A stretch of DNA of 64,000 nt from Paludibacteraceae bacterium (GTDB lineage Bacteria; Bacteroidota; Bacteroidia; Bacteroidales; Paludibacteraceae). Numbering within the stretch: the stretch's first letter is position 1; each line of letters opens with the position of its first letter. Below are positions 1 to 64,000 of this stretch, one piece after another. The stretch covers positions 36,071 to 100,070 of the forward strand of contig JAFVTU010000015.1 of NCBI GenBank assembly GCA_017503075.1. The letters are read 5' to 3'. Under the pieces are notes generated by a model. It was not told the origin of the DNA and did no database searches. It saw nothing but the letters and a program-made list of their open reading frames with translations. The position numbers and the translations under genes were made by a program.

Positions 1-1452
1 GTAACCTGTTTCGGGATCGCAACTTAGTTCTACGCCTTGCAATTGTTTACTCACCAACATACCATATTGGTTGTAGCCTAAGAAATCGGGCTTAATAGCT
101 GCATACTTAGGCAAACGCATAAAAGTGGAAACAGTACGCATTTCGGTAACAACACTATCATCAGGAGCAGTAGAGAAGAGGAATATGCTATTTCCTACAG
201 CGCGAGGTACACCTTCGGTGGTGGGGTTGATAATTTGTCCACCCAGATTAAATTGTGCACTGCCGCCGCCATCGGCACCAGCAGCTTCCCATGCACCAAA
301 ATGACGGAGAATGGATGCCATCTCATGGGTGTACATTCCCGGTTTTTCCATAACCATCAGCCACAGCGTATTATGATCTTGGCTCACACCAAAACCCGTG
401 CGTGGATAGTTTTTATTGTTATAATCTTCGTTCCAATTGCGATTGGTCAATCTACCTTCGCGCATTACGTAGCAATTGCCGGCACTGAGCTGCATAATAT
501 TGGGACGTTCGAACGAATGCGATTCATACATGCCAATGATAAATTGTACTCGGTCACCAATCTTGGCTGTCTCCAAGAATGTCTTGCCCGTACCGCGACC
601 ACGGAAAACTGCGTATCCATCTTCTACCTTGGTGCCGCCATTGGTGTTGATACTCACAACCTGGCCAAACATGTGCTGGTTGATTGCCCAATCTTGCTCC
701 AACTTCACCACAACCTCAATCAATGGTAGGTCAGTTCCGAGGCGAGCGTCTATTTGTGCCTTAGTGAGAGTTGACTTAGTACCCATGTCCGAATTGAACA
801 TCACTAAGTCATTATCGCTAGGGTTACTACGGTTGCGGTTGACCTCATTGATAGGCATTGTTTGGTCGCCGATTTTCAAATGGGCATCCCAAGAGAATTG
901 GTCAATATGAGCGCGCTTTTGGTCATCAATCATTAGGTAACCAATATCTTGTGAACGACCGAATACCGGATCTGGGTTGCCGTGACCAATATTCCAGTTA
1001 GTGATGTTGGTACCAATCTTACCATTGCGTACTTGACCTGTGCAAGGTACCCCTGTCAAACCGTTGTATTGGCCTTCATCTTGGGAAGATACTATCCAGA
1101 AATTACAGTTAACCGAACCGATAGAGCGATGTCCTGGTGTATTTAGACGCACATGGGCATCAGCCATGCGTTCGGTGTAACCCATTGTAGTATGATGACT
1201 TTCTTCTACAGTGTTGTATGGATTAGTTAAATCCACTTCATAGATATAGCAATGACGTAATAGTCCTTTGTTGGATGTAATGTCAAATCGAGTATAGATA
1301 ATACCAGGCCCTACTTGATAACTCTCCAACGTGTCAATACCATATTGGAGAATAACCGTACTATCCAAATTCGTTTGGATGTTAATTGTGCCGTGCTGAG
1401 CCATAGTGGCTAAGCTCATCAGCAATGTTGGAATGAGTAAAAAACGTTTCAT
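1..1452 (-). CDS. Phosphodiester glycosidase family (DUF2233/NAGPA-like) secreted protein; C-terminus lies beyond the window edge
   Basis: My own minus-strand translation from the ATG (1452-1450) stays open in frame to base 1. It reads MKRFLLIPTLLMSLATMAQ (signal peptide) ... GFGVSQDHNTLWLMVMEKPG ... AAGADGGGSAQF. It is missing from the ORF track only because no stop lies in the window. The + ORFs 235-729 and 476-910 are antisense shadows. Confidence 0.6.
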   Translation of the reverse strand, partial: MKRFLLIPTLLMSLATMAQHGTINIQTNLDSTVILQYGIDTLESYQVGPGIIYTRFDITSNKGLLRHCYIYEVDLTNPYNTVEESHHTTMGYTERMADAHVRLNTPGHRSIGSVNCNFWIVSSQDEGQYNGLTGVPCTGQVRNGKIGTNITNWNIGHGNPDPVFGRSQDIGYLMIDDQKRAHIDQFSWDAHLKIGDQTMPINEVNRNRSNPSDNDLVMFNSDMGTKSTLTKAQIDARLGTDLPLIEVVVKLEQDWAINQHMFGQVVSINTNGGTKVEDGYAVFRGRGTGKTFLETAKIGDRVQFIIGMYESHSFERPNIMQLSAGNCYVMREGRLTNRNWNEDYNNKNYPRTGFGVSQDHNTLWLMVMEKPGMYTHEMASILRHFGAWEAAGADGGGSAQFNLGGQIINPTTEGVPRAVGNSIFLFSTAPDDSVVTEMRTVSTFMRLPKYAAIKPDFLGYNQYGMLVSKQLQGVELSCDPETGY

Positions 1453-1489
1453 ATAATATTAGATTTTAGTTCTTACACTTAACTGCCTA

Positions 1490-1521
1490 CAAAGGTACTA
1501 CTTTTTTTTGAGTTGAACAAA
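1490..1521 (-). promoter_or_regulatory. Bacteroidota-type promoter (-7 TACCTTTG, -33 TTTG) for the glycosidase gene
   Basis: The + strand shows caaaggta at 1490-1497, then an A/T run and caaa at 1518-1521. The reverse complement gives TTTG-N20-TACCTTTG, about 40 nt upstream of the ATG. Confidence 0.55.
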
Positions 1522-1530
1522 TTTTTTTGT

Positions 1531-1566
1531 ATAAAAAATGCACTGCCCATCAAATGAGCAGTGCAT
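1531..1566 (-). terminator. Rho-independent terminator after the ppiD-like gene
   Basis: The stem is atgcactgc (1538-1546) / gcagtgcat (1558-1566). An A-run on the + strand at 1533-1537 gives a U-run after the hairpin on the minus transcript. Confidence 0.5.
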
Positions 1567-1587
1567 GATATTGCCAATCATATCTTC

Positions 1588-3588
1588 TTATTGGAAACGT
1601 GCGCGGTTGTCAATTACTTTAGCATCTTCTTGTATGAGACTGATTGCTTGGTAAGGAATCATGTAAGAAGTACGCATATTCAAGTTGCTGATTTCTTGAG
1701 CTGCATTAACTTCGCCTTCAGCAGCAGTCTTGCCATCAACGGTAAGTAAATATACTCCATTATTACCTTTTATGGGGGCAGAAACCTTATTTGTTTCTAA
1801 TGCTAAAGCAGTACCAATGACTGCAGGTTCTACTCCAGCAGCTCCAAGTCGATAGGAGGTTAATGAGATTCCTTCTGCAGATTTCACATCGGTATCAAAT
1901 AATTTTGCAGCATCTTCTAGAGAGTTGACGCCCTGAAGTTGTTTGATAATATACTCTGCTTTCTTATCATTGGTGGCAGTGATTATAAGTTCTGCACGGA
2001 CAGCCTCTAGTGAGCGATATTCGCTATCATTCACTTCTGTTAACGCTGCTACTACGAACTGATCACCACAAGTGAAAACATCACTAACTTGCCCTTGCTT
2101 TGCGCCAAATGCCCAGCGAACAATTTCGCGGCTGCTTTTCAAATCATTGATTTTGTCGGTGTTTTCGTTGAGTGCATATGCAGGATTAATGCTAAGTCCC
2201 TGTGCAAAAGCCGCTTGGTGGAGCGAGTCTGCATTGTTGTTGGCTACGACAAACTGTTTAGCTTGGTTGTAGATTGCGGCATATGTCTTGCTGCTAGCAG
2301 ATACTTTGCGTGAAAGGATTGCTAATTTTACTTTTGGAGTAGGTTTGCTCTTATCTAAGATCTTGAAAGTTTGTTCGTTCATACCGTTTGCAACGGTGAA
2401 TGTTTCGCCTTTCTTACCATCAAATGCAAGTTCCACCATATTAGTTGGAAGTACTGCAGCGGTAAACCATCCCAAATCTTGTATTTCTTCGTTGACAACT
2501 GCAGCCAATTTAACTGAATCTGACTTCTTGTAACCGCAATCCATCACGCGTGCAATAGAATAGGTGTCGTTATCAAAAGTTAACTCTGTACATTTTCCTT
2601 TTTTTACACCTTTCCCAAATGCGAACTCTTGATACTCAGCAGGAATTGTCTCCTTGGAATAATCGCGACCATCGTACAAGATATCAGAATTACCATTAAC
2701 GATAGCTGCTACATCTTCTTTGGTGCGGAAATCATTTTCAAGACTTTTAATGAGGCGTTCTGTTTCTGCGAAATCGTCAGCCGAAGGTACGATTGGGAAA
2801 ATAACGTACTCAATAGAGCGGTTAGGGGTTTGTTTGTATTGCTCTTTCTTTTGGCTGTAGAGATTCTTGAGATCGCTTTCCGTTACCTTAATAAGTGAGT
2901 CAGCTACAGCATAGTATGGTTGCTGAACATATTGAACATTGACAGTTTCTTGGCGTGCTTGGAATGCATATTTTGCATCAATATTATTGGCTGTAACCAT
3001 TTTGCTCAAAAGGTCAACATACTTTTCTTGCAAATATTGCAAGCGTACTGTGTTCTCCCAAAAGTTCCAGTAATTTTTGTATTGATTGATTACTTCGGCT
3101 TGCTCTGCATTTTCAGGTTCTTGTTCCAAAGATGCAAGGAAATTTACAAATGCAGTTCGATTAAAATTGCCGGTTTCATCATAGAAAGCGCGGCGTTGCA
3201 TAATGATTTGATGAGGGTTTGCACCGATGCACAACTCACTTAACTCCTCAGCAGTTACATCCATGCCGATCTTTTCAACTTGCTCACGTAGAGTATAGTC
3301 CATCAACATAGTTTGCCAAACTTGGTTGCGAATTTGCAGAGTCAAATCTTCATTAATGTCAGAAGTACCATACTCAAATTTGTAGACATCAGTTAACTGT
3401 TCTTTTGCAGCTTCATACTCGGTGTAATGAACATTGTGGCCAGCAATTTCTGCCACATTTTCTCGGTTTTTGTTGAAGAAACTGCTACTCCCATTGAGGA
3501 AGTCGCCTAAAATGAAAGCCAACATGGCGAGACCTACTACCACCAGCAAGATAGTGCCATGATTTCTAATTGATTGTAATGTTGCCAT
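1588..3588 (-). CDS. ppiD: PpiD-like periplasmic chaperone / peptidyl-prolyl isomerase (SurA N-terminal-like plus parvulin-like region)
   Basis: 666-aa ORF. The N-terminus MATLQSIRNHGTILLVVVGLAMLAFILGDF has the single TM anchor typical of PpiD. Length and architecture are consistent. Confidence 0.75.
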   Translation of the reverse strand: MATLQSIRNHGTILLVVVGLAMLAFILGDFLNGSSSFFNKNRENVAEIAGHNVHYTEYEAAKEQLTDVYKFEYGTSDINEDLTLQIRNQVWQTMLMDYTLREQVEKIGMDVTAEELSELCIGANPHQIIMQRRAFYDETGNFNRTAFVNFLASLEQEPENAEQAEVINQYKNYWNFWENTVRLQYLQEKYVDLLSKMVTANNIDAKYAFQARQETVNVQYVQQPYYAVADSLIKVTESDLKNLYSQKKEQYKQTPNRSIEYVIFPIVPSADDFAETERLIKSLENDFRTKEDVAAIVNGNSDILYDGRDYSKETIPAEYQEFAFGKGVKKGKCTELTFDNDTYSIARVMDCGYKKSDSVKLAAVVNEEIQDLGWFTAAVLPTNMVELAFDGKKGETFTVANGMNEQTFKILDKSKPTPKVKLAILSRKVSASSKTYAAIYNQAKQFVVANNNADSLHQAAFAQGLSINPAYALNENTDKINDLKSSREIVRWAFGAKQGQVSDVFTCGDQFVVAALTEVNDSEYRSLEAVRAELIITATNDKKAEYIIKQLQGVNSLEDAAKLFDTDVKSAEGISLTSYRLGAAGVEPAVIGTALALETNKVSAPIKGNNGVYLLTVDGKTAAEGEVNAAQEISNLNMRTSYMIPYQAISLIQEDAKVIDNRARFQ

Positions 3589-3657
3589 AATATTATTTTG
3601 TTTATTTTATTTCGATATGTTTTTGCGTTGCGAACTATGAGAAACACAAAAATCGCG

Positions 3658-3690
3658 CAAAGGTACAATTTTTTTTTGAGATAAACAAAT
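3658..3690 (-). promoter_or_regulatory. Promoter of the ppiD-like gene (-7 TACCTTTG, -33 TTTG)
   Basis: caaaggta at 3658-3665, a T-run, and caaa at 3686-3689 on the + strand. The ORF 3537-3731 is a read-through artefact of this region. Confidence 0.55.
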
Positions 3691-3755
3691 CTTTTTTTGT
3701 TTTTAGGCAAAAAATTAGTTAGTTCCGTCAAAAGTGGGTTAAGGTAGGTTAGAGT

Positions 3756-4613
3756 TTAGTCTGATAAAAATAGATTTTCAATCATGATTTGGTTCGTTAT
3801 GCAAGGAGACCAATTACAATCTGTTGATATCAATGAAATATCCACTCCAGCCGTATTGATTGAGTCGTTCTCTTGTATAATTATGTTGGCATGTGCGTTA
3901 TATTTTTCTCCAATTGTGTTTACTAGTTCAGCAAATTCAATTAATGATGTTTGATTTCCTGTTCCTAGATTGTAAATAGGTTTCCGTAGCTGCTCCGATA
4001 GCATTGCTAATCTAGCAAGAGCTTCGGCCGCATCCTCTGCATCAAGAATTGAAGCGTATTGATTAGGAGAGTTTATAATTATAGTTTCATGATTTTTTGC
4101 TTTTTGTACAAAATGATATAAAAAGCGTTGTTTCATATTAATGCTTGCTAACCTTACATTTGTTACATATTTTAGTCCCGATGTTTCAAAGGTCTTCTCC
4201 ACTGCATATTTAGCCATGCTATATAGGTCAATAGGTTCAATCGGAGAACTTTCAGTAGATAATTGACCTATTGGTAAGCGTTTATATACTCCCTGTGAGG
4301 ATATATTAATGATACTGTCAATATTGCCAATTTTAAAGCCATTTATTAGTTTTTTGGTAAAATCTATGGCATTTGCAAGATCTTGTGCTTGATTACTTCT
4401 TGCAAAAGCACAATTTATGACAGTTGATATATGAGGTATATTTCCTGCAAATATATCATCGTTGATAATAACTTCAACCCCTTCTAAAGGTTTATAAGTT
4501 AATTTTTCTTCAGGAAGTATGGATACTATAATGTGGCAGTGCATTTTAAGTAAATGCTTCACGATATGACTGCCTAAGAGTCCTGATGCTCCTGTGACTA
4601 AGATATTTTTCAT
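3756..4613 (-). CDS. NAD-dependent epimerase/dehydratase (SDR) family protein, last gene of the polysaccharide locus
   Basis: N-terminal Rossmann motif ILVTGASGLLGSHI. 285 aa. Confidence 0.7.
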   Translation of the reverse strand: MKNILVTGASGLLGSHIVKHLLKMHCHIIVSILPEEKLTYKPLEGVEVIINDDIFAGNIPHISTVINCAFARSNQAQDLANAIDFTKKLINGFKIGNIDSIINISSQGVYKRLPIGQLSTESSPIEPIDLYSMAKYAVEKTFETSGLKYVTNVRLASINMKQRFLYHFVQKAKNHETIIINSPNQYASILDAEDAAEALARLAMLSEQLRKPIYNLGTGNQTSLIEFAELVNTIGEKYNAHANIIIQENDSINTAGVDISLISTDCNWSPCITNQIMIENLFLSD

Positions 4614-4624
4614 AAACTTATGTT

Positions 4625-5911
4625 TTATAATACCATACCTTCAATATCCTCTTGTTGAATACCAGGTAATAGTAGTTGACGATTATCTGTAGATGTTATT
4701 TGTATAGTTTCTCCGATATGCTGCATCGTAGAGCACAATTCTTCTTGATTCTTAACTGTTCCCAATACTCGTACTGTAATTTGTGTGAGCAAACCTTTCA
4801 TCTCCTCTGTGATGGTTTCGCCAGGGAAATGTGTGAGTATTGAATCGATTACTCCATCTTCCTGCATCAATGTATCGCATCCATTTATTTCTGCGATTGT
4901 TCCTGGAGCACACAAACATGACACATTGTAACATGGGCTCATAGTCGCAGGATTCACTTTTTTGCTGATGTCCTCATCTGTCATTTTGCCTGTTAACGCA
5001 AAGTTGATAAGCATCTTCAGTGGATTGTAGCCAGATACCACTTCCAATATCTTATATTCCATAGAGCCAGTCAAACGATAACCAATATCATAGACATAGC
5101 ATGTGCCATCTTCTACTTTACATTGCATAAACATCATGCCGTTTTTTATTCCTAAGGCTGCAAACATCTTTTTTGCTTGCTCTTCAACTTCTTGCTTGTA
5201 CTTCGGAATGACAATAGAAGGGAATGTGTATCCAACAGGCAATGGTATTACATTCTCACCTTGGTTTTGTTTTACATGTCGATTTCCAATGGCAGACAAA
5301 TAATAATTTCCATCAACAAAAGTCCAGAATATGGTCACTTCGCGCCCTGTCATATACCGCTCAATAATTACCTCTCCTAGTTTGGAGGATTTTTTTGAAG
5401 CGGCCATAGCGTCTTGCAACTCTTTCTGATTGTGACATACATGTAGCCCTCGTGATCCACTACCATCTACAGGCTTAATGATTATGGGAAATTGAATATC
5501 GGTATCAGACGCATTGTATTGTTGGATGGTAGGAACATTAAACTTTTTACACCATTCTTTGTATAAGGCTTTGTTGGTTAATATTTCAAACTGTTCTTTG
5601 GTTCCGTAAGAAGGGAAATTGTTAATTTCACAAAGGTGCTGATATGCCAATAAATAAGAATCTGTAAAACCAGTGAGAATACCATCGACCTGATGCTCTT
5701 TGATTTGCTTAGTTAGCGAGTCATAATCTTCGATACTAGTATTCCAATATTCATCTGCCACTAATTTTGCGGGTGACCGCTTGGTATCATACCAGTCTGT
5801 AACAATAGTATAAATACCCATACTTTGAGCAGTTTTTACAATATCTACAGAAAAACTGTCACCTCCGATAATCAATAATTTTTTATTTTTTAAAGCCGAT
5901 ATCATATCCAT
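4625..5911 (-). CDS. ATP-grasp domain protein (carboxylate-amine ligase type)
   Basis: 428 aa. It has a pre-ATP-grasp Rossmann-like N-terminus (KLLIIGGDSFSVDIVK) and a central IIIKPVDGSGSRGLHVC ... E..I..Y pattern typical of the ATP-grasp fold. Confidence 0.65.
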   Translation of the reverse strand: MDMISALKNKKLLIIGGDSFSVDIVKTAQSMGIYTIVTDWYDTKRSPAKLVADEYWNTSIEDYDSLTKQIKEHQVDGILTGFTDSYLLAYQHLCEINNFPSYGTKEQFEILTNKALYKEWCKKFNVPTIQQYNASDTDIQFPIIIKPVDGSGSRGLHVCHNQKELQDAMAASKKSSKLGEVIIERYMTGREVTIFWTFVDGNYYLSAIGNRHVKQNQGENVIPLPVGYTFPSIVIPKYKQEVEEQAKKMFAALGIKNGMMFMQCKVEDGTCYVYDIGYRLTGSMEYKILEVVSGYNPLKMLINFALTGKMTDEDISKKVNPATMSPCYNVSCLCAPGTIAEINGCDTLMQEDGVIDSILTHFPGETITEEMKGLLTQITVRVLGTVKNQEELCSTMQHIGETIQITSTDNRQLLLPGIQQEDIEGMVL

Positions 5912-5919
5912 TTGTTGTA

Positions 5920-6963
5920 TTATTTAGCACGATATAGTGGAAAGTATTTGCCTTCAAGATCAAAGTTTGGATCTTCTGCTAATCGCTCTTCTACTAATTG
6001 ATTGTATAATGCTTGATTAAAAATTTGTTTTCCAATTGAAAATTGCAATCCACTTTTTCTATTAAAAGCAGCTTTGAATTTGTATAGATTGTCATTCCCA
6101 GATCCGAGTCCTCCACCTAGATGGAATGTCTTGTAACCTTCTTGATGTCCCCACAATGCAACTTCGTACAGCAATAGATTTGTTGGTGCAAAACTGCGGT
6201 ATTCGCTCAAGGAACCCGATAGGTGGTAGTGTATTTGTTTGTTGGCGTATAGAATGATACTAACTGCTATAATCTGGTCGTCTAATGTAGCGTAAAATAC
6301 TTGATAATTGCCTTTAAGGTAATCGTGTATAGCTTTGTAAAATTCTTCCTGAAAGTAATAGTATTCCTCCGCATTGTCACGCTGCATCGTTTGATTGTAT
6401 ATCGAAATAAAATGCTCGAATATAGAATAGTCCTCTGTGTGATGAATTTGAATATTATTTTTTTGCGCTTTGCGTATAATATTTCTGTTTTTGCTTGTGA
6501 TATTCTCCCAGATTACCTCAGGTGAGGATAAGTCTAAAGCAATCGTATTTCCCAAATCGATAACGTGCGAAATGGCCTTCATATGTACGGCATTCTCTAA
6601 TACAGGATGATATCTTACGAAGTTGTCAATAATATTTTCATCGTTCATCTTTTGTACATATTCTTTCCAAAAGTCAGATAGTGATAGATCTGATTTATCT
6701 CCCTCAAATAATACTCCACCATATCCATATGGAGTTACACTATCGTATACATTTATTATAGTAGTATGGCGCTTCATATATACATATATCGCGCGTAGTT
6801 GATCGCTCGTGTAGTATAATAATTGTGGTTCGCCGTCACCGTGTGCGTAGAATGCCCGCACATATCCACTCAGATAATATACATCATAATCGGCAAAAGA
6901 ACGTACAATATCGTCCCACTCTTGATGCGCTGTTAAGTTATATATTTCAATCATAGAACTCAA
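5920..6963 (-). CDS. FemAB-like / GNAT-fold aminoacyl (peptidyl) transferase family protein
   Basis: 347 aa. The duplicated acyl-CoA N-acyltransferase-like layout and the C-terminal LYKFKAAFN motif are as in FemAB-family proteins of polysaccharide loci. Confidence 0.5.
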   Translation of the reverse strand: MSSMIEIYNLTAHQEWDDIVRSFADYDVYYLSGYVRAFYAHGDGEPQLLYYTSDQLRAIYVYMKRHTTIINVYDSVTPYGYGGVLFEGDKSDLSLSDFWKEYVQKMNDENIIDNFVRYHPVLENAVHMKAISHVIDLGNTIALDLSSPEVIWENITSKNRNIIRKAQKNNIQIHHTEDYSIFEHFISIYNQTMQRDNAEEYYYFQEEFYKAIHDYLKGNYQVFYATLDDQIIAVSIILYANKQIHYHLSGSLSEYRSFAPTNLLLYEVALWGHQEGYKTFHLGGGLGSGNDNLYKFKAAFNRKSGLQFSIGKQIFNQALYNQLVEERLAEDPNFDLEGKYFPLYRAK

Positions 6964-7972
6964 TTATTTGTTTGCAAATATATTCAATGTCGTCTAAATT
7001 ATATCTTGCATCACAGTGCACACTCAGCATCGTGTTAGAATATGTCTTGGCTTCGTCAAATGGAGAATCTTCTGGCAAAGCCCAAAGAATAGCAGGATAT
7101 ATACAGCGTTTTATCAAATGCTTTCTCAATTTTTCTCTTTCGTCATTCGACTTGCATTTTAAAATGATAGAAAAAGGATATTCTAGATTTTCGACATGTT
7201 GTATTGCATGTGAAACCAGTAAGCGGTGTGCTGTTTCCCAATTTTCTTTTTTTGTATTCATCCATGTTTCGAGGTTCAGATGTGCAATAATGTCGATAGT
7301 TCTTTTATCTAATCCCGATACTTGCAGCGTCTCAATTTGTTGCTCGGTTTCGATATAGATATTACGAAATACATCTTTCTGATGAAATAGATGGTTTAAA
7401 TAAGCAGTCTTTAAAGACATTGCCTCATAGCGTTTGTCTGCCAATTCTACGACCTCGTTTGTTACCTCTACAGTTTGGGGTAAAGTATGTTGCTTGGGCG
7501 ACCATAGCATTCCTCCTATAGCTATTGGTAAAGATTTTCTCAAGGAAGCAACACACCAATCAGCAGTGCTGTTTTTTGCCCATCCGCTATTTAATCCCAA
7601 TGTGTGGTCTTCGATAATAGGAATGTCAATATCCAATGTTTCAGCACTTAAATCAACTCCAAAATAGTTAACTCGCAACAAAACATCTCCTTCTCGAATA
7701 GGAAGTGATTCTATTATCTCTTTCGAGTTAGTGTTGTTTGGAAAATCGTTATACAATTCTATAGCAATATTTAGTTGTTCAATATGTGAAATCACTTCGT
7801 AGCAAAAGTATGCAGGTATCCAAATGCGCTTCCAATCTTGCTGTCCGATCAGAGCAGAAAATGCATGACGACCACATGCATATAAACGCACATTTGGAAA
7901 TACATCAAACAATGTGTTTCCTCCTGTGTGCTTTTCACCACACAAATGATAATCACTACCAAATTCAATCAT
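6947..7972 (-). CDS. Divergent DegT/DnrJ/EryC1-like (PLP aminotransferase fold) protein
   Basis: 341 aa. The segment CVASLRKSLPIAIGGMLWS resembles the S-x-x-x-K PLP-lysine segment of DegT enzymes. It overlaps both neighbouring genes, consistent with coupled translation. Confidence 0.4.
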   Translation of the reverse strand: MIEFGSDYHLCGEKHTGGNTLFDVFPNVRLYACGRHAFSALIGQQDWKRIWIPAYFCYEVISHIEQLNIAIELYNDFPNNTNSKEIIESLPIREGDVLLRVNYFGVDLSAETLDIDIPIIEDHTLGLNSGWAKNSTADWCVASLRKSLPIAIGGMLWSPKQHTLPQTVEVTNEVVELADKRYEAMSLKTAYLNHLFHQKDVFRNIYIETEQQIETLQVSGLDKRTIDIIAHLNLETWMNTKKENWETAHRLLVSHAIQHVENLEYPFSIILKCKSNDEREKLRKHLIKRCIYPAILWALPEDSPFDEAKTYSNTMLSVHCDARYNLDDIEYICKQIIEFYD

Positions 7973-8618
7973 TTCTTTTGCGCCCTTCTAATAATTGCAA
8001 ATAACGTTGGTGGAATCCTAAATCATCCACTTCTTCCATATTTCCAGTCCCTTCTCCTATATCTTTTCTTTTAATTATATTTAAAATAGTCAATTTACAA
8101 ATCTTTAAATCAGTTGATAAGGTACAATGATCTACATACCAAACATCCAACTCAAATTTTCTACTTAATTTGCAGTGATTGCGACCATTGACTTGAGCCC
8201 ATCCTGTTATTCCAGGACGTACTTCATGACGTCTTGCTTGTTCAGGTGTATACCAGGGTAAATAGTGCATTAACAAGGGACGAGGACCAATGAGTGACAT
8301 GTCTCCTTTTAACACATTGATAAATTGTGGCAGTTCATCAATGCTCAACGAGCGTACTAATTTACCTATTTTAGTAATGCGTTGTATGTCAGGCAACAGT
8401 TCTCCGTCGACTCCTCGTTCATCTGTCATGGTCTTAAACTTTATGACTTTGAATGGTTTGCCATCTTTTCCTGGACGTTCTTGCAAGAAAAATGCTCCAG
8501 CACCTTTGTTTGCGAAATGCAGCATGATTGCTACAAGCAGAATGAACCATCCAATTATAACTAATGCTAAAAATGCAATTATAAAATCAATACAGCGTTT
8601 GAAATACTTTTTATACAT
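7965..8618 (-). CDS. Initiating undecaprenyl-phosphate sugar phosphotransferase (bacterial sugar transferase, PglC/WcfS-like)
   Basis: 217 aa. One N-terminal TM helix, then LQERPGKDGKPFKVIKFKTM and DELPQFINVLKGDMSLIGPRP signature motifs. Confidence 0.85.
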   Translation of the reverse strand: MYKKYFKRCIDFIIAFLALVIIGWFILLVAIMLHFANKGAGAFFLQERPGKDGKPFKVIKFKTMTDERGVDGELLPDIQRITKIGKLVRSLSIDELPQFINVLKGDMSLIGPRPLLMHYLPWYTPEQARRHEVRPGITGWAQVNGRNHCKLSRKFELDVWYVDHCTLSTDLKICKLTILNIIKRKDIGEGTGNMEEVDDLGFHQRYLQLLEGRKRND

Positions 8619-8697
8619 ATCCAGTCTGTTAAAATGATATTATCCCAATAACATACAAAAACACGCAGAGTCACAATTTCTTCTTGATATATGCAAA

Positions 8698-9861
8698 TTA
8701 TTGTTGCTCTTTATGTGTTTTTATTGTTTCTTCAAAAATTGTGGTTAGTCGTTTGGCAATTACTTCAGGGGCAAAACGTGCTTGGCAATCCTTTGCGATG
8801 TTTTCTCGATTGTAATCTTTGAGATTATTGCTCATGTGTAAAATAGCTTCTTTCAAAGCATCTATATCCTTGTTTGGAATTAGTATTCCATTTTCTTTCA
8901 TAATAATATCGCTTGGACCGCCACAATTGGTCGCTATGATAGGCAACCCACAGGCAAGAGCTTCAATATATACTACTCCAAAAGTTTCCATCTGAGAGGG
9001 TAGCGCAAAAAGATCACTATGTTGAAATAATCTTACAATTTCTGCTTTTGTCTGTTGTCCCAATAGTTGAATGTGTTCCTGAAGATGTAGTGTGTTAATT
9101 TGTTCTTGCAATGCAGTCTTCATACATCCGCCTCCAATAATCAATAATTTCCATTCGTTGGGTAGCGATGCCTGTATTTGGTGTACTGCGTCAATAAGTA
9201 AATCAAAACGTTTGCTGGGCACTAATCGACCTGCAGATACTATAGTCAGTGGATGTTTCGTATTGTTAGATTGGTATGTAAATTCTTTCCCTAGCAAATT
9301 GGGAACGACTTTAATCTCGTTATGAATAAGATGCTTTTGTATTATATTATCTTTAAGAGATTGAGATACAGCAATTAGCTGGTCCAAATGATTATATGTT
9401 TGCTTAGCTGTATGAATGATTTTTGTTGAAATTTGATCTTTTGCTAATTCGCTCCAATGTTCAATAGCGACTAAAGGTATATTGTATTTTTTTCGTAATG
9501 ATATGGCTCTTTGAGTGACAGGCAAATAGTGAGAGTACAAAATATCGGGTTCCCCTTGTTGTCGGACTGCACGTTTATAGATATAATCTAATTGCCAATT
9601 ATAGAATAATCTTTTTATTTGTTTTGGCAAAAAAAATAGTAATGCGTATGGACATAAGAATATATTATAAATAGATACCATACGTTCTGTTTTATGTTGT
9701 ATACCCAGAGGACGCCAATAAAAACGAAAACGTGCATCAACACTTAATATTGTAATTTTATGACCAAGATTAGCTAGTGCCTCTGCTTGGTCATTTTCAA
9801 AACAACCCCAATGTGGATCTTTTTTTGATGGATAACCTCTTGCGATAATAAAAATATTCAT
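8698..9861 (-). CDS. Glycosyltransferase family 4 (GT-B)
   Basis: 387 aa. The C-terminal half has the E-x7-E-like region SQMETFGVVYIEALACGLPIIATNCGG. Confidence 0.8.
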   Translation of the reverse strand: MNIFIIARGYPSKKDPHWGCFENDQAEALANLGHKITILSVDARFRFYWRPLGIQHKTERMVSIYNIFLCPYALLFFLPKQIKRLFYNWQLDYIYKRAVRQQGEPDILYSHYLPVTQRAISLRKKYNIPLVAIEHWSELAKDQISTKIIHTAKQTYNHLDQLIAVSQSLKDNIIQKHLIHNEIKVVPNLLGKEFTYQSNNTKHPLTIVSAGRLVPSKRFDLLIDAVHQIQASLPNEWKLLIIGGGCMKTALQEQINTLHLQEHIQLLGQQTKAEIVRLFQHSDLFALPSQMETFGVVYIEALACGLPIIATNCGGPSDIIMKENGILIPNKDIDALKEAILHMSNNLKDYNRENIAKDCQARFAPEVIAKRLTTIFEETIKTHKEQQ

Positions 9862-9866
9862 GGTAA

Positions 9867-11036
9867 TTATTCTATTAATTTTTTACGTAATACGTTCAAA
9901 TATCCATGTCCGTATTTTAGGTCTGGTTCTACATAATTACCCTCAGCCCATTCGTTCCATGATGTTAAAAATACGATTTTATGTTCTTCCTCTTTTTGCA
10001 TTACTAATTCTAATACGGAATCTATTTGTTCTCCAAAAACGGATGGTGTACTATGTGTATAAATGCGCGCAAGTTTTCCACTGCGGGGGGTACGATCCCA
10101 CTGTGGAAATAAAAGAGGATATACATTTTCTCTTTTATCTATTTCTCCGTACAGATGCTTATTTATTTTTCGTTGGTCACATTTTGAAATAATAAAAATC
10201 TTAAATAATCGAACTAATAAACTGCGGAGTAAAACCTCGTGTAAAGGACGTACTAATTGTTCAGCTCGTAGATATCCCCTTCCATGTACTGCATCATAAC
10301 CATGATCAATAATCTCCTGATATAGCTGTTCTGCTTGAGAAGGAATTCTCTTTAGCAAAATATTTAACAACGTAATAGATTTTGTACTAGCAATATTCTG
10401 TTGTAATCCCACAAAATGAATTCCTTTTAATCCATTTTGCTTGGCAAGTGTTTGCCATAATTGGATAAAGGCGGTAGTATCTGGAAAATCCAATGGTTTC
10501 CAAACTAAGAACAATGGTTTTTCGTCTACTGTAATATATCGTTTGTCTTTGAATGCAGGAAGCACATCATAAAAATGCTTTATATACTCATCTTCTGTAT
10601 AAACCATCTTCATGAGTGTCATCTCTTTTTGTTTGCGGGTTCCTGCTTCCCAACTCTTGTTAGTCCAATTATGATTAGCCCAACCCAAACAAAAAGGGAA
10701 GTCAGGTTTGCCACTTGTTAGTACTTCTTGAAATGGACGCTCAAGCAACTTGTGATCGTGACTAAACCAATAATGCCAATAGCAGAATCCTTCTATGCCA
10801 GCTTCACGAGCCATTTGAGCTTGTTGCTCACGCACTTCATGTACACGCAAATCATAAAATCCCAAATCGGCAGGAATTCGGGGTTGGTAGTGCCCCTTGA
10901 AAAGTGGCTTTGCTTTCGCTACATTAGTCCATTCTGTGAAACCTTTTCCCCACCATTTATCATTTTCTGGTATAGGGTGAAACTGAGGAAGATAGAATGC
11001 TATGACGCGTGCTTTGGGTTTGTTGTGTGAGTTCAT
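9867..11036 (-). CDS. WbsX-like (glycoside hydrolase family 99-like fold) polysaccharide biosynthesis protein
   Basis: AFYLPQFHPIPENDKWWGKGFTEWTNV motif. I prefer the ATG at 11036 (MNSHNKPKARVIAFY), which removes the overlap with the upstream gene. The ORF track extends to 11093. Confidence 0.7.
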   Translation of the reverse strand: MNSHNKPKARVIAFYLPQFHPIPENDKWWGKGFTEWTNVAKAKPLFKGHYQPRIPADLGFYDLRVHEVREQQAQMAREAGIEGFCYWHYWFSHDHKLLERPFQEVLTSGKPDFPFCLGWANHNWTNKSWEAGTRKQKEMTLMKMVYTEDEYIKHFYDVLPAFKDKRYITVDEKPLFLVWKPLDFPDTTAFIQLWQTLAKQNGLKGIHFVGLQQNIASTKSITLLNILLKRIPSQAEQLYQEIIDHGYDAVHGRGYLRAEQLVRPLHEVLLRSLLVRLFKIFIISKCDQRKINKHLYGEIDKRENVYPLLFPQWDRTPRSGKLARIYTHSTPSVFGEQIDSVLELVMQKEEEHKIVFLTSWNEWAEGNYVEPDLKYGHGYLNVLRKKLIE

Positions 11037-11044
11037 ATCGTCTT

Positions 11045-11677
11045 TTATCTGAGTGTTTTTATGATTTTTGCAGGTGAGCCTGCTGCCATGCAATAAGAAG
11101 GAATGTCTTTGGTTACCACGCTATTAGCGGCAATAACGCTTCCTCTCCCAATCTTTACATTAGGCATTATCATTGAACCTTCGCCTATCCATACATTATC
11201 TTCTATGATTACAGGACCATTACTGATGAGTTCTCTTTTATAAGGAGGGATGTCTAATTTTTCGTTTTTATCAACAGAGTTGCCATGTGCATTATCGGTG
11301 ATTAAAACACGCGGACCAGTTAATACGTTGTTACCTATCACAATTTTATTGATAGCCGTAATATGTGACTGAGCACCTATGCTACAATTATTACCAATAG
11401 TTATTTCTGGCGAAAATGTTTGTTTAGTATGTGGATAATACGAATATGCTGTCAGACGACCGTAATCTCCTATATGCGAATTGGCTCCAATGGATATATA
11501 TTTCTCTCCTATATAAATCGTATGCGGTCTCAAGGTGCTTTTTTCTCCGAGGTGTCTAAATTGTCTAGACTTGTAGCCAACAAAGCAATGAAGCTTGATG
11601 GCGTCCCATTTGTCCAATATAGTTTTTGGACAAATGTATGAATATAATTTACCAATGAAAAATAGTAGTTGTTGCAT
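11045..11677 (-). CDS. Hexapeptide-repeat (left-handed beta-helix) O-acetyltransferase
   Basis: Repeated [LIV]-G-x4 hexapeptides (IGNNCSIGAQSHI, IGNNVLTGPRVLI, IGEGSMIMPNVKIGRGSVIAANSVV). I prefer the start at 11677 (MQQLLFF). The track extends to 11722. Confidence 0.75.
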   Translation of the reverse strand: MQQLLFFIGKLYSYICPKTILDKWDAIKLHCFVGYKSRQFRHLGEKSTLRPHTIYIGEKYISIGANSHIGDYGRLTAYSYYPHTKQTFSPEITIGNNCSIGAQSHITAINKIVIGNNVLTGPRVLITDNAHGNSVDKNEKLDIPPYKRELISNGPVIIEDNVWIGEGSMIMPNVKIGRGSVIAANSVVTKDIPSYCMAAGSPAKIIKTLR

Positions 11678-11678
11678 A

Positions 11679-12614
11679 TTAGTGTTTGTGTGTTTTATGT
11701 ATTCGGTACCAATAATAGGCATATAAAATTATGGATACAGGCAGTAATGCGATTGTGAGTATCTTTGTTTGTGTTGACGCGTTTTCTAGTGTTGGTTTTA
11801 TTTGTGTGTAATCAATACTCTTGCGAAAACATGCTATAGCAAGCCTTATCATTTCAAATGATAAGCGAATCAATAGTAATAGTTTGTGGTCGCCAGTTGT
11901 TTTTTGTATTTTGTATAATAAGTATTTTAGTGTACCATTCGTAAGTTTTGTTAATGAGCCATTAGTCGTTTTCCCCGTAGGACAAAGGAAATAATATGCT
12001 CCACAGTATTGTGCTAAGTATTCAACCTTTGGATAAGCACAAAAAACTTTTATATGAAAATCCCAATCCTCTCGTTCCTTTATCTCGGATGTATTTCTAA
12101 TATCATGCTTTGTCAAAAACGAATGTCTATATAAAAATGCATGTAATGGAATTGTACCAAAAACACCCCAACCAGCTAATAATTTGAATAGATTTAAACG
12201 GAATCCCATCAATTGCGAATTAATCATTCCATCAGATTGGGTAAATTTGTAGTTTGTGTAAGTGACGTCTAACCCTTTTTGATCCATTAACTCAACTTGA
12301 CGCTCCAACTTATCTTTAGCGATAGTATCATCTGCATCTATAAATTGTATGTAATCGCCTTCTGCATATTGTAATCCTACATTGCGAGCAGAAGCAGAGC
12401 CTCCGTTCTCTTTCTGTATAAGCTTTATACGAGAATCATTAATTGCTATATCCTTTATGATGTCTGCACTATCATCCGTTGATCCATCATCCACCACAAT
12501 CATTTCCCATGTAGTAAGCGTCTGCTGTTGTACGGATGCAATTGTTTGGGCGATATACTGCGCTGAATTATAGCAAGGAGTAATAATGGATACTGTTTTA
12601 ACCTCTTGATTCAT
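11679..12614 (-). CDS. Glycosyltransferase family 2
   Basis: N-terminal VSIITPCYNSAQYI ... VVDDGSTDDS ... DADD motifs of GT2 (GT-A fold). Confidence 0.85.
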   Translation of the reverse strand: MNQEVKTVSIITPCYNSAQYIAQTIASVQQQTLTTWEMIVVDDGSTDDSADIIKDIAINDSRIKLIQKENGGSASARNVGLQYAEGDYIQFIDADDTIAKDKLERQVELMDQKGLDVTYTNYKFTQSDGMINSQLMGFRLNLFKLLAGWGVFGTIPLHAFLYRHSFLTKHDIRNTSEIKEREDWDFHIKVFCAYPKVEYLAQYCGAYYFLCPTGKTTNGSLTKLTNGTLKYLLYKIQKTTGDHKLLLLIRLSFEMIRLAIACFRKSIDYTQIKPTLENASTQTKILTIALLPVSIILYAYYWYRIHKTHKH

Positions 12615-13791
12615 AATTGTTTAATAACGGAGAATAATATACTAGTTGCAAAAATAAGAATGTTTGTACGATGTTATACGCTTCAAAAAGCGACATTAGA
12701 AAAAGTACACATATTGATACAACACCTAAAACGCCTGCTCCATTAGTGGCTTTAAGCGCCCCTCTAACAACATATATGATATTGATAAGAAACCCTCCGC
12801 ACAGAATAACTCCTCCCTGTAATAATAACGTTAATAGTAAGTTATGTGGTCCTGATCCAGCTAAATATGTCATATTCCATTTTACATCTTGTAAACCATA
12901 GCCAATCCAAGGACTTTGTTGTATTTTATATACAGCATTACTCCATATGTATGTTCTGCTGGTGAATGTAGTATCTTTAGAAAGAATGTTTTCAATGAAT
13001 TTAGTCATCAAACTAATTTCTTCAATAGAATTACCATACCATATAATAGCTGCAAAAAATAAGACATATAACACTGCAAAAATGGTCAAATAGATTTTTG
13101 GCCGTTTGATAAATTTGTGGAATATTATATAGATAGTCAAAATAGATAATCCAATAGAAGATGTCATTGAACCTATGTAAATAACAGATCCTAAAGAGAC
13201 TATTATAAGAGCAAACAAATTAAACACTCCACGCTTAGTGGTTAGTGTATACATAGCTTGGGCGGTTATACCTATTAAACACACAAATCCCGTTTGGTTA
13301 TAGTTCCCAAATAAATGGCGTGTAGAATCTCCTGTGCCTTGCCAATCATGATCAATCCATAATCCATCGGGGAACAAAAAGAATAAAATGGCATTCAAAT
13401 AAATTAAGATAGAAAAAGTGGTGGCAATATACTTATAACTATTTTCAATATCATGTTGCCAAAAACATACACCAAGTAATAGGAAAATAATGATATTCAA
13501 CCAATTGAAAAAGGGTGTTAGCCCCAATGTAGAAGATGTTAGTACATACGCTAAAACTGTGTATAATAACCACCACAGATTAACTCGTATATTAAAACCG
13601 TTGGGGCGTATAGCTTGCCTAAAATATTGAATAAATAGTGATATGCAGAAAGCGACCTCAATCGCTTGTACACAGCGTGTGAGCAAGTGTGTACTGCTAT
13701 TTTGAGGCATGGCAATAAAAGTAAAACCTATCATGATTAGATAGATCAATGGTTGCCATATGGATGATTGTGATTGCTGTTGCATTCTCAA
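12598..13791 (-). CDS. wzy: O-antigen/capsule repeat-unit polymerase (Wzy-like)
   Basis: 397-aa polytopic membrane protein with many hydrophobic helices, located between the flippase and glycosyltransferase genes. No other recognisable motifs. Confidence 0.55.
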   Translation of the reverse strand: MRMQQQSQSSIWQPLIYLIMIGFTFIAMPQNSSTHLLTRCVQAIEVAFCISLFIQYFRQAIRPNGFNIRVNLWWLLYTVLAYVLTSSTLGLTPFFNWLNIIIFLLLGVCFWQHDIENSYKYIATTFSILIYLNAILFFLFPDGLWIDHDWQGTGDSTRHLFGNYNQTGFVCLIGITAQAMYTLTTKRGVFNLFALIIVSLGSVIYIGSMTSSIGLSILTIYIIFHKFIKRPKIYLTIFAVLYVLFFAAIIWYGNSIEEISLMTKFIENILSKDTTFTSRTYIWSNAVYKIQQSPWIGYGLQDVKWNMTYLAGSGPHNLLLTLLLQGGVILCGGFLINIIYVVRGALKATNGAGVLGVVSICVLFLMSLFEAYNIVQTFLFLQLVYYSPLLNNYESRG

Positions 13792-15306
13792 CTACTTTCT
13801 TAAATTTGTGAACCAAGTTTTAATGTATTGTTTTTCTTTGTCACTCAATGCGAATGCCCAAATGGTTAACACTCCCATGCTAGCGGCGAATGCGAATGTT
13901 ATTAATATTCTCCATGAAAGAACTAAATAAGTGATTGATAGATAACATGCTACAATCATAGTTAAGCATGGAATGGCTACTCTTAAAAACACATTTTTGC
14001 AGAAACGAGAAATATCTATATCTGCGATGTGTTTCATTAGAGGCAGACGCAGTAGGGAGGTGAGCATTTCAATGACTACATAACTCCACATAATAGAACT
14101 GATGGGTAAATCACATTTTAAACAAATCCATCCGATAACAACTACAAGCAATTTTAATGTATAGAACACAATATTATATGTGCGAAGTTCTCCTATCGCT
14201 TGATTGGCAGATGTTAAACCAATTGAAATCTGATCACACATCGCTGCAACTAAGATGAATTGACAAAACATAACTGCATGTTCTGGCACATTCCCTAACC
14301 AAAGTTGTAGAATCGTATTCATTTCTGCAACTAATGGAATTGCTACGAGTGATAATAATAGGAATGCATATTTACTCGCTGATTCACATAAATGCAACAT
14401 TTTATTTCGTTCTCCCGCACCTTCCGCTTTCATAATCTGTGGATTCATTGCATTCAAAATTGAAGTGGACAGAAATTGAACAGCACCCGATACTTGTTGC
14501 GCTACTCCGTATGCAGAGTTGACTAATGTACCATAAAACAAATTGAGTACTACTGAAATGCCTTGATTGCGTGCGATAACGCATCCCGTTGAATACACTG
14601 TCCAACCCGCAAAATTGCTCAATCCTCTAATATGTTCTTTGTCAAATTCCTTGATTCTAGGGCAATGAAACTCTGGATATTTAATTGCTGCATAGATGAC
14701 AAAAGCCAATAGATTAAAGGTAGAAATACATACCAACAAACCAGAGTAGGAAATAAGAGAGTCATATGAAATTTTAGATAGTAAAATAGCAATCAGCAAC
14801 TTCAATATACCATCTATCACATCCACAACAGATGTGTATATAATATTCTCCCTTGCAACAAACAAAGCCCGAATAGGTGCTGTAATAAAACTGATAAACA
14901 ACATCGCTACAGCCGCAAAATATACGAATAAAGCAGCACCTTTGCGAGCGGCTTCAATGTTTAAAAAGTCGTGTGTTATCCAAGGACCAAATGCACATAA
15001 TCCACCTGCTACCAATAGTCCAATAAAGAAATGTAACAACATGCTGTTACCAAAGACTAAACTAACTTGATGTATGTCTTTTTTTCCATGATAGAAGGAG
15101 AGATAGCGCTGGGTCGTAATCACCAATGCATTGGTTACAAAAGATAGCATCGCAACCACTCCGGCAACTACCGAATATATACCATAATCGCTCTGCCCCA
15201 ATACGGATAGGATGAGCCTTGTAGAATACAAGGACAAACACACATTAATAATTGTTCGTGTGTATTGTGCGATGGTATTTACTATGATGCGTTGCGAATT
15301 GGTCAT
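13792..15306 (-). CDS. wzx: Polysaccharide flippase (Wzx, MOP/MATE-like superfamily)
   Basis: 504-aa polytopic membrane protein. Its size and position next to wzy are typical. Confidence 0.65.
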   Translation of the reverse strand: MTNSQRIIVNTIAQYTRTIINVCLSLYSTRLILSVLGQSDYGIYSVVAGVVAMLSFVTNALVITTQRYLSFYHGKKDIHQVSLVFGNSMLLHFFIGLLVAGGLCAFGPWITHDFLNIEAARKGAALFVYFAAVAMLFISFITAPIRALFVARENIIYTSVVDVIDGILKLLIAILLSKISYDSLISYSGLLVCISTFNLLAFVIYAAIKYPEFHCPRIKEFDKEHIRGLSNFAGWTVYSTGCVIARNQGISVVLNLFYGTLVNSAYGVAQQVSGAVQFLSTSILNAMNPQIMKAEGAGERNKMLHLCESASKYAFLLLSLVAIPLVAEMNTILQLWLGNVPEHAVMFCQFILVAAMCDQISIGLTSANQAIGELRTYNIVFYTLKLLVVVIGWICLKCDLPISSIMWSYVVIEMLTSLLRLPLMKHIADIDISRFCKNVFLRVAIPCLTMIVACYLSITYLVLSWRILITFAFAASMGVLTIWAFALSDKEKQYIKTWFTNLRK

Positions 15307-16199
15307 TATTTTATCTCTCCCAAGTTACTCAAACAAACTTTGAGCGATTCTATCCAATATGGCACCTTCACGCCAAAAGTTGCTTTGATTTTCGTCTTGT
15401 CTAGTACCGAATACGCAGGGCGTTTTACTGGCGATGGGAACTCGTCGCTGTGGCAGGGCTGAATATCGCACTCCGTATGTCCTGCATATTCTGCGATCAT
15501 CTTCGTGAAATCAAACCAACTGCAAACGCCCTCATTGCTATAGTGATACACACCATCATTGTCCTCGTACTTGCGCTCGCCAACAATCTCGTATATCGCC
15601 GCTGCCAAGTCATATGCATAGGTCGGTGTACCCACTTGATCAAACACCACCTTCAACTGTGGCTTCGTAGCGGTCAAGTTTAGCATTGTCTTCACAAAGT
15701 TCTTTCCAAACTCGCTGTATAGCCACGCTGTGCGGATGATAATATGATGGCAGCCTGATGCCAAAATATTTTGTTCGCCCTGCAATTTGGTTTTACCATA
15801 CACTCCCGTCGGTGTACCTTTCTGATCTTCCTTGCATGGTGTGTTGTATGGATCGCCGCCAAACACGTAATCCGTGGACACATGCACGAGCAATCCATCC
15901 ACCTCCTTCATCGCTATTGCCAGATTCTCAACTGCCTTCGCATTCAGCAACTCACACAATTCTTCATCCGTTTCAGCCTTATCCACATTGGTATATGCAG
16001 CACAATTGATAATGCACTTTACGTTTTTTTCTTGCACCATCTTGCGCACCGCTTCCAACGACGTAATATCTAGCAGAGTAGTTTCCACTCCTTCTACTTC
16101 CACTACGTCGGTATATATATAGGTGTCACGACTATTTTTAGCCACAATACGAATCTCATTACCGAGTTGCCCGTTTGCACCAGTTACTAATATATTCAT
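15306..16199 (-). CDS. rfbD: dTDP-4-dehydrorhamnose reductase
   Basis: MNILVTGANGQLG, an STDYVFGG motif, and 297 aa. Confidence 0.85.
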   Translation of the reverse strand: MNILVTGANGQLGNEIRIVAKNSRDTYIYTDVVEVEGVETTLLDITSLEAVRKMVQEKNVKCIINCAAYTNVDKAETDEELCELLNAKAVENLAIAMKEVDGLLVHVSTDYVFGGDPYNTPCKEDQKGTPTGVYGKTKLQGEQNILASGCHHIIIRTAWLYSEFGKNFVKTMLNLTATKPQLKVVFDQVGTPTYAYDLAAAIYEIVGERKYEDNDGVYHYSNEGVCSWFDFTKMIAEYAGHTECDIQPCHSDEFPSPVKRPAYSVLDKTKIKATFGVKVPYWIESLKVCLSNLGEIK

Positions 16200-16205
16200 A
16201 TTTTT

Positions 16206-16790
16206 TTAGTCCTGATTCTTGGTTCCTTGTTCTTGATTCCAAACAAATGGCGAATCAAATTCTGCCAACTTTGGATGTTTCGTATCCTTCTCACTTAGCA
16301 ATGCCTCATTCATCGCCAATCCCCAATCAATACCAAGCGACTCATCCAATATCGAAATGCCACCATCCGCCTCTGGATGATAGAAGTTGTCGCACTTGTA
16401 TTGGAATACCGCACTTTCGCTCAATACCGCAAAACCATGCGCAAATCCCTGAGGGATAAAGAATTGACGATGATTTTCTTCTGTCAGCAATACCGCTACA
16501 TGTTGTCCATATGTCGGACTGCCTTTGCGAATGTCTACAGCCACATCTAGCACCTTCCCTTTCGCACAACGTACCAATTTGCTTTGTGCATAAGGTGGAC
16601 ATTGAAAATGCAGACCACGCATCACGCCAAACTTCGACATGCTTTCGTTGTCTTGTACAAAGTGTATATCACCCACTTTTTCCTTGAATTCTCTCTCCGA
16701 AAAGCTCTCAAAGAAATATCCACGAGCATCACCAAATACCTTTGGCTCAATCACATATACGCCTTCTATCGCCGTCTTTATAACTTCCAT
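16206..16790 (-). CDS. rfbC: dTDP-4-dehydrorhamnose 3,5-epimerase
   Basis: FGDARGYFFESF ... RGLHFQ ... QAKLVRC-like cupin motifs. 194 aa. Confidence 0.9.
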   Translation of the reverse strand: MEVIKTAIEGVYVIEPKVFGDARGYFFESFSEREFKEKVGDIHFVQDNESMSKFGVMRGLHFQCPPYAQSKLVRCAKGKVLDVAVDIRKGSPTYGQHVAVLLTEENHRQFFIPQGFAHGFAVLSESAVFQYKCDNFYHPEADGGISILDESLGIDWGLAMNEALLSEKDTKHPKLAEFDSPFVWNQEQGTKNQD

Positions 16791-16794
16791 AAAA

Positions 16795-17700
16795 TCAGTC
16801 TAATTGCGAAAATCCATTCTGCTTCACATCCTCAATCACCTTCAGCAGATATTGTCCATACTGATTCTTCAGCATAGGCCGTGCCAACTCACGCATACGC
16901 TCCTCCGTAATCCACCCTTGACGGTATGCAATACCCTCCAGACAAGCCACTTTCAAGCCTTGACGTTTCTCCAATACTTCAATATAAGTACTTGCCTCAG
17001 ACAACGAATCATGTGTACCTGTATCCAACCATGCAAAGCCTCTACCCAAAGTTTGCACCTTCAATTCGCCATCCTTCAAAAACTCCTGATTCACAGTCGT
17101 AATCTCATACTCTCCGCGAGCAGATGGCTTGATGTTGGCTGCCACATCCACCACTTTATTTGGATAGAAATACAATCCCACTACAGCATAATTGCTTTTG
17201 GGATTTTGTGGTTTCTCCTCAATACTCAAGCAGTTGCCCTCTTTGTCAAACTCCGCTACACCATAACGCTCTGGATCGCTCACCCAATAACCAAATACGG
17301 TTGCTTTTTTCTCCTCATCTGCTGTGCGGACTGCTTCTTTTAACATGCTCGTAAAACCCGAACCATGGAAGATATTGTCACCCAATACTAAGCAAGCACT
17401 ATCATCACCAATAAACTCCTTACCAATAGTAAACGCTTGCGCCAAACCGTCTGGCGAAGGTTGCTCGGCATAGGTAAAGTTCACACCATAATCACTACCA
17501 TCACCCAACAAACGCTTGAAGCCTGGCAAATCGTATGGTGTTGAGATTATCAAAATATCACGAATACCTGCCAACATCAGCACGCTGATTGGATAATAAA
17601 CCATAGGCTTATCATAGATTGGCATCAACTGCTTACTAATACCTTTGGTGATTGGGTACAAACGTGTTCCCGAACCTCCTGCTAATACAATTCCTTTCAT
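16795..17700 (-). CDS. rfbA: Glucose-1-phosphate thymidylyltransferase
   Basis: [37 protein letters not shown] is the canonical RmlA N-terminus. Confidence 0.92.
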
Positions 17701-17736
17701 AGCATTATATCTTACTTCAAAATTCTTACTTCAAAA

Positions 17737-19008
17737 TTAGTCTCTGCGGAAAATATCCCTTGTATATACTTTTTCTTTTACATCCTCCAGACATACATCA
17801 TAGCGGTTGGCAATAATTGCCTGCGACTGTTGCTTGAATTTCTCTAAGTCATTCACCACCAACGAACCAAAAAACGTTGAACCATCTTGTAGGGTGGGCT
17901 CGTAAATAATTACTTGCGCACCTTTGGCTTTCACGCGTTTCATGATGCCCTGAATACTTGATTGCCTAAAGTTATCCGAATTCGATTTCATCGTCAAGCG
18001 ATACACGCCAATCACGCACGCATGTTCTTCTCGTGCATCGTACTGACCATTGTTATAGTAGTCGTAGTATCCTGCTTTCGCCAGCACGCGGTCTGCGATA
18101 AAATCTTTTCTCGTACGATTACTTTCCACAATCGCCTCAATCAAGTTCTCTGGCACATCCTGATAATTAGCTAACAACTGTTTGGTGTCTTTAGGCAAAC
18201 AATATCCGCCATAACCAAACGATGGGTTGTTGTAGTGTGTGCCAATGCGTGGATCCAGACAAACGCCCTCTATAATCGACTGTGTATCCAATCCCTTCAT
18301 CTCAGCGTAAGTATCCAACTCATTGAAGTAGCTCACGCGCAACGCCAAGTACGTGTTAGCAAAAAGCTTCACTGCCTCTGCCTCCGTAAAGCCCATGAAC
18401 AAGGTATCTACATCCTCCTTAATCGCTCCCTCTTGCAATAATCCCGCAAACTGCTTGGCAGCATCCACCAATCGCTCATTCTTCAAATCCGTACCCACAA
18501 TAATGCGTGAAGGGTACAAATTATCATACAATGCCTTGCTCTCACGCAAGAACTCAGGAGAGAACAATATGTTCTCCGTACCAAACTTCTTACGCACACT
18601 CTCCGTATAACCTACAGGAATAGTGGACTTAATCACCATAATCGTCTTGGGATTGACACGCAAAACCAACTCAATCACTTGCTCCACAGCCGAGGTGTCA
18701 AAATAATTCTTCTGACTATCATAGTTCGTGGGCGCAGCAATGACCACAATCTCCGCCTCTTTGTATGCCGCTTCCGCATCCAAAGTCGCAGTCAAATCCA
18801 ACTCTTTCTCTGCAAAGTACTTCTCAATGTACTCATCTTGAATAGGTGATTGGCGACGATTGATCATCTCTACTTTTTCGGGTACAATGTCCACTGCCAA
18901 CACCTTGTGATGTTGTGCCAGCAATGTCGCAATCGACAATCCTACATATCCTGTCCCCGCTACTGCAATTGTCATATTTACGTTGTTTTTGTTTATTGTT
19001 CGTTTCAC
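17737..19008 (-). CDS. ugd: UDP-glucose 6-dehydrogenase
   Basis: [14 protein letters not shown] Rossmann motif and the [10 protein letters not shown]-like catalytic Cys segment ([11 protein letters not shown]). An alternative, more typical start (MTIAVAG) lies at 18975. Confidence 0.85.
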
Positions 19009-19109
19009 TCACGAAAGTGATTCGCTTCGCTCATGTACGCTTCAGCCATTTTCGTAGCCCTTGGCTACCACTTTCGCGGCTTTTGCCGCCACTTTCGCAG
19101 CTCCGCTGC
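19009..19109. repeat. Structured intra-operon spacer with mini-hairpins and a duplicated word
   Basis: tcac-gaaa-gtga (19009-19020), gtagcc-ctt-ggctac (19054-19068), and ccactttcgc at 19068-19077 and again at 19089-19098. Confidence 0.6.
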
Positions 19110-20405
19110 TTACAGTCTTCCGTCCACTACGCTGCGATCCACAAAATCTTTTACATCAAAGATCACAGCGCCTTGCTCTTTGTATTTCTTGAAGTCAAAT
19201 GTCTTAAACTGATTGTGGCTCACACATGCAATCACAGCCTGATACTCTTTGTCTGGATCAATAGCTGCAATCAATTCTTTGCCATACTCGTGCTTTACAA
19301 CCTCGTTGCTTGCCCATGGATCATAAATATCTACATTGCAACCGAAATCTTCCAATTCATCCACTATATCCACAACCTTTGTGTTGCGGCAGTCTGGGCA
19401 GTTCTCCTTGAAGGTTACACCCAGTACCAATACATTCGAATTATTAATCTTATGATCCTTTTGAATCATCAACTTCAGCACCTTATCTGCAATAAACTTC
19501 GCAATCGAGTTGTTTACTGCACGACCCGACAAAATCACCTGTGGGTCATAACCCAATGACTTCGCCTTGTGCGCCAAGTAATATGGATCCACCGAGATAC
19601 AGTGACCACCTACCAAACCTGGACGGTACTTCAAGAAGTTCCATTTGCTTCCTGCGGCCTCAATCACATCGTTAGTATCAATACCTACACGGTCGCAAAT
19701 CAACGCCAACTCGTTCATAAATGAGATGTTTACATCTCGTTGGCTGTTCTCTACTGCTTTTGCAGCTTCAGCCACCTTCATATTTGGCGCTTTGTGAGTG
19801 CCGTTCTCCAAGATACTATTGTACAACGCATCCACCAAGTCCGCAATCTCAGGAGTAGAACCCGAAGTGATCTTCTTAATCTTAGTCAATGTATTCACTT
19901 TATCGCCTGGATTGATACGCTCTGGTGAATAACCGCAGTAGAAGTCCTCATTGAACTTCAACCCACTAAACTTCTCCAAGACGGGTACGCAATCTTCTTC
20001 CGTACAACCTGGGTAAACGGTTGATTCATAAATCACCAAGTCACCTTTGTTCAATGTCTTGCCAATTGTCTCGCTTGCTTTTAACAGCGGAGTTAAGTCT
20101 GGGTTGTTGAAGCGGTCAATTGGGGTAGGAACGGTCACAATATAGGTGTTCACTTGCTTCAAGTCTTCAGGATTGCTTGTGAAAGTAAGTCCAATCTTCT
20201 TGGTGCTCTCATACGCATCACGAGCCTGCTTCATACCCACCAAGTCTGCTTCCAATGTATGGTCTTCGCCACGATTCAACTCATCCACGCGAGCTTGGTA
20301 GATATCAAAACCAATCACACGGTATTTCTTACCATACTCGATTGCAAGTGGCAAACCCACATAGCCCAATCCAATTACTGCAATTACTCTGTCGTTCAAA
20401 TTCAT
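19110..20405 (-). CDS. Nucleotide-sugar (UDP-N-acetyl-hexosamine) dehydrogenase, TviB/WbpO/Cap5O-like
   Basis: VIAVIGLGYVGLPLA Rossmann motif and a GLVGGHCI catalytic Cys segment. I chose the start at 20405 (MNLNDRV) because the 36 upstream codons of the tracked ORF run through the promoter (KKKLYLCT is the TACCTTTG region). Confidence 0.8.
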   Translation of the reverse strand: MNLNDRVIAVIGLGYVGLPLAIEYGKKYRVIGFDIYQARVDELNRGEDHTLEADLVGMKQARDAYESTKKIGLTFTSNPEDLKQVNTYIVTVPTPIDRFNNPDLTPLLKASETIGKTLNKGDLVIYESTVYPGCTEEDCVPVLEKFSGLKFNEDFYCGYSPERINPGDKVNTLTKIKKITSGSTPEIADLVDALYNSILENGTHKAPNMKVAEAAKAVENSQRDVNISFMNELALICDRVGIDTNDVIEAAGSKWNFLKYRPGLVGGHCISVDPYYLAHKAKSLGYDPQVILSGRAVNNSIAKFIADKVLKLMIQKDHKINNSNVLVLGVTFKENCPDCRNTKVVDIVDELEDFGCNVDIYDPWASNEVVKHEYGKELIAAIDPDKEYQAVIACVSHNQFKTFDFKKYKEQGAVIFDVKDFVDRSVVDGRL

Positions 20406-20478
20406 ATCTTTCAAATTTTCTTTAATTTTTGTTCTTGTCTGATTTTCTAAATCAAAAATCTCAATTATATTAAGCGTG

Positions 20479-20514
20479 CAAAGGTACAACTTTTTTTTTA
20501 TATATGCAAGCAAA
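20479..20514 (-). promoter_or_regulatory. Promoter of the polysaccharide locus
   Basis: The + strand caaaggtacaacttttttttta tatatgcaagcaaa reverse-complements to TTGC-N19-TACCTTTG. Confidence 0.6.
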
Positions 20515-20573
20515 TATGTAATATTTGACGTTTAATGCTGTTTTTCTATACTAAACGAGTAAGAATTAGTGAC

Positions 20574-20609
20574 TTTGTTTGTGTATATAAACAAAATAGT
20601 GTACCTTTG
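20574..20609 (+). promoter_or_regulatory. Promoter of the DUF2723 gene
   Basis: tacctttg at 20602-20609, with TTTG 24-28 nt upstream. The 5' leader is about 85 nt and contains tgaac words and the small hairpin gcgct-atg-agcgc. Confidence 0.5.
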
Positions 20610-20693
20610 TAGCCAAATTGCCTAGAATGGGCAATCTTGAACCATATTGAACTATTTTGAACGCGCTATGAGCGCACTGAACAATACATTTTT

Positions 20694-23600
20694 ATGAAGA
20701 ATTTTAAACTGTGGAATGTGGTTTGTGGCTGGCTTGTATTTGCAATTGCTGCCGCAACTTATCTTTTGACGATGGAGCCAACAGCATCCTTTTGGGACTG
20801 TGGTGAGTTTATTGTAAGTGCACATAAGTTAGATGTTGGTCACCCACCTGGGGCGCCATTTTTTATGCTTTTGGGGCATTTCTTCTCGCTTTTTGCTAGC
20901 GATACAGCGCACGTGGCAATGTGCGTGAATGCCCTTTCGGCATTGGCTTCGGCGTTTACTATCTTGTTCCTCTTCTGGACCATCACCGCCCTCGGGCGCA
21001 AACTCATCCAACCGCTACACAACGCTACACCATCCTACACAATGACACAAGGTATCGCCCTTCTTGGAGCTGGTGTTGTAGGTGCGTTGGCATACACGTT
21101 CTCCGACACGTTCTGGTTCTCGGCGGTAGAAGGTGAGGTCTATGCACTATCTTCCCTTTTTACGGCAGTAGTCTTTTGGCTTATCCTTAAATGGGACGAA
21201 CATGCAGATGAAGAAGGCTCTGATAAGTGGTTGATTCTCATCGCTTATCTTATGGGATTGAGTATAGGTGTCCACCTCCTGAACCTCTTGACTATCCCTG
21301 CTATCGTACTCGTATACTACTTCCGTCGCCACCAATTCTCATGGAAAGGCGTATGTGGCGCATTTGGTATATCGGTAGCAATCCTTGCTGTTATTCTCTA
21401 TGGCATTATCCCAGGTGTTCCAACTATTGCAGGTTGGTTTGAGTTGCTGTTTACCAATATGTTGGGCTGTCCGTTTAATACAGGATTAGCAATCTATCTC
21501 GTGCTTATGGCTGCGGCGCTTGCTTGGGCAATATGGGAAAGTTATGCTGTGATAGAGAAAGAAACAACCATCAATACTCGCACCATTATCTCTTTCGTTT
21601 TGGCGATGGCGCTCGCAGGCGTGCCATTTATCAAGGAAAGTGCTGTGATTGGCATTGTGTTGATTATTGTGATGCTGATTACACTCTTCCTCAAGAAAGA
21701 GGTTATCCCTGCACGTTGGCTCAATACCATCTCTATGATGGTGACGGTCGTTGTGATTGGCTACGCCAGCTATGCGGCAATTGTCATTCGTTCTTCTGCG
21801 GACACCCCAATGGATCAGAACTCACCAGATAATGTATTCTCGCTCAAATACTATCTCAACCGCGAGCAATATGGTGATACGCCACTCTTCTATGGACAAA
21901 CATACAATGCCCCTGTCAAACTAGACGTTAGGGGCAATATGTGCGTGCCTGTAGAGAAGAAAGGAAACGCGCAATATGCACCTGCACCCAAGGTAGAAGG
22001 TGAGAAAGATCGTTATGTCGTAACAGGCTATAAGACTAGCTACGAGTATATGGACGAGTTTAAGATGCTCTTCCCTCGTATGCACTCTGGACAACCATCT
22101 CATATTCAGGCATATAAAGAGTGGGCTGATATAGAAGGAAAGAAAATCCGCTATGACTATTGTGGACAGAAGAAAACGGAATATTGTCCAACCTTCGGAG
22201 AGAACCTTCGTTTCTTCTTCCGCTACCAAGTCAACTTTATGTATTGGCGCTACTTTATGTGGAACTTCGCAGGGCGTCAAAACGATCTTCAATCTTATGG
22301 AGATATCACCAAAGGACAATGGATATCGGGTATTCCATTCATTGATAACGCGTTGTATGGTGACCAATCTACACTTCCAACCGAACTCCGTGAGAATAAG
22401 GGACATAACGTATATTATTTCCTCCCACTCATCCTCGGTCTAATTGGCTTATTCTGGCAATTGAGCAAACGTCAGAACGCAGGTAAGAACAAAGAAGGAT
22501 TCCGTTCGTTCGCAATTGTCTTCTTGTTGTTCTTCCTTACAGGTTTAGCCATCGTAGTGTACCTCAACCAGACACCTTATCAACCACGCGAGCGCGACTA
22601 CGCATACGCAGGCTCGTTCTATGCGTTCTGTATTTGGATTGGTATAGGTGTCATGGCGCTCATTGATATACTCAATCGTGTAGTGAAAAACGAGAAGGCA
22701 CGTACTGCCGTGGCTGCGGCTGCCGTACTTGTAACCATGTTAGTGCCTGCGCAAATGGCTTCACAAAACTGGGATGACCACGATCGATCTAATCGCTATG
22801 CAGCGCGTGACTTCGGTGCTAACTACTTGAAATCCTGTGATAAAGAAGCGATCATCTTCTGTAATGGAGACAATGATACCTTCCCTCTTTGGTATAATAT
22901 TGAGGTTGAGGAAGAGCGCAACGATGTACGTGCTTGCAACCTCTCTTACCTGCAAACCGATTGGTATATTAGCCAAATGAAGCGTCCATATTACAATTCA
23001 CCTGCATTGCCAATTTCGTGGGAGTACAAAGACTTTATGCCAGGTAAAAACGAGGTGGTTTGGGTAGAGAATCGCCTCAATGCACCACTCGAAGTCAGCA
23101 AAGCATTCCAGTTCCTGCGTTCGGATGACCCTCGCACCAAACGCGATGGTGAAGGATATATCCCAAGTGACCAACTTTATGTGCTTTCTCCTGATAGTCA
23201 ACAGATTATGTTCAAGAAAGCGCGTCGATTTACCCGTTCTGAAATGATGGTGATGGAGATGCTTTCTACCAACGAATGGCAACGACCAATGTACTTCGCT
23301 GTAACTATTGGGGACGATTATCATTTGGGACTCAATCCATATCTTGAACTAACTGGTATGGCATATCGCATCACTCCAGAGCGCAGTAAAGATGGCAAAA
23401 TACGTGTGAATACAGAAGTAATGTATGATAATATGCTAAATAAATTCAAATATGGTAATATCAATATACCAGGTATATATATAGATGAAAATACCATGCG
23501 CATGTGTCGTACGCACCGTATGATGTTCTGTCAATTAGCTGAAGCATTGTATGACGAAGGAAAATATGATAAGGCATTGAATGTCTTAGACTTTGCTGAA

Positions 23601-23897
23601 GAAATGTTACCAGGATTCAATGTCCCTTATGATTATACTTCAGCATCAATGGCTTCTCTTTATTATGCTATGGATGAAATAGAGAAGGGTAATGCAATTA
23701 TGATTGATGTTGCTGAAAATAGTGTTGAGTATATGGAGTGGGGAGCTTCCTTAGAGCCACAATTACGAAAATCTGCACAATCAACCATAGGACACCATAC
23801 TGCAGTACTTGGATTTGTACTAAACAATCTTCAACGATTCGAGCAAAAGGATTTGTTTAACAAGTACTTTGATATTTATTCTCAATATGCTCGCTAG
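20694..23897 (+). CDS. DUF2723 / GT117-type (TMEM260-like) polytopic membrane glycosyltransferase with a C-terminal TPR-like region
   Basis: 1067 aa. The N-terminal SFWDCGEFIVSAHKLDVGHPPGAPFFMLLGHFF motif is characteristic of DUF2723, with many TM helices. Confidence 0.75.
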   Translation: MKNFKLWNVVCGWLVFAIAAATYLLTMEPTASFWDCGEFIVSAHKLDVGHPPGAPFFMLLGHFFSLFASDTAHVAMCVNALSALASAFTILFLFWTITALGRKLIQPLHNATPSYTMTQGIALLGAGVVGALAYTFSDTFWFSAVEGEVYALSSLFTAVVFWLILKWDEHADEEGSDKWLILIAYLMGLSIGVHLLNLLTIPAIVLVYYFRRHQFSWKGVCGAFGISVAILAVILYGIIPGVPTIAGWFELLFTNMLGCPFNTGLAIYLVLMAAALAWAIWESYAVIEKETTINTRTIISFVLAMALAGVPFIKESAVIGIVLIIVMLITLFLKKEVIPARWLNTISMMVTVVVIGYASYAAIVIRSSADTPMDQNSPDNVFSLKYYLNREQYGDTPLFYGQTYNAPVKLDVRGNMCVPVEKKGNAQYAPAPKVEGEKDRYVVTGYKTSYEYMDEFKMLFPRMHSGQPSHIQAYKEWADIEGKKIRYDYCGQKKTEYCPTFGENLRFFFRYQVNFMYWRYFMWNFAGRQNDLQSYGDITKGQWISGIPFIDNALYGDQSTLPTELRENKGHNVYYFLPLILGLIGLFWQLSKRQNAGKNKEGFRSFAIVFLLFFLTGLAIVVYLNQTPYQPRERDYAYAGSFYAFCIWIGIGVMALIDILNRVVKNEKARTAVAAAAVLVTMLVPAQMASQNWDDHDRSNRYAARDFGANYLKSCDKEAIIFCNGDNDTFPLWYNIEVEEERNDVRACNLSYLQTDWYISQMKRPYYNSPALPISWEYKDFMPGKNEVVWVENRLNAPLEVSKAFQFLRSDDPRTKRDGEGYIPSDQLYVLSPDSQQIMFKKARRFTRSEMMVMEMLSTNEWQRPMYFAVTIGDDYHLGLNPYLELTGMAYRITPERSKDGKIRVNTEVMYDNMLNKFKYGNINIPGIYIDENTMRMCRTHRMMFCQLAEALYDEGKYDKALNVLDFAEEMLPGFNVPYDYTSASMASLYYAMDEIEKGNAIMIDVAENSVEYMEWGASLEPQLRKSAQSTIGHHTAVLGFVLNNLQRFEQKDLFNKYFDIYSQYAR

Positions 23898-23915
23898 TAG
23901 ATACAGTATAGGAAT

Positions 23916-25262
23916 ATGTATCAATATAAAATACCCGTTTTACTGCTGACTGGCTACCTTGGCAGTGGCAAGACAACTCTTCTCAATCGTATCCTCTCCA
24001 ATAGGAAGGGGATACGATTCGCGGTGATAGTCAATGATATAGGTGAGGTAAATATCGATGCCGAACTCATACAAAGGGGTGGAGTAGTGGCGCAACAAGA
24101 CGACAACCTTTTCGCCCTGCAGAATGGTTGTATCTGTTGCTCCCTCAAAATGGATCTGGTTCAACAACTGCGCGACCTGTGTAATCAAACCGATACCCAA
24201 TATCCAATAGACGGAACGCCATCCAATAGCGAAGCGTCCGAAAGCAGCAGGGCTGCTTTCGATTACATTGTCATTGAAGCTTCTGGTATCTGCGAACCAG
24301 CTCCTATCGCACAAACAATTTGTTCGTACGATAGCCTCATTGCCTCTTCGCCTCATCGCCCATCGCCTAAATTGGACGCTGTGGTAACCGTAGTAGATGC
24401 TCTCAGATTGCGTGATGAGTTCATCTCTCAACTCTCAACGATCGCCAATAGCCAATCGCCTATTGCCCAAGGTGACGACCTCGCTTCCCTCGTTGTGGAG
24501 CAAATTGAATTCTGCAACCTCATATTATTAAATAAGGTGTCGGAGGTAAGTGCAGAGGAACGCGAACATATCCGTGCCATCTTGCGCGCTATTCAGCCCA
24601 AAGCCAAAATTATTGACTGCGATTATTGCGATGTACCTTTCTCTGAGATTCTTGATACCGAACTTTTTGATTTTGAAGAGGTAGCCACCTCTGCCGCATG
24701 GATTCAAGGCGTTGAAGGCGACGTAGAAGAAGAGCACGAACATCATCATCACGATGAACACGAACATTGCCATCATGAGCATCACCACGATCATGAGCAT
24801 GGAGAACATTGCCATTGTTGCCATTGCGAAGCTGCCCATAGCGAAGCGTCCAATAGCCCAGAGGGCGTCCAATATCTAATAGGCGAAACGCCGTCCCATA
24901 ACCAAATAACCACTTTTGTTTATTACCGACGTAGGCCCTTTGATCTCAACCGCTTTGATGAGTTTGTAGCACGTCATTGGGATAAGGGAATTATACGCTG
25001 CAAGGGTATGTGCTATTTTGAAGATGAGTACGATATGTGCTATCTCTTTGAGCAAGCAGGCAAGCAATTTAACCTCAAGCAGGCTGGTACTTTCTATGCC
25101 ACTATGCCTAAAGAAGAACTAATGCAAATGATGGCTACTGACCCAATGTTGCGACGTGATTGGGATGAACAGTATGGCGACCGTATGCAAAAGCTAGTCT
25201 TTATTGGACAAAATATCGATAAGGAAGCAATCTGCAAGGCATTAGATGATTGCCTTCGTTAA
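23916..25262 (+). CDS. COG0523-family (CobW/ZigA/YeiR-like) metal-chaperone GTPase with a His/Cys-rich insert
   Basis: P-loop GYLGSGKTTLLN, CxCC motif GCICCS, and a His-rich tract EEEHEHHHHDEHEHCHHEHHHDHEHGEHCHCCHC. Confidence 0.85.
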   Translation: MYQYKIPVLLLTGYLGSGKTTLLNRILSNRKGIRFAVIVNDIGEVNIDAELIQRGGVVAQQDDNLFALQNGCICCSLKMDLVQQLRDLCNQTDTQYPIDGTPSNSEASESSRAAFDYIVIEASGICEPAPIAQTICSYDSLIASSPHRPSPKLDAVVTVVDALRLRDEFISQLSTIANSQSPIAQGDDLASLVVEQIEFCNLILLNKVSEVSAEEREHIRAILRAIQPKAKIIDCDYCDVPFSEILDTELFDFEEVATSAAWIQGVEGDVEEEHEHHHHDEHEHCHHEHHHDHEHGEHCHCCHCEAAHSEASNSPEGVQYLIGETPSHNQITTFVYYRRRPFDLNRFDEFVARHWDKGIIRCKGMCYFEDEYDMCYLFEQAGKQFNLKQAGTFYATMPKEELMQMMATDPMLRRDWDEQYGDRMQKLVFIGQNIDKEAICKALDDCLR

Positions 25263-25282
25263 CTCCTTCATTCGTTAACAAA

Positions 25283-25372
25283 GAAAAAAGCCGTCTCACG
25301 ACGGCTTTTTTTCCACGGTATTAGTCTGTTTGATTTTTTAAGGTACAAAAAAGATTGTGTCGATTTTTAAAT
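25283..25372 (-). ncRNA. Candidate small RNA (orphan promoter to terminator, about 85-90 nt, no ORF)
   Basis: A full promoter consensus lies at 25380-25410 on the minus strand, and the bidirectional terminator is about 70 nt downstream. The interval has no ATG-initiated ORF. The nearest upstream minus-strand CDS ends at 25492. Confidence 0.3.
25285..25313. terminator. Bidirectional rho-independent terminator
   Basis: aaaaaa gccgtc tcac gacggc ttttttt. The GC stem (25291-25296 / 25301-25306) is flanked by an A-run and a T-run. Confidence 0.8.
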
Positions 25373-25379
25373 CCGCTGC

Positions 25380-25410
25380 AAAGGTACTGCTTTTTTCTCA
25401 TCCCCGCAAG
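25380..25410 (-). promoter_or_regulatory. Orphan Bacteroidota-type promoter (TTGC-N19-TACCTTTG)
   Basis: caaaggta at 25380-25387 and gcaa at 25407-25410 on the + strand. The 23-nt offset matches the promoters of ppdK, hsdM and the polysaccharide locus in this window. Confidence 0.5.
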
Positions 25411-25491
25411 AGTTGTTTATATGTTATGCAACACGTTTTTAGCGAAAAAAGCTTAAATATGTTGTAGAACATACGTTTTCGGAGCGTCTGG

Positions 25492-25986
25492 CTAGTATCT
25501 TTCCAACTCAATCACCTCTAAATCGCGAATTTCTTTCCCATCAATCACAAACCTGAGCAATGTCTGTACGGTCTGCCAACCTTGTTTGCCTGCAGACCCA
25601 GGATTCATGGTCAGCATCTGCCATGTGGGGTCGTATTGCACCTTCAAAATATGGCTATGACCACATACAAATAATTGCGGTGTCTCTTTCTTGAACATCG
25701 GCAACAACCATGGATTATATTTCCCAGGATAACCGCCAATATGCGTTAACAACACATTGACATCTTCTACACGAAAACGATAGAACTCGCTGAGCGAAAA
25801 TCGTACATCGCCACTGTCCATATTGCCATACACTGCGCGAGTGGGTTTGAACTCACGCAAATGTTGTAGCACCATAGCACTGCCTATATCACCTGCATGC
25901 CATATCTCGTCCACTTCTGCGAAATGCTCCAGTACTCGCGGATCAAGATACCCATGTGTATCGCTTAGTACGCCTATTCGTGTCAT
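25492..25986 (-). CDS. YfcE/MJ0936-family metallophosphoesterase
   Basis: 164 aa with the motifs IGVLSDTHG, HAGD, GNMD and CGHSH. Confidence 0.8.
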   Translation of the reverse strand: MTRIGVLSDTHGYLDPRVLEHFAEVDEIWHAGDIGSAMVLQHLREFKPTRAVYGNMDSGDVRFSLSEFYRFRVEDVNVLLTHIGGYPGKYNPWLLPMFKKETPQLFVCGHSHILKVQYDPTWQMLTMNPGSAGKQGWQTVQTLLRFVIDGKEIRDLEVIELERY

Positions 25987-26001
25987 AAATCATATTTCGA
26001 G

Positions 26002-26041
26002 AATTGACAACAATTGACATCTTAATTGACATAAATTGTCG
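26002..26041. repeat. Three direct AATTGACA repeats plus a degenerate fourth, at a 10-12-nt step
   Basis: aattgaca at 26002, 26012 and 26024, and aattgtcg at 26034. The array lies in the 82-nt gap between the permease and phosphoesterase genes. Confidence 0.7.
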
Positions 26042-26068
26042 TTTAATATCTCCCAACAAACAGTGGTT

Positions 26069-26734
26069 TTACTTTTTTTCAGCTTTTTCCAGCACCAAAA
26101 TGCTCACTATCATCGCAGCTACAGCCACGCTCAAGAAGAATACCACATCTCGCAAATCCACCACGCCACGCGAGATACTGCTATAGTGGTCTTGCAGCGT
26201 TACCCAATATAGTACAAAGCAGCTAACTGCACCTAAGATAAATGCCACTAGTTGGCTGCGTGTCACTGTACTGCAAAGCATGCCAATGCCTATGAACGAT
26301 GCGCTCAAGAGCACCAAACCCATCATGGAACCCGCGAATTGTCCGCCATCGATATTGCCTATCGGCTCTGCCATGTAGAAGACAATAAAGTAGTGCACAA
26401 CACATGGTAATAGGGCTATTACTGTAAGCACGAAAGATGCCATATACTTACCCACTACGATACGCCAAAGTGGAATAGGTTGTGCACGTAGTAGCAGCCA
26501 TGTTCCGCTTTGTCGCTCTTCGGCAAACAGACGCATGGTCAATGCGGGACACACGAGCATGAGTAGCCATGGACTGATTTGGAATAGTCCATCCACTTGT
26601 GCATAACCTGATTCGATGATGTTCCATTGCCCAGGTATCACCCATAGGAATAGACTCACTGCTAATAGAAACAACCCAATCACGATATACGCAATCGGCG
26701 TTGAAAAGTAATATGAGAGTTCTTTTCTGAACAT
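26069..26734 (-). CDS. ABC-2 type transporter permease (GldF-like)
   Basis: 221 aa with about 6 TM helices. The N-terminus MFRKELSYYFSTPIAYIVIGLFLL and the FAEERQSGTW motif resemble GldF/ABC-2 permeases. Confidence 0.55.
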   Translation of the reverse strand: MFRKELSYYFSTPIAYIVIGLFLLAVSLFLWVIPGQWNIIESGYAQVDGLFQISPWLLMLVCPALTMRLFAEERQSGTWLLLRAQPIPLWRIVVGKYMASFVLTVIALLPCVVHYFIVFYMAEPIGNIDGGQFAGSMMGLVLLSASFIGIGMLCSTVTRSQLVAFILGAVSCFVLYWVTLQDHYSSISRGVVDLRDVVFFLSVAVAAMIVSILVLEKAEKK

Positions 26735-26774
26735 GTGAATGTACTTTTTAATACTAACGTTCTAATTTTCTCTG

Positions 26775-26806
26775 CAAAAGTAGTGATTTATTTTGAGTTA
26801 TGCAAA
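26775..26806 (-). promoter_or_regulatory. Promoter of the permease/phosphoesterase unit
   Basis: caaaagta at 26775-26782 and gcaa at 26802-26805, giving TTGC-N19-TACTTTTG. Confidence 0.5.
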
Positions 26807-26880
26807 TATTTTATGTGTTTTTTATTCAATTTATATTTAGATACTGACCTTTTGTACTCATAAATTCCCTGCAAGTTTCG

Positions 26881-27030
26881 GGACCACCATTGGACATCTC
26901 TAGGACATCTATGGGCTTTCTGTGGCTTTTAGATTGCTCTCAAGTTGCCTGCGGGCTAGGCGACCATTTCGCGACCACTAGTGCCTATCTATTGCCTATT
27001 TGTGCCCTATTTATGGCTTTTAGTTTTCCG
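26881..27030. repeat. Array of doubled 10-12-nt words (phased filler) 3' of hsdR
   Basis: ggacatctcta/ggacatctatg, ggctttctgt/ggcttttaga, gcgaccatttc/gcgaccactag, and tgcctatctat/tgcctatttg/tgccctatttat. Also, 26903-26925 matches 63759-63781 at 21 of 23 positions. Confidence 0.75.
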
Positions 27031-27051
27031 TTTTTACTTCTCCGTTGATTT

Positions 27052-30000
27052 TTACACTATCCCTTGGTAGGAGATGATACCATGTAGTTGTTGGATATAG
27101 TCGCGTACACAGATGGTTTGGGCACCGAAGGTGTCCAGCCAATCCATATTGCTGAAGGGTTCTTCTGCAAATGTGTCGGTAGTGATGTCGCCATTGACGG
27201 ATACATAGTCCAGAATCTTCTTCAAGTACTCGCTTTGCATGGTGGTCAAGGCACTTGTTTGTATCAGGTCTATGAATTTCTGCAAAGCAATCTCACGGTC
27301 AATACCAATGATGGATCGAATGAATGCCGCGATATTTCCTCCGTACAACTTATAACGCTCTTGGCGGAGATAGGTATGCTCGTAGTCCTCCTTCGTGCCC
27401 AGTTCTTTCCAGAAGATTTGCTCTAGTTCGCGGATATCATCGTTGGTCAGTGGTTCGAGGTGGAAAATCTTTTGCAGTACCGTATCATCCTCTAAATGGG
27501 CTTGCAGATAGTCCATCACTTTTTGGCGATAGGTGGCTTGCATACTCACAGGAGTATCGCTATCTACAGGGGTGAGCACATCCTCAATATCAATGACAAA
27601 CGTCTTGCCCTGCTCGCCTGCGATATAATGAACGATGTCGCGCAGCTCTTGACGCACATACTCTGCTGATTGGAGTGTCTTGTTTTCCCAGAAAGCAGGT
27701 GTCTGCAAGAGGCGGATGGTCTCTATCTTACTGAGCACCTCTGGTATGCTGGCTTTCTTCTCCAATTGCTTGGCAATGGTTTGTATCTTGGCAGCAGGTT
27801 TGAGTCCGTTGACGGTGTCGTCGAGCATGGATAGTTCTTCCATGAAGTTAAGCAAGTCCCACTTGCGTGCCATCTCATCCACAGGCGGTGTGATGAGCAA
27901 TGGGGCTACTTCTTGCTCCAGTGATACGCGTTGAATATCAGAGATATACTGCCATGCTTTGGCTTGCTTGAACTGACTGACAATCTGCCAATGTTTGCGC
28001 ACGGCGGTGCGTGTGTCCTCCAATGTCTCCACTTGCATGCGCAGTTCGTCTTTCAGACGGTCGTGCAGTGCTTTGGCAGAGGGGTCTTCTTGGTATTTCA
28101 CATCTTGCAGGATAGTGGCTATGCGCAGTTTGATGGCAAAGAGCCGTTCGGTGAGCGAAGCGGAGCGCCGAGGTTCGGAGCCGTTGGGCTGGCTACCGAA
28201 ATACTCGAAGTTGCCGCAGTGGTCAAAGATATAGAACTGCTCTTTGTCTTTGCCCGCACCGAAGATATTAGGGCAGAGGCGTGTGCCTCGACCAATCATC
28301 TGCATGAACTTCACCTTGCTACGTACCTGCTTGAAGAACACCAGATTGAGTACATCGGGCACGTCCACACCCGTGTCGAGCATATCCACGCTGACGGCAA
28401 TCTGTATTTTCTTCTTTTGGTCTTGTGGTGCTGCAGAGAAATTATCAATAAGGTCTTGTCCGTACTTCACTTGGTTGTCAATAAGCGTACAGAAGTCAGG
28501 TCCGTATTGTGGATAGAGCGCATTGAATCGCTCCACAATCATCTCGGCGTGTTTGTGGCGATAGGCAAAGATAATGGTCTTGCCGATAGTATCGCCATCA
28601 TTGACGCGCAAGCCGTTTTCCATCAGGTCTTCTAGCACTTTGTCGATGGTGTCTTGGTTGTAGAAGACTTGGAAAATCTCTTTGGCATCAATATCGCGTG
28701 CGTATTCCGATCGTGGGTCGAGTGCTAACTTGGCTTTTTCGTATGCCCATGCGGTTTCGAGTTGTTGTTTCTCTTGTGGGGACAGGTCATCGTATTTAAC
28801 GCCTTGGGTCATGATGATAGACTGGCGTTGTAGAACATTATACCCCACGAGGTGGTGCTCCTTAACGGCATCTTCCAGTTCGTATGCGAACACATCATCG
28901 CTATCGGTGTTGAGCAGCGAATAGGTGTCGTGCTCAATGTCCTCGCGTGGGGTGGCAGTGAGACCCACGAGCAGGCCATCGAAATAGTCGAAGATACTCT
29001 CGTAGCGACCATAGCAACTGCGGTGTGCCTCGTCGATGATAATGAGGTCGAAGCGACCGATAGAGAAGGGCTTCTTCTCGCTGTCGATATAGTGAATCAT
29101 GGTCTGGTAGGTAGAGAACATGATGCGTGCATCCATATCGGGGTTGCGGTCGTCAGATAGCACGCAGGTGCTGACGGATGGCAGCAGTTTGGTATAGTTG
29201 CGCCATGCTTGTTTGACAAGGGCGGTTCGGTCGGCAAGGAAGAGGACATTCTTCACCCAGTTGTTGCGCATGAGCAGTTCCACGAGAGCGATACTGACGC
29301 GGGTCTTACCCGTACCCGTAGCCATGACCAGCAGTCCGCGGCGCATCTTCTTATTCAGACGCTCCACGATAGAGTGGATGGCTTGTATCTGATAGGCGCG
29401 TCCCGCGATGTCGGGGTTCACGCGCAGGTCTGTGATATTCTGACGGTTGCGTTTTTGGATTAGCAGTTCGAGATTGGATGCGGTATGGAAACTATAGAGA
29501 GGGCGTGGGGGATAACCCAGTCCGTCGATGACCCATGTCTCGAAGCCATTGGTGTAATATACCACAGGGCGCACGCCATATCGTTGCTCAAGGCAATAGG
29601 CATAAAGTTCGGCTTGGTGTTTGCCGATCAGAGGGTCAACGGTGGTTTTCTTGGCTTCTACTACCGCCAGCGGTTTGCCATCGGTGCCAAAGAGTACATA
29701 GTCGGCATAGCCGACACCACTCTCGGATGGCATACCTTTGACCTCTATCTCCACGCATGCCGTACCAGGCACGGTAGCCCCCTCTTTCTCTTGCACCTCC
29801 CAACCCGCTTCGCGGAGCATCATGTCGATATATAGGCGGCGTGTCTCGGCTTCAGATGGCGCATCTGGACTGCTCTTGATGACTATAGGTGCGGGGGCGA
29901 CTTGCGACAGGCGGTTGAGGTCGTCGTTCTGGATGAGTTCATCGCCGCCTACCGACACCGCTGTTAGCATGACGGTGGTTGGGATGAGTGTCTTATCAAA

Positions 30001-30393
30001 AGGAGCGTAGTCTTCGATGACATGCAGCGATTGTAGAAAAGAGCTGATGACTTCGTAGAGGTTGAGCACTGCGAAGAAGGACTCAGACTTCTTGACTGTG
30101 CCACCATGCGCACCTATATTCCCGCGCTTGCGGATATAGTCGATGCGCTTCATCATGTCCATGCCTACATACTCTTGGAAGAGGAAGAAACTGGTGAGTT
30201 CGAGCAATGAGGCACGCTCGGGGATACGCCAGTCGTTGATGAGATACACAATCTTCACCCATTTCTCTAGAGCGCGGCGTGCTGCAGTGACACTCTTGTC
30301 GGGTGCTACCAACTGAAACTGCTCCGCATCGCGGCAGTCGGGATAAACGGAGTGCATCTCGCGTATGTCTTTTAGATAGTCGAAGTTTGCCAT
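27052..30393 (-). CDS. hsdR: Type I restriction enzyme R subunit (N-terminal DUF4145-like region, SF2 helicase/translocase, nuclease)
   Basis: 1113 aa with helicase motif I LVMATGTGKT and motif II IIIDEAHRS, in an operon with hsdM and hsdS. Confidence 0.9.
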   Translation of the reverse strand: MANFDYLKDIREMHSVYPDCRDAEQFQLVAPDKSVTAARRALEKWVKIVYLINDWRIPERASLLELTSFFLFQEYVGMDMMKRIDYIRKRGNIGAHGGTVKKSESFFAVLNLYEVISSFLQSLHVIEDYAPFDKTLIPTTVMLTAVSVGGDELIQNDDLNRLSQVAPAPIVIKSSPDAPSEAETRRLYIDMMLREAGWEVQEKEGATVPGTACVEIEVKGMPSESGVGYADYVLFGTDGKPLAVVEAKKTTVDPLIGKHQAELYAYCLEQRYGVRPVVYYTNGFETWVIDGLGYPPRPLYSFHTASNLELLIQKRNRQNITDLRVNPDIAGRAYQIQAIHSIVERLNKKMRRGLLVMATGTGKTRVSIALVELLMRNNWVKNVLFLADRTALVKQAWRNYTKLLPSVSTCVLSDDRNPDMDARIMFSTYQTMIHYIDSEKKPFSIGRFDLIIIDEAHRSCYGRYESIFDYFDGLLVGLTATPREDIEHDTYSLLNTDSDDVFAYELEDAVKEHHLVGYNVLQRQSIIMTQGVKYDDLSPQEKQQLETAWAYEKAKLALDPRSEYARDIDAKEIFQVFYNQDTIDKVLEDLMENGLRVNDGDTIGKTIIFAYRHKHAEMIVERFNALYPQYGPDFCTLIDNQVKYGQDLIDNFSAAPQDQKKKIQIAVSVDMLDTGVDVPDVLNLVFFKQVRSKVKFMQMIGRGTRLCPNIFGAGKDKEQFYIFDHCGNFEYFGSQPNGSEPRRSASLTERLFAIKLRIATILQDVKYQEDPSAKALHDRLKDELRMQVETLEDTRTAVRKHWQIVSQFKQAKAWQYISDIQRVSLEQEVAPLLITPPVDEMARKWDLLNFMEELSMLDDTVNGLKPAAKIQTIAKQLEKKASIPEVLSKIETIRLLQTPAFWENKTLQSAEYVRQELRDIVHYIAGEQGKTFVIDIEDVLTPVDSDTPVSMQATYRQKVMDYLQAHLEDDTVLQKIFHLEPLTNDDIRELEQIFWKELGTKEDYEHTYLRQERYKLYGGNIAAFIRSIIGIDREIALQKFIDLIQTSALTTMQSEYLKKILDYVSVNGDITTDTFAEEPFSNMDWLDTFGAQTICVRDYIQQLHGIISYQGIV

Positions 30394-30427
30394 GGTGGTG
30401 ATTTTAGGGGCTTGGTTGATTTTTTAT

Positions 30428-30447
30428 CCCGCGGGGGTACCCGCGGG
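30428..30447. repeat. GC palindrome cccgcggg-ggta-cccgcggg in the X-hsdR spacer
   Basis: A perfect 8-bp stem. No U-run follows it on the minus transcript, so it is not a canonical terminator. Confidence 0.7.
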
Positions 30448-30553
30448 CACTAAACCGGTGGGGATATATTGTTTGTTATTTAATTTTGTTTATTATTTAT
30501 ATTAAGTACTGGATTGGCTGCTCTGTTTTTACTATTTCTGCGATATTGGAGTT

Positions 30554-31663
30554 TTAGTTGGTTTCGTGCTCGGGGTTAATTCGCCGAGCTATTTCGTCTG
30601 CTATCATATTCATCGCTACGAAACGATAGCGCTGCGATTCATGCGGGATATGCCCCACCTTCGCTTCTGTCAAAGCAACGATATCCTTGCGCTCAAGTAA
30701 CTCCTTGTCTGGTTCTATCAACAGCAACTTGCCTGCTGCGCATGCCTCGAAATACACGCCCTGTGGTTTGAAATAACGATAGTGCGGGTCTTCGGGTTTG
30801 GGAAAGCCCTCGTGCAGTATCACAATCAGCGGATAACCGTTCTCGCGTAAAGCTTGAGCGATCTGTTTCTCACCTTCGGAGATGGCACCAGTAATATGCA
30901 CGACGCCTTCCGCAGCATTAGCCAAGCACTGGGCCTTCTGCATATCAATCTGCTCTTGGGTCAAGCGACGTGAGCACTGGATGACCTGCTTGATTGGATA
31001 GTCGGCAAGAAACATATTACCCAAAGTGGTACATGGCAAGTGGTTGAGGGATATGTTTTGATGTATCTTGAAAAGCTCCTTATTGGCGCGTTTGAGGGCG
31101 AGACGGCGAGGGTTATCCTGTATGTAACGCTTCATGTTAGCGAGTTGCCCCTTGCGGGTGAGTATGCGATCGTGGTACTCGGGTGCAAAAGGGAAAAACT
31201 TATCGCTCGGCGAATTAGCGCCGAGCACTGGACCAGTGGAAGAGGAGAGCATAGAACTCGGCGAATTAACGCCGAGCACTGAAGCGGTGGCGAGTTGCTG
31301 ATAGATGAGCGTGCATTGGCGCTTAAACCATCCGATATATTGACCGATATGCTTGGGTAGTCGCTCGTGAATATGCAACAATATATGCACATGGTCAGGC
31401 ATAACTACATAAGAGTATATCTCTATCGCTGAGGCATTTTTGTATGTAGGGATATGCTCTATCTCTTCTGCTATGCACTGCCCTAATGCGGTGCGCACTA
31501 TCTCCTCACCTTGTAAATAACCAAAAAGCGGAAGCCGATCGGTAGTGACTAAAGTTAGTAACAGAGTGGCTGGATTCTGATAATCCAACCAATGGGCTCT
31601 GCGATGGTTACTGGTTTTCTTCTCACATCGCCACCCTTCTTCTGTTTTGTATCTTTCCGCCAT
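30554..31663 (-). CDS. RAYT-like HUH/Y1 (IS200-like transposase fold) protein with a C-terminal DprA/SLOG-like extension, embedded in the Type I R-M operon
   Basis: HUH motif VVMPDHVHILLHI. The EYHDRILTRKGQLANMKRYIQDNPRRLAL segment parallels the RAYT FHDHALR...ARYIVANP signature. The C-terminal pattern IQCSRRLT...GVVHITGAISEGEKQIAQALRENGYPLIVILHEGF recalls the DprA Rossmann core. The gene starts 9 nt after the hsdS stop. Confidence 0.55.
   Translation of the reverse strand: MAERYKTEEGWRCEKKTSNHRRAHWLDYQNPATLLLTLVTTDRLPLFGYLQGEEIVRTALGQCIAEEIEHIPTYKNASAIEIYSYVVMPDHVHILLHIHERLPKHIGQYIGWFKRQCTLIYQQLATASVLGVNSPSSMLSSSTGPVLGANSPSDKFFPFAPEYHDRILTRKGQLANMKRYIQDNPRRLALKRANKELFKIHQNISLNHLPCTTLGNMFLADYPIKQVIQCSRRLTQEQIDMQKAQCLANAAEGVVHITGAISEGEKQIAQALRENGYPLIVILHEGFPKPEDPHYRYFKPQGVYFEACAAGKLLLIEPDKELLERKDIVALTEAKVGHIPHESQRYRFVAMNMIADEIARRINPEHETN
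30566..30588 (-). repeat. REP-like hairpin copy D (reverse orientation, inside the last codons of gene X)
   Basis: The + strand gtg ctcgggg ttaatt cgccgag is the reverse complement of ctcggcg aattaa ccccgag cac, with one stem mismatch relative to copies B and C. Confidence 0.7.
31206..31247 (+). repeat. REP-like hairpin copy A with 3' extension, in frame inside gene X
   Basis: ctcggcg aattag cgccgag cactggaccagtggaagaggag. It shares roughly 38 of 42 positions with copy C. Confidence 0.75.
31257..31280 (+). repeat. REP-like hairpin copy B, in frame inside gene X
   Basis: ctcggcg aattaa cgccgag cact. The 24 nt are identical to the first 24 nt of copy C. Confidence 0.75.
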
Positions 31664-31672
31664 GGTAAGTTG

Positions 31673-32842
31673 TTATCCAAAATACTGATCCATGCGCTGG
31701 GCATGGAGGGATTCGACGTCCTTAATGCTCTGGCTGATGAATCGCTTCTGCTCCTCTATCGCACTGACCTTCGCAGCAAATGACTGCTGAAGAGAAAGGG
31801 GAGGGCATAAAATAGGCATACTATTTAAACTTTTTTGACTAAAAGTAGGAATTGCAGTGCCTATCACAAATTCATTATATTTTATTTTTGCAGCCTCACT
31901 TTGTAAATATGCCGTTAAATATCGGCTAATGATTTTATGCTCTTTTATAACAACAAATTGAGGATTTATTGTCGCCTCATGTGGTAAAAAATCAACATAA
32001 GCACATTTACCATAGGAAGATCCTGTTTTTACTAGTAATATATCCCCATTCTTAACCATAATTTCGGGTGATTCATTATATTTATCCCATGTTACATACG
32101 AACATTTAGAATAATCCATCTGATTATTGATGATATTTGTTGGACTTAATGAGATTGCACCATCTTTAGAACTATCCACAAAATCATTTCTCGTATAACC
32201 TCTAAAACCGATCCGACCTTTAACATCACACACCTCTCCAAGTTTTTTGATTTCCCAGCCCATGGGGTTGGTGATGGGGTCGCCGAACATTTGGTAAAAG
32301 AGAGATTGGGCAAGATTATCCAATGCACGAAGCTGCTCCTGCTTCTTCTCTATAACCGAATGAAGCAAATCTAACTCACTAACGATAGAACGCTGAATAG
32401 ATAATGGAGGGATGGGGATGGAGAAATCAGACATAGCAGATTTCGACAACTCCTTAAAAGTTGCCCCAACACCGAAGGATTGTAATAATGGGATATTATA
32501 TGTTAAACACCAATAGACATATTCATTATACAAGTTGTCGCCACAAATAACATTCTTAAACCCTTGATTACAATACATAGGTGCGGTTGTTATCGCAACC
32601 TTTCCTATTGGAGCACGAGAAGAAAATAACACTGTGCCAATAGGTAGTAATTGTAATTTAGATGCAGCTTTGTCTGAAATAGTTCTTTGTGTTTTTCCAA
32701 AATACTTACTCCCGTCTAACTCAGCTGGAGTAACCCACATATTAGAACCCTCCCAATTGGCAGGCTCAGATGTTTTAGGGGTAGAACCTCCTACTATCTC
32801 CGCTACCTCCCCCAGTTTCTTATATGTCCAATCTTTTTTCAT
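31673..32842 (-). CDS. hsdS: Type I R-M specificity subunit
   Basis: 389 aa with two target-recognition halves, each opening with a KLGEV...GGSTP / KLGEVCDVKGR-type motif, separated by conserved helical spacers. It overlaps hsdM by 4 nt. Confidence 0.88.
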   Translation of the reverse strand: MKKDWTYKKLGEVAEIVGGSTPKTSEPANWEGSNMWVTPAELDGSKYFGKTQRTISDKAASKLQLLPIGTVLFSSRAPIGKVAITTAPMYCNQGFKNVICGDNLYNEYVYWCLTYNIPLLQSFGVGATFKELSKSAMSDFSIPIPPLSIQRSIVSELDLLHSVIEKKQEQLRALDNLAQSLFYQMFGDPITNPMGWEIKKLGEVCDVKGRIGFRGYTRNDFVDSSKDGAISLSPTNIINNQMDYSKCSYVTWDKYNESPEIMVKNGDILLVKTGSSYGKCAYVDFLPHEATINPQFVVIKEHKIISRYLTAYLQSEAAKIKYNEFVIGTAIPTFSQKSLNSMPILCPPLSLQQSFAAKVSAIEEQKRFISQSIKDVESLHAQRMDQYFG

Positions 32843-34335
32843 CCGATAATCTCTTTGAGGTTGGTGAGGGCAGTTTGGATGTCGTTTTCGAGGGCTTCGA
32901 TACGAGAGAGGATGGTTTGTGGATCCTCGTGCTGCACGGCTACGCGCTCGATCTCTTTGTACTTATTGAACGAGAGGTCGTAGTCGTTGGCGCGGATATC
33001 CTCTACAGGTACCAAGAAGGACTGGTCTTTGCGTGAGCGGTTTTCCTCATCCGCCAGATTATTCCAGCGAGCAATCACATCGGGGATGTCGTTCTCCTGC
33101 ACTGGGCTGCGTTTGTCGTCCAGCGAGAAGCCATCGGCACGCATCTCATAGAACCACACCTTATCCGTACCGCCGTGGTCGGTCTTGGTGAAGATAAGGA
33201 TAGCGGTGCTGACACCTGCGTAGGGTTTGAACACGCCACTGGGCATAGAGATGACGGCTTGCAAGCGTTGGTTGTCCACCAATTCTTGGCGGAGCATCTT
33301 GTGGGCTTTGCTGGAGCCAAAGAGCACGCCATCGGGTACGATACTCGCGCAGCGGCCACCGAGTGCCAAGGAACGGATAAAAAGCGAGAGGAACAGCAGT
33401 TCGGTCTTACCCGTATTGGTGAGCGTGAGGAGGTTCTTATTCACTACCTCTTTGTCCAGACTGCCCGCGAAAGGTGGGTTGGCGAGGATAAGGGAGTAGC
33501 ATTGGTGGTCGTTGTTGTCGCCACTGAGACTGTCGCGCCATTGGATATTAGGTGCGTCCACGCCGTGGAGCATCATGTTCATTGCACCAATACGGAGCAT
33601 GGTCTGGTCGGTATCGAAGCCGTGGAAGATCTGCGTCTTGTAGCGTTTTTGTGTGGCGGGGTCGAGGAGTTGCTTCTCGTAGTGTTCGCGGAGGTACTTG
33701 GCACTCTCCACGATGAAGCCCGCCGAGCCCATAGCAGGGTCGCAGATAGCATCGTCCAGAGTAGGGCGCACGAGGTTGACCATCATACTGATGATATGGC
33801 GAGGAGTGCGGAACTGACCATTGGTGCCGCTGGCAGCCATCTTGCCGAGGATATACTCATAGACATCACCCATAGCATCGCGGTTGTTCATGTCGAGGGC
33901 ATTGATGCCGTCCACCACGCGCTGGAGCGTGCGGGCATTAGGGATAAGGAAAATAGCCGAACCCATATAGCGGGCATAGGCACTCTCGCCACTGCTTTCG
34001 CCGATATGCTTGATGAAGACAAACACATTATCACGCACCATGCGAAGCATGTTGTCGGCACTGGTGTTCTTGAAAACCGACCAGCGCATGTCTTGGTAAG
34101 GCACTTCCTTCTCGGTCTCGGGGTTGAGCCAGTTGCCCTCGGGGAAAACGGGGTTCTTGAGTCGGTTGCCGAAAATGCTGGCAGTAGCCTCCTCCTTGCG
34201 CTGTTTATCGTCGAGCATCTTCATGAAGAAGAGGTAGGTCATCTGCTCGAGAACGGATATGGGGTTGGTGACGCCTGCGGTGTAGAACACATCCCAGATT
34301 TGGTCAATCCTGTTTTTAATTTCGCCTGTGATCAT
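32839..34335 (-). CDS. hsdM: Type I R-M N6-adenine DNA methyltransferase subunit
   Basis: 498 aa with the catalytic motif LILANPPFAG, the AdoMet motif DPAMGSAGF and an HsdM N-terminal domain. Confidence 0.92.
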   Translation of the reverse strand: MITGEIKNRIDQIWDVFYTAGVTNPISVLEQMTYLFFMKMLDDKQRKEEATASIFGNRLKNPVFPEGNWLNPETEKEVPYQDMRWSVFKNTSADNMLRMVRDNVFVFIKHIGESSGESAYARYMGSAIFLIPNARTLQRVVDGINALDMNNRDAMGDVYEYILGKMAASGTNGQFRTPRHIISMMVNLVRPTLDDAICDPAMGSAGFIVESAKYLREHYEKQLLDPATQKRYKTQIFHGFDTDQTMLRIGAMNMMLHGVDAPNIQWRDSLSGDNNDHQCYSLILANPPFAGSLDKEVVNKNLLTLTNTGKTELLFLSLFIRSLALGGRCASIVPDGVLFGSSKAHKMLRQELVDNQRLQAVISMPSGVFKPYAGVSTAILIFTKTDHGGTDKVWFYEMRADGFSLDDKRSPVQENDIPDVIARWNNLADEENRSRKDQSFLVPVEDIRANDYDLSFNKYKEIERVAVQHEDPQTILSRIEALENDIQTALTNLKEIIG

Positions 34336-34355
34336 AGTATGTATTATTTAGCCCG

Positions 34356-34386
34356 CAAAGTTACGGAATTTTTGGGAGATATGCAA
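34356..34386 (-). promoter_or_regulatory. Promoter of the hsdM-hsdS-X-hsdR operon
   Basis: caaagtta at 34356-34363 and gcaa at 34383-34386, giving TTGC-N19-TAACTTTG. I found no CAAAnnTA-type motif in the 160-nt gap before hsdR. Confidence 0.55.
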
Positions 34387-34432
34387 GGAAATGGCGAGTT
34401 TTTTGCTATTTATTGTTTAAAGGCGGGGATTA

Positions 34433-34474
34433 CTCGGCGAATTAACGCCGAGCACTGGACTAGTGGGAGAGGGG
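34433..34474 (+). repeat. REP-like hairpin copy C with 3' extension, upstream of the hsdM promoter
   Basis: ctcggcg aattaa cgccgag cactggactagtgggagagggg. Confidence 0.75.
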
Positions 34475-34475
34475 C

Positions 34476-34740
34476 AATCTTAACAAAAAGCATTTTTGTA
34501 GGCGAGGAGTTGAGTCGGAGTTCTCTCGGTCGTCTCTCGGAGTTCTCTCGGTAGAATTAGGCAAGGTATAAGAGAAGTAAAAGAGACGGTAATCTTAATA
34601 AAACACACATTTTGAGTTTGGGAGTTCTTTCGGTTTTCCTTGGTTCTTCTTTGGTTCGTCCTTGGTTATTAACACGAGAAAGACAGGGAAGGTACAAGGG
34701 AAGGAAATCTTAATAAAATGCCTTTTAAATCTATAAACTA
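34476..34740. repeat. Degenerate 115-bp tandem repeat (two full units and a partial third) with internal 11-nt sub-repeats
   Basis: The anchor aatcttaa[c/t]aaaa occurs at 34476, 34591 and 34706, exactly 115 nt apart. Each full unit has a pyrimidine-rich phased block followed by a purine-rich block. Confidence 0.65.
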
Positions 34741-34761
34741 TGAGTGATAAGTGATAAACAA

Positions 34762-34800
34762 AATCGCCATCCATGCTCGAAAACACAAATGGCGATTTGT
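34762..34800 (-). terminator. Possible terminator of the nucleoside permease gene
   Basis: The 10-bp stem is aaatcgccat / atggcgattt (34761-34770 / 34789-34798) with an 18-nt loop, followed by TGTTTAT on the minus transcript. The loop is large, so confidence is low. Confidence 0.3.
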
Positions 34801-34818
34801 TGTTATGTAGGACTTATG

Positions 34819-36099
34819 TTAGTCTTTCTTCACTGGGGTCTTTGGGAAGATTATCCAGAAGGCAATGGCAACTACCAATGCAAAACCTGCGAAGATATAC
34901 CAGCTGGTTTGCCAGCCATCCCAAATAGCCATTGGACCTGCAGCAATCACAGATTCTGCATTAACGAAATGGTTTACAATCGCTTGCGCTGCCAATGTAC
35001 CAATCGTTGCACCAAAGCCGTTGGTCATCATCACAAACAGACCTTGTGCGCTAGAGCGTTGTGCAGGGTCGGTCTCTTGATCCACATACAGCGAGCCAGA
35101 GATATTGAAGAAGTCAAAAGCAAAGCCATAGACGATACAGCTTAATACGAACAAGATCACGCCTGGCATACCTGGGTTACCTGCGCCGAAGAAGCCGAAA
35201 CGCAATACCCATGCCAGCATTGCCATCAGCATCACCGACTTGATACCAAAACGCTTCAAGAAGAATGGGATAAACAAGATACACAATGCCTCACAGATTT
35301 GTGAGATAGAAATCAGGATATTTGCATGTTGTACGCCAAAAGTATCGGCAAACTCCTCAATCGCTCCGAAGCTGGTAATGAATGGGTTAGCGTAGCCATT
35401 GGTGATTTGCAAGCACATACCAAGCAACATAGAGAAGATGAAGAATACTGCCATCTTCTTTTGTTTGAACAGCGCAAATGCCTCCAAACCGAGTGCTTCC
35501 ACCAGCGATTTGTTCTCCACATGACCTTTGGTTGGGCACTTAGGCAAAGTGAGCGAGTAGATAGCGAGTACAATACTCAACGCACCACTGACAACGAATT
35601 GCTTAGGAGTAGCTTGGAATCCACAGAGATCCACTACCCACATGGTCACAATAAATCCTACTGTACCGAGTACGCGGATAGGAGGGAAGTCCTTCACTGT
35701 ATCCATGTTTGCTTGCGTTAATGCGGTATAAGCCACGGAGTTGCTGAGTGCAAGGGTTGGCATAAAGAATGCCACCGAAGCGGTGTAAAGCGAGAATAGT
35801 GTAGCAAATTGTACGCCGTCGCCTGCAAAGAGGCCATAAGCACCTGTAGCAATCATAAAGGTACCTGCCAATGCGTGGCAAAGACTCAATGCTTTCTGAG
35901 CAGGAATCCAACGGTCTGCCACGATACCCATGAGTGCGGGCATAAACAAGCTGACGATACCTTGGATGGAATAAAACCAGCCGATATTGGTAGCCATACC
36001 ATGCGTAGCGAGGTAGGTACCCATTGATGTTAAATACGCTCCCCAAACGGCAAATTCGAGGAAGTTCATGACTGTTAGTCGAAGTTTGATGTTTTTCAT
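34819..36099 (-). CDS. MFS nucleoside:H+ symporter family permease (NupG/XapB-like)
   Basis: 426 aa and 12 TM. The N-terminus MKNIKLRLTVMNFLEFAVWGAYLTSMGTYL is typical of the NHS family. Confidence 0.75.
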   Translation of the reverse strand: MKNIKLRLTVMNFLEFAVWGAYLTSMGTYLATHGMATNIGWFYSIQGIVSLFMPALMGIVADRWIPAQKALSLCHALAGTFMIATGAYGLFAGDGVQFATLFSLYTASVAFFMPTLALSNSVAYTALTQANMDTVKDFPPIRVLGTVGFIVTMWVVDLCGFQATPKQFVVSGALSIVLAIYSLTLPKCPTKGHVENKSLVEALGLEAFALFKQKKMAVFFIFSMLLGMCLQITNGYANPFITSFGAIEEFADTFGVQHANILISISQICEALCILFIPFFLKRFGIKSVMLMAMLAWVLRFGFFGAGNPGMPGVILFVLSCIVYGFAFDFFNISGSLYVDQETDPAQRSSAQGLFVMMTNGFGATIGTLAAQAIVNHFVNAESVIAAGPMAIWDGWQTSWYIFAGFALVVAIAFWIIFPKTPVKKD

Positions 36100-36132
36100 T
36101 GCTATAAAATATTATACTTATTATTTTGCGTG

Positions 36133-36164
36133 CAAAGGTACTATAAAAATTGCATATATACAAG
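36133..36164 (-). promoter_or_regulatory. Promoter of the nucleoside permease gene
   Basis: caaaggta at 36133-36140, with a TTG 23 nt upstream on the minus strand. Confidence 0.5.
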
Positions 36165-36195
36165 AATTTTGCCTTTTTTATAGTTTACTATGTAG

Positions 36196-37932
36196 TTATT
36201 TAGTACTACTTTCCTTAACGATCTCTGTCGCCCTAGCTAATGCGCCATTGATATGTCCACGTATATTTTCCTTGCCAATCATCTTTACTAGGCCTGCTTT
36301 ATCAAGCACTTTAAAGACGTTTTCATTCACACCAGATAATACTAAGGTCATTCCACAACGCTGTGAACGCATGTAAAGTTGTTCTAGATTGTGAATACCT
36401 GTAGAGTCCATGAATGATACTTTTCGCATGCGTAATATGCGGACTTTTTGCCCATCCGTTCCCATCCGTTGACTAATTTCATCAAATTTGTTGGCAATAC
36501 CGAAGAAGTATGGGCCATCAATTTCATATACTTCTGTGTGTGGCGGAATTTGTAACATATCTAGGTCATTGCCATGCAAGCGAATATCATTTTGATGTGT
36601 AGGGTCTATTTCATCCGAGAAAGACCGAATAACAGTAGCTTCGTTGGTTCGTTTTAGGAACAAAATAACTGCCAAGAGCATACCCACTTCTAGTGCTACG
36701 GTGAGGTCAAAAATGACTGTTAAACTAAAAGTAACAAGCATTACAATGAAATCTGACTTTGGCGCTTTTGAAAGCCATAAAAATGATCTCCATCCCGACA
36801 TGTTATAACTAACTATGATGAGTACACCAGCTAGACATGCCAATGGAATCATACCTACTAATGGCCCCAAAAATAACAATACCAAAAGTAGTACGACAGC
36901 ATGTACAATTCCTGCTATAGGAGTACGCCCTCCATTATTTATGTTGGCCATAGTTCTAGCAATAGCGCCTGTAGCAGGAATGCCACCGAAGAAAGGAACT
37001 ACCACATTGGCTAGACCTTGTGCAATTAATTCTGTATTGGAATTGTGTTTATCTCCAATTACACCATCTGCCACCATAGCAGAGAGCAATGATTCTATAG
37101 CGCCTAATAGTGCAATAGTAAAGGCTGATGGGAAGAGTTCTTGTACTAAAGTAAGCAATGTCTTTCCCTCTGTCAGTTGTAGGGTGGGAAGTTGAGGTGT
37201 TGGCATGCCAGTAGGTAAGGTATATAAATCCCCAATCGTAGTGATTGAAGTGATATTCCCATACTTACGTAACAACCACACAACCAATGTCATGAGTATA
37301 ATAGCTACTAATGAACCTGGTATTTTTTTACTAATCTTAGTAGAAAAAATAATAATTAATATAGAGGCAATACCTATAGCGAATGCCCACCAATTAATAT
37401 TTCTCCAATGTTCAAAATAGCAAATCCATTTATGAATAAAGTCAGCAGGAGCGTCTTTAATTCCCATACCAAAAAGATCATTCATTTGGGTTGTAAAGAT
37501 AGTAATCGCAATACCCGCTGTAAAACCAACAATCACAGGATAGGGTACAAACTTAATGACATTCCCTAATTTGAATACTCCCATCACAATTAGCAGGATA
37601 CCAGCCATGATGGTGGCGATAAGCAAACCAGTGATGCCGTGTTGTTGAATAATACCATAAATGATTACAATAAATGCACCTGTTGGACCTCCAATCTGTA
37701 CTTTACTTCCTCCTAAAGCAGAAATAAGAAAACCAGCAATAATTGCAGTCACTAGACCTTCGGTTGGTCCGACGCCAGATGAAATACCAAATGCAATAGC
37801 TAGCGGAATAGCCACTACTGCAACTATCATACCTGCAATTAGGTCTTGCATGAATTGTTGCTTTGTATAGTGACGAAAAGTTGTGAATAACTTTGGACAA
37901 AAAACATCTTTAAAAGAAAAAAAGTTTTGCAT
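36196..37932 (-). CDS. SulP-family anion transporter with a C-terminal STAS domain
   Basis: 578 aa. A polytopic N-terminal part, then a cytosolic STAS-like tail (RILRMRKVSFMDSTGIHNLEQL). Confidence 0.85.
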   Translation of the reverse strand: MQNFFSFKDVFCPKLFTTFRHYTKQQFMQDLIAGMIVAVVAIPLAIAFGISSGVGPTEGLVTAIIAGFLISALGGSKVQIGGPTGAFIVIIYGIIQQHGITGLLIATIMAGILLIVMGVFKLGNVIKFVPYPVIVGFTAGIAITIFTTQMNDLFGMGIKDAPADFIHKWICYFEHWRNINWWAFAIGIASILIIIFSTKISKKIPGSLVAIILMTLVVWLLRKYGNITSITTIGDLYTLPTGMPTPQLPTLQLTEGKTLLTLVQELFPSAFTIALLGAIESLLSAMVADGVIGDKHNSNTELIAQGLANVVVPFFGGIPATGAIARTMANINNGGRTPIAGIVHAVVLLLVLLFLGPLVGMIPLACLAGVLIIVSYNMSGWRSFLWLSKAPKSDFIVMLVTFSLTVIFDLTVALEVGMLLAVILFLKRTNEATVIRSFSDEIDPTHQNDIRLHGNDLDMLQIPPHTEVYEIDGPYFFGIANKFDEISQRMGTDGQKVRILRMRKVSFMDSTGIHNLEQLYMRSQRCGMTLVLSGVNENVFKVLDKAGLVKMIGKENIRGHINGALARATEIVKESSTK

Positions 37933-37974
37933 ATTACCTTAAATCAAACATTTACAAATCAAACAAGTTTATTG

Positions 37975-38445
37975 TTATTCGTGATGATATGGTTCTCCAC
38001 GAAGAATGGTCATAGCCCTATACATTTGTTCCACAAAAAATAATCGTACCATTTGATGCGAGAAAGTCATTTTACTCAATGAAATTTTTCCATTTGCTCG
38101 TTGATAGACATTATCCGAAAAACCATATGGTCCACCAATTACAAATGTTACATCTCGGCTGGATAACATCTTTTTTTGAATGTAATCTGCAAATTCAACA
38201 GAGCGAAATTCATTACCGTGCTCATCTAGGAGCACCAAATCCGTAGTAGGTTGGATGGTATGTAATATAATATCGCCTTCAGCAATCTTTTGTTGCTCAG
38301 GTGTAAGTGCTTTGGTATTTTTTAATTCAGGAATAACTTGTAGAGTGAATGAGATATAGCGAGTGAGTCGCTTTTGATATTCTTGTATTAACTGTTCAAT
38401 ATGAGCATTTGTGGTTCGTCCCACAACTAGAAGCGTAAATTTCAT
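37975..38445 (-). CDS. rlmH: 23S rRNA (pseudouridine1915-N3)-methyltransferase
   Basis: 156 aa with the SPOUT fold signature and a C-terminus ending ...LRGEPYHHE. Confidence 0.88.
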   Translation of the reverse strand: MKFTLLVVGRTTNAHIEQLIQEYQKRLTRYISFTLQVIPELKNTKALTPEQQKIAEGDIILHTIQPTTDLVLLDEHGNEFRSVEFADYIQKKMLSSRDVTFVIGGPYGFSDNVYQRANGKISLSKMTFSHQMVRLFFVEQMYRAMTILRGEPYHHE

Positions 38446-39182
38446 AATCCTCTCTGTTTTTTTATATGCTCATAAGCTTCATTGATACCACGAAATTTTT
38501 CTGTAGCTTGTTTGCGAATTTCTTCTCCAGCGGTAGCAACTTTATCTGGATGAAATTTCATAGCCATACGGCGGTATGCTTTCTTTATTTCTTCATCCGT
38601 GGCAGAAGGAGATATTTCTAATGCTTTATATGCCCAATTGTTGTCTTTTTGTCGTTGGTATAATGCGAGTATTGATTGATAATCAGCTGGTTGTATGGAT
38701 AAGTTGATGGCGATTTGTTCTATTGCTATTATTTCTTGTTGGTTAATGTCTCCATCAGATTTAGCGACATCTAACAATAAATGCACCAATTCTAGTCGTG
38801 TGGAGTAATTGGTATGCTGACTGATTTGATGTGTTACAGCTATGGAATCTATATCCTTGCTCAGTAATTCTTTGAGAAGTTGCAGAGCCTGTTTAGCTCC
38901 TGCTTCGCCAAAATTACGAACAAGAAATGGTTTGATGTAATTAATCTCTGACTTTAATATTTGTCCGTCTGCTTTTATTACACATGCAATGAGTACAATA
39001 ATTGATACTTGTATATCTCCTTGTGTTGCACGACGATATCCCTGTGACGAGTTGGTCCCGTTCTCTTGTATAACTTGTTTACTCGCATCAAATAGCGAAG
39101 CAATAAATACTCCAATCAATGCACCTATAGGTCCGCCTATAGCAAAGCCTAAACCTCCAAATAGCCATTTACCAATAGACAT
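38442..39182 (-). CDS. DjlA-like co-chaperone (TM anchor, TerB-like domain, C-terminal J domain)
   Basis: The J-domain segment is AYKALEISPSATDEEIKKAYRRMAMKFHPDK. The middle region is TerB-like. Confidence 0.75.
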   Translation of the reverse strand: MSIGKWLFGGLGFAIGGPIGALIGVFIASLFDASKQVIQENGTNSSQGYRRATQGDIQVSIIVLIACVIKADGQILKSEINYIKPFLVRNFGEAGAKQALQLLKELLSKDIDSIAVTHQISQHTNYSTRLELVHLLLDVAKSDGDINQQEIIAIEQIAINLSIQPADYQSILALYQRQKDNNWAYKALEISPSATDEEIKKAYRRMAMKFHPDKVATAGEEIRKQATEKFRGINEAYEHIKKQRGL

Positions 39183-39200
39183 ATGCTATATAAATACTAG

Positions 39201-39998
39201 TTAATTACTTTTATTGTTAAGATATCTTAGCGCATGTTGCAAATCCTCTGGAGTATCTATTCCGATAGAGATATGTTCTGTCACTGCAACACGAATTGTT
39301 AACCCATTTTCCAACCATCGAAGTTGCTCTAAGCACTCCATTTTTTCTAAGGAAGAAGGTGGCATTTGGGTAATTTTTTGCAAAACATCAGCTCGATATG
39401 CGTACATACCAATATGGCGGTAATGTTTTCTTTGTTGTAGCCATTCGTTGGGTTGTAAGCCACGTATATAAGGAATGATATTGCGTGAAAAATACATGGC
39501 ACGTCCAGTCGTTGCTTTCTCAAGATTATTCTCAAACGCAATGGCGACTTTCACATAATTAGAATTTTGCAAGTCATTGAGCGTGTCGTTTTCTGTAAAA
39601 GGATGTACCAAAGTCGCAATTTCTGTAGGAAAACAATTAATTAGCGCCTGTATTTGATTTGGTTGAATAAATGGCTCATCTCCCTGAATATTTATCACTA
39701 CTGTTTCTGAATGATTAATAGGAGATGTACTAGCAGCACAATAATGTTGGTACGCCTCATACACTCGATCTGTTCCACAAGTATGGTTGGGGGAGGTCAT
39801 TATCACTTCACCACCAAATGCTTTTACACAGTCGTAGATACGTTGATCGTCAGTTGCCACAATGACTGTGTCCAATACTGTTTTAGCTTGTTCATAGACA
39901 CGCTGAATCATTGGCTTACCTTTTAAATCCACTAGTGGTTTTCCTGGAAAGCGAGAACTTGCGTAACGAGCAGGAATGATAGCGAGAAACTTTTTCAT
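39201..39998 (-). CDS. kdsB: 3-deoxy-manno-octulosonate cytidylyltransferase
   Basis: AIIPARYASSRFPGKPL N-terminal motif. 265 aa. Confidence 0.88.
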   Translation of the reverse strand: MKKFLAIIPARYASSRFPGKPLVDLKGKPMIQRVYEQAKTVLDTVIVATDDQRIYDCVKAFGGEVIMTSPNHTCGTDRVYEAYQHYCAASTSPINHSETVVINIQGDEPFIQPNQIQALINCFPTEIATLVHPFTENDTLNDLQNSNYVKVAIAFENNLEKATTGRAMYFSRNIIPYIRGLQPNEWLQQRKHYRHIGMYAYRADVLQKITQMPPSSLEKMECLEQLRWLENGLTIRVAVTEHISIGIDTPEDLQHALRYLNNKSN

Positions 39999-40031
39999 AG
40001 TTGAATAACTATTTTATAACTCTCGGTATGA

Positions 40032-42509
40032 CTATATTTCCTCGTCATCATCAATGTATTTATAGGATGACTCTGTAGTCTTTTTTGCTAATTTGGAGCG
40101 AAGATAGTCAAACCCATAGCGATATTTTTTAGACTTGTTACCATATCCATAATTTGCTCCATATCCATAACCATAGCCATATCCATAGCCATATCCATAC
40201 CCATATCCGTACCCATATCCATATCCATAACTTTTACCTGCTTTTGGAGCAGAAATATCAGAAAGAACAAGGTTAATCTTATCCTTATGATGCATAGAAA
40301 GATTTTCCAATGTTTGTTTTGCAAATCGTTTGTCCGTTGACATACAACGTAGTACATATAGAGTAATATCTGTTTGTTCTATCAATGCCATTGCATCAGG
40401 TACAATACCTACAGGAGATGAGTCAATAATCAAAAATGTATAACGTTTACGCAATATATCAAACATTTCAGCCAATTTTTCGCTACGAATCAATTCGCCA
40501 GGATTTGGAGGTATTGTTCCCGCAGGAATCACATCAAAACCTAGCTCTTCGTTGTGCAAAATAATATCATCCAATGTACAATCTCCAATAAGATAATTGG
40601 TTACACCGATAGATGCCTCTAGTCCCAATTTATCATGCACATTAGGCTTGCGAATATCCATATCTATTATAACGGTTGGATGCCCCGTCATAGAGTATAA
40701 CGCCGCTAAGTTTGTGCTGATAAATGTTTTACCATCTCCTGATTGCGATGAGGTAATTGTGATTGATATGTTTGTCTTGCGAAGAACCTTAAACTCTATA
40801 CGCATGCGAATATTTCGCAACATTTCCGCATATGTTGAGCGGGGTTTTTTGCGTGCATATGTAGGATTCTGAGATTTTACATGACGCAATGCACCCAGTA
40901 GGTCAAAAGTGCTTAATCTTTCGGCTTCTTTAGGAGTCCGAATCTTATTATTTAATAATTCTGATAGAATTAATATCAATAATGGAATCAAAAGACCTAT
41001 TGCCAAATATGTCATAGTATTTTTGCGCTTCTCCTTACTGTTCATTGAGCGGGTAGTACGCGCTCGATCCATGATTTCGCTATCAGGAGTATTTCCTGCT
41101 TTTTGAATTTCTGCTTCAGCGCGTTTTTGAAGGAAGAAGGTGTAATAGTTATCATCAATGCGATAGTTTCGTTCTATCGACACCATTTGCAATTCTTTTT
41201 CAGGCAAACTTTGAATTTCGCGCTCTACTTCTCTAATTCGTATATCTAAATCTTTCTTCTCAATTTCAAGCGAAGTTAACATAGATTGGACAACTTCAGC
41301 TATGGCAGATTTCACATTGTTAATGTCACTTGTATATTTGGCATAATACACATTCTTTTGGCTTAATTCTCCTCGTTGAATGTGTAGGTCATTCAGTTGT
41401 TGTACCAATTGCATTAGCATTGGCTCATTCAACCCCAATGTAGCTGGAGCTATCACCGAACCTTGATCTATCTTTTGGTTCAAGTAGTCTGATAAATAAT
41501 CCAGATATGTCTCCTTCAAGCGTAAAGCCATTTTTTGTTGATCATATTGGCTTACTTTTGACATTAGTCCACCAGCATATGAGTTGACATCCACAAACTT
41601 GTTTTCCTGACGGAAATTGGTCATTGCACCTTCGCTTTCAGTTAGACTTCGTTGCAGAACTTCTAGTTGATCGTTAATAAATGCGATAGATTTCTCTGCA
41701 ACCATATTTTTGCGCTCAACATTTTGCAATAAATAGATATCAGACAATTTATCAATAAATTCACGATCACGTTCTGGAGTCTCACCAACTAATTGAATTC
41801 CTAAGACCGTGCTGCGTTCTGTTAAAAAGTTGAGTTGTAAGCGACTCGAAAATTCATCCGTTAGACTTTCACGACTACGAAAACGGAAATATACATATTG
41901 ACCAGGATGCATCATCATATTGGTTGGCCATATACGAGCTGTAAACAAACTGGTTTCTAGTTCTTCACCATAGCGAGTTACATAAGAGAATGGGTAGTTC
42001 TCATCAAAAGTATTAATCAATAACGAACCGTCTTCTTGTACAGTACAGCGGAATAAGTGTTGATATCCTGCTGGGTCTACCTTCGAATATTCTACAGATA
42101 TTGGAGAGTTGCGATAAATATTTCTAGTTTTGAAGCGACCCTTTGTAATGTATTCAACATTCATATATGGCAGGGAATCTACCGTACGAGCAATCAAATC
42201 ATAGCTGCCCAAGAGTATTAGTTGGTTATTTACATTTGTATAACCAGCACCCACTCCAAAACCTTGCATAAGAGAAGCTGATCCATAGCCGCCACCGCTC
42301 GATTCTTTGATAATCATTGTGCCTGTTGTCAGATACCTCTCAATCACGCGCCTATTCTTTAGGTAGGCCAATGAAAAGGCTATTACAGCTGCTATTGCAA
42401 ACAAATACCAATGGCGTAGGATACGAATGACCCACTCCAAAATATCAAAACTTGATTTTTCTTCTTCAAAGGGCATGCCTCCATTCTGAAGTATTTCGTC
42501 TTGTGCCAT
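40032..42509 (-). CDS. Polysaccharide co-polymerase / tyrosine autokinase (Wzc/GumC-like) with a Tyr-Gly repeat tail
   Basis: 825 aa. It has a Wzz-type N-terminal region with two TM helices and a coiled-coil periplasmic domain, a Walker A segment SSQSGDGKTF, and a C-terminal Tyr cluster. Confidence 0.85.
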   Translation of the reverse strand: MAQDEILQNGGMPFEEEKSSFDILEWVIRILRHWYLFAIAAVIAFSLAYLKNRRVIERYLTTGTMIIKESSGGGYGSASLMQGFGVGAGYTNVNNQLILLGSYDLIARTVDSLPYMNVEYITKGRFKTRNIYRNSPISVEYSKVDPAGYQHLFRCTVQEDGSLLINTFDENYPFSYVTRYGEELETSLFTARIWPTNMMMHPGQYVYFRFRSRESLTDEFSSRLQLNFLTERSTVLGIQLVGETPERDREFIDKLSDIYLLQNVERKNMVAEKSIAFINDQLEVLQRSLTESEGAMTNFRQENKFVDVNSYAGGLMSKVSQYDQQKMALRLKETYLDYLSDYLNQKIDQGSVIAPATLGLNEPMLMQLVQQLNDLHIQRGELSQKNVYYAKYTSDINNVKSAIAEVVQSMLTSLEIEKKDLDIRIREVEREIQSLPEKELQMVSIERNYRIDDNYYTFFLQKRAEAEIQKAGNTPDSEIMDRARTTRSMNSKEKRKNTMTYLAIGLLIPLLILILSELLNNKIRTPKEAERLSTFDLLGALRHVKSQNPTYARKKPRSTYAEMLRNIRMRIEFKVLRKTNISITITSSQSGDGKTFISTNLAALYSMTGHPTVIIDMDIRKPNVHDKLGLEASIGVTNYLIGDCTLDDIILHNEELGFDVIPAGTIPPNPGELIRSEKLAEMFDILRKRYTFLIIDSSPVGIVPDAMALIEQTDITLYVLRCMSTDKRFAKQTLENLSMHHKDKINLVLSDISAPKAGKSYGYGYGYGYGYGYGYGYGYGYGYGANYGYGNKSKKYRYGFDYLRSKLAKKTTESSYKYIDDDEEI
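40140..40229 (-). repeat. Coding repeat: (Tyr-Gly)12 followed by A-N-YGYG
   Basis: The + strand triplets tcc/acc/gcc/ccc alternate with ata/gta across 40158-40229. The synonymous variation means the DNA repeat is imperfect. Confidence 0.85.
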
Positions 42510-42555
42510 ATATAGTTAATTTTCTTTTATCTTATTGTTATATATTCTTTTTTGA

Positions 42556-43317
42556 TTACCAAACACCAGGAATGTAATTCAATACTGTAATTAATAATGA
42601 TACTGAACTTGTAATCAGTGCTAAGAAACCACTATAACTACTTTGTTTGTAGAAACTACCCTGATCTCGACTTACATATATCAAGTCATTAGGATAAACA
42701 TAGTAATATCTTGAATCAATAATACTATTTGTGCGGATGTCAAATTCCAGAATCTCAGGCTCCGCATTACCATGAGGGCGAATGATACGCACATGTCTAC
42801 GATCTCCAGAATTCATCAAATCACCCGACATTGCTAAAGCTTGAAATATTGTCATTCTCTCCTTATAAATATTATATACACCCGAATTAGCATCACCCAA
42901 TACCGTGAAACGCTTGTTATACATTGCCAATTTTACATCGGCATCAGGGATAATTTCGCGAAAAGCTTTCTTCAATGTGTCTTGAGCTTCTAATTCCGTC
43001 AAACCTTCTAATTTTATGGGGGATAGGAATGGGATATCCACCGTACCATCCGAGTAAATTCGATAAGCATTTGCATATTGTCCTGCGTTATTGTTATTTG
43101 CAGAAAGTGTCTTCGCTATTGTCTCATCCATTGTCACTACTCGATAAATGATTTCATCATTCACCTGCAAACGATACGGCTCATAAGCAGCGGAATCATA
43201 TTGGGGTAAATCTTCACGCTCTTGCAGTAATCCTACCTGACGATAACCATAACATCCTGTCATCGTGAGCAATAGGAGAACAAAACTAATATGTTGTATT
43301 ATCTTTTTCATCATCAT
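42556..43317 (-). CDS. Polysaccharide export outer-membrane lipoprotein (Wza/BexD/CtrA family), paralogue 2
   Basis: Lipobox LLLTMTGC and a PES motif region (YRLQVNDEIIYRV). I placed the start at one of three consecutive ATGs (43317), downstream of the neighbour's stop. Confidence 0.75.
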   Translation of the reverse strand: MMMKKIIQHISFVLLLLTMTGCYGYRQVGLLQEREDLPQYDSAAYEPYRLQVNDEIIYRVVTMDETIAKTLSANNNNAGQYANAYRIYSDGTVDIPFLSPIKLEGLTELEAQDTLKKAFREIIPDADVKLAMYNKRFTVLGDANSGVYNIYKERMTIFQALAMSGDLMNSGDRRHVRIIRPHGNAEPEILEFDIRTNSIIDSRYYYVYPNDLIYVSRDQGSFYKQSSYSGFLALITSSVSLLITVLNYIPGVW

Positions 43318-43327
43318 ATCTCCTATT

Positions 43328-44161
43328 TTATTCTGTGGCTTCCACACGATTTATTATTCGAACAACCAAACCATATACAAAACCGCCAAATGCCAATGTT
43401 GTGGCTGCTACACTGATGCCTGTTGTCACAGAATTTATGCCAAAACTTTGGCCTTTAATCCGCTGTATGTAGATCACATCATTAGGCTCAATGTAATAAA
43501 ATTCTGAGTTTACGATATCTTCCGAACGTACATCAAACACTTTTACTTGGGTGTTACCTTCGATTTCTCGAACGATCCGTACTTTGCTACGATCACCAAA
43601 ATCACCAATATCGCCAGCCATTGCCAAAGCCTCAAAAATGGTCACTTTTTCTTTGTCCAATGAAAATGTGCCACTTCCATGATCGCTAATCACACTAAAT
43701 GAACGACGAACAATATTCACTTCCACAGAGAGCAACTTGAGGTCAGTTTGGTCTTGCACATATTCCATCAACTTATGCTCTAAATCATTTTTAATCTCAC
43801 GAGTGGTCTTGCCCCGCACTTCCAAACGACCAACCATCGGATAATCTATTGTACCGTCTTCATATACTAGATATGTATACAAATCATACGAACCGCCCAT
43901 ATTGTTTCCTTGGCGTATTTGTGAGCTATTTATTCCGTTGCCAGAAGCATTGAACATGCTACTTACTCGCTCATCGATAGAGTATACATACACATATAGG
44001 CGGTCACCCGTACGCACATAATAGTCTTCATAACTTAATGTGTCTGTATATGCAGGTATGCCTTTTTGACCAGCTTTTTGCATCAAATTTACTTTTTTGC
44101 TAGTCACACACGAAGCCATTAGTAATGGCAATAATAATATCAAAAATTTTCTAATATACAT
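43328..44161 (-). CDS. Polysaccharide export outer-membrane lipoprotein (Wza/BexD/CtrA family), paralogue 1
   Basis: Lipobox LLMASC and a YYVRTGDRLYVYV motif. The C-terminal layout matches the neighbouring paralogue. Confidence 0.75.
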   Translation of the reverse strand: MYIRKFLILLLPLLMASCVTSKKVNLMQKAGQKGIPAYTDTLSYEDYYVRTGDRLYVYVYSIDERVSSMFNASGNGINSSQIRQGNNMGGSYDLYTYLVYEDGTIDYPMVGRLEVRGKTTREIKNDLEHKLMEYVQDQTDLKLLSVEVNIVRRSFSVISDHGSGTFSLDKEKVTIFEALAMAGDIGDFGDRSKVRIVREIEGNTQVKVFDVRSEDIVNSEFYYIEPNDVIYIQRIKGQSFGINSVTTGISVAATTLAFGGFVYGLVVRIINRVEATE

Positions 44162-44174
44162 CTTTGCGACTTAA

Positions 44175-45152
44175 TTATCTCTTTTCATCCCATCCAAAAG
44201 GATGTTTCGCTAGTGGTAATTTGGCTAATGGGTGATAGTCACCAACTAGTCCAATTGGTTGTGCTGTACGGATGGTACTTACAATTTCAATGCTTGGACG
44301 TGCTTCTGAGATGCGGAAACCATTGCCTGCCAAAATTTGCTTATAACTCTCGGTATGCAACTCAGTGAAGCCTTGACTAAACTCAAACTCTTCTCCGTCA
44401 ATGGATAATGTGCGATATGTTCTCTTCTCGCCTTGCACAGCATTAGCAGGCAAGCAATCAGCATTGATACTCAAGAAGTAACGTACACGAGCATGCTCCA
44501 AATCTAGGTAGCCTGCTACACGGTCAAACGACATCACATGAACAATGTTTTGTTTTACAGGACCAAAAATCCATTGTAGCATGTCGTAGAAGTGTACGCC
44601 AATATTGGTAGCTATGCCACCTGCTTTGTGGATATCACCTTTCCATGAACTATAGTACCATTTGCCACGACTAGTAATATAGGTCAAATCTACATCGTAA
44701 ATCTTATCTTTAGGACCGTTCTGTACCTTCTCACGCAAGGCTGCAATCTTATCATGCAAACGCAATTGCAGAATAGTATAAGCCTGACAACCCGTCTCTT
44801 GTTCCAATTCCACTAGGTTGTCGATGTTGTATGGATTCAGTACCAATGGTTTCTCGCATATCACATTACATCCCAAACGCAATCCATAGCGGATAAATGC
44901 ATCGTGCGTGTAGTTGGGCGTACAAATACTCACCCAAGATAGTGGGTTGTCAGTGCGCATTTGCTTGGAGCAGAAACGATCAAACTGCTCATTCTCGGTA
45001 AAGAACGAACAATCAGGGAAACTAGCATCTAGTCTTCCTACGGAGTCAAACTTATCATAAGCAACCATTAGGTTATTTCCTGTATCTGCGATGGCTTTGA
45101 TATGGCGTGGCGCAATATAGCCAGCGGCGCCAATTAATGCAAAATTGTGCAT
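44175..45152 (-). CDS. Gfo/Idh/MocA-family oxidoreductase (WbpB-like sugar-nucleotide dehydrogenase)
   Basis: FALIGAAGYIAPRHIKAI Rossmann N-terminus. 325 aa. First gene of the export operon. Confidence 0.7.
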   Translation of the reverse strand: MHNFALIGAAGYIAPRHIKAIADTGNNLMVAYDKFDSVGRLDASFPDCSFFTENEQFDRFCSKQMRTDNPLSWVSICTPNYTHDAFIRYGLRLGCNVICEKPLVLNPYNIDNLVELEQETGCQAYTILQLRLHDKIAALREKVQNGPKDKIYDVDLTYITSRGKWYYSSWKGDIHKAGGIATNIGVHFYDMLQWIFGPVKQNIVHVMSFDRVAGYLDLEHARVRYFLSINADCLPANAVQGEKRTYRTLSIDGEEFEFSQGFTELHTESYKQILAGNGFRISEARPSIEIVSTIRTAQPIGLVGDYHPLAKLPLAKHPFGWDEKR

Positions 45153-45181
45153 GTAAATCCTCCTTATATATAATTAGCCCA

Positions 45182-45212
45182 CAAAGGTACAACTTTTTTT
45201 GCAATTATGCAA
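45182..45212 (-). promoter_or_regulatory. Promoter of the oxidoreductase/wza/wzc unit
   Basis: caaaggta at 45182-45189 followed by a T-run and gcaa. Confidence 0.55.
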
Positions 45213-45250
45213 GAAAAAAACAAGAAACTTATTTTTTCTTTATTAATAAT

Positions 45251-45284
45251 AAAAAAGAGTCGCCTCTAAGGCAACTCTTTTTTC
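45251..45284 (-). terminator. Rho-independent terminator of ppdK
   Basis: aaaaaagagtcgcc tctaa ggcaactctttttt. The imperfect stem is flanked by A and T runs. Confidence 0.7.
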
Positions 45285-45331
45285 TATTTTTTTGCTTTCC
45301 AAAATGCTTGTGGCATTATGGAAACGACTAA

Positions 45332-48061
45332 TTACATGTCGTCTTCTACAGCAGCCTGTGCAGCAGCTAGGCGTGCGATTGGCACACGGAATGGAGAGCA
45401 ACTTGCGTAGTTCATACCTACGCGAGCGCAGAACTTCACTGAGCTTGGCTCACCACCATGCTCACCGCAAATACCAGTGCGCAATCCTGGACGAACGGCG
45501 CGACCTTTCTCTACAGCCATCTGAATCAATTGACCTACACCGTTTTGATCCAAAACTTGGAATGGATCAACCTTCAAAATCTTTTGCTCTAAATATACTG
45601 GCAAGAAACTAGCAATATCGTCGCGGCTATAGCCGAAGGTCATCTGTGTCAAGTCGTTTGTACCGAATGAGAAATATTGAGCTTCAGTAGCAATGCGGTC
45701 TGCTGTAAGAGCAGCACGTGGAATCTCAATCATGGTACCGATCTCGAACTCTACCTCTGTGCCGTACTCAGCAAATACCTCTTTAGCCACTTTCTCAATA
45801 ATCTCCTTCTGTTGGTGGAACTCGTAGAGGATACCAATCAATGGAACCATAATCTCTGGCATAGGGTTCTTGCCCTCTTGCTTGAGCTCGCAAGCAGCGC
45901 TCAAGATAGCGCGAGTTTGCATAGCGGTAATCTCTGGGAAGGTGATACCCAGACGGCAACCACGGTGACCGAGCATTGGGTTGTTCTCTGCGAGAGAGTC
46001 AACACGTTGCTTAATCTCTTGTACGCTTACACCCATCTCCTTAGCCATAACCTCTTGACCAGCAGCATCGTGTGGCACGAACTCGTGCAATGGTGGGTCA
46101 AGCAGACGGATATTTACTGGATAGCCGTCCATAGCCTCAAGGATACCCTTGAAGTCAGCCTTTTGGTATGGCAACAACTTAGCCAAAGCTTTCTCACGAC
46201 CCTCAGCGTCCTTAGAAAGGATCATCTCGCGCATAGCCACGATCTTCTTATCCTCGAAGAACATGTGCTCTGTACGGGTCAAACCAATACCCTTAGCACC
46301 GAAGTCACGAGCCACTTGAGCATCGTGTGGAGTATCTGCATTGGTACGAACTTGGAGGTGTGTATATTTGTCGCAGAGATCCATGAGCTCTTTGAAGTCA
46401 CCACTCAATTCTGCAGCCTTGGTTGGAATTTGACCAGCATATACTTGACCAGTAGAACCATTGATTGAGATGTAGTCGCCCTCTTTGTAGGTTACACCCT
46501 CAATAGTCAAGGTCTTTGCTTTGTAATCAACTACGATAGCACCTGCACCAGAAACGCAGCACTTACCCATACCACGAGCTACCACAGCAGCATGAGAGGT
46601 CATACCACCACGAGCAGTCAAGATACCCTCAGCAGCAGACATACCTGCCAAGTCCTCTGGGCTAGTCTCGATACGAACCATCACCACTTTGTGACCGTCC
46701 TTAGCCCACTCTTGAGCGTCGTCAGCGTGGAATACGATTTGACCACATGCAGCACCTGGACTAGCTGGCAAACCTTGAGTGATTACCTTAGCGGTCTTCA
46801 AAGCTGCTTTGTCAAAGACAGGGTGGAGTAGTTCATCGAGCTTTTGTGGTTCACAACGCATGATAGCGGTCTTTTCGTCGATAAGACCTTCGTGAACGAG
46901 GTCCATAGCAATCTTAACCATCGCAGTACCAGTACGTTTACCGTTACGTGTTTGGAGGAACCAGAGTTTACCCTCTTGTACGGTGAACTCCATATCTTGC
47001 ATATCGCGGTAGTGGTTCTCAAGCTTAGTTTGGATAGCATCAAGTTGAGCATAAATCTCAGGCATTGCCTCTTCCATTGATGGATATTTACTTGCGCGTT
47101 CTTCCTCGTTGATACCTTGCAATGCTGCCCATCTACGGCTACCCTCAATGGTGATTTGTTGTGGGGTACGGATACCTGCCACTACGTCCTCACCTTGAGC
47201 GTTTACGAGGTACTCACCATTGAAGAGGTTTTCACCAGTAGCAGCGTCACGGCTGAAGCATACACCTGTAGCTGATGTCTCGCCCATGTTACCAAATACC
47301 ATGGCTTGTACAGTTACGGCTGTTCCCCATTCGTCTGGAATTCCTTCCATCTTACGATAGAGGATAGCGCGCTCGTTCATCCAACTGCGGAACACTGCGC
47401 AGATAGCACCCCAGAGTTGCTCAACTGGGTTGGTAGGGAAGTCATGACCTGTTTGCTCTTTGATAGCTGTTTTGAAGCGAGCTACGAGGAGCTTCAACTC
47501 GTCAACGGTCAAGTCTTTATCCAGTTTGACACCGCGAATCTCTTTTACCTCGTCGATGATAGCCTCAAATGGGTCGATATCCTCTTTGTTTACTGGCTTC
47601 ATACCAAGCACTACGTCACCGTACATCTGCACGAAACGGCGATAGCTGTCGTAAACGAAGTGAGGGTTATTGGTCTTTGCAGCCAAACCTGCAGCCACTT
47701 CATCGTTCAAACCAAGGTTGAGGATTGTATCCATCATACCTGGCATAGAAGCACGAGCACCAGAACGAACGCTCACGAGAAGTGGGTTCTTGGGATCGCC
47801 AAATGTATTATTCATCAAGCTCTCAATATGAGCTACAGCAGCTTTTACTTCTTTGTCTAGAATCTTTACAATCTCCTCTTGTCCTACTTTGTAGTACTCG
47901 TTGCAAACATCAGTGATGATAGTGAAACCTGGAGGAACTGGTACGCCCACAAGGTTCATCTCTGCAAGGTTTGCGCCTTTACCGCCCAATGCCTCACGCA
48001 TCTTGGCGTTACCCTCAGCTTGTCCGTTACCGAAGGTGTAAACACGTTTCTTGTTGTCCAT
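45332..48061 (-). CDS. ppdK: Pyruvate, phosphate dikinase
   Basis: 909 aa with an MDNKKRVYTFGNG...GGKGANLAEM N-terminus, the phospho-His segment GGMTSHAAVVARG, and a PEP-utilising C-terminal domain. Confidence 0.95.
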   Translation of the reverse strand: MDNKKRVYTFGNGQAEGNAKMREALGGKGANLAEMNLVGVPVPPGFTIITDVCNEYYKVGQEEIVKILDKEVKAAVAHIESLMNNTFGDPKNPLLVSVRSGARASMPGMMDTILNLGLNDEVAAGLAAKTNNPHFVYDSYRRFVQMYGDVVLGMKPVNKEDIDPFEAIIDEVKEIRGVKLDKDLTVDELKLLVARFKTAIKEQTGHDFPTNPVEQLWGAICAVFRSWMNERAILYRKMEGIPDEWGTAVTVQAMVFGNMGETSATGVCFSRDAATGENLFNGEYLVNAQGEDVVAGIRTPQQITIEGSRRWAALQGINEEERASKYPSMEEAMPEIYAQLDAIQTKLENHYRDMQDMEFTVQEGKLWFLQTRNGKRTGTAMVKIAMDLVHEGLIDEKTAIMRCEPQKLDELLHPVFDKAALKTAKVITQGLPASPGAACGQIVFHADDAQEWAKDGHKVVMVRIETSPEDLAGMSAAEGILTARGGMTSHAAVVARGMGKCCVSGAGAIVVDYKAKTLTIEGVTYKEGDYISINGSTGQVYAGQIPTKAAELSGDFKELMDLCDKYTHLQVRTNADTPHDAQVARDFGAKGIGLTRTEHMFFEDKKIVAMREMILSKDAEGREKALAKLLPYQKADFKGILEAMDGYPVNIRLLDPPLHEFVPHDAAGQEVMAKEMGVSVQEIKQRVDSLAENNPMLGHRGCRLGITFPEITAMQTRAILSAACELKQEGKNPMPEIMVPLIGILYEFHQQKEIIEKVAKEVFAEYGTEVEFEIGTMIEIPRAALTADRIATEAQYFSFGTNDLTQMTFGYSRDDIASFLPVYLEQKILKVDPFQVLDQNGVGQLIQMAVEKGRAVRPGLRTGICGEHGGEPSSVKFCARVGMNYASCSPFRVPIARLAAAQAAVEDDM

Positions 48062-48159
48062 TGTCTTAAAAAAATCTTTATTCGTTAATATATCATTTTA
48101 ATTATATCCAAATATTAGTTAGTTGGTAATTCGAAGTCCTTGAATACCATACCAGCCTG

Positions 48160-48195
48160 CAAAGGTACAACTTTTTTTTCATATATGCAAGCAAA
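48160..48195 (-). promoter_or_regulatory. Promoter of ppdK
   Basis: caaaggta at 48160-48167, a T-run, then tatatgcaagcaaa. This is near-identical to the polysaccharide-locus promoter. Confidence 0.6.
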
Positions 48196-48317
48196 TCAAC
48201 AAAAAAAGAGCATTTCTATCTCTCTCTTTCATTTTTTCAACAATCTTCTCCTACTTTCTTTCTATCGAACATCCCGTCTTTTTCTTCCATTTCCCATGGA
48301 ATGCACTTGTAAATCTT

Positions 48318-48480
48318 TAGTGATTCTTAAGTGATTTATAGGTTATTCTTAGGTGAATCAGCGACCTTCACCGTCTTACTCCTATAGGATCAAAGCCCCT
48401 AAAAACTAAACTGTAGGCGCCTTGCGCCGTTCTCTAAACAGTTTCCTTACCTTTAAACCTTAAACTCTTAACTTTCAACT
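48318..48480. repeat. Phased 11-nt word filler
   Basis: tagtgattct/taagtgattta/taggttattct/taggtgaatca (48318-48360), the mini-hairpin ggcgc-ctt-gcgcc (48416-48428), and ctaaac/ttaaac words up to 48480. Confidence 0.65.
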
Positions 48481-48483
48481 GAA

Positions 48484-48518
48484 AAATTTGCACGATTGCA
48501 AATTTTATTGTACCTTTG
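48484..48518 (+). promoter_or_regulatory. Promoter of the prenyltransferase/radical-SAM unit with an overlapping 9-bp palindrome (candidate operator)
   Basis: The palindrome aaatttgca-cgat-tgcaaattt (48484-48505) lies immediately upstream of the -7 box tacctttg (48511-48518). Confidence 0.5.
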
Positions 48519-48550
48519 TGCCCTAATTAACAAAAAGACTATTCTATTAT

Positions 48551-49597
48551 ATGTCAAAAATTGCTTTTTGGTTTCAAAACGCACGCAACATTGCGCTTCC
48601 GCAGTCAATTCTGCCTACCTTGACTGCTATCATCTTGTGTATCGGACAAGATGGTTTTCTCTGGTGGCTGGCTCTACCATTGCTTTTGGGTGTATGTGCT
48701 GCCCATTTAGGAATGAACCTCGCGGACGACTATTACGATTTTAAACATGATTCACGAATACGTGCAGACATTAATAAAAACAGCGTGCGCGCACGGATGG
48801 AAAAGTGCCATTATCTCGTTCGTGGCGATGAGGCACCTAGCGAAACAAAGGCCACTATTTCTCAACTCGGATGGGCGATTGTCGCTTTCCTCGGCTTTGC
48901 AGCGCTAATGGGCAGTATCGCTTTTGTAGCACAATGGCTTATTCACGGATGGCAAGCAGCTACGGGTATAGTGATGTATGCTCTCATTGGATTGTTCGTA
49001 GGTATTAACTATTCTGGCAAACCACTCGAACTTGGCTTCCATGGCTTGGGCGAACTCGTTATAGGACTTATGTTTGGTCCTCTCTGCATGCTGGGCATAC
49101 AAGCAGCTATCACAGGCAATATTTTCTCATGGGAGATGCTCTGCATGAGTATTGCTATTGGTTGTATGGTAACAAACATTGTATATGTCCATTCTGTGAT
49201 GGAAGTGAATGCGGATGCTGAATTGGGAAAGATGACTTTTGCACGTTTACTGCGTAATAAGGCTGCCATGATTACCTTTATCGCCATCTTTGCCATTCTT
49301 CCGTTTCTATTGTTAGGTTTGGGTATTTGGATGGGGTGGTGGAGCCCTTGGTACTTACTCACTTTGGCTACTTTGCCAATGTCAATCTACCTTATTCACT
49401 CCACTCGACTTTTCGCATATGGCCTACATCGCAATGACACACCACGCTGGTGGATGGGCCCAATGGGTAACTGGGAAGGATACAAGAAAGTTGGCATAGA
49501 TTGGTTCTTGTATCGATGGCTTCTTGCACGAAATATATGTACCTTCTTTTGTCTTATTTTAATTATTGTTCATGTTACTCTATTGGTAATTGATTAA
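48551..49597 (+). CDS. UbiA-superfamily prenyltransferase, MenA-like
   Basis: 348 aa and about 8-9 TM. First Asp-rich motif NLADDYYDFKHD. Second motif region EVNADAELGKMTFARLL, comparable to the MenA D-x3-D...GK-T motif. Confidence 0.7.
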   Translation: MSKIAFWFQNARNIALPQSILPTLTAIILCIGQDGFLWWLALPLLLGVCAAHLGMNLADDYYDFKHDSRIRADINKNSVRARMEKCHYLVRGDEAPSETKATISQLGWAIVAFLGFAALMGSIAFVAQWLIHGWQAATGIVMYALIGLFVGINYSGKPLELGFHGLGELVIGLMFGPLCMLGIQAAITGNIFSWEMLCMSIAIGCMVTNIVYVHSVMEVNADAELGKMTFARLLRNKAAMITFIAIFAILPFLLLGLGIWMGWWSPWYLLTLATLPMSIYLIHSTRLFAYGLHRNDTPRWWMGPMGNWEGYKKVGIDWFLYRWLLARNICTFFCLILIIVHVTLLVID

Positions 49598-49616
49598 TTC
49601 GATAAGGAGAAAAATT

Positions 49617-50534
49617 ATGTTCAAAACTCTTTTACATTATATTTACTTGGCACAATGGTTCTTGCGTGCACGCTTCTTCAAACGAAAAGCCCCTCTACAA
49701 ACAGTCTTGTTTATTACTGATAAATGCAATCTCCGTTGCAAGCACTGCTCTGTTTATGGCAGCGCAGGATACAAACAACGTTCTTTTGAAGATATTGTTG
49801 CTGATATGCAATATTCCTACCAACTTGGCTCACGCTTCATCGACCTTGAAGGCGGAGAGCCTACACTCTGGAAGGAAGGCGAACGAACGATTAACGACCT
49901 TATAGACAAAGCATTAGAGATCGGATTCTTCTCAATTACTGTTACGACCAATGCACAACAAGACTTCTCTTGGATTCGTCCACAATCCATTTGGGTAAGT
50001 ATGGATGGTGTAGGCGAATACCATGACCGGGTTCGAGGAGAGGGCACTTTCGCACGACTGGAAGAAAACATCCGCAAATCAGGCTTCAAGCATATTTGCG
50101 TAAATATGGTAGTTAACTCCATCAACTATGAGTCACTGGATGCTGCAATGGAGTATGCTAAAAATAACCCTGCCATTGAGCAGATTTCTATCAATTTCCA
50201 TACACCATATCCAGGGACAGAATATCTTATGCTACCACCTGAAAAGAAAGCGCAACTCATAGACAAAGTTCTCGCCTACAAGAAGAAAGGCTATCCTATC
50301 ATGAACTCTCGTTCTGGACTTAAACTGATGAAACGCAATGCTTTAGGGCAAATTAATTTAGGTAAAGAATGTTTTGTTACAAATTTTATTTACACCGATG
50401 GTAGCCGTAGTCTTTGCTTGGGCTATGGCACTGAACAATGCCGCGTGTGCGGTTTCTGTATGGCAGGCGAGATGGCAAGTGTATTCCATTTCAAACCTGA
50501 CACTATTCTTTCAGGATTCAAATTACGTATGTAA
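49617..50534 (+). CDS. Radical SAM enzyme with a C-terminal Cys cluster (possible auxiliary Fe-S site)
   Basis: CxxxCxxC motif in ITDKCNLRCKHCSVYG, a GGEP motif (DLEGGEPTLW), and the C-terminal cluster CLGYGTEQCRVCGFC. I prefer the ATG at 49617. The track uses a TTG at 49590 that overlaps the upstream stop. Confidence 0.75.
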   Translation: MFKTLLHYIYLAQWFLRARFFKRKAPLQTVLFITDKCNLRCKHCSVYGSAGYKQRSFEDIVADMQYSYQLGSRFIDLEGGEPTLWKEGERTINDLIDKALEIGFFSITVTTNAQQDFSWIRPQSIWVSMDGVGEYHDRVRGEGTFARLEENIRKSGFKHICVNMVVNSINYESLDAAMEYAKNNPAIEQISINFHTPYPGTEYLMLPPEKKAQLIDKVLAYKKKGYPIMNSRSGLKLMKRNALGQINLGKECFVTNFIYTDGSRSLCLGYGTEQCRVCGFCMAGEMASVFHFKPDTILSGFKLRM

Positions 50535-50595
50535 TGGCACGATTTTTGTACTAACAACTCTATACAATACTAAACAATTCTAAACAATACAAGTT

Positions 50596-51117
50596 ATGAT
50601 TTCAAAGAAACTCGAAGCGGCTATCAATGCCCAAATCAATGCTGAATTATGGTCAGCATATCTTTATTTGAGTATGTCAGCATACTGCCAAGATGCAGGC
50701 TATCCTGGTATTGCAAACTGGTTTGCTATCCAATTCAAAGAGGAGCAAGATCATGCTATGATTCTTTTCAATTATTTACAAAGTCGTGGTGGTCGCGTAT
50801 TGCTCGAACCTATTGCTGCGGTTGATACAGAATGGGTTTCACCATTGGCTGCTTTTCAACATACTCTTGAGCACGAAGGTAAAGTGACCGCTATGATCAA
50901 CAACCTTATGGCACTCGCTGTTGAGGAGAAAGATTTTGCTCTTCAAAGTCGTCTCAATTGGTTTGTAGATGAGCAAGTTGAGGAAGAAGAGAATGCTACT
51001 GACCTCGTAAACAAATTCCGTATGGTAGGCGACAATGGCTATGGACTCTACCAACTCGATCAAGAACTTGCGGCGCGCGTTTATACACAAGCAAGTCCTT
51101 TAGCTACGGCAGAATAA
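50596..51117 (+). CDS. ftnA: Non-haem bacterial ferritin
   Basis: 173 aa. INAELWSAYLYLSMSAY ... EEQDHA ... ferroxidase-centre pattern. Confidence 0.88.
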   Translation: MISKKLEAAINAQINAELWSAYLYLSMSAYCQDAGYPGIANWFAIQFKEEQDHAMILFNYLQSRGGRVLLEPIAAVDTEWVSPLAAFQHTLEHEGKVTAMINNLMALAVEEKDFALQSRLNWFVDEQVEEEENATDLVNKFRMVGDNGYGLYQLDQELAARVYTQASPLATAE

Positions 51118-51184
51118 AAAGCCTACCCCCAGCCCATCCATAAAGGGAAGGGAGCAAGTGTAAAGTTTAAAAATACAGATTAAT

Positions 51185-51955
51185 ATGAAAAAGATTTTTA
51201 TTTCGCTACTAGCATTCGGATGCTTGGTAGCATGTACCCCTAAGAAAACAGCATACGAGCAATACGTAGAAATGTATAATGCCCTCGATGCACAACTACA
51301 GAATATAGAAGATCGCGCTGTACGCGACTCACTGATTGATGATTTCGTGGCTGACGGTTACACCCTCATCATGGAGAACGTAGAAGACGTGACCAGTGAC
51401 TCTATCGTCTTGTCACACTTCTATATGCTCAGCCCAGAACAAAAAGCCGAGCTCATTGCAGCCATTCCAGTAGAGCGCTGGGAGATGCCTCTATTAAAGC
51501 TCGTGTACAAGGAATACCAAATAGAGTTGCTCACCTCAGCGGGCAATCCATACATCGACATTACTTCGCTGAAGGCAGACGGCACAGCGTTGGCTCTGAG
51601 CGAATTGGTAAACAAGACCGACTATGTATTGGTGGACTTCTGGGCTTCATGGTGCGGTCCATGTCGCCGATTAATGCCTGCTCTCAAAGAGTTATACGAA
51701 TCGTATCATCCATCTGGCAAATTGGAAATCCTAGGTGTCAGCTGTGACAGAGACGAGGCAGCATGGCTTCAGGCTATCCAAGAAGATGAATTGCCATGGT
51801 TGCATATCCGTGATCAGCGCGAAGAACCATACAACCCATGTGATTTGTATGGAATCTCAGCTATCCCAACGACTATCCTTATTAACAAAGAAGGTATAAT
51901 TGTAGGTCGCAATCTCAACGAAGCAGAATTAGAACTATTGCTCGCTGGAAAATAA
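51185..51955 (+). CDS. TlpA/ResA-like thiol-disulfide oxidoreductase lipoprotein
   Basis: Lipobox LLAFGCLVAC and the thioredoxin active site WASWCGPC. Confidence 0.8.
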   Translation: MKKIFISLLAFGCLVACTPKKTAYEQYVEMYNALDAQLQNIEDRAVRDSLIDDFVADGYTLIMENVEDVTSDSIVLSHFYMLSPEQKAELIAAIPVERWEMPLLKLVYKEYQIELLTSAGNPYIDITSLKADGTALALSELVNKTDYVLVDFWASWCGPCRRLMPALKELYESYHPSGKLEILGVSCDRDEAAWLQAIQEDELPWLHIRDQREEPYNPCDLYGISAIPTTILINKEGIIVGRNLNEAELELLLAGK

Positions 51956-52028
51956 TGTATAATATAATTCTATAAAACTTTCAATTGACTACGCCCACTA
52001 CCTGTGAGCGTAGTCTGCTTGTTAAATT

Positions 52029-53702
52029 ATGGCTGACGATAAAAAGATTATTTTTTCAATGGTGGGAGTGAGCAAAAGTTTCTCTCCACAAAAACGAGTA
52101 CTCAACAACATTTACCTCAGTTTCTTTTACGGAGCAAAAATCGGTATTATCGGTCTCAATGGCGCAGGAAAATCAACCCTTCTGAAGATTATTGCTGGTA
52201 TCGAGAAAAATTACGAAGGCGAAGTTGTCTTTTCTCCTGGCTATAGTGTAGGCTATCTAGAACAAGACCCACAACTTGATCCAGAAAAAACGGTTCGCGA
52301 GTGTGTGCAAGAAGGTGTACAACCTATCATGGATATGCTGGCTGAATATGATGCCATCAATATGGCGTTTGCGGAACCAGACGCAGATTTTGACAAACTT
52401 CTTGCTCGCCAAGCAGAACTACAAGATAAACTTGATAGTGTGGACGCGTGGAATATTGATACGCGCCTTGATCGTGCTATGGATGCACTCCGCTGTCCAG
52501 CAGATGAAGCACTTGTCAAGCATCTATCAGGAGGTGAGCGCCGTCGTGTGGCACTATGCCGTCTGTTGTTGCAACAACCTGATATCTTGCTGCTTGATGA
52601 GCCTACTAACCACCTTGATGCTGAATCTATTGATTGGTTAGAGCAACACCTACACCAGTATGCAGGTACTGTCATTTGTATCACCCACGACCGTTACTTC
52701 CTTGACAATGTGGCAGGTTGGATTCTCGAACTAGATCGTGGCGAAGGTATTCCATGGAAGGGTAACTACTCCTCTTGGCTTGAGCAAAAAACGGCTCGTA
52801 TGGCGATGGAGGAGAAGCAAGCTAGCAAGCGCCGCAAGACCCTGGAACGCGAGTTGGAGTGGGTTCGTATGGCTCCTAAAGCACGTCAAGCCAAAGGTAA
52901 AGCACGTTTGGCAGCTTATGACCGTATGCTCAATGAAGAACAGAAAGAGCGCGAAGAGAAACTTGAAATATTCATACCTAATGGTCCACGTCTTGGCAAC
53001 AAAGTTATCAATGCGGAGGGCGTAAGCAAGGCCTTTGGCGACAAATTGCTGTTCGAGAATCTCGACTTTATGCTACCACCTAATGGTATTGTTGGTATCA
53101 TTGGTCCTAATGGCGCAGGTAAAACGACACTCTTCCGTATGATCATGGGCATGGAGCAAGCCGACAAAGGTACGTTCACCGTAGGTGAGACTGTCAAGGT
53201 AGGTTATGTGGACCAAGTTCACTCCAATATTGACCCTAATAAAACCGTATTTGAAACCATTGCTGAGGGTACTGAGTATATCCGTGTTGGAGGACGCGAA
53301 ATCAATGCTAGAGCATATCTTAGTCGCTTTAATTTCACAGGTTCAGATCAAGAGAAGAAGTGCGGTGTTCTCTCTGGCGGAGAGCGCAATCGCTTACATT
53401 TGGCTTTGACACTTAAGTCAGAAGCAAATGTGTTACTTCTTGATGAGCCTACCAACGATATTGATGTTAATACTCTCCGTGCTTTGGAAGAAGGTTTGGA
53501 AAATTTCGCTGGCTGTGCAGTAGTTATTTCCCACGACCGTTGGTTCCTGGATCGTATCTGTACTCATATCCTTGCTTTTGAGGGAGATAGCAAACTATAT
53601 TGGTACGAAGGCAGTTACTCTGATTACGAAGCACATAAGAAAATGCGCCTTGGCGAAGATGCTACCGAACCCAAGCGTATTCGTTATCGCAAATTAGAAT
53701 AA
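52029..53702 (+). CDS. ettA: Energy-dependent translational throttle ABC-F ATPase
   Basis: 557 aa with two ABC cassettes (GLNGAGKST, GPNGAGKTT, LSGGERRRV, LSGGERNRL) and no TM domain. Confidence 0.9.
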   Translation: MADDKKIIFSMVGVSKSFSPQKRVLNNIYLSFFYGAKIGIIGLNGAGKSTLLKIIAGIEKNYEGEVVFSPGYSVGYLEQDPQLDPEKTVRECVQEGVQPIMDMLAEYDAINMAFAEPDADFDKLLARQAELQDKLDSVDAWNIDTRLDRAMDALRCPADEALVKHLSGGERRRVALCRLLLQQPDILLLDEPTNHLDAESIDWLEQHLHQYAGTVICITHDRYFLDNVAGWILELDRGEGIPWKGNYSSWLEQKTARMAMEEKQASKRRKTLERELEWVRMAPKARQAKGKARLAAYDRMLNEEQKEREEKLEIFIPNGPRLGNKVINAEGVSKAFGDKLLFENLDFMLPPNGIVGIIGPNGAGKTTLFRMIMGMEQADKGTFTVGETVKVGYVDQVHSNIDPNKTVFETIAEGTEYIRVGGREINARAYLSRFNFTGSDQEKKCGVLSGGERNRLHLALTLKSEANVLLLDEPTNDIDVNTLRALEEGLENFAGCAVVISHDRWFLDRICTHILAFEGDSKLYWYEGSYSDYEAHKKMRLGEDATEPKRIRYRKLE

Positions 53703-53705
53703 TTT

Positions 53706-53735
53706 AAAAGGGCACTATAAAAAAGTGCCCTTTTA
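53706..53735. terminator. Bidirectional terminator between ettA and mnmA
   Basis: aaaagggcact ataaaaa agtgccctttt. Confidence 0.75.
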
Positions 53736-53774
53736 TTATCCTCTCATTAAACTTCAAACCTTACACCTTAAACT

Positions 53775-54860
53775 TTACCCCTCTTCTATAATGCCGCCTC
53801 CAACTAGTAAACCATCTTTGTAAATTACTAGGGATTGTCCTGGTGCCACACCCCAAACTGGCTCGTTGAAGTGAATATGCAATTGACCGTCAGCGATGGT
53901 CAATTGTCCTTTTATAGCAGGAGATTTATAGCGTATTCGGGCTTCTATAGAAGGTGATTCTTCTAACCATTCTATATCGCGCAAGCGAAATTGAGTTGCA
54001 CGTACATCTCGTGTGTATAATTCATCATGATCACCCAAGGTTACAGTGTTATTGCTTGCATCAATTTTGATCACATGCTTTGGGCTTCCCAATGCAATGC
54101 CTAATCCTTTGCGCTGACCAATAGTGTAGTGGCAATAACCTTGATGCATGCCCAATATTTTACCTGCAGTGTCAATATAATGACCAGCACCAATATTTAC
54201 ACCTTGCTCGGCCAAAAAGCTGCGGTAATCATTATTAGGTACGAAACAAATTTCTTGACTCTCTGCTTTTTTGCTCAACTTCTCAAACCCGTGATTCAAT
54301 GCAATTTCTCTGACTTCTGCTTTTGTCAGTCCGCCTAATGGAAATATAGTTCTGCGCAAATTTTCTTCGGTTAACATCCACAAGAAGTAAGTTTGATCCT
54401 TATGCGTATCAACGGCATTCTTCAAATAGTAATGGCCACGATACTCCGCAATTTGCGCGTAGTGTCCCGTTGCAATATAATCACAATTATACTCTTCAGC
54501 TGCTTTTATGAGTTCACCCCATTTGATATGCGAGTTACACATTACACAAGGATTAGGCGTACGCCCGCGCGCGTATTCACTAACAAAGTTTGCAATCACA
54601 TGTTCGCGAAAAGTGTCTCGAAAATCCAAAATATGATGCTCAAACCCCAAAGTAGCAGCCATATGCTTTGCCTCCAGAATACTCTCTACTGAACAACAAC
54701 CTTTCTCCTTGGAGAGGCAGGAGTCTTTGATGGTGTCAAAGGTGCGAAATGTAGCTCCCACAAGTTCATACCCCTGCTCCATGAGCAAGATAGCTGCAAC
54801 TGTGGAATCTATACCACCTGACATGCCTATCAATACGCGTTTTTTTCGTATGTTATCCAT
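53775..54860 (-). CDS. mnmA: tRNA 2-thiouridine(34) synthase
   Basis: PP-loop VLIGMSGGIDSTVAA. I chose the start at 54860 (MDNIRKKRV) because the longer tracked ORF runs through the promoter. Confidence 0.9.
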   Translation of the reverse strand: MDNIRKKRVLIGMSGGIDSTVAAILLMEQGYELVGATFRTFDTIKDSCLSKEKGCCSVESILEAKHMAATLGFEHHILDFRDTFREHVIANFVSEYARGRTPNPCVMCNSHIKWGELIKAAEEYNCDYIATGHYAQIAEYRGHYYLKNAVDTHKDQTYFLWMLTEENLRRTIFPLGGLTKAEVREIALNHGFEKLSKKAESQEICFVPNNDYRSFLAEQGVNIGAGHYIDTAGKILGMHQGYCHYTIGQRKGLGIALGSPKHVIKIDASNNTVTLGDHDELYTRDVRATQFRLRDIEWLEESPSIEARIRYKSPAIKGQLTIADGQLHIHFNEPVWGVAPGQSLVIYKDGLLVGGGIIEEG

Positions 54861-54881
54861 CTTTTCTACAGAAATCTTTGG

Positions 54882-54929
54882 CAAAGGTACAAATTTATTT
54901 GCATACATCCAAATTTTTTAGTACCTTTG
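54882..54929. promoter_or_regulatory. Interlocked divergent promoters (mnmA leftward, amylase rightward)
   Basis: caaaggta at 54882-54889 serves the minus strand and tacctttg at 54922-54929 serves the plus strand. Each -33 TTTG lies inside the spacer of the other promoter. Confidence 0.55.
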
Positions 54930-54970
54930 TACGCTTATTGTTGGCAAATAACAAAATAATTATATTTACT

Positions 54971-57700
54971 ATGAGAAAATTTACATTATTTATTTTTGCA
55001 GCATTCGCATCTATAGCGTTTGCTCAAGTAACTACTGTACCAGGTATTATTCAAAAAGGGTACGGTGGAGAGGTAACTATTATCTTTAATCCAAATGAAG
55101 GTAACAAAGGCATGGTGGGTGCGACACAATGCTACGCACACACGGGACTTATTACTTCTGATTCATCCAACGATGGCGACTGGAAGAATGTAGTAGAAAG
55201 TTGGCGTGAAAATACTTCCAAAACTCAATTGACCAAAGATGGCAATAATTGGAAATTGGTAATCCCAAATATCTACACTTTTTACAATTGTTCTAAATCA
55301 ACTGATATCAAGAAACTTGCTTTTGTGTTCCACGATGGTAAAGGTGGATCAAAGGAGGGTAAAACAGCCGAGAATGCAGATATCTTTGTAGAATTGGCAG
55401 AAGTTGGCTTAGCAGCATCGATTAGTACTTCAATGCCTGAGATTTCCTCTATGGGTCAATCTGTTACATTAAACTGCTATGCTACAGCTACAGCTACTTT
55501 GACCTTAAAACTCAATGGATCAGTGGTAAAAACGGCTAATGGTACTGAGATGACATATGCCCATAAGTTAGACAAGCAGGGTAATTATAATTTTGAGTTG
55601 ACTGCTACTAATGGTACAGAAACCAAAACTGCTACAGCATTTACATGTGTGCCTACAGCGCCAATCAAAGCAAATCGTCCAACTGGTATCATCAATGGTA
55701 TCTACTACGATAAGAATGATCAAACCAAAGTCACTCTTTGTACTTTTGCTGGCAGCAAAACAGAACCTGCTAAACATGTCTTTGTAGTAGGTGATTTCAA
55801 CGATTGGACGATTTCTAATGATTATCAACTCAAGCAGGCCAACGATAGTGCATATTTCTGGATTGAACTTTCAGGACTTACTCCTCAAAAAGAATATGCT
55901 ATGCAATATGTTGTTGTTCGTGCAGATGGGCAGGTAAAGCGCATTTCTGATTTATATTCTGAATTGGTGTTGCACAAAGATGACTCTTGGGAACCTTCGC
56001 AAAACTATCCTAACTTGAAACCTTATCCTGCTGCTGGTGAAGGCTATGTGACCGTTATCCAAACTGGTAAACCAGAGTTTAATTGGTCTGATGCCACACT
56101 CAACTTTAAGCGCCCTAACAAAAATAATCTCATTATCTACGAACTTTGGGTTCGTGATCACACACCTGCTCGTACATTCAAGGGCTTGATGGAGCGTATG
56201 GAGTATTTTGAGGATTTGGGTGTAAATGCCATAGAATTAATGCCTATATGCGAATTTGATGGCAATGATAGTTGGGGATATAATCCAAATCACTATTTTG
56301 CAGTGGATAAGTCATATGGTTCTTCAGATGAATTAAAACTATTTATTGACGAGTGTCACAAACGTGGCATAGCAGTCATTATTGATATGGTATTCAATCA
56401 TACTACAGGTCAGAATCCGATGGCTGAATTGTATCCTTATGGTAATGATTTGAAGGATAACCCTTGGTTCAATAAAACAGGTTCTATCCCCCATAAGGAT
56501 AGAGAATTTGAACCAGACTGGAATCATGATTTCGGGCCAACTAAAACGATGTTTATTCGTTGTTTTCAATATTGGCTCAATGAATACAAGGTGGATGGAT
56601 TCCGTCTTGACTTAAGTCATGGTCTTTGTGGTACAACAGACGATGATGTTGAGCATTTGCAAGAGTATTATGCAAAAGGCGTAAAGGCTATTTCTCCAGA
56701 TGCATATCTGACTTTAGAGCATTGGGATAGTGGAGCTTCAACTCTTGTAAATGCTGGAATGTTGTGCTGGGATAATACATCAAATGCCTACTGTCAAACG
56801 GCCATGGGATGGCTTAAAGATGGTGATGACCTTTCTAGTGCGAATAAAGATGGTTATATCTCATATTGTGAGAGTCATGATGAGGAACGCTCTTTCTTTA
56901 AGGCGAAGCAATGGGGCAATGGTGACCTTAAAACCAACGAGGAAGCTCGCATAGCGCGTGTGCCATTGAATATGGCATTCCTTACTTTACTCAATGGACC
57001 ACAAATGTTCTATCACTTTGCAGAATTAGGCTTTGATGATTCTAAGTTCCAAAATAAAGATAGCAAATGGGGTAAAAATGATTATGGAATTGTTAGTGAA
57101 TTAGGAGAAAATTATGATGCTAAAACACAAGTTAAAAAGCGTGTAGAGCAATGGCTTACAAAAGGGAATCTACATATGGCAGCTTTCCAAAAGGTAGGTC
57201 AAATCATTCAACTCCGTACTCGCATAATGCCTGAGGTTTTTGAAGGTAACCCAACTGCTGCTAGCCTTGGGTCTGGAAAATCACTTCGCTATATCCAATG
57301 GGGTGCCAATGTTTATGTAGCCGGTAATTTCGGTGTTACAGGCAATCAAACTGTTACATTACCAAGTGGTACTTGGTACAACTACTTCCAACAAAAGCAG
57401 CAATCAGGAACAATCACACTCACTCCTGGCGAAGTGGCTATTTTCACTGGCAAACAAGTGACTCTGCCACAAATGCCAGAGGCATATGATTTTGCAACCG
57501 ATGTGGAGAATATATTTATCCCAGAGGTCTCTACAGAGATATTGCCTCCATATAATGTGATAATTTACACCATTAGCGGTCAGCCTATTTCTGTACAACG
57601 CAATGTAGAGCAGATTGATTTCAATGGCCTTAATAATGGTTTGTATATCATTCAATATGAAAAGAATGGTCAACGAGTTGCTAAGAAAATAATTCGTTAA
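54971..57700 (+). CDS. GH13 alpha-amylase-family enzyme with N-terminal Ig/CBM-like domains and a T9SS C-terminal sorting domain
   Basis: Signal peptide MRKFTLFIFAAFASIAFAQ. GH13 regions DMVFNHT, GFRLDLSHG and ESHDE. The tail NGLYIIQYEKNGQRVAKKIIR is typical of Por/T9SS CTDs. Confidence 0.85.
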   Translation: MRKFTLFIFAAFASIAFAQVTTVPGIIQKGYGGEVTIIFNPNEGNKGMVGATQCYAHTGLITSDSSNDGDWKNVVESWRENTSKTQLTKDGNNWKLVIPNIYTFYNCSKSTDIKKLAFVFHDGKGGSKEGKTAENADIFVELAEVGLAASISTSMPEISSMGQSVTLNCYATATATLTLKLNGSVVKTANGTEMTYAHKLDKQGNYNFELTATNGTETKTATAFTCVPTAPIKANRPTGIINGIYYDKNDQTKVTLCTFAGSKTEPAKHVFVVGDFNDWTISNDYQLKQANDSAYFWIELSGLTPQKEYAMQYVVVRADGQVKRISDLYSELVLHKDDSWEPSQNYPNLKPYPAAGEGYVTVIQTGKPEFNWSDATLNFKRPNKNNLIIYELWVRDHTPARTFKGLMERMEYFEDLGVNAIELMPICEFDGNDSWGYNPNHYFAVDKSYGSSDELKLFIDECHKRGIAVIIDMVFNHTTGQNPMAELYPYGNDLKDNPWFNKTGSIPHKDREFEPDWNHDFGPTKTMFIRCFQYWLNEYKVDGFRLDLSHGLCGTTDDDVEHLQEYYAKGVKAISPDAYLTLEHWDSGASTLVNAGMLCWDNTSNAYCQTAMGWLKDGDDLSSANKDGYISYCESHDEERSFFKAKQWGNGDLKTNEEARIARVPLNMAFLTLLNGPQMFYHFAELGFDDSKFQNKDSKWGKNDYGIVSELGENYDAKTQVKKRVEQWLTKGNLHMAAFQKVGQIIQLRTRIMPEVFEGNPTAASLGSGKSLRYIQWGANVYVAGNFGVTGNQTVTLPSGTWYNYFQQKQQSGTITLTPGEVAIFTGKQVTLPQMPEAYDFATDVENIFIPEVSTEILPPYNVIIYTISGQPISVQRNVEQIDFNGLNNGLYIIQYEKNGQRVAKKIIR

Positions 57701-57730
57701 TCTTCATTTCACAATATACTTCATTTTGAT

Positions 57731-57764
57731 AACTGCGTCAATCCACTTGACGCAGTTATTTTTT
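57731..57764 (+). terminator. Rho-independent terminator of the amylase gene
   Basis: aactgcgtcaa tccac ttgacgcagtt atttttt. Confidence 0.8.
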
Positions 57765-57811
57765 CAATCTAATGACGTTCTTATTCTTTTATCGCACCTT
57801 CCCTGCACGCA

Positions 57812-57855
57812 CCATACAATAACCATACAATAACCATACAATAACCACACAATTC
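57812..57855. repeat. Perfect 11-bp tandem repeat ccatacaataa x3 plus one degenerate unit
   Basis: Units at 57812, 57823 and 57834, followed by ccacacaattc at 57845. Confidence 0.9.
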
Positions 57856-57917
57856 GTTACCTCTATAGGAGTGAGAGAATAGACAATTTTGTCATCTTTG
57901 ATATACCTCGCTTCTAA

Positions 57918-57950
57918 CAAAAAAATAAGGTGCCCTCTCGGACACCTTAT
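57918..57950 (-). terminator. Rho-independent terminator of the small OMP gene
   Basis: The stem is ataaggtg / caccttat (57925-57932 / 57943-57950). An A-run on the + strand precedes it, giving a U-run on the minus transcript. Confidence 0.65.
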
Positions 57951-57977
57951 TTATATATTCACTATTTCTAAATTCTA

Positions 57978-58472
57978 TTAGAACAAGTAGCGAACACCAA
58001 GGCTGATACCGCTGTAAAGACCATAAGGGTTGAAGCCTACATAACTTCCCCAACCTTCAACACCGATGTTTGGACGCCAATCCAAAGAAAGTTGCAATGG
58101 GAAATCAAAGCAATACTCAACACCTACGTGACCAACTGCACCAACATACCAAGAGGTAGTAATCCATCGATTAAACAAGTGATAAGCACCAGCACCAGCA
58201 CCAACACCAAGATACCAATTCCATTGACCAGCATAGTTCCAAGGAATTGCAGTACCAAATGGGTTAATCCAATCATAAGTAGCGGTAGCACCGATACCAG
58301 AAAAGAGTGGGAGGTTCAATGAAACATCAATCATATTTGCCTCACCAAGAGCGTGTTGGTAAGAAATATCAAAACCATAACCGATGTTTGCACCAATTGC
58401 GCGTGGTTGTGCTACTGCTGTTGCAACACTTACAAGTGCCAACACAGCAACTAATAAGATACTCTTTTTCAT
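57978..58472 (-). CDS. Small outer-membrane beta-barrel protein
   Basis: Signal peptide MKKSILLVAVLALVSVATAVAQ, alternating aromatic/Gly-rich strands, and a C-terminal ...GVRYLF ending in Phe. Confidence 0.7.
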   Translation of the reverse strand: MKKSILLVAVLALVSVATAVAQPRAIGANIGYGFDISYQHALGEANMIDVSLNLPLFSGIGATATYDWINPFGTAIPWNYAGQWNWYLGVGAGAGAYHLFNRWITTSWYVGAVGHVGVEYCFDFPLQLSLDWRPNIGVEGWGSYVGFNPYGLYSGISLGVRYLF

Positions 58473-58554
58473 AACATTTTGGTTTTTAATTGTTTATAAT
58501 TAATTTTGCGTTTTGTTTTCTTAAGAAACAGTATTTTCTTAATGAACTTGACCG

Positions 58555-58586
58555 CAAAGTTACTACTTTTTTTTATATGATGCAAA
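58555..58586 (-). promoter_or_regulatory. Promoter of the OMP gene
   Basis: caaagtta at 58555-58562, a T-run, then gcaaa at 58582-58586. Confidence 0.5.
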
Positions 58587-58599
58587 TTTTTGGTTAATT

Positions 58600-59130
58600 T
58601 TATTGAAAAAAACTAAAATGTACACTTCCATAACTGCGTTGCTCTACAAAATGAGGATGATTGTAGAAATCATTTTGTTTAGAGTGTTCTAGCACAAAGT
58701 AGCCGTCTTCTTTTAGGATGCCTTGCTCAAAAATTAAATCGGGTAGGGTAGGCAGTTGCTCCAAATCATATGGAGGATCGGCATAAATAAAGTCGTATTG
58801 CACATGGCAGGCTTTTACGAACTTAAACACATCACCACGAATCAAGTGCAAGTTTTTTATACCCAATTGTTTACAAGATGAAATAATAAAGTTTTGTTGT
58901 GTATGTGCCATCTCTATGGCAGTTACTTCTCGTGCTCCGCGTGACACAAATTCTAGTCCTATTCCACCTGTGCCCGCAAACAAATCCAGCATATCCACGC
59001 CCTCAAAATCCATACGATTTGTAAGGAGGTTAAACAAACTCTCCTTTGCAAAATCCGTTGTCGGACGTGCTGTTATATTTTTAGGGGGCATCAATCGACG
59101 CCCCCTAAACATTCCCGAAATAATTCTCAT
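58600..59130 (-). CDS. rsmD: 16S rRNA (guanine966-N2)-methyltransferase
   Basis: 176 aa. MRIISGMFRGRRL, DLFAGTGGIGLE and the DPPY motif (ADPPYD). Confidence 0.88.
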   Translation of the reverse strand: MRIISGMFRGRRLMPPKNITARPTTDFAKESLFNLLTNRMDFEGVDMLDLFAGTGGIGLEFVSRGAREVTAIEMAHTQQNFIISSCKQLGIKNLHLIRGDVFKFVKACHVQYDFIYADPPYDLEQLPTLPDLIFEQGILKEDGYFVLEHSKQNDFYNHPHFVEQRSYGSVHFSFFQ

Positions 59131-59134
59131 ATTT

Positions 59135-59213
59135 CTTACCTTATCGCCTCTTCGCCTTATCGCCTATAAGCGCTTGCGCCGTCCTATAGCCCGAAGGGCG
59201 TCCTATAACCCAA
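59135..59213. repeat. Word filler with the mini-hairpin gccc-gaa-gggc between two co-oriented genes
   Basis: ccttatcgcct at 59139 and again at 59155. gcgcttgcgccgtcct resembles 48417-48432. tatagcccgaagggcgtcctata resembles 24852-24875, which lies inside a CDS. Confidence 0.65.
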
Positions 59214-59215
59214 TA

Positions 59216-59980
59216 TTACTCCCAGTTACCTGCGTTGTTGTTAGGTGCATCCACCGAACCAACCTTCAGACCTGGATAGTGATCCAATTTCTCCTCTTTA
59301 TCAATTAAGTTCACGCGCTCTTGATTGTTGAGGTCGTGAAGATAGGTATTGTAGTGAGCACGAATCTCAAAGATAGGTACCTTGATACCTTGTGAAGTAG
59401 TGTAACCATTGTTGGTCTCTACTTCAAACTTCACATTGTCAGTGTAAGGAATATATACAATCTCACCGATAGTTTCCTCTGTATATTGACCTTTGTAGAG
59501 AGATTGAATCATATTGGTGAGGATAGTATCACGGCGGAAACCTTGCAAACCTTCAGCTTTCACTTCACGGTCTTTCTCCCAAATATAGTTGTAGAGAAGA
59601 TCCAAACTATCTGTACCTTGGAATTTCATCTTGCGTTGTGCTTTCAAGCGTGCACGTTCCAAAATTTTTGCTGCTTTATTCTCGGTCAAGCCGTCTTCCA
59701 ATTGTTTCTCGGTCAAAGAACCCACCTTATACACCTCTTTCTTTGGAGTAGTCTTCAAATACTCTATCAAAGAGTCAAGGTCTGCTGTGAAATAGCCCTT
59801 ATCCAAACGGAATTGCGCCTCTGCAGTACGCAAACTAACTAGGTTGTTAATGACTTTCACTTCGCGTTGTACACGAGCTTCCTCAAATTGAATAGGAGTT
59901 ACAACACTCTTAACGCAGATGTATGCCATAAAAACTACAGCTACACCCAACAAAATACGGATAATTACTTTTGTATTCAT
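59216..59980 (-). CDS. Conserved hypothetical membrane-anchored protein (N-terminal TM helix, pilin-like amphipathic start)
   Basis: 254-aa ORF with its own promoter and the anchor IRILLGVAVVFMAYICV. I recognised no catalytic motif. Confidence 0.5.
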   Translation of the reverse strand: MNTKVIIRILLGVAVVFMAYICVKSVVTPIQFEEARVQREVKVINNLVSLRTAEAQFRLDKGYFTADLDSLIEYLKTTPKKEVYKVGSLTEKQLEDGLTENKAAKILERARLKAQRKMKFQGTDSLDLLYNYIWEKDREVKAEGLQGFRRDTILTNMIQSLYKGQYTEETIGEIVYIPYTDNVKFEVETNNGYTTSQGIKVPIFEIRAHYNTYLHDLNNQERVNLIDKEEKLDHYPGLKVGSVDAPNNNAGNWE

Positions 59981-60044
59981 GATTACTTAAATTTATATTC
60001 AATCAAAATTTAGCGAATTTGTACAAAATCCCACAAATTCGCTG

Positions 60045-60092
60045 CAAAATTACTAAATCTTTTTCATATATGCAAATTTTTTTGTAACTTTG
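60045..60092. promoter_or_regulatory. Divergent promoters (hypothetical/rsmD leftward, RSH rightward)
   Basis: caaaatta at 60045-60052 serves the minus strand and taactttg at 60085-60092 serves the plus strand. Confidence 0.5.
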
Positions 60093-60118
60093 CAGCCGAA
60101 AAAGGTAAATTTGTTACT

Positions 60119-61567
60119 ATGGCAAACGAAGATAGCAATAAGGTGCTATACGATATCCTCAACGAACGCTTAGAGTTATTGCGTTCTTTGGACAAAGATG
60201 GCGACACTGATCGTCGTCGCCACGTGGCGCGTGAGACCAAAGAGCTCCATGCTCCTTTGGCGCATCGACTAGGTCTATATGCCATCAAAACGGAAATGGA
60301 GGATCTTTCGCTAAAATTTACCGACTACAAGACCTATAAGTATATCGCGCACGCGCTCAATGAGAAGAAAGCACAGCGCGATGCTTACATCTCCTCTTTC
60401 ATTACGCCACTTGAGCAAAAACTCAAAGATAACGGATTTACTTTCACTATCAAAGGTCGTCCTAAATCCATCCATAGCATCTACAACAAGATGCAAGCGC
60501 AGCATTGCGATGTGGATCGCATCTACGATCTTTTTGCTATCCGAATCATCCTTGACTCTCCACTCGAACGCGAGAAACTAGATTGCTGGCAAGTATATTC
60601 CCTAATCACGGACATGTATCGCCCCAATCCTAAGCGCCTGCGCGACTGGCTGAGTGTACCCAAGGAGAATGGGTACGAGAGTCTTCATACTACCGTCTTA
60701 GGTCCCGAAGAGAAATGGGTGGAGGTGCAAATTCGTACCCGCCGTATGGATGAGGTGGCAGAAAAAGGTGTAGCTGCACACTGGTCATACAAAGGTGTGG
60801 ACGGCAATCGTCTCAATACCGATGCGCAGAGCGTCTATGTCTTTACTCCTACGGGCGACCTCAAGCGACTGGCTGCAGGAGCTACTGTGCTTGATTTTGC
60901 ATTCTCTATCCATAGCGATGTGGGCTGCAAATGTGTAGGTGGACGCATACGCAACCAAAATGTGAGTATTCGCCAGAAACTCCAAAATGGTGATCAGGTG
61001 GAAATTCTAACATCTCCTAATCAAAAACCTACTGCTGATTGGCTCAATGCTGTAGTTACTAGCAAAGCGAAAAACAAGATTCGCCAAGCACTCAAAGAGA
61101 TAGAATATCGCAATGCAGCAGAAGGACGTGAGATGCTGGAACGACGTTTCAAGAATTGGAAACTTGACTACGAGGAGGGCGATATCTCCCGCCTCGCGCT
61201 CAAACTAGGATATAAAGTCACCAACGACCTTTACCAGTCCATCGCTTTAGGCAAGGAGGATATACTGCGTTTAAAAGATGTGTTCCTCACGTTGGATGCT
61301 CCTAACACCGATTTCCAACGTTCAGAGCACGTATATGTGCCTCAGAATCACGAGGCGTTGGCTATTGAGGTGGATATTAATGTTAAGAGTGTGGACTACA
61401 ATCTTGCCAAATGTTGCGATCCGCAACCAGGCGACGCTATCTTTGGGTTTATTAGTATCAACAATGGTATTCGTATCCACCGTTGCGACTGCCCTAATGC
61501 CGAACATATGCGCGAGCGACATGCCTATCGTATCCTCCCCGCCCGATGGGCTAAAAAGAAAGAATAA
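60119..61567 (+). CDS. RelA/SpoT homologue with synthetase, TGS, helical and Cys-rich (ZFD) regions only; the HD hydrolase and C-terminal ACT/RRM domains are absent
   Basis: Synthetase motifs [23 protein letters not shown] and [11 protein letters not shown]...[28 protein letters not shown] segment [13 protein letters not shown]...GDQVEILTS. Cys-rich segment [15 protein letters not shown]...IHRCDCPN. The protein starts at the ...APLAHRLG helix that normally follows the HD domain. Confidence 0.75.
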
Positions 61568-61575
61568 CTCATAAC

Positions 61576-62223
61576 TTGAACAACTATCCTTCCATATTAC
61601 TCTCCGAAGCGGTTGACCAGTTCGCTTCTTTACCTGGAGTAGGACGCAAGACGGCTTTGCGCCTTGTGTTGCATCTGCTTCGTCAGAGCGATAAGGAGGT
61701 GGAAGTTTTTGCGGGGGCACTCACCCGCCTCAAGCAAGAGGTGAAGTACTGCCGTGTATGCCATACTATCTCTGATCAAGAGGTGTGTCCAATATGCCAA
61801 TCTCACTCGCGCGACAAGCATACTATTTGTGTAGTGGAGAACGTGCAAGATGTGATGTCGATTGAGAACACAGGTCAGTACAATGGTCTGTATCATGTAT
61901 TGGGCGGAATCATCTCTCCAATGGATGGAGTAGGACCATCAGATATAGAGATCGACTCTCTTGTCGCTCGCATAGAGAAGGAAGATATCCACGAAGTTAT
62001 CCTCGCTTTACCGACCACGATGGAAGGCGACACTACTAACTTCTACATCTACCGTCGCCTACAAAATACAACTCTACACCATTCTACACAACTGCTAAAC
62101 GATACTACACCACTTAAGATCTCCCAAATCGCTCGTGGCGTAGCCATCGGCAACGAACTTGAATATACCGATGAGATCACCCTCGGGCGTTCCATCGTCA
62201 ACCGCATAGAATTTAAAATGTAA
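61576..62223 (+). CDS. recR: Recombination protein RecR (TTG start in the track)
   Basis: [12 protein letters not shown] helix-hairpin-helix, the zinc finger [16 protein letters not shown], a Toprim domain, and a C-terminal [16 protein letters not shown] motif. Confidence 0.88.
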
Positions 62224-62687
62224 TGGAAAAAAACATCATCAAAACCCTCAATCTGTACTACTATTGTGTACTGATTCTCACCCTCATCTCAGGAACATTG
62301 GCATATTTCCTGATTATGAAAGATTTTGTGCAACCTATTGACCCTATGTCCACACTCGGAAAGGTGCTGCAATATGTCGTTATTTTTGACGCCTTGCTCA
62401 CTATCCCTACTGGCTTGTATCTTTGCAAACGCCAGTGTATCAAACTCGCAGAACTTACCGACGAAGCAGTCAAACTTGCAGGTTACAAACGTGCTGCTAC
62501 TTGGCGTATCTTGTTGGTTAGCAATACGATGGTTTTTGGTATAGCAGCATTCTACCTTATGGGCGCATACCAATCCATGTTGTGGATTACGGCCGTTTCG
62601 GCTATTGGTTGGTACTTCACCAAACCATCTGAAGCCAAACTCCAAGCCGAACTCCAACCCAAACAACCCAATCAAGAAAACTACTAA
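62223..62687 (+). CDS. Small hypothetical membrane protein (about 4 TM)
   Basis: 154-aa ORF whose start overlaps the recR stop. It has hydrophobic helices and no recognisable motifs. Confidence 0.45.
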   Translation: MEKNIIKTLNLYYYCVLILTLISGTLAYFLIMKDFVQPIDPMSTLGKVLQYVVIFDALLTIPTGLYLCKRQCIKLAELTDEAVKLAGYKRAATWRILLVSNTMVFGIAAFYLMGAYQSMLWITAVSAIGWYFTKPSEAKLQAELQPKQPNQENY

Positions 62688-62698
62688 ATTCTACGAAT

Positions 62699-63118
62699 AT
62701 GGTAATCGCAATTGACTTCGACGGTACTATCGTTACCCACGCATATCCTGCAATTGGCAAACCCATTCCATTTGCAATTGAGACACTCAAGAAACTTCAG
62801 CAAGAGGATCATCATCAACTCATTCTATGGACTTGCCGCGAGGGCGACCTTTTGCAAGAGGCCATTGACTACTGTGCTGCGCGTGGATTGGAGTTCTATG
62901 CTGTGAATTCCAATTTCCCAGAGGAAACATCGGATATTGTTCGTGCTCGCAAATTGGAGGCGGATCTCTTTATCGATGACCGCAACTTAGGTGGTATTCC
63001 TGATTGGGGAGTAATCTACCAAATGATTCATTCTGGCAATCACTTCAAACCTGCACCAACTGGTATGCCAGCAGAAGAACCTCAACGCAAAAAAGGTCTT
63101 TTTGGTCTCTTTGGCTAA
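62699..63118 (+). CDS. Small HAD-like (DxDGT) hydrolase-fold protein
   Basis: The N-terminus MVIAIDFDGTIV carries the HAD motif I. 139 aa. Confidence 0.5.
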   Translation: MVIAIDFDGTIVTHAYPAIGKPIPFAIETLKKLQQEDHHQLILWTCREGDLLQEAIDYCAARGLEFYAVNSNFPEETSDIVRARKLEADLFIDDRNLGGIPDWGVIYQMIHSGNHFKPAPTGMPAEEPQRKKGLFGLFG

Positions 63119-63158
63119 TACTATTCATCACTCATCACTCATAGTTCATACTTAAGCA

Positions 63159-63716
63159 ATGCTCCGCTTGCGCAAAATAGAGCCCTCTGATCTCCCATTT
63201 CTTTATCAATGGGAGAATGATGCTACGATGTGGGCAGATTCGGATACGCATAATCCGCTATCTCGTCACGACCTGCATCAATACATTGAGAACACCACAG
63301 GCGACATCTACCGCGATGGACAATTGCGCTTGATCATTACTAATCTACAGCAAAGCGATCTACCATCTACAGGCGAAGCCGATCTACAGCCACAAAGTGG
63401 CGATCTAACCTCCTCATCGCCTAATATCATAGGCTGCATCGACCTTTTTGATTTCGATGCCCGCAATCGCAAAGCGGCAATAGGCATGTATATCGCCCCT
63501 GAAGCGCGTGGCAAAGGTGTAGGGAAACAAGCAGTCCAATTGCTTCTAGAATACGCCTTTAATTTCTTACACTTGCGTATGGTATATGCCATTATCAGCG
63601 TGCATAATACCGCTTGCTCGCATATCTACGAGCAGATGGGCTTTACCCCTTCTTCTCCTCTCGCCAACTGGACCCTCGAAGGTGACGCCATCCTTTGGCA
63701 AAAATCACAAGACTAA
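63159..63716 (+). CDS. GNAT-family N-acetyltransferase (RimJ/RimL/SpeG-like) with a low-complexity insertion
   Basis: LRKIEPSDLPFLYQWEND, the acetyl-CoA motif RGKGVGKQAVQLLLEYAF, and HNTACSHIYEQMGF. Confidence 0.75.
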   Translation: MLRLRKIEPSDLPFLYQWENDATMWADSDTHNPLSRHDLHQYIENTTGDIYRDGQLRLIITNLQQSDLPSTGEADLQPQSGDLTSSSPNIIGCIDLFDFDARNRKAAIGMYIAPEARGKGVGKQAVQLLLEYAFNFLHLRMVYAIISVHNTACSHIYEQMGFTPSSPLANWTLEGDAILWQKSQD

Positions 63717-63917
63717 ATATTGGAATCTAAGTGTCCTACGAATTAGGCGAGCACCATAGGATATCTATGGGCTTTCGGTGGCACTTCTGTGGCTGTTTGA
63801 TTTCAGAGCATTTACAACAACACGTGCGGGCTTGCCCGCACGTGTCCTCTAAAACAGTAGTCGCTATGCACCGTTCATTAAACGCTAAACAGTAGCGAAG
63901 CGTCCACTAAACACAAA
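63717..63917. repeat. Word filler with a perfect 10-bp-stem palindrome
   Basis: cacgtgcggg-cttg-cccgcacgtg at 63821-63844. The 23-mer at 63759-63781 is shared with 26903-26925. The 13-mer tagcgaagcgtcc at 63893-63905 is shared with two sites inside the COG0523 CDS. Confidence 0.7.
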
Positions 63918-64000
63918 CTATAATTCTTGTCCTATAACATTGTAAATCTTTCCGTCACGGAGGATAAGGAGTTGACCGTTGCGGAGAATTTTCTTTGCTT
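63918..64000 (-). CDS. 3' end of a gene encoding a T9SS C-terminal sorting domain (partial)
   Basis: My minus-strand translation into the window edge reads ...AKKILRNGQLLILRDGKIYNVIGQEL*, with the stop at 63918-63920. This matches the typical last beta-strands of Por/T9SS CTDs. Confidence 0.45.
   Translation of the reverse strand, partial: AKKILRNGQLLILRDGKIYNVIGQEL

Follow-up and report, generated by a model that had tools for sequence, protein, structure and literature searches.

The locus described here raises the question of why a gene that appears to join a transposase-like nuclease to a DprA-like domain should lie inside a Type I restriction-modification operon, and whether it works there as a part of the restriction system. 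The gene, referred to below as X, is situated in the window, by which we mean the whole 64,000-nucleotide stretch of DNA that was analysed. We somewhat favour the explanation that X encodes a domesticated chromosomal Y1 HUH enzyme of RAYT/TnpA_REP type and owes its place among the hsd genes to a hotspot for restriction cassettes and not to a partnership with the Type I enzyme. The operon comprises the following features:

27052–30393, minus strand, hsdR (PADLOC REase_I, 4.6e-161)
30554–31663, minus strand, gene X, in which a Y1 HUH nuclease is joined to a DprA-like domain (369-aa ORF with an ATG start)
31673–32842, minus strand, hsdS (PADLOC Specificity_I, 9.3e-63)
32839–34335, minus strand, hsdM (PADLOC MTase_I, 1.2e-181)
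34356–34363, minus strand, −7 promoter motif TAACTTTG of the Bacteroidetes type, upstream of hsdM

The hsdM and hsdS genes overlap by 4 nt. Since hsdS occupies 31673–32842, its stop codon is separated from the ATG of X by 9 nt, and since hsdR starts at 30393, the gap between X and hsdR measures 160 nt; the coordinates thus confirm the position that an earlier note on this DNA had given for the ORF. The same note had described the gap as free of a promoter motif, and this was borne out when the operon strand was scanned for the Bacteroidetes −7 motif TAnnTTTG, which is absent from the gap and occurs at 34356–34363 and at one site within hsdS, the former being the sole intergenic site that this strand has from 30394 to 34400. 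Scans for sigma-70 promoters and terminators, whose coverage does not extend to Bacteroidetes promoters, gave results at chance level only, and a search of Rfam over positions 26500–35000 yielded no match at E up to 0.1. In related hsd operons, with an HsdR 57–60% identical to that of the window, hsdR comes directly after hsdS. Because hsdM, hsdS and hsdR are contiguous in these related operons, the X ORF represents an insertion, which supports its description as wedged between hsdS and hsdR.

The motifs quoted for X in the earlier note are all present in the protein: PDHVHILLH (aa 89–97), EYHDRIL (aa 162–168), MKRYIQDNPRRLAL (aa 177–190), IQCSRRLT and GVVHITGAISEGEKQIAQALRENGYPLIVILHEGF. The AF2 model of X contains two well-folded domains, each with a pLDDT of about 85–90, and the gene can be divided accordingly:

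31085–31663, minus strand, HUH/Y1 domain (aa 1–193) with H91/H93 and the predicted catalytic Y180 in RYIQDNP
31190–31303, minus strand, variable disordered loop (aa about 121–158) between helix C and strand 4, made of two 51-nt units with one hairpin each
30584–31066, minus strand, DprA-like Rossmann (SLOG-type) domain (aa about 200–360) assigned from the domain model

Sequence and model together identify the N-terminal half as a probable Y1 HUH nuclease with the IS200/IS605 TnpA / RAYT fold, in agreement with the RAYT-like assignment made earlier. The Pfam family Y1_Tnp (PF01797) is passed narrowly, with 24.5 bits against a gathering score of 23, and NCBIfam REP_Tyr_transpos is matched at 38.5 bits, which is under its 80-bit equivalog cut-off. 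Among PDB structures, Foldseek placed the TnpA proteins of ISDra2/IS608 best (9e-6 for 2xma; also 2a6m and 2f4f) and matched the E. coli RAYT 4er8 at 2e-4. In the model the HUH motif PDHVH forms the start of the strand 91–98, and Y180 and N184 (Y+4) are carried by the helix 173–193. The supposition that the catalytic His and Tyr residues are conserved in the family holds: H91, H93, Y180, N184, P185 and R187 are invariant in all 82 relatives aligned, down to 27% identity. Within the EYHD motif the same alignment shows Y or F at position 163 and H, N or C at position 164.

The C-terminal half would, according to its domain model (pLDDT 86, pTM 0.81), adopt a DprA-type Rossmann fold, the likeness being a moderate one at the level of the fold (TM about 0.5). 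The top 14 PDB matches consist of ShosA and DprA only (E 1e-3 to 5e-2, TM 0.40–0.53, probability 0.85–1.0), after which E jumps to values above 0.47 and the weak matches include the SLOG-type proteins LOG, MoCo-carrier and TRPM together with unrelated proteins. DprA/Smf and ShosA (3UQZ, 4LJK, 5MLL, 3MAJ, 8ZVA) are thus the sole significant PDB matches, and the order of motifs in X, CSR followed by T/S-x-A-I-S-x-G-E-K, resembles the GSR and SGxAxGID of DprA. On the other side, X has neither the SAM nor the winged-helix domain and is not accompanied by a ShosT partner, no such phosphoribosyltransferase being present among its neighbours; Pfam DprA (PF02481) does not match X at E up to 1, the sequence-only profile search of the PDB recovered transposases and not DprA, and the domain had no significant match in the viral structure library. 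The earlier proposal of a DprA/SLOG-like C-terminal half is hence upheld by Foldseek at the fold level but not at the sequence level. The domain is highly conserved across homologues of 27 to 97% identity, and it is nearly confined to the C-terminus of proteins with the X architecture (508 representative clusters).

We found 818 homologues of X, 319–448 aa in length, which constitute a subfamily without a name, mainly from Bacteroidales, with the nuclease and the DprA-like Rossmann domain in one protein. X is present once in the 64-kb window, while two MAGs each hold two divergent paralogues (L024 and L041; L068 and L086, the numbers denoting the loci of relatives). No multi-copy, near-identical X genes were seen, and no relative of X was found in 72,556 plasmids and 50,697 phages. 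The literature searched contained no earlier description of an HUH–DprA-like architecture in an hsd operon.

The X locus is further distinguished by REP-like hairpins, some of them inside the gene:

31257–31280, minus strand, internal copy 1, AGTG CTCGGCG TTAATT CGCCGAG (ssDNA fold −8.7 kcal/mol, z −3.9)
31206–31229, minus strand, internal copy 2, AGTG CTCGGCG CTAATT CGCCGAG (ssDNA fold −10.7 kcal/mol, z −3.2)
30566–30588, plus strand, inverted copy at the 3′ end of X (from inverted-repeat pairs, alignment and fold)
34433–34456, minus strand, further copy of the hairpin, about 100 nt upstream of hsdM, with about 40 nt in common with the internal copy
30428–30451, minus strand, hairpin 2, AGTG CCCGCGGG TACC CCCGCGGG, in the X–hsdR gap (fold −11.8 kcal/mol)

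The 7-bp-stem hairpin ctcggcg-(t/c)taatt-cgccgag is present in four copies in the window against 0.02 expected, all of them within 30.5–34.5 kb, and hairpin 2 has the same AGTGC foot; the other 60 kb of the window contain none of the hairpins of the X locus. On the gene strand the inverted copy at 30566–30588 encodes the C-terminal ARRINPEH of X. The two loop copies, which had escaped the earlier note, are in frame and lie between the HUH and Tyr motifs, in a loop whose residues 130–153 have a pLDDT of about 30. The internal 51-nt units form a direct repeat and are only 76% alike; Tandem Repeats Finder reported no array in 30400–31800. In the intact homologues all repeat insertions keep the frame and all are located in one tolerant loop, the length of which ranges from a minimal 26 aa to about 8 repeat units. 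Among proteins more than 90% identical outside the loop the number of copies within it varies from 1 to about 8.

Outside the gene the hairpins vary as well. The copy upstream of hsdM is absent at the same site in the sister strain L001, which has a hairpin downstream of hsdR where the window has none. The homology between L001 and the window stops right 3′ of hairpin 2, and it is immediately 3′ of this hairpin that a YobI-ATPase cassette is inserted in L001. The 7-bp-stem hairpin also occurs between genes on contigs that have no X, a few dispersed copies being found in related metagenomic contigs, and L090 carries a copy that has no homology to the window on one flank. The layout recurs in other lineages with different hairpins, in-gene and flanking copies being 93–100% identical to one another (L005, L088, L023), and the REPtron layout with lineage-specific hairpins is seen in the window, L001, L005, L016, L023 and L088. 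X thus carries hairpins of its own lineage as a REPtron, in the in-frame loop, at the 3′ end or shortly beyond it and in the near surroundings of the gene, and hairpin copies are gained and lost between close strains. The earlier suggestion of a domesticated RAYT that maintains local hairpins fits best with hairpins that are lineage-specific, placed inside and around X, and polymorphic between strains.

With the RAYT/TnpA_REP proteins (E. coli YafM type, 4ER8) X has in common the HUH motif with a single catalytic Tyr, the Y-x3-N-P signature, the fold, an apparently low gene copy number and lineage-specific flanking hairpins that co-vary with the protein. Classical REPs are defined by high-copy dispersal, at over 100 per genome, whereas the hairpins of X appear to be few and for the most part local, short of the hundreds that a genome may have of REPs. 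X also differs in its additional 170-aa DprA-like domain and in its NCBIfam score (38.5 vs 80 bits). Typical RAYTs possess a conserved W motif (WQ/WE) and a GT[AG]G guide at the foot of the hairpin (PMC6006769), in place of which X has YH(D) and AGTGC. In-frame REPs inside tnpA_REP genes are already published for TnpA_Y1 subclass 2.4 (RAYT group 4; Quentin et al. 2018, PMC6006769), which resembles X in having a region of variable length and in its occurrence in Bacteroidetes. The proteins of that subclass, however, are about 194 aa long, have the motifs NH[IFV]H / WQ / YIxNNP and no C-terminal domain (PMC6006769), while X shows DHVH / YH / YIQDNP and a large C-terminal domain; subclass 2.4 has its variable insert between strand 3 and helix C, X between helix C and strand 4. 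The TnpA proteins of IS200/IS605 elements (IS608, ISDra2) are the best structural match to X and, by analogy, recognition of subterminal hairpins on ssDNA would be the expected chemistry in X; on the other hand, X has Y-x3-N in place of Y-x3-Q, is more than double their size, is not a multi-copy insertion sequence and has no tnpB in the annotated neighbourhoods. An ordinary IS200/IS605 copy was ruled out as an identity for X in view of its single copy in the window, the lack of tnpB in these neighbourhoods and the inverted flanking hairpins.

Lying on the strand of hsdS and hsdR, between the two and with minimal spacing, X resembles the accessories of Type I operons such as PrrC/RloC or the YobI-like ATPase of L001, but it is not kept with hsd genes across its homologues. 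Where these accessories are an anticodon nuclease or an NTPase, X is predicted to be a DNA-hairpin enzyme and brings repeats of its own. In a search of 87 loci (L001–L087), hsd genes adjoined X only in L001, apart from the window itself, and a conserved linkage to hsdM/S/R across homologues was not found; a Type I subunit was ruled out as an identity for X, the linkage being lineage-specific. In the closer clade, an intact or decayed restriction gene lies directly upstream of X in 11 of 36 GTDB species, and five kinds of restriction system occupy this position on the same strand: Type I (window, L001), MmeI (L005, L014–17, L035, L094), Type II m5C (L098), GmrSD (L023) and McrBC (L033). The restriction genes are always upstream and on the strand of X, and the 25 families most often found at the +1 position in 75 loci do not include a restriction family.

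Four species have MmeI remnants upstream of X, and in L028 and L034 X is flanked by MmeI C-terminal fragments on both sides. Between YbjQ and X some genomes have MmeI and another has a Type II m5C system, while X itself appears orthologous across species at this locus. MmeI-linked X sequences are scattered over the X tree, and a u345–X block is found in two different left-hand contexts (L002 vs L003). The restriction cassette of L098 is bracketed by a 38-nt repeat, to which the other loci offered only a weak 40-nt match, in L005. Eight upstream neighbours of X without annotation are not covered by any PADLOC model, and VapE-like or DUF3987 element genes adjoin X in L096 and L089. Many close relatives have non-defence neighbours (L008 at 75–76%, L088, L089, L012), and in the distant clade restriction adjacency is absent, X being situated beside non-defence or housekeeping genes such as ComM/YifB (L053, L058, L059, L076, L078, L081, L084, L087) and GuaA, to which Pfam assigns the 508-aa upstream gene of L064. 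The coupling to Type I restriction proposed in the earlier note is thus half supported: restriction genes do lie upstream of X in the closer clade, but hsd genes do so only in its own lineage and the distant clade has housekeeping genes beside X. In the closer clade the association with restriction is strong and one-sided, and it fits a hotspot of cassette turnover and a functional coupling equally.

If X were a working, co-transcribed accessory of restriction systems, it would act on ssDNA or hairpin DNA in the same conflict, either by nicking incoming conjugative, transforming or ssDNA-phage strands that are beyond the reach of double-strand-specific restriction enzymes or, by analogy with the DprA-like antitoxin ShosA, by loading RecA and so repairing the breaks that restriction causes in self-DNA. 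We consider this unlikely, although it would account for the five unrelated restriction types directly upstream, for their frequency in the closer clade and absence from the common +1 families, and for the 9-nt gap after hsdS and the missing −7 motif before hsdR; the nearest solved fold, ShosA, comes from a defence system, and X evolves faster than the genes that flank it. The one-sided placement is not predicted by a passive variable-region model, so a real functional coupling may lie behind it. Against this, no PADLOC model matches X, many close relatives and the whole distant clade adjoin non-defence genes, and it is not obvious by what common mechanism X would serve enzymes of Types I, IIG, II and IV; the cognate hairpins are in the host's own locus and not in invaders, and MmeI decays beside an intact X, which argues that X has no need of the restriction gene.

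X could also be an active transposase that moves together with restriction genes in a composite single-strand transposon with hairpin ends, stabilised by the post-segregational effect of restriction-modification. The hairpins at 34433–34456 and 30566–30588 do bracket hsdM–hsdS–X, and the MmeI fragments on both sides of X, the two contexts of the u345–X block, the adjoining element genes and the scatter of MmeI-linked X over the tree agree with such movement. The end hairpins of IS200/IS605 elements, however, share one strand, while the bracketing hairpins here are inverted and leave hsdR outside; neither near-identical X copies, nor tnpB in the annotated neighbourhoods, nor X in the plasmid and phage collections were found, and at the YbjQ locus it is the restriction cassette that differs while X appears orthologous. 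We regard this as quite improbable. It is highly improbable that X is a decaying selfish remnant without present activity, placed here by the accident of one insertion, even though the window has a single copy, repeats invade its reading frame and only one lineage shows the hsd linkage: hundreds of homologues have an intact ORF, the catalytic residues are invariant, the C-terminal domain is conserved over the whole range of identities, and the repeat insertions in intact homologues respect the frame and the tolerant loop.

In the explanation that we somewhat favour, that of a domesticated RAYT-like enzyme at a cassette hotspot, the HUH domain would recognise the AGTGC-footed hairpin on ssDNA and Tyr180 would cut and rejoin the hairpin-bearing strand, while the DprA-like domain may hold ssDNA or dimerise, with recruitment of RecA as a further possibility. 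Hairpins would as a result be copied locally, and a site prone to recombination would arise beside X, a hotspot at which restriction cassettes may be gained, swapped and left to decay directly upstream, X being presumably expressed by riding on their transcription; it would then be neither a subunit of the Type I enzyme nor a partner that this enzyme requires. In favour of a hotspot are the contiguous hsd genes of related operons, the YobI-ATPase cassette beside hairpin 2 in L001, the differing contents of the YbjQ–X interval, and the MmeI remnants, GmrSD and McrBC upstream of X. The small number of hairpins seen, the lack of the W motif and of a GTAG guide, the NCBIfam score under the cut-off, the one-sided placement of restriction genes and the likeness to DprA, moderate and unsupported by sequence, speak against this explanation.

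In a more ambitious, and rather improbable, version X and its hairpins would constitute a dedicated platform for ssDNA recombination, by which restriction and defence cassettes directly upstream of X are captured and exchanged. Nicks made by the HUH domain at the hairpins that mark cassette junctions would expose a strand on which the DprA-like domain loads RecA, so that incoming DNA with a different restriction system could replace the resident one. Such an integron-like device would have arisen from a domesticated transposase, and the ComM/YifB genes upstream of the distant members may belong to the same recombination pathway.

The family of X bears on what RAYT-type enzymes do for their hosts. 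With 508 representative clusters at 50% identity it is a large family, without annotation and almost solely from uncultured gut bacteria, and its fused DprA-like domain, as modelled, points to a coupling of hairpin nicking with ssDNA handling or RecA loading. Its repeatable address, at the 3′ end of five kinds of restriction operon, provides an experimental handle. If the link to restriction is functional, X would be a new type of accessory for the restriction systems of gut Bacteroidales; if the link reflects a hotspot, it would identify a mechanism by which restriction systems turn over rapidly from one strain to another.

The N-terminal half of X, the ORF lying between hsdS and hsdR, was read in the earlier note as HUH/Y1 and RAYT-like, and this reading is borne out. 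Pfam Y1_Tnp matches it with 24.5 bits, a narrow pass against the 23-bit threshold, and the NCBIfam RAYT model matches aa 32-188 with 38.5 bits, far under its 80-bit cut-off. The AlphaFold2 model of X, built on 48 homologues, contains two well-predicted domains, the first of which retrieved ISDra2, IS608 and IS200 TnpA (best 9e-6) and the E. coli RAYT 4ER8 (2e-4) in Foldseek. The catalytic His and Tyr, on whose conservation the earlier note had made its proposal depend, belong to a set of residues (H91, H93, Y180, N184, P185 and R187) that shows no exception across 82 members of the family, with identities as low as 27%. Between two other loci with X relatives (L094:6001-6490 and L016:9932-10340) the flanks are ~90% identical, the X proteins are 66% identical and the HUH-encoding 5' half of X is unalignable at the DNA level; X, and the nuclease half above all, evolves much faster than its neighbours.

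Modelled alone, the C-terminal 170 aa gave pLDDT 86 and pTM 0.81, and the 14 best PDB matches were ShosA or DprA and no others (ShosA 8ZVA, E 1e-3, TM 0.51; DprA of four species, E 5e-3 to 5e-2, TM 0.40-0.53). A gap to E >0.47 follows, after which LOG, MoCo carrier and TRPM N-terminal domains, all of them SLOG-type folds, appear mixed with unrelated proteins. DprA was not found for this domain by any sequence method used (Pfam; PDB profile search). The proposed DprA/SLOG-like nature of the C-terminal half therefore stands for the fold but not for the sequence, and the assignment is one of predicted fold, not of family membership. Among 508 representative clusters (E <=1e-3) the domain is almost confined to the C-terminus of 330-450-aa proteins with the architecture of X. 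We regard it as secure that X joins a RAYT-type Y1 HUH nuclease to a DprA-like domain.

X also contains its own hairpins, which the earlier note had missed. The length of homologues varies from 319 to 448 aa, and all of this variation falls in the single loop that connects helix C (WFKxQC) with strand 4 (FAPEYHDR) and is modelled as disordered (pLDDT ~30). In the window the loop consists of two 51-nt units, each with one AGTG-CTCGGCG-YTAATT-CGCCGAG hairpin (hairpin 1); among proteins >90% identical outside the loop the units number from 1 to ~8, always in frame.

Hairpins in and around X in the window
31257-31280, minus strand: hairpin 1, internal copy (sequence match)
31206-31229, minus strand: hairpin 1, internal copy (sequence match)
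30566-30588, plus strand: hairpin 1, inverted copy forming the last codons of X (repeat pairs)
34433-34456, minus strand: hairpin 1, direct copy upstream of hsdM (~40 nt in common with an internal copy)
30428-30451, minus strand: hairpin 2, sharing the AGTGC foot of hairpin 1 but with another stem, in the X-hsdR gap

These four matches of hairpin 1 compare with 0.02 expected, and the other 60 kb of the window hold none. As single-stranded DNA the window hairpins fold stably (-7.7 to -11.8 kcal/mol, z -2.8 to -4.4); no Rfam family matches the region. It is also secure that X has a REPtron consisting of its own hairpins, of which some are translated within a loop that tolerates them.

Other lineages carry other hairpins. 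The loop of L005 and L016 has CTTGCGG-TTCCGT-CCGCAAG, with a 100% complementary copy after the stop codon and, in L005, an extra copy between the upstream gene and X; L088 has a 72-nt element upstream of the gene, 93% identical to its loop element; and L023 has two different elements, each present at three sites (upstream, loop and 3' end) with 89-97% identity. High identity within a locus, combined with sequences that differ between lineages, is what a nuclease and its cognate repeats would leave when evolving together, and we read it as the signature of such coevolution. The copies also vary between strains: the one upstream of hsdM is missing in the sister strain L001, where the flanks are 93% identical, and a copy downstream of hsdR occurs in L001 but not in the window. 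A scan of JGI metagenomes brought up the exact hairpin 1 on three contigs that lack X, where it lies between genes or at a gene end.

The metagenome scan also yielded a 75% relative (L091) whose loop holds two hairpin copies in opposite orientation (1642-1664 and 1723-1745), a REPIN-like doublet inside the reading frame. In P0130, a protein of 1082 aa from the representative search, an X homologue forms one protein with the product of an upstream gene. Two peptides that the hairpin of that lineage encodes, IAHTCAIP on one strand and SASMRY on the opposite one, appear repeatedly and in frame, also within the unrelated upstream part. The palindromic elements are therefore able to invade other coding sequences, in the manner of Rickettsia palindromic elements.

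Neither the nuclease family nor REPtrons nor in-frame REPs are new. Quentin et al. 2018 (PMC6006769) described TnpA_Y1 subclass 2.4 and give the precedent for in-frame REPs. Proteins of that subclass, however, have ~194 aa, other motifs and no C-terminal domain, their variable insert lies one element earlier than the loop of X, and DprA is not mentioned in that paper. An association of TnpA_REP with variable gene cassettes was reported for prochlorosins, and the authors were later cautious on causality (10.1101/2020.03.09.984088). The DprA-like fusion, which the earlier note had thought undescribed in an hsd operon, and its repeated placement behind restriction systems were not found in the literature searched.

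The genes of the operon are as follows.

Genes of the hsd operon in the window
32839-34335, minus strand: hsdM (PADLOC MTase_I 1e-181)
31673-32842, minus strand: hsdS (PADLOC Specificity_I 9e-63)
30554-31663, minus strand: X (ORF with ATG start, 369 aa)
27052-30393, minus strand: hsdR (PADLOC REase_I 4.6e-161)

The ORF noted earlier is real, as are its spacings (9 nt from the hsdS stop to the X start, 160 nt from the X end to hsdR) and the identity of all three hsd genes; hsdM and hsdS overlap by 4 nt. On the strand that carries the operon, the Bacteroidetes -7 motif TAnnTTTG occurs at 34356-34363, ~20 nt upstream of hsdM, and once more inside hsdS, and the X-hsdR gap is free of it, as had been claimed. 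With this distribution, co-transcription of X with the hsd genes is plausible. In the nearest hsd operons outside the species (HsdR 57-60% identical) hsdR directly follows hsdS, so that X is an insertion into a normally contiguous operon. A 16-nt direct repeat, TCGGAGTTCTCTCGGT, is present in three copies (34515-34634; two exact, one 88%) farther upstream than the hairpin and the promoter region of hsdM. L001 has an hsdM 100% and an hsdR 97% identical to those of the window, whereas its hsdS (L001:6879-7991) is 44% identical and aligns at the DNA level only in short conserved blocks, which indicates that the target-recognition domains have been swapped. L001 also carries a 1251-aa YobI-like P-loop NTPase gene between X and hsdR (9417-13172), whose left junction falls exactly 3' of hairpin 2 and which replaces 22 nt of the window.

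In the family scan each GTDB species was represented by a single genome, and 184 relatives were confirmed. Of these, the 80 best were kept; nearly all come from uncultured Bacteroidales and a small number from Verrucomicrobia, Kiritimatiellia and Lentisphaerae. The closest, with 76% identity, is a Paludibacteraceae MAG. X was not found in plasmid and phage collections. The test for linkage to hsdM/S/R across Bacteroidota that the earlier note had proposed was negative: among 87 loci, hsd genes adjoin X in the window and L001 only. Restriction genes of several kinds lie on the same strand upstream of X in the closer clade, which comprises 36 species with at least 35% identity.

Restriction genes upstream of X, all on the same strand as X
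Window, L001: Type I hsdMS
L005, L014-17, L035, L094/95: MmeI-type enzyme
L019, L028, L031, L034: MmeI remnants, mostly the C-terminal end
L098-100: Type II m5C methylase and small ORFs
L023: GmrSD
L033: McrBC

An intact gene is present in 7 of the 36 species and a remnant in 4, against a chance expectation of ~1% that is estimated from general knowledge, not computed. MmeI-linked X proteins occupy at least four separate places on the neighbour-joining tree of X, and the YbjQ-X interval is occupied by MmeI in L094 but by a Type II system in L098. At the position just downstream of X, the 25 commonest families of 75 loci include none of restriction. Other close relatives have no restriction neighbour.

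Fragments encoding the last 40-50 aa of MmeI flank X on both sides in L028 (1360-1476 and 2671-2826) and L034 (6868-6999 and 9037-9144), which suggests that the 3' end of MmeI was duplicated around X. In L098 the Type II m5C cassette just upstream of X lies between two copies of a 38-nt direct repeat (3003-3040 and 5781-5818; 92% identical) with a small palindrome, TAGTTTA-GTTA-TAAACTA, and a weak 40-nt match to this repeat lies upstream of MmeI in L005 (4970-5009). L002 and L003 (6861-13756), from two assemblies, share a block in which X is accompanied by a 345-aa gene and some ten small ORFs, all of these unannotated, with the same right flank and different left flanks, suggesting rearrangement or mobility at the left boundary.

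The distant clade, with 27-37% identity, comes mostly from Muribaculaceae. In eight of its loci (L053, L058, L059, L076, L078, L081, L084 and L087) the gene preceding X on the same strand is of the ComM/YifB type (ChlI, Mg_chelatase, Mg_chelatase_C), and in four it is GuaA; GuaA is also upstream in L034, with the MmeI remnant between it and X. ComM and DprA act in one transformation-recombination pathway, and the adjacency could be a functional hint or mere Muribaculaceae synteny.

A true functional coupling of X to restriction would fit the strictly upstream, same-strand position of the restriction genes and their tight spacing. We nevertheless consider it unlikely, as the restriction types concerned are of four kinds that differ in mechanism, X persists where MmeI has decayed, and such a neighbour is missing altogether in many relatives. 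That X co-mobilises restriction genes as a composite transposon seems more doubtful still, and an inert remnant, which the conservation of X contradicts, is the least credible of these.

We somewhat favour an account in which X would cut and rejoin single-stranded DNA at its hairpins, while the C-terminal domain would handle single-stranded DNA and possibly RecA. The hairpin activity would thereby create a recombination-prone site, and this may explain the turnover of restriction cassettes just upstream of X, including the hsd arrangement of the window.
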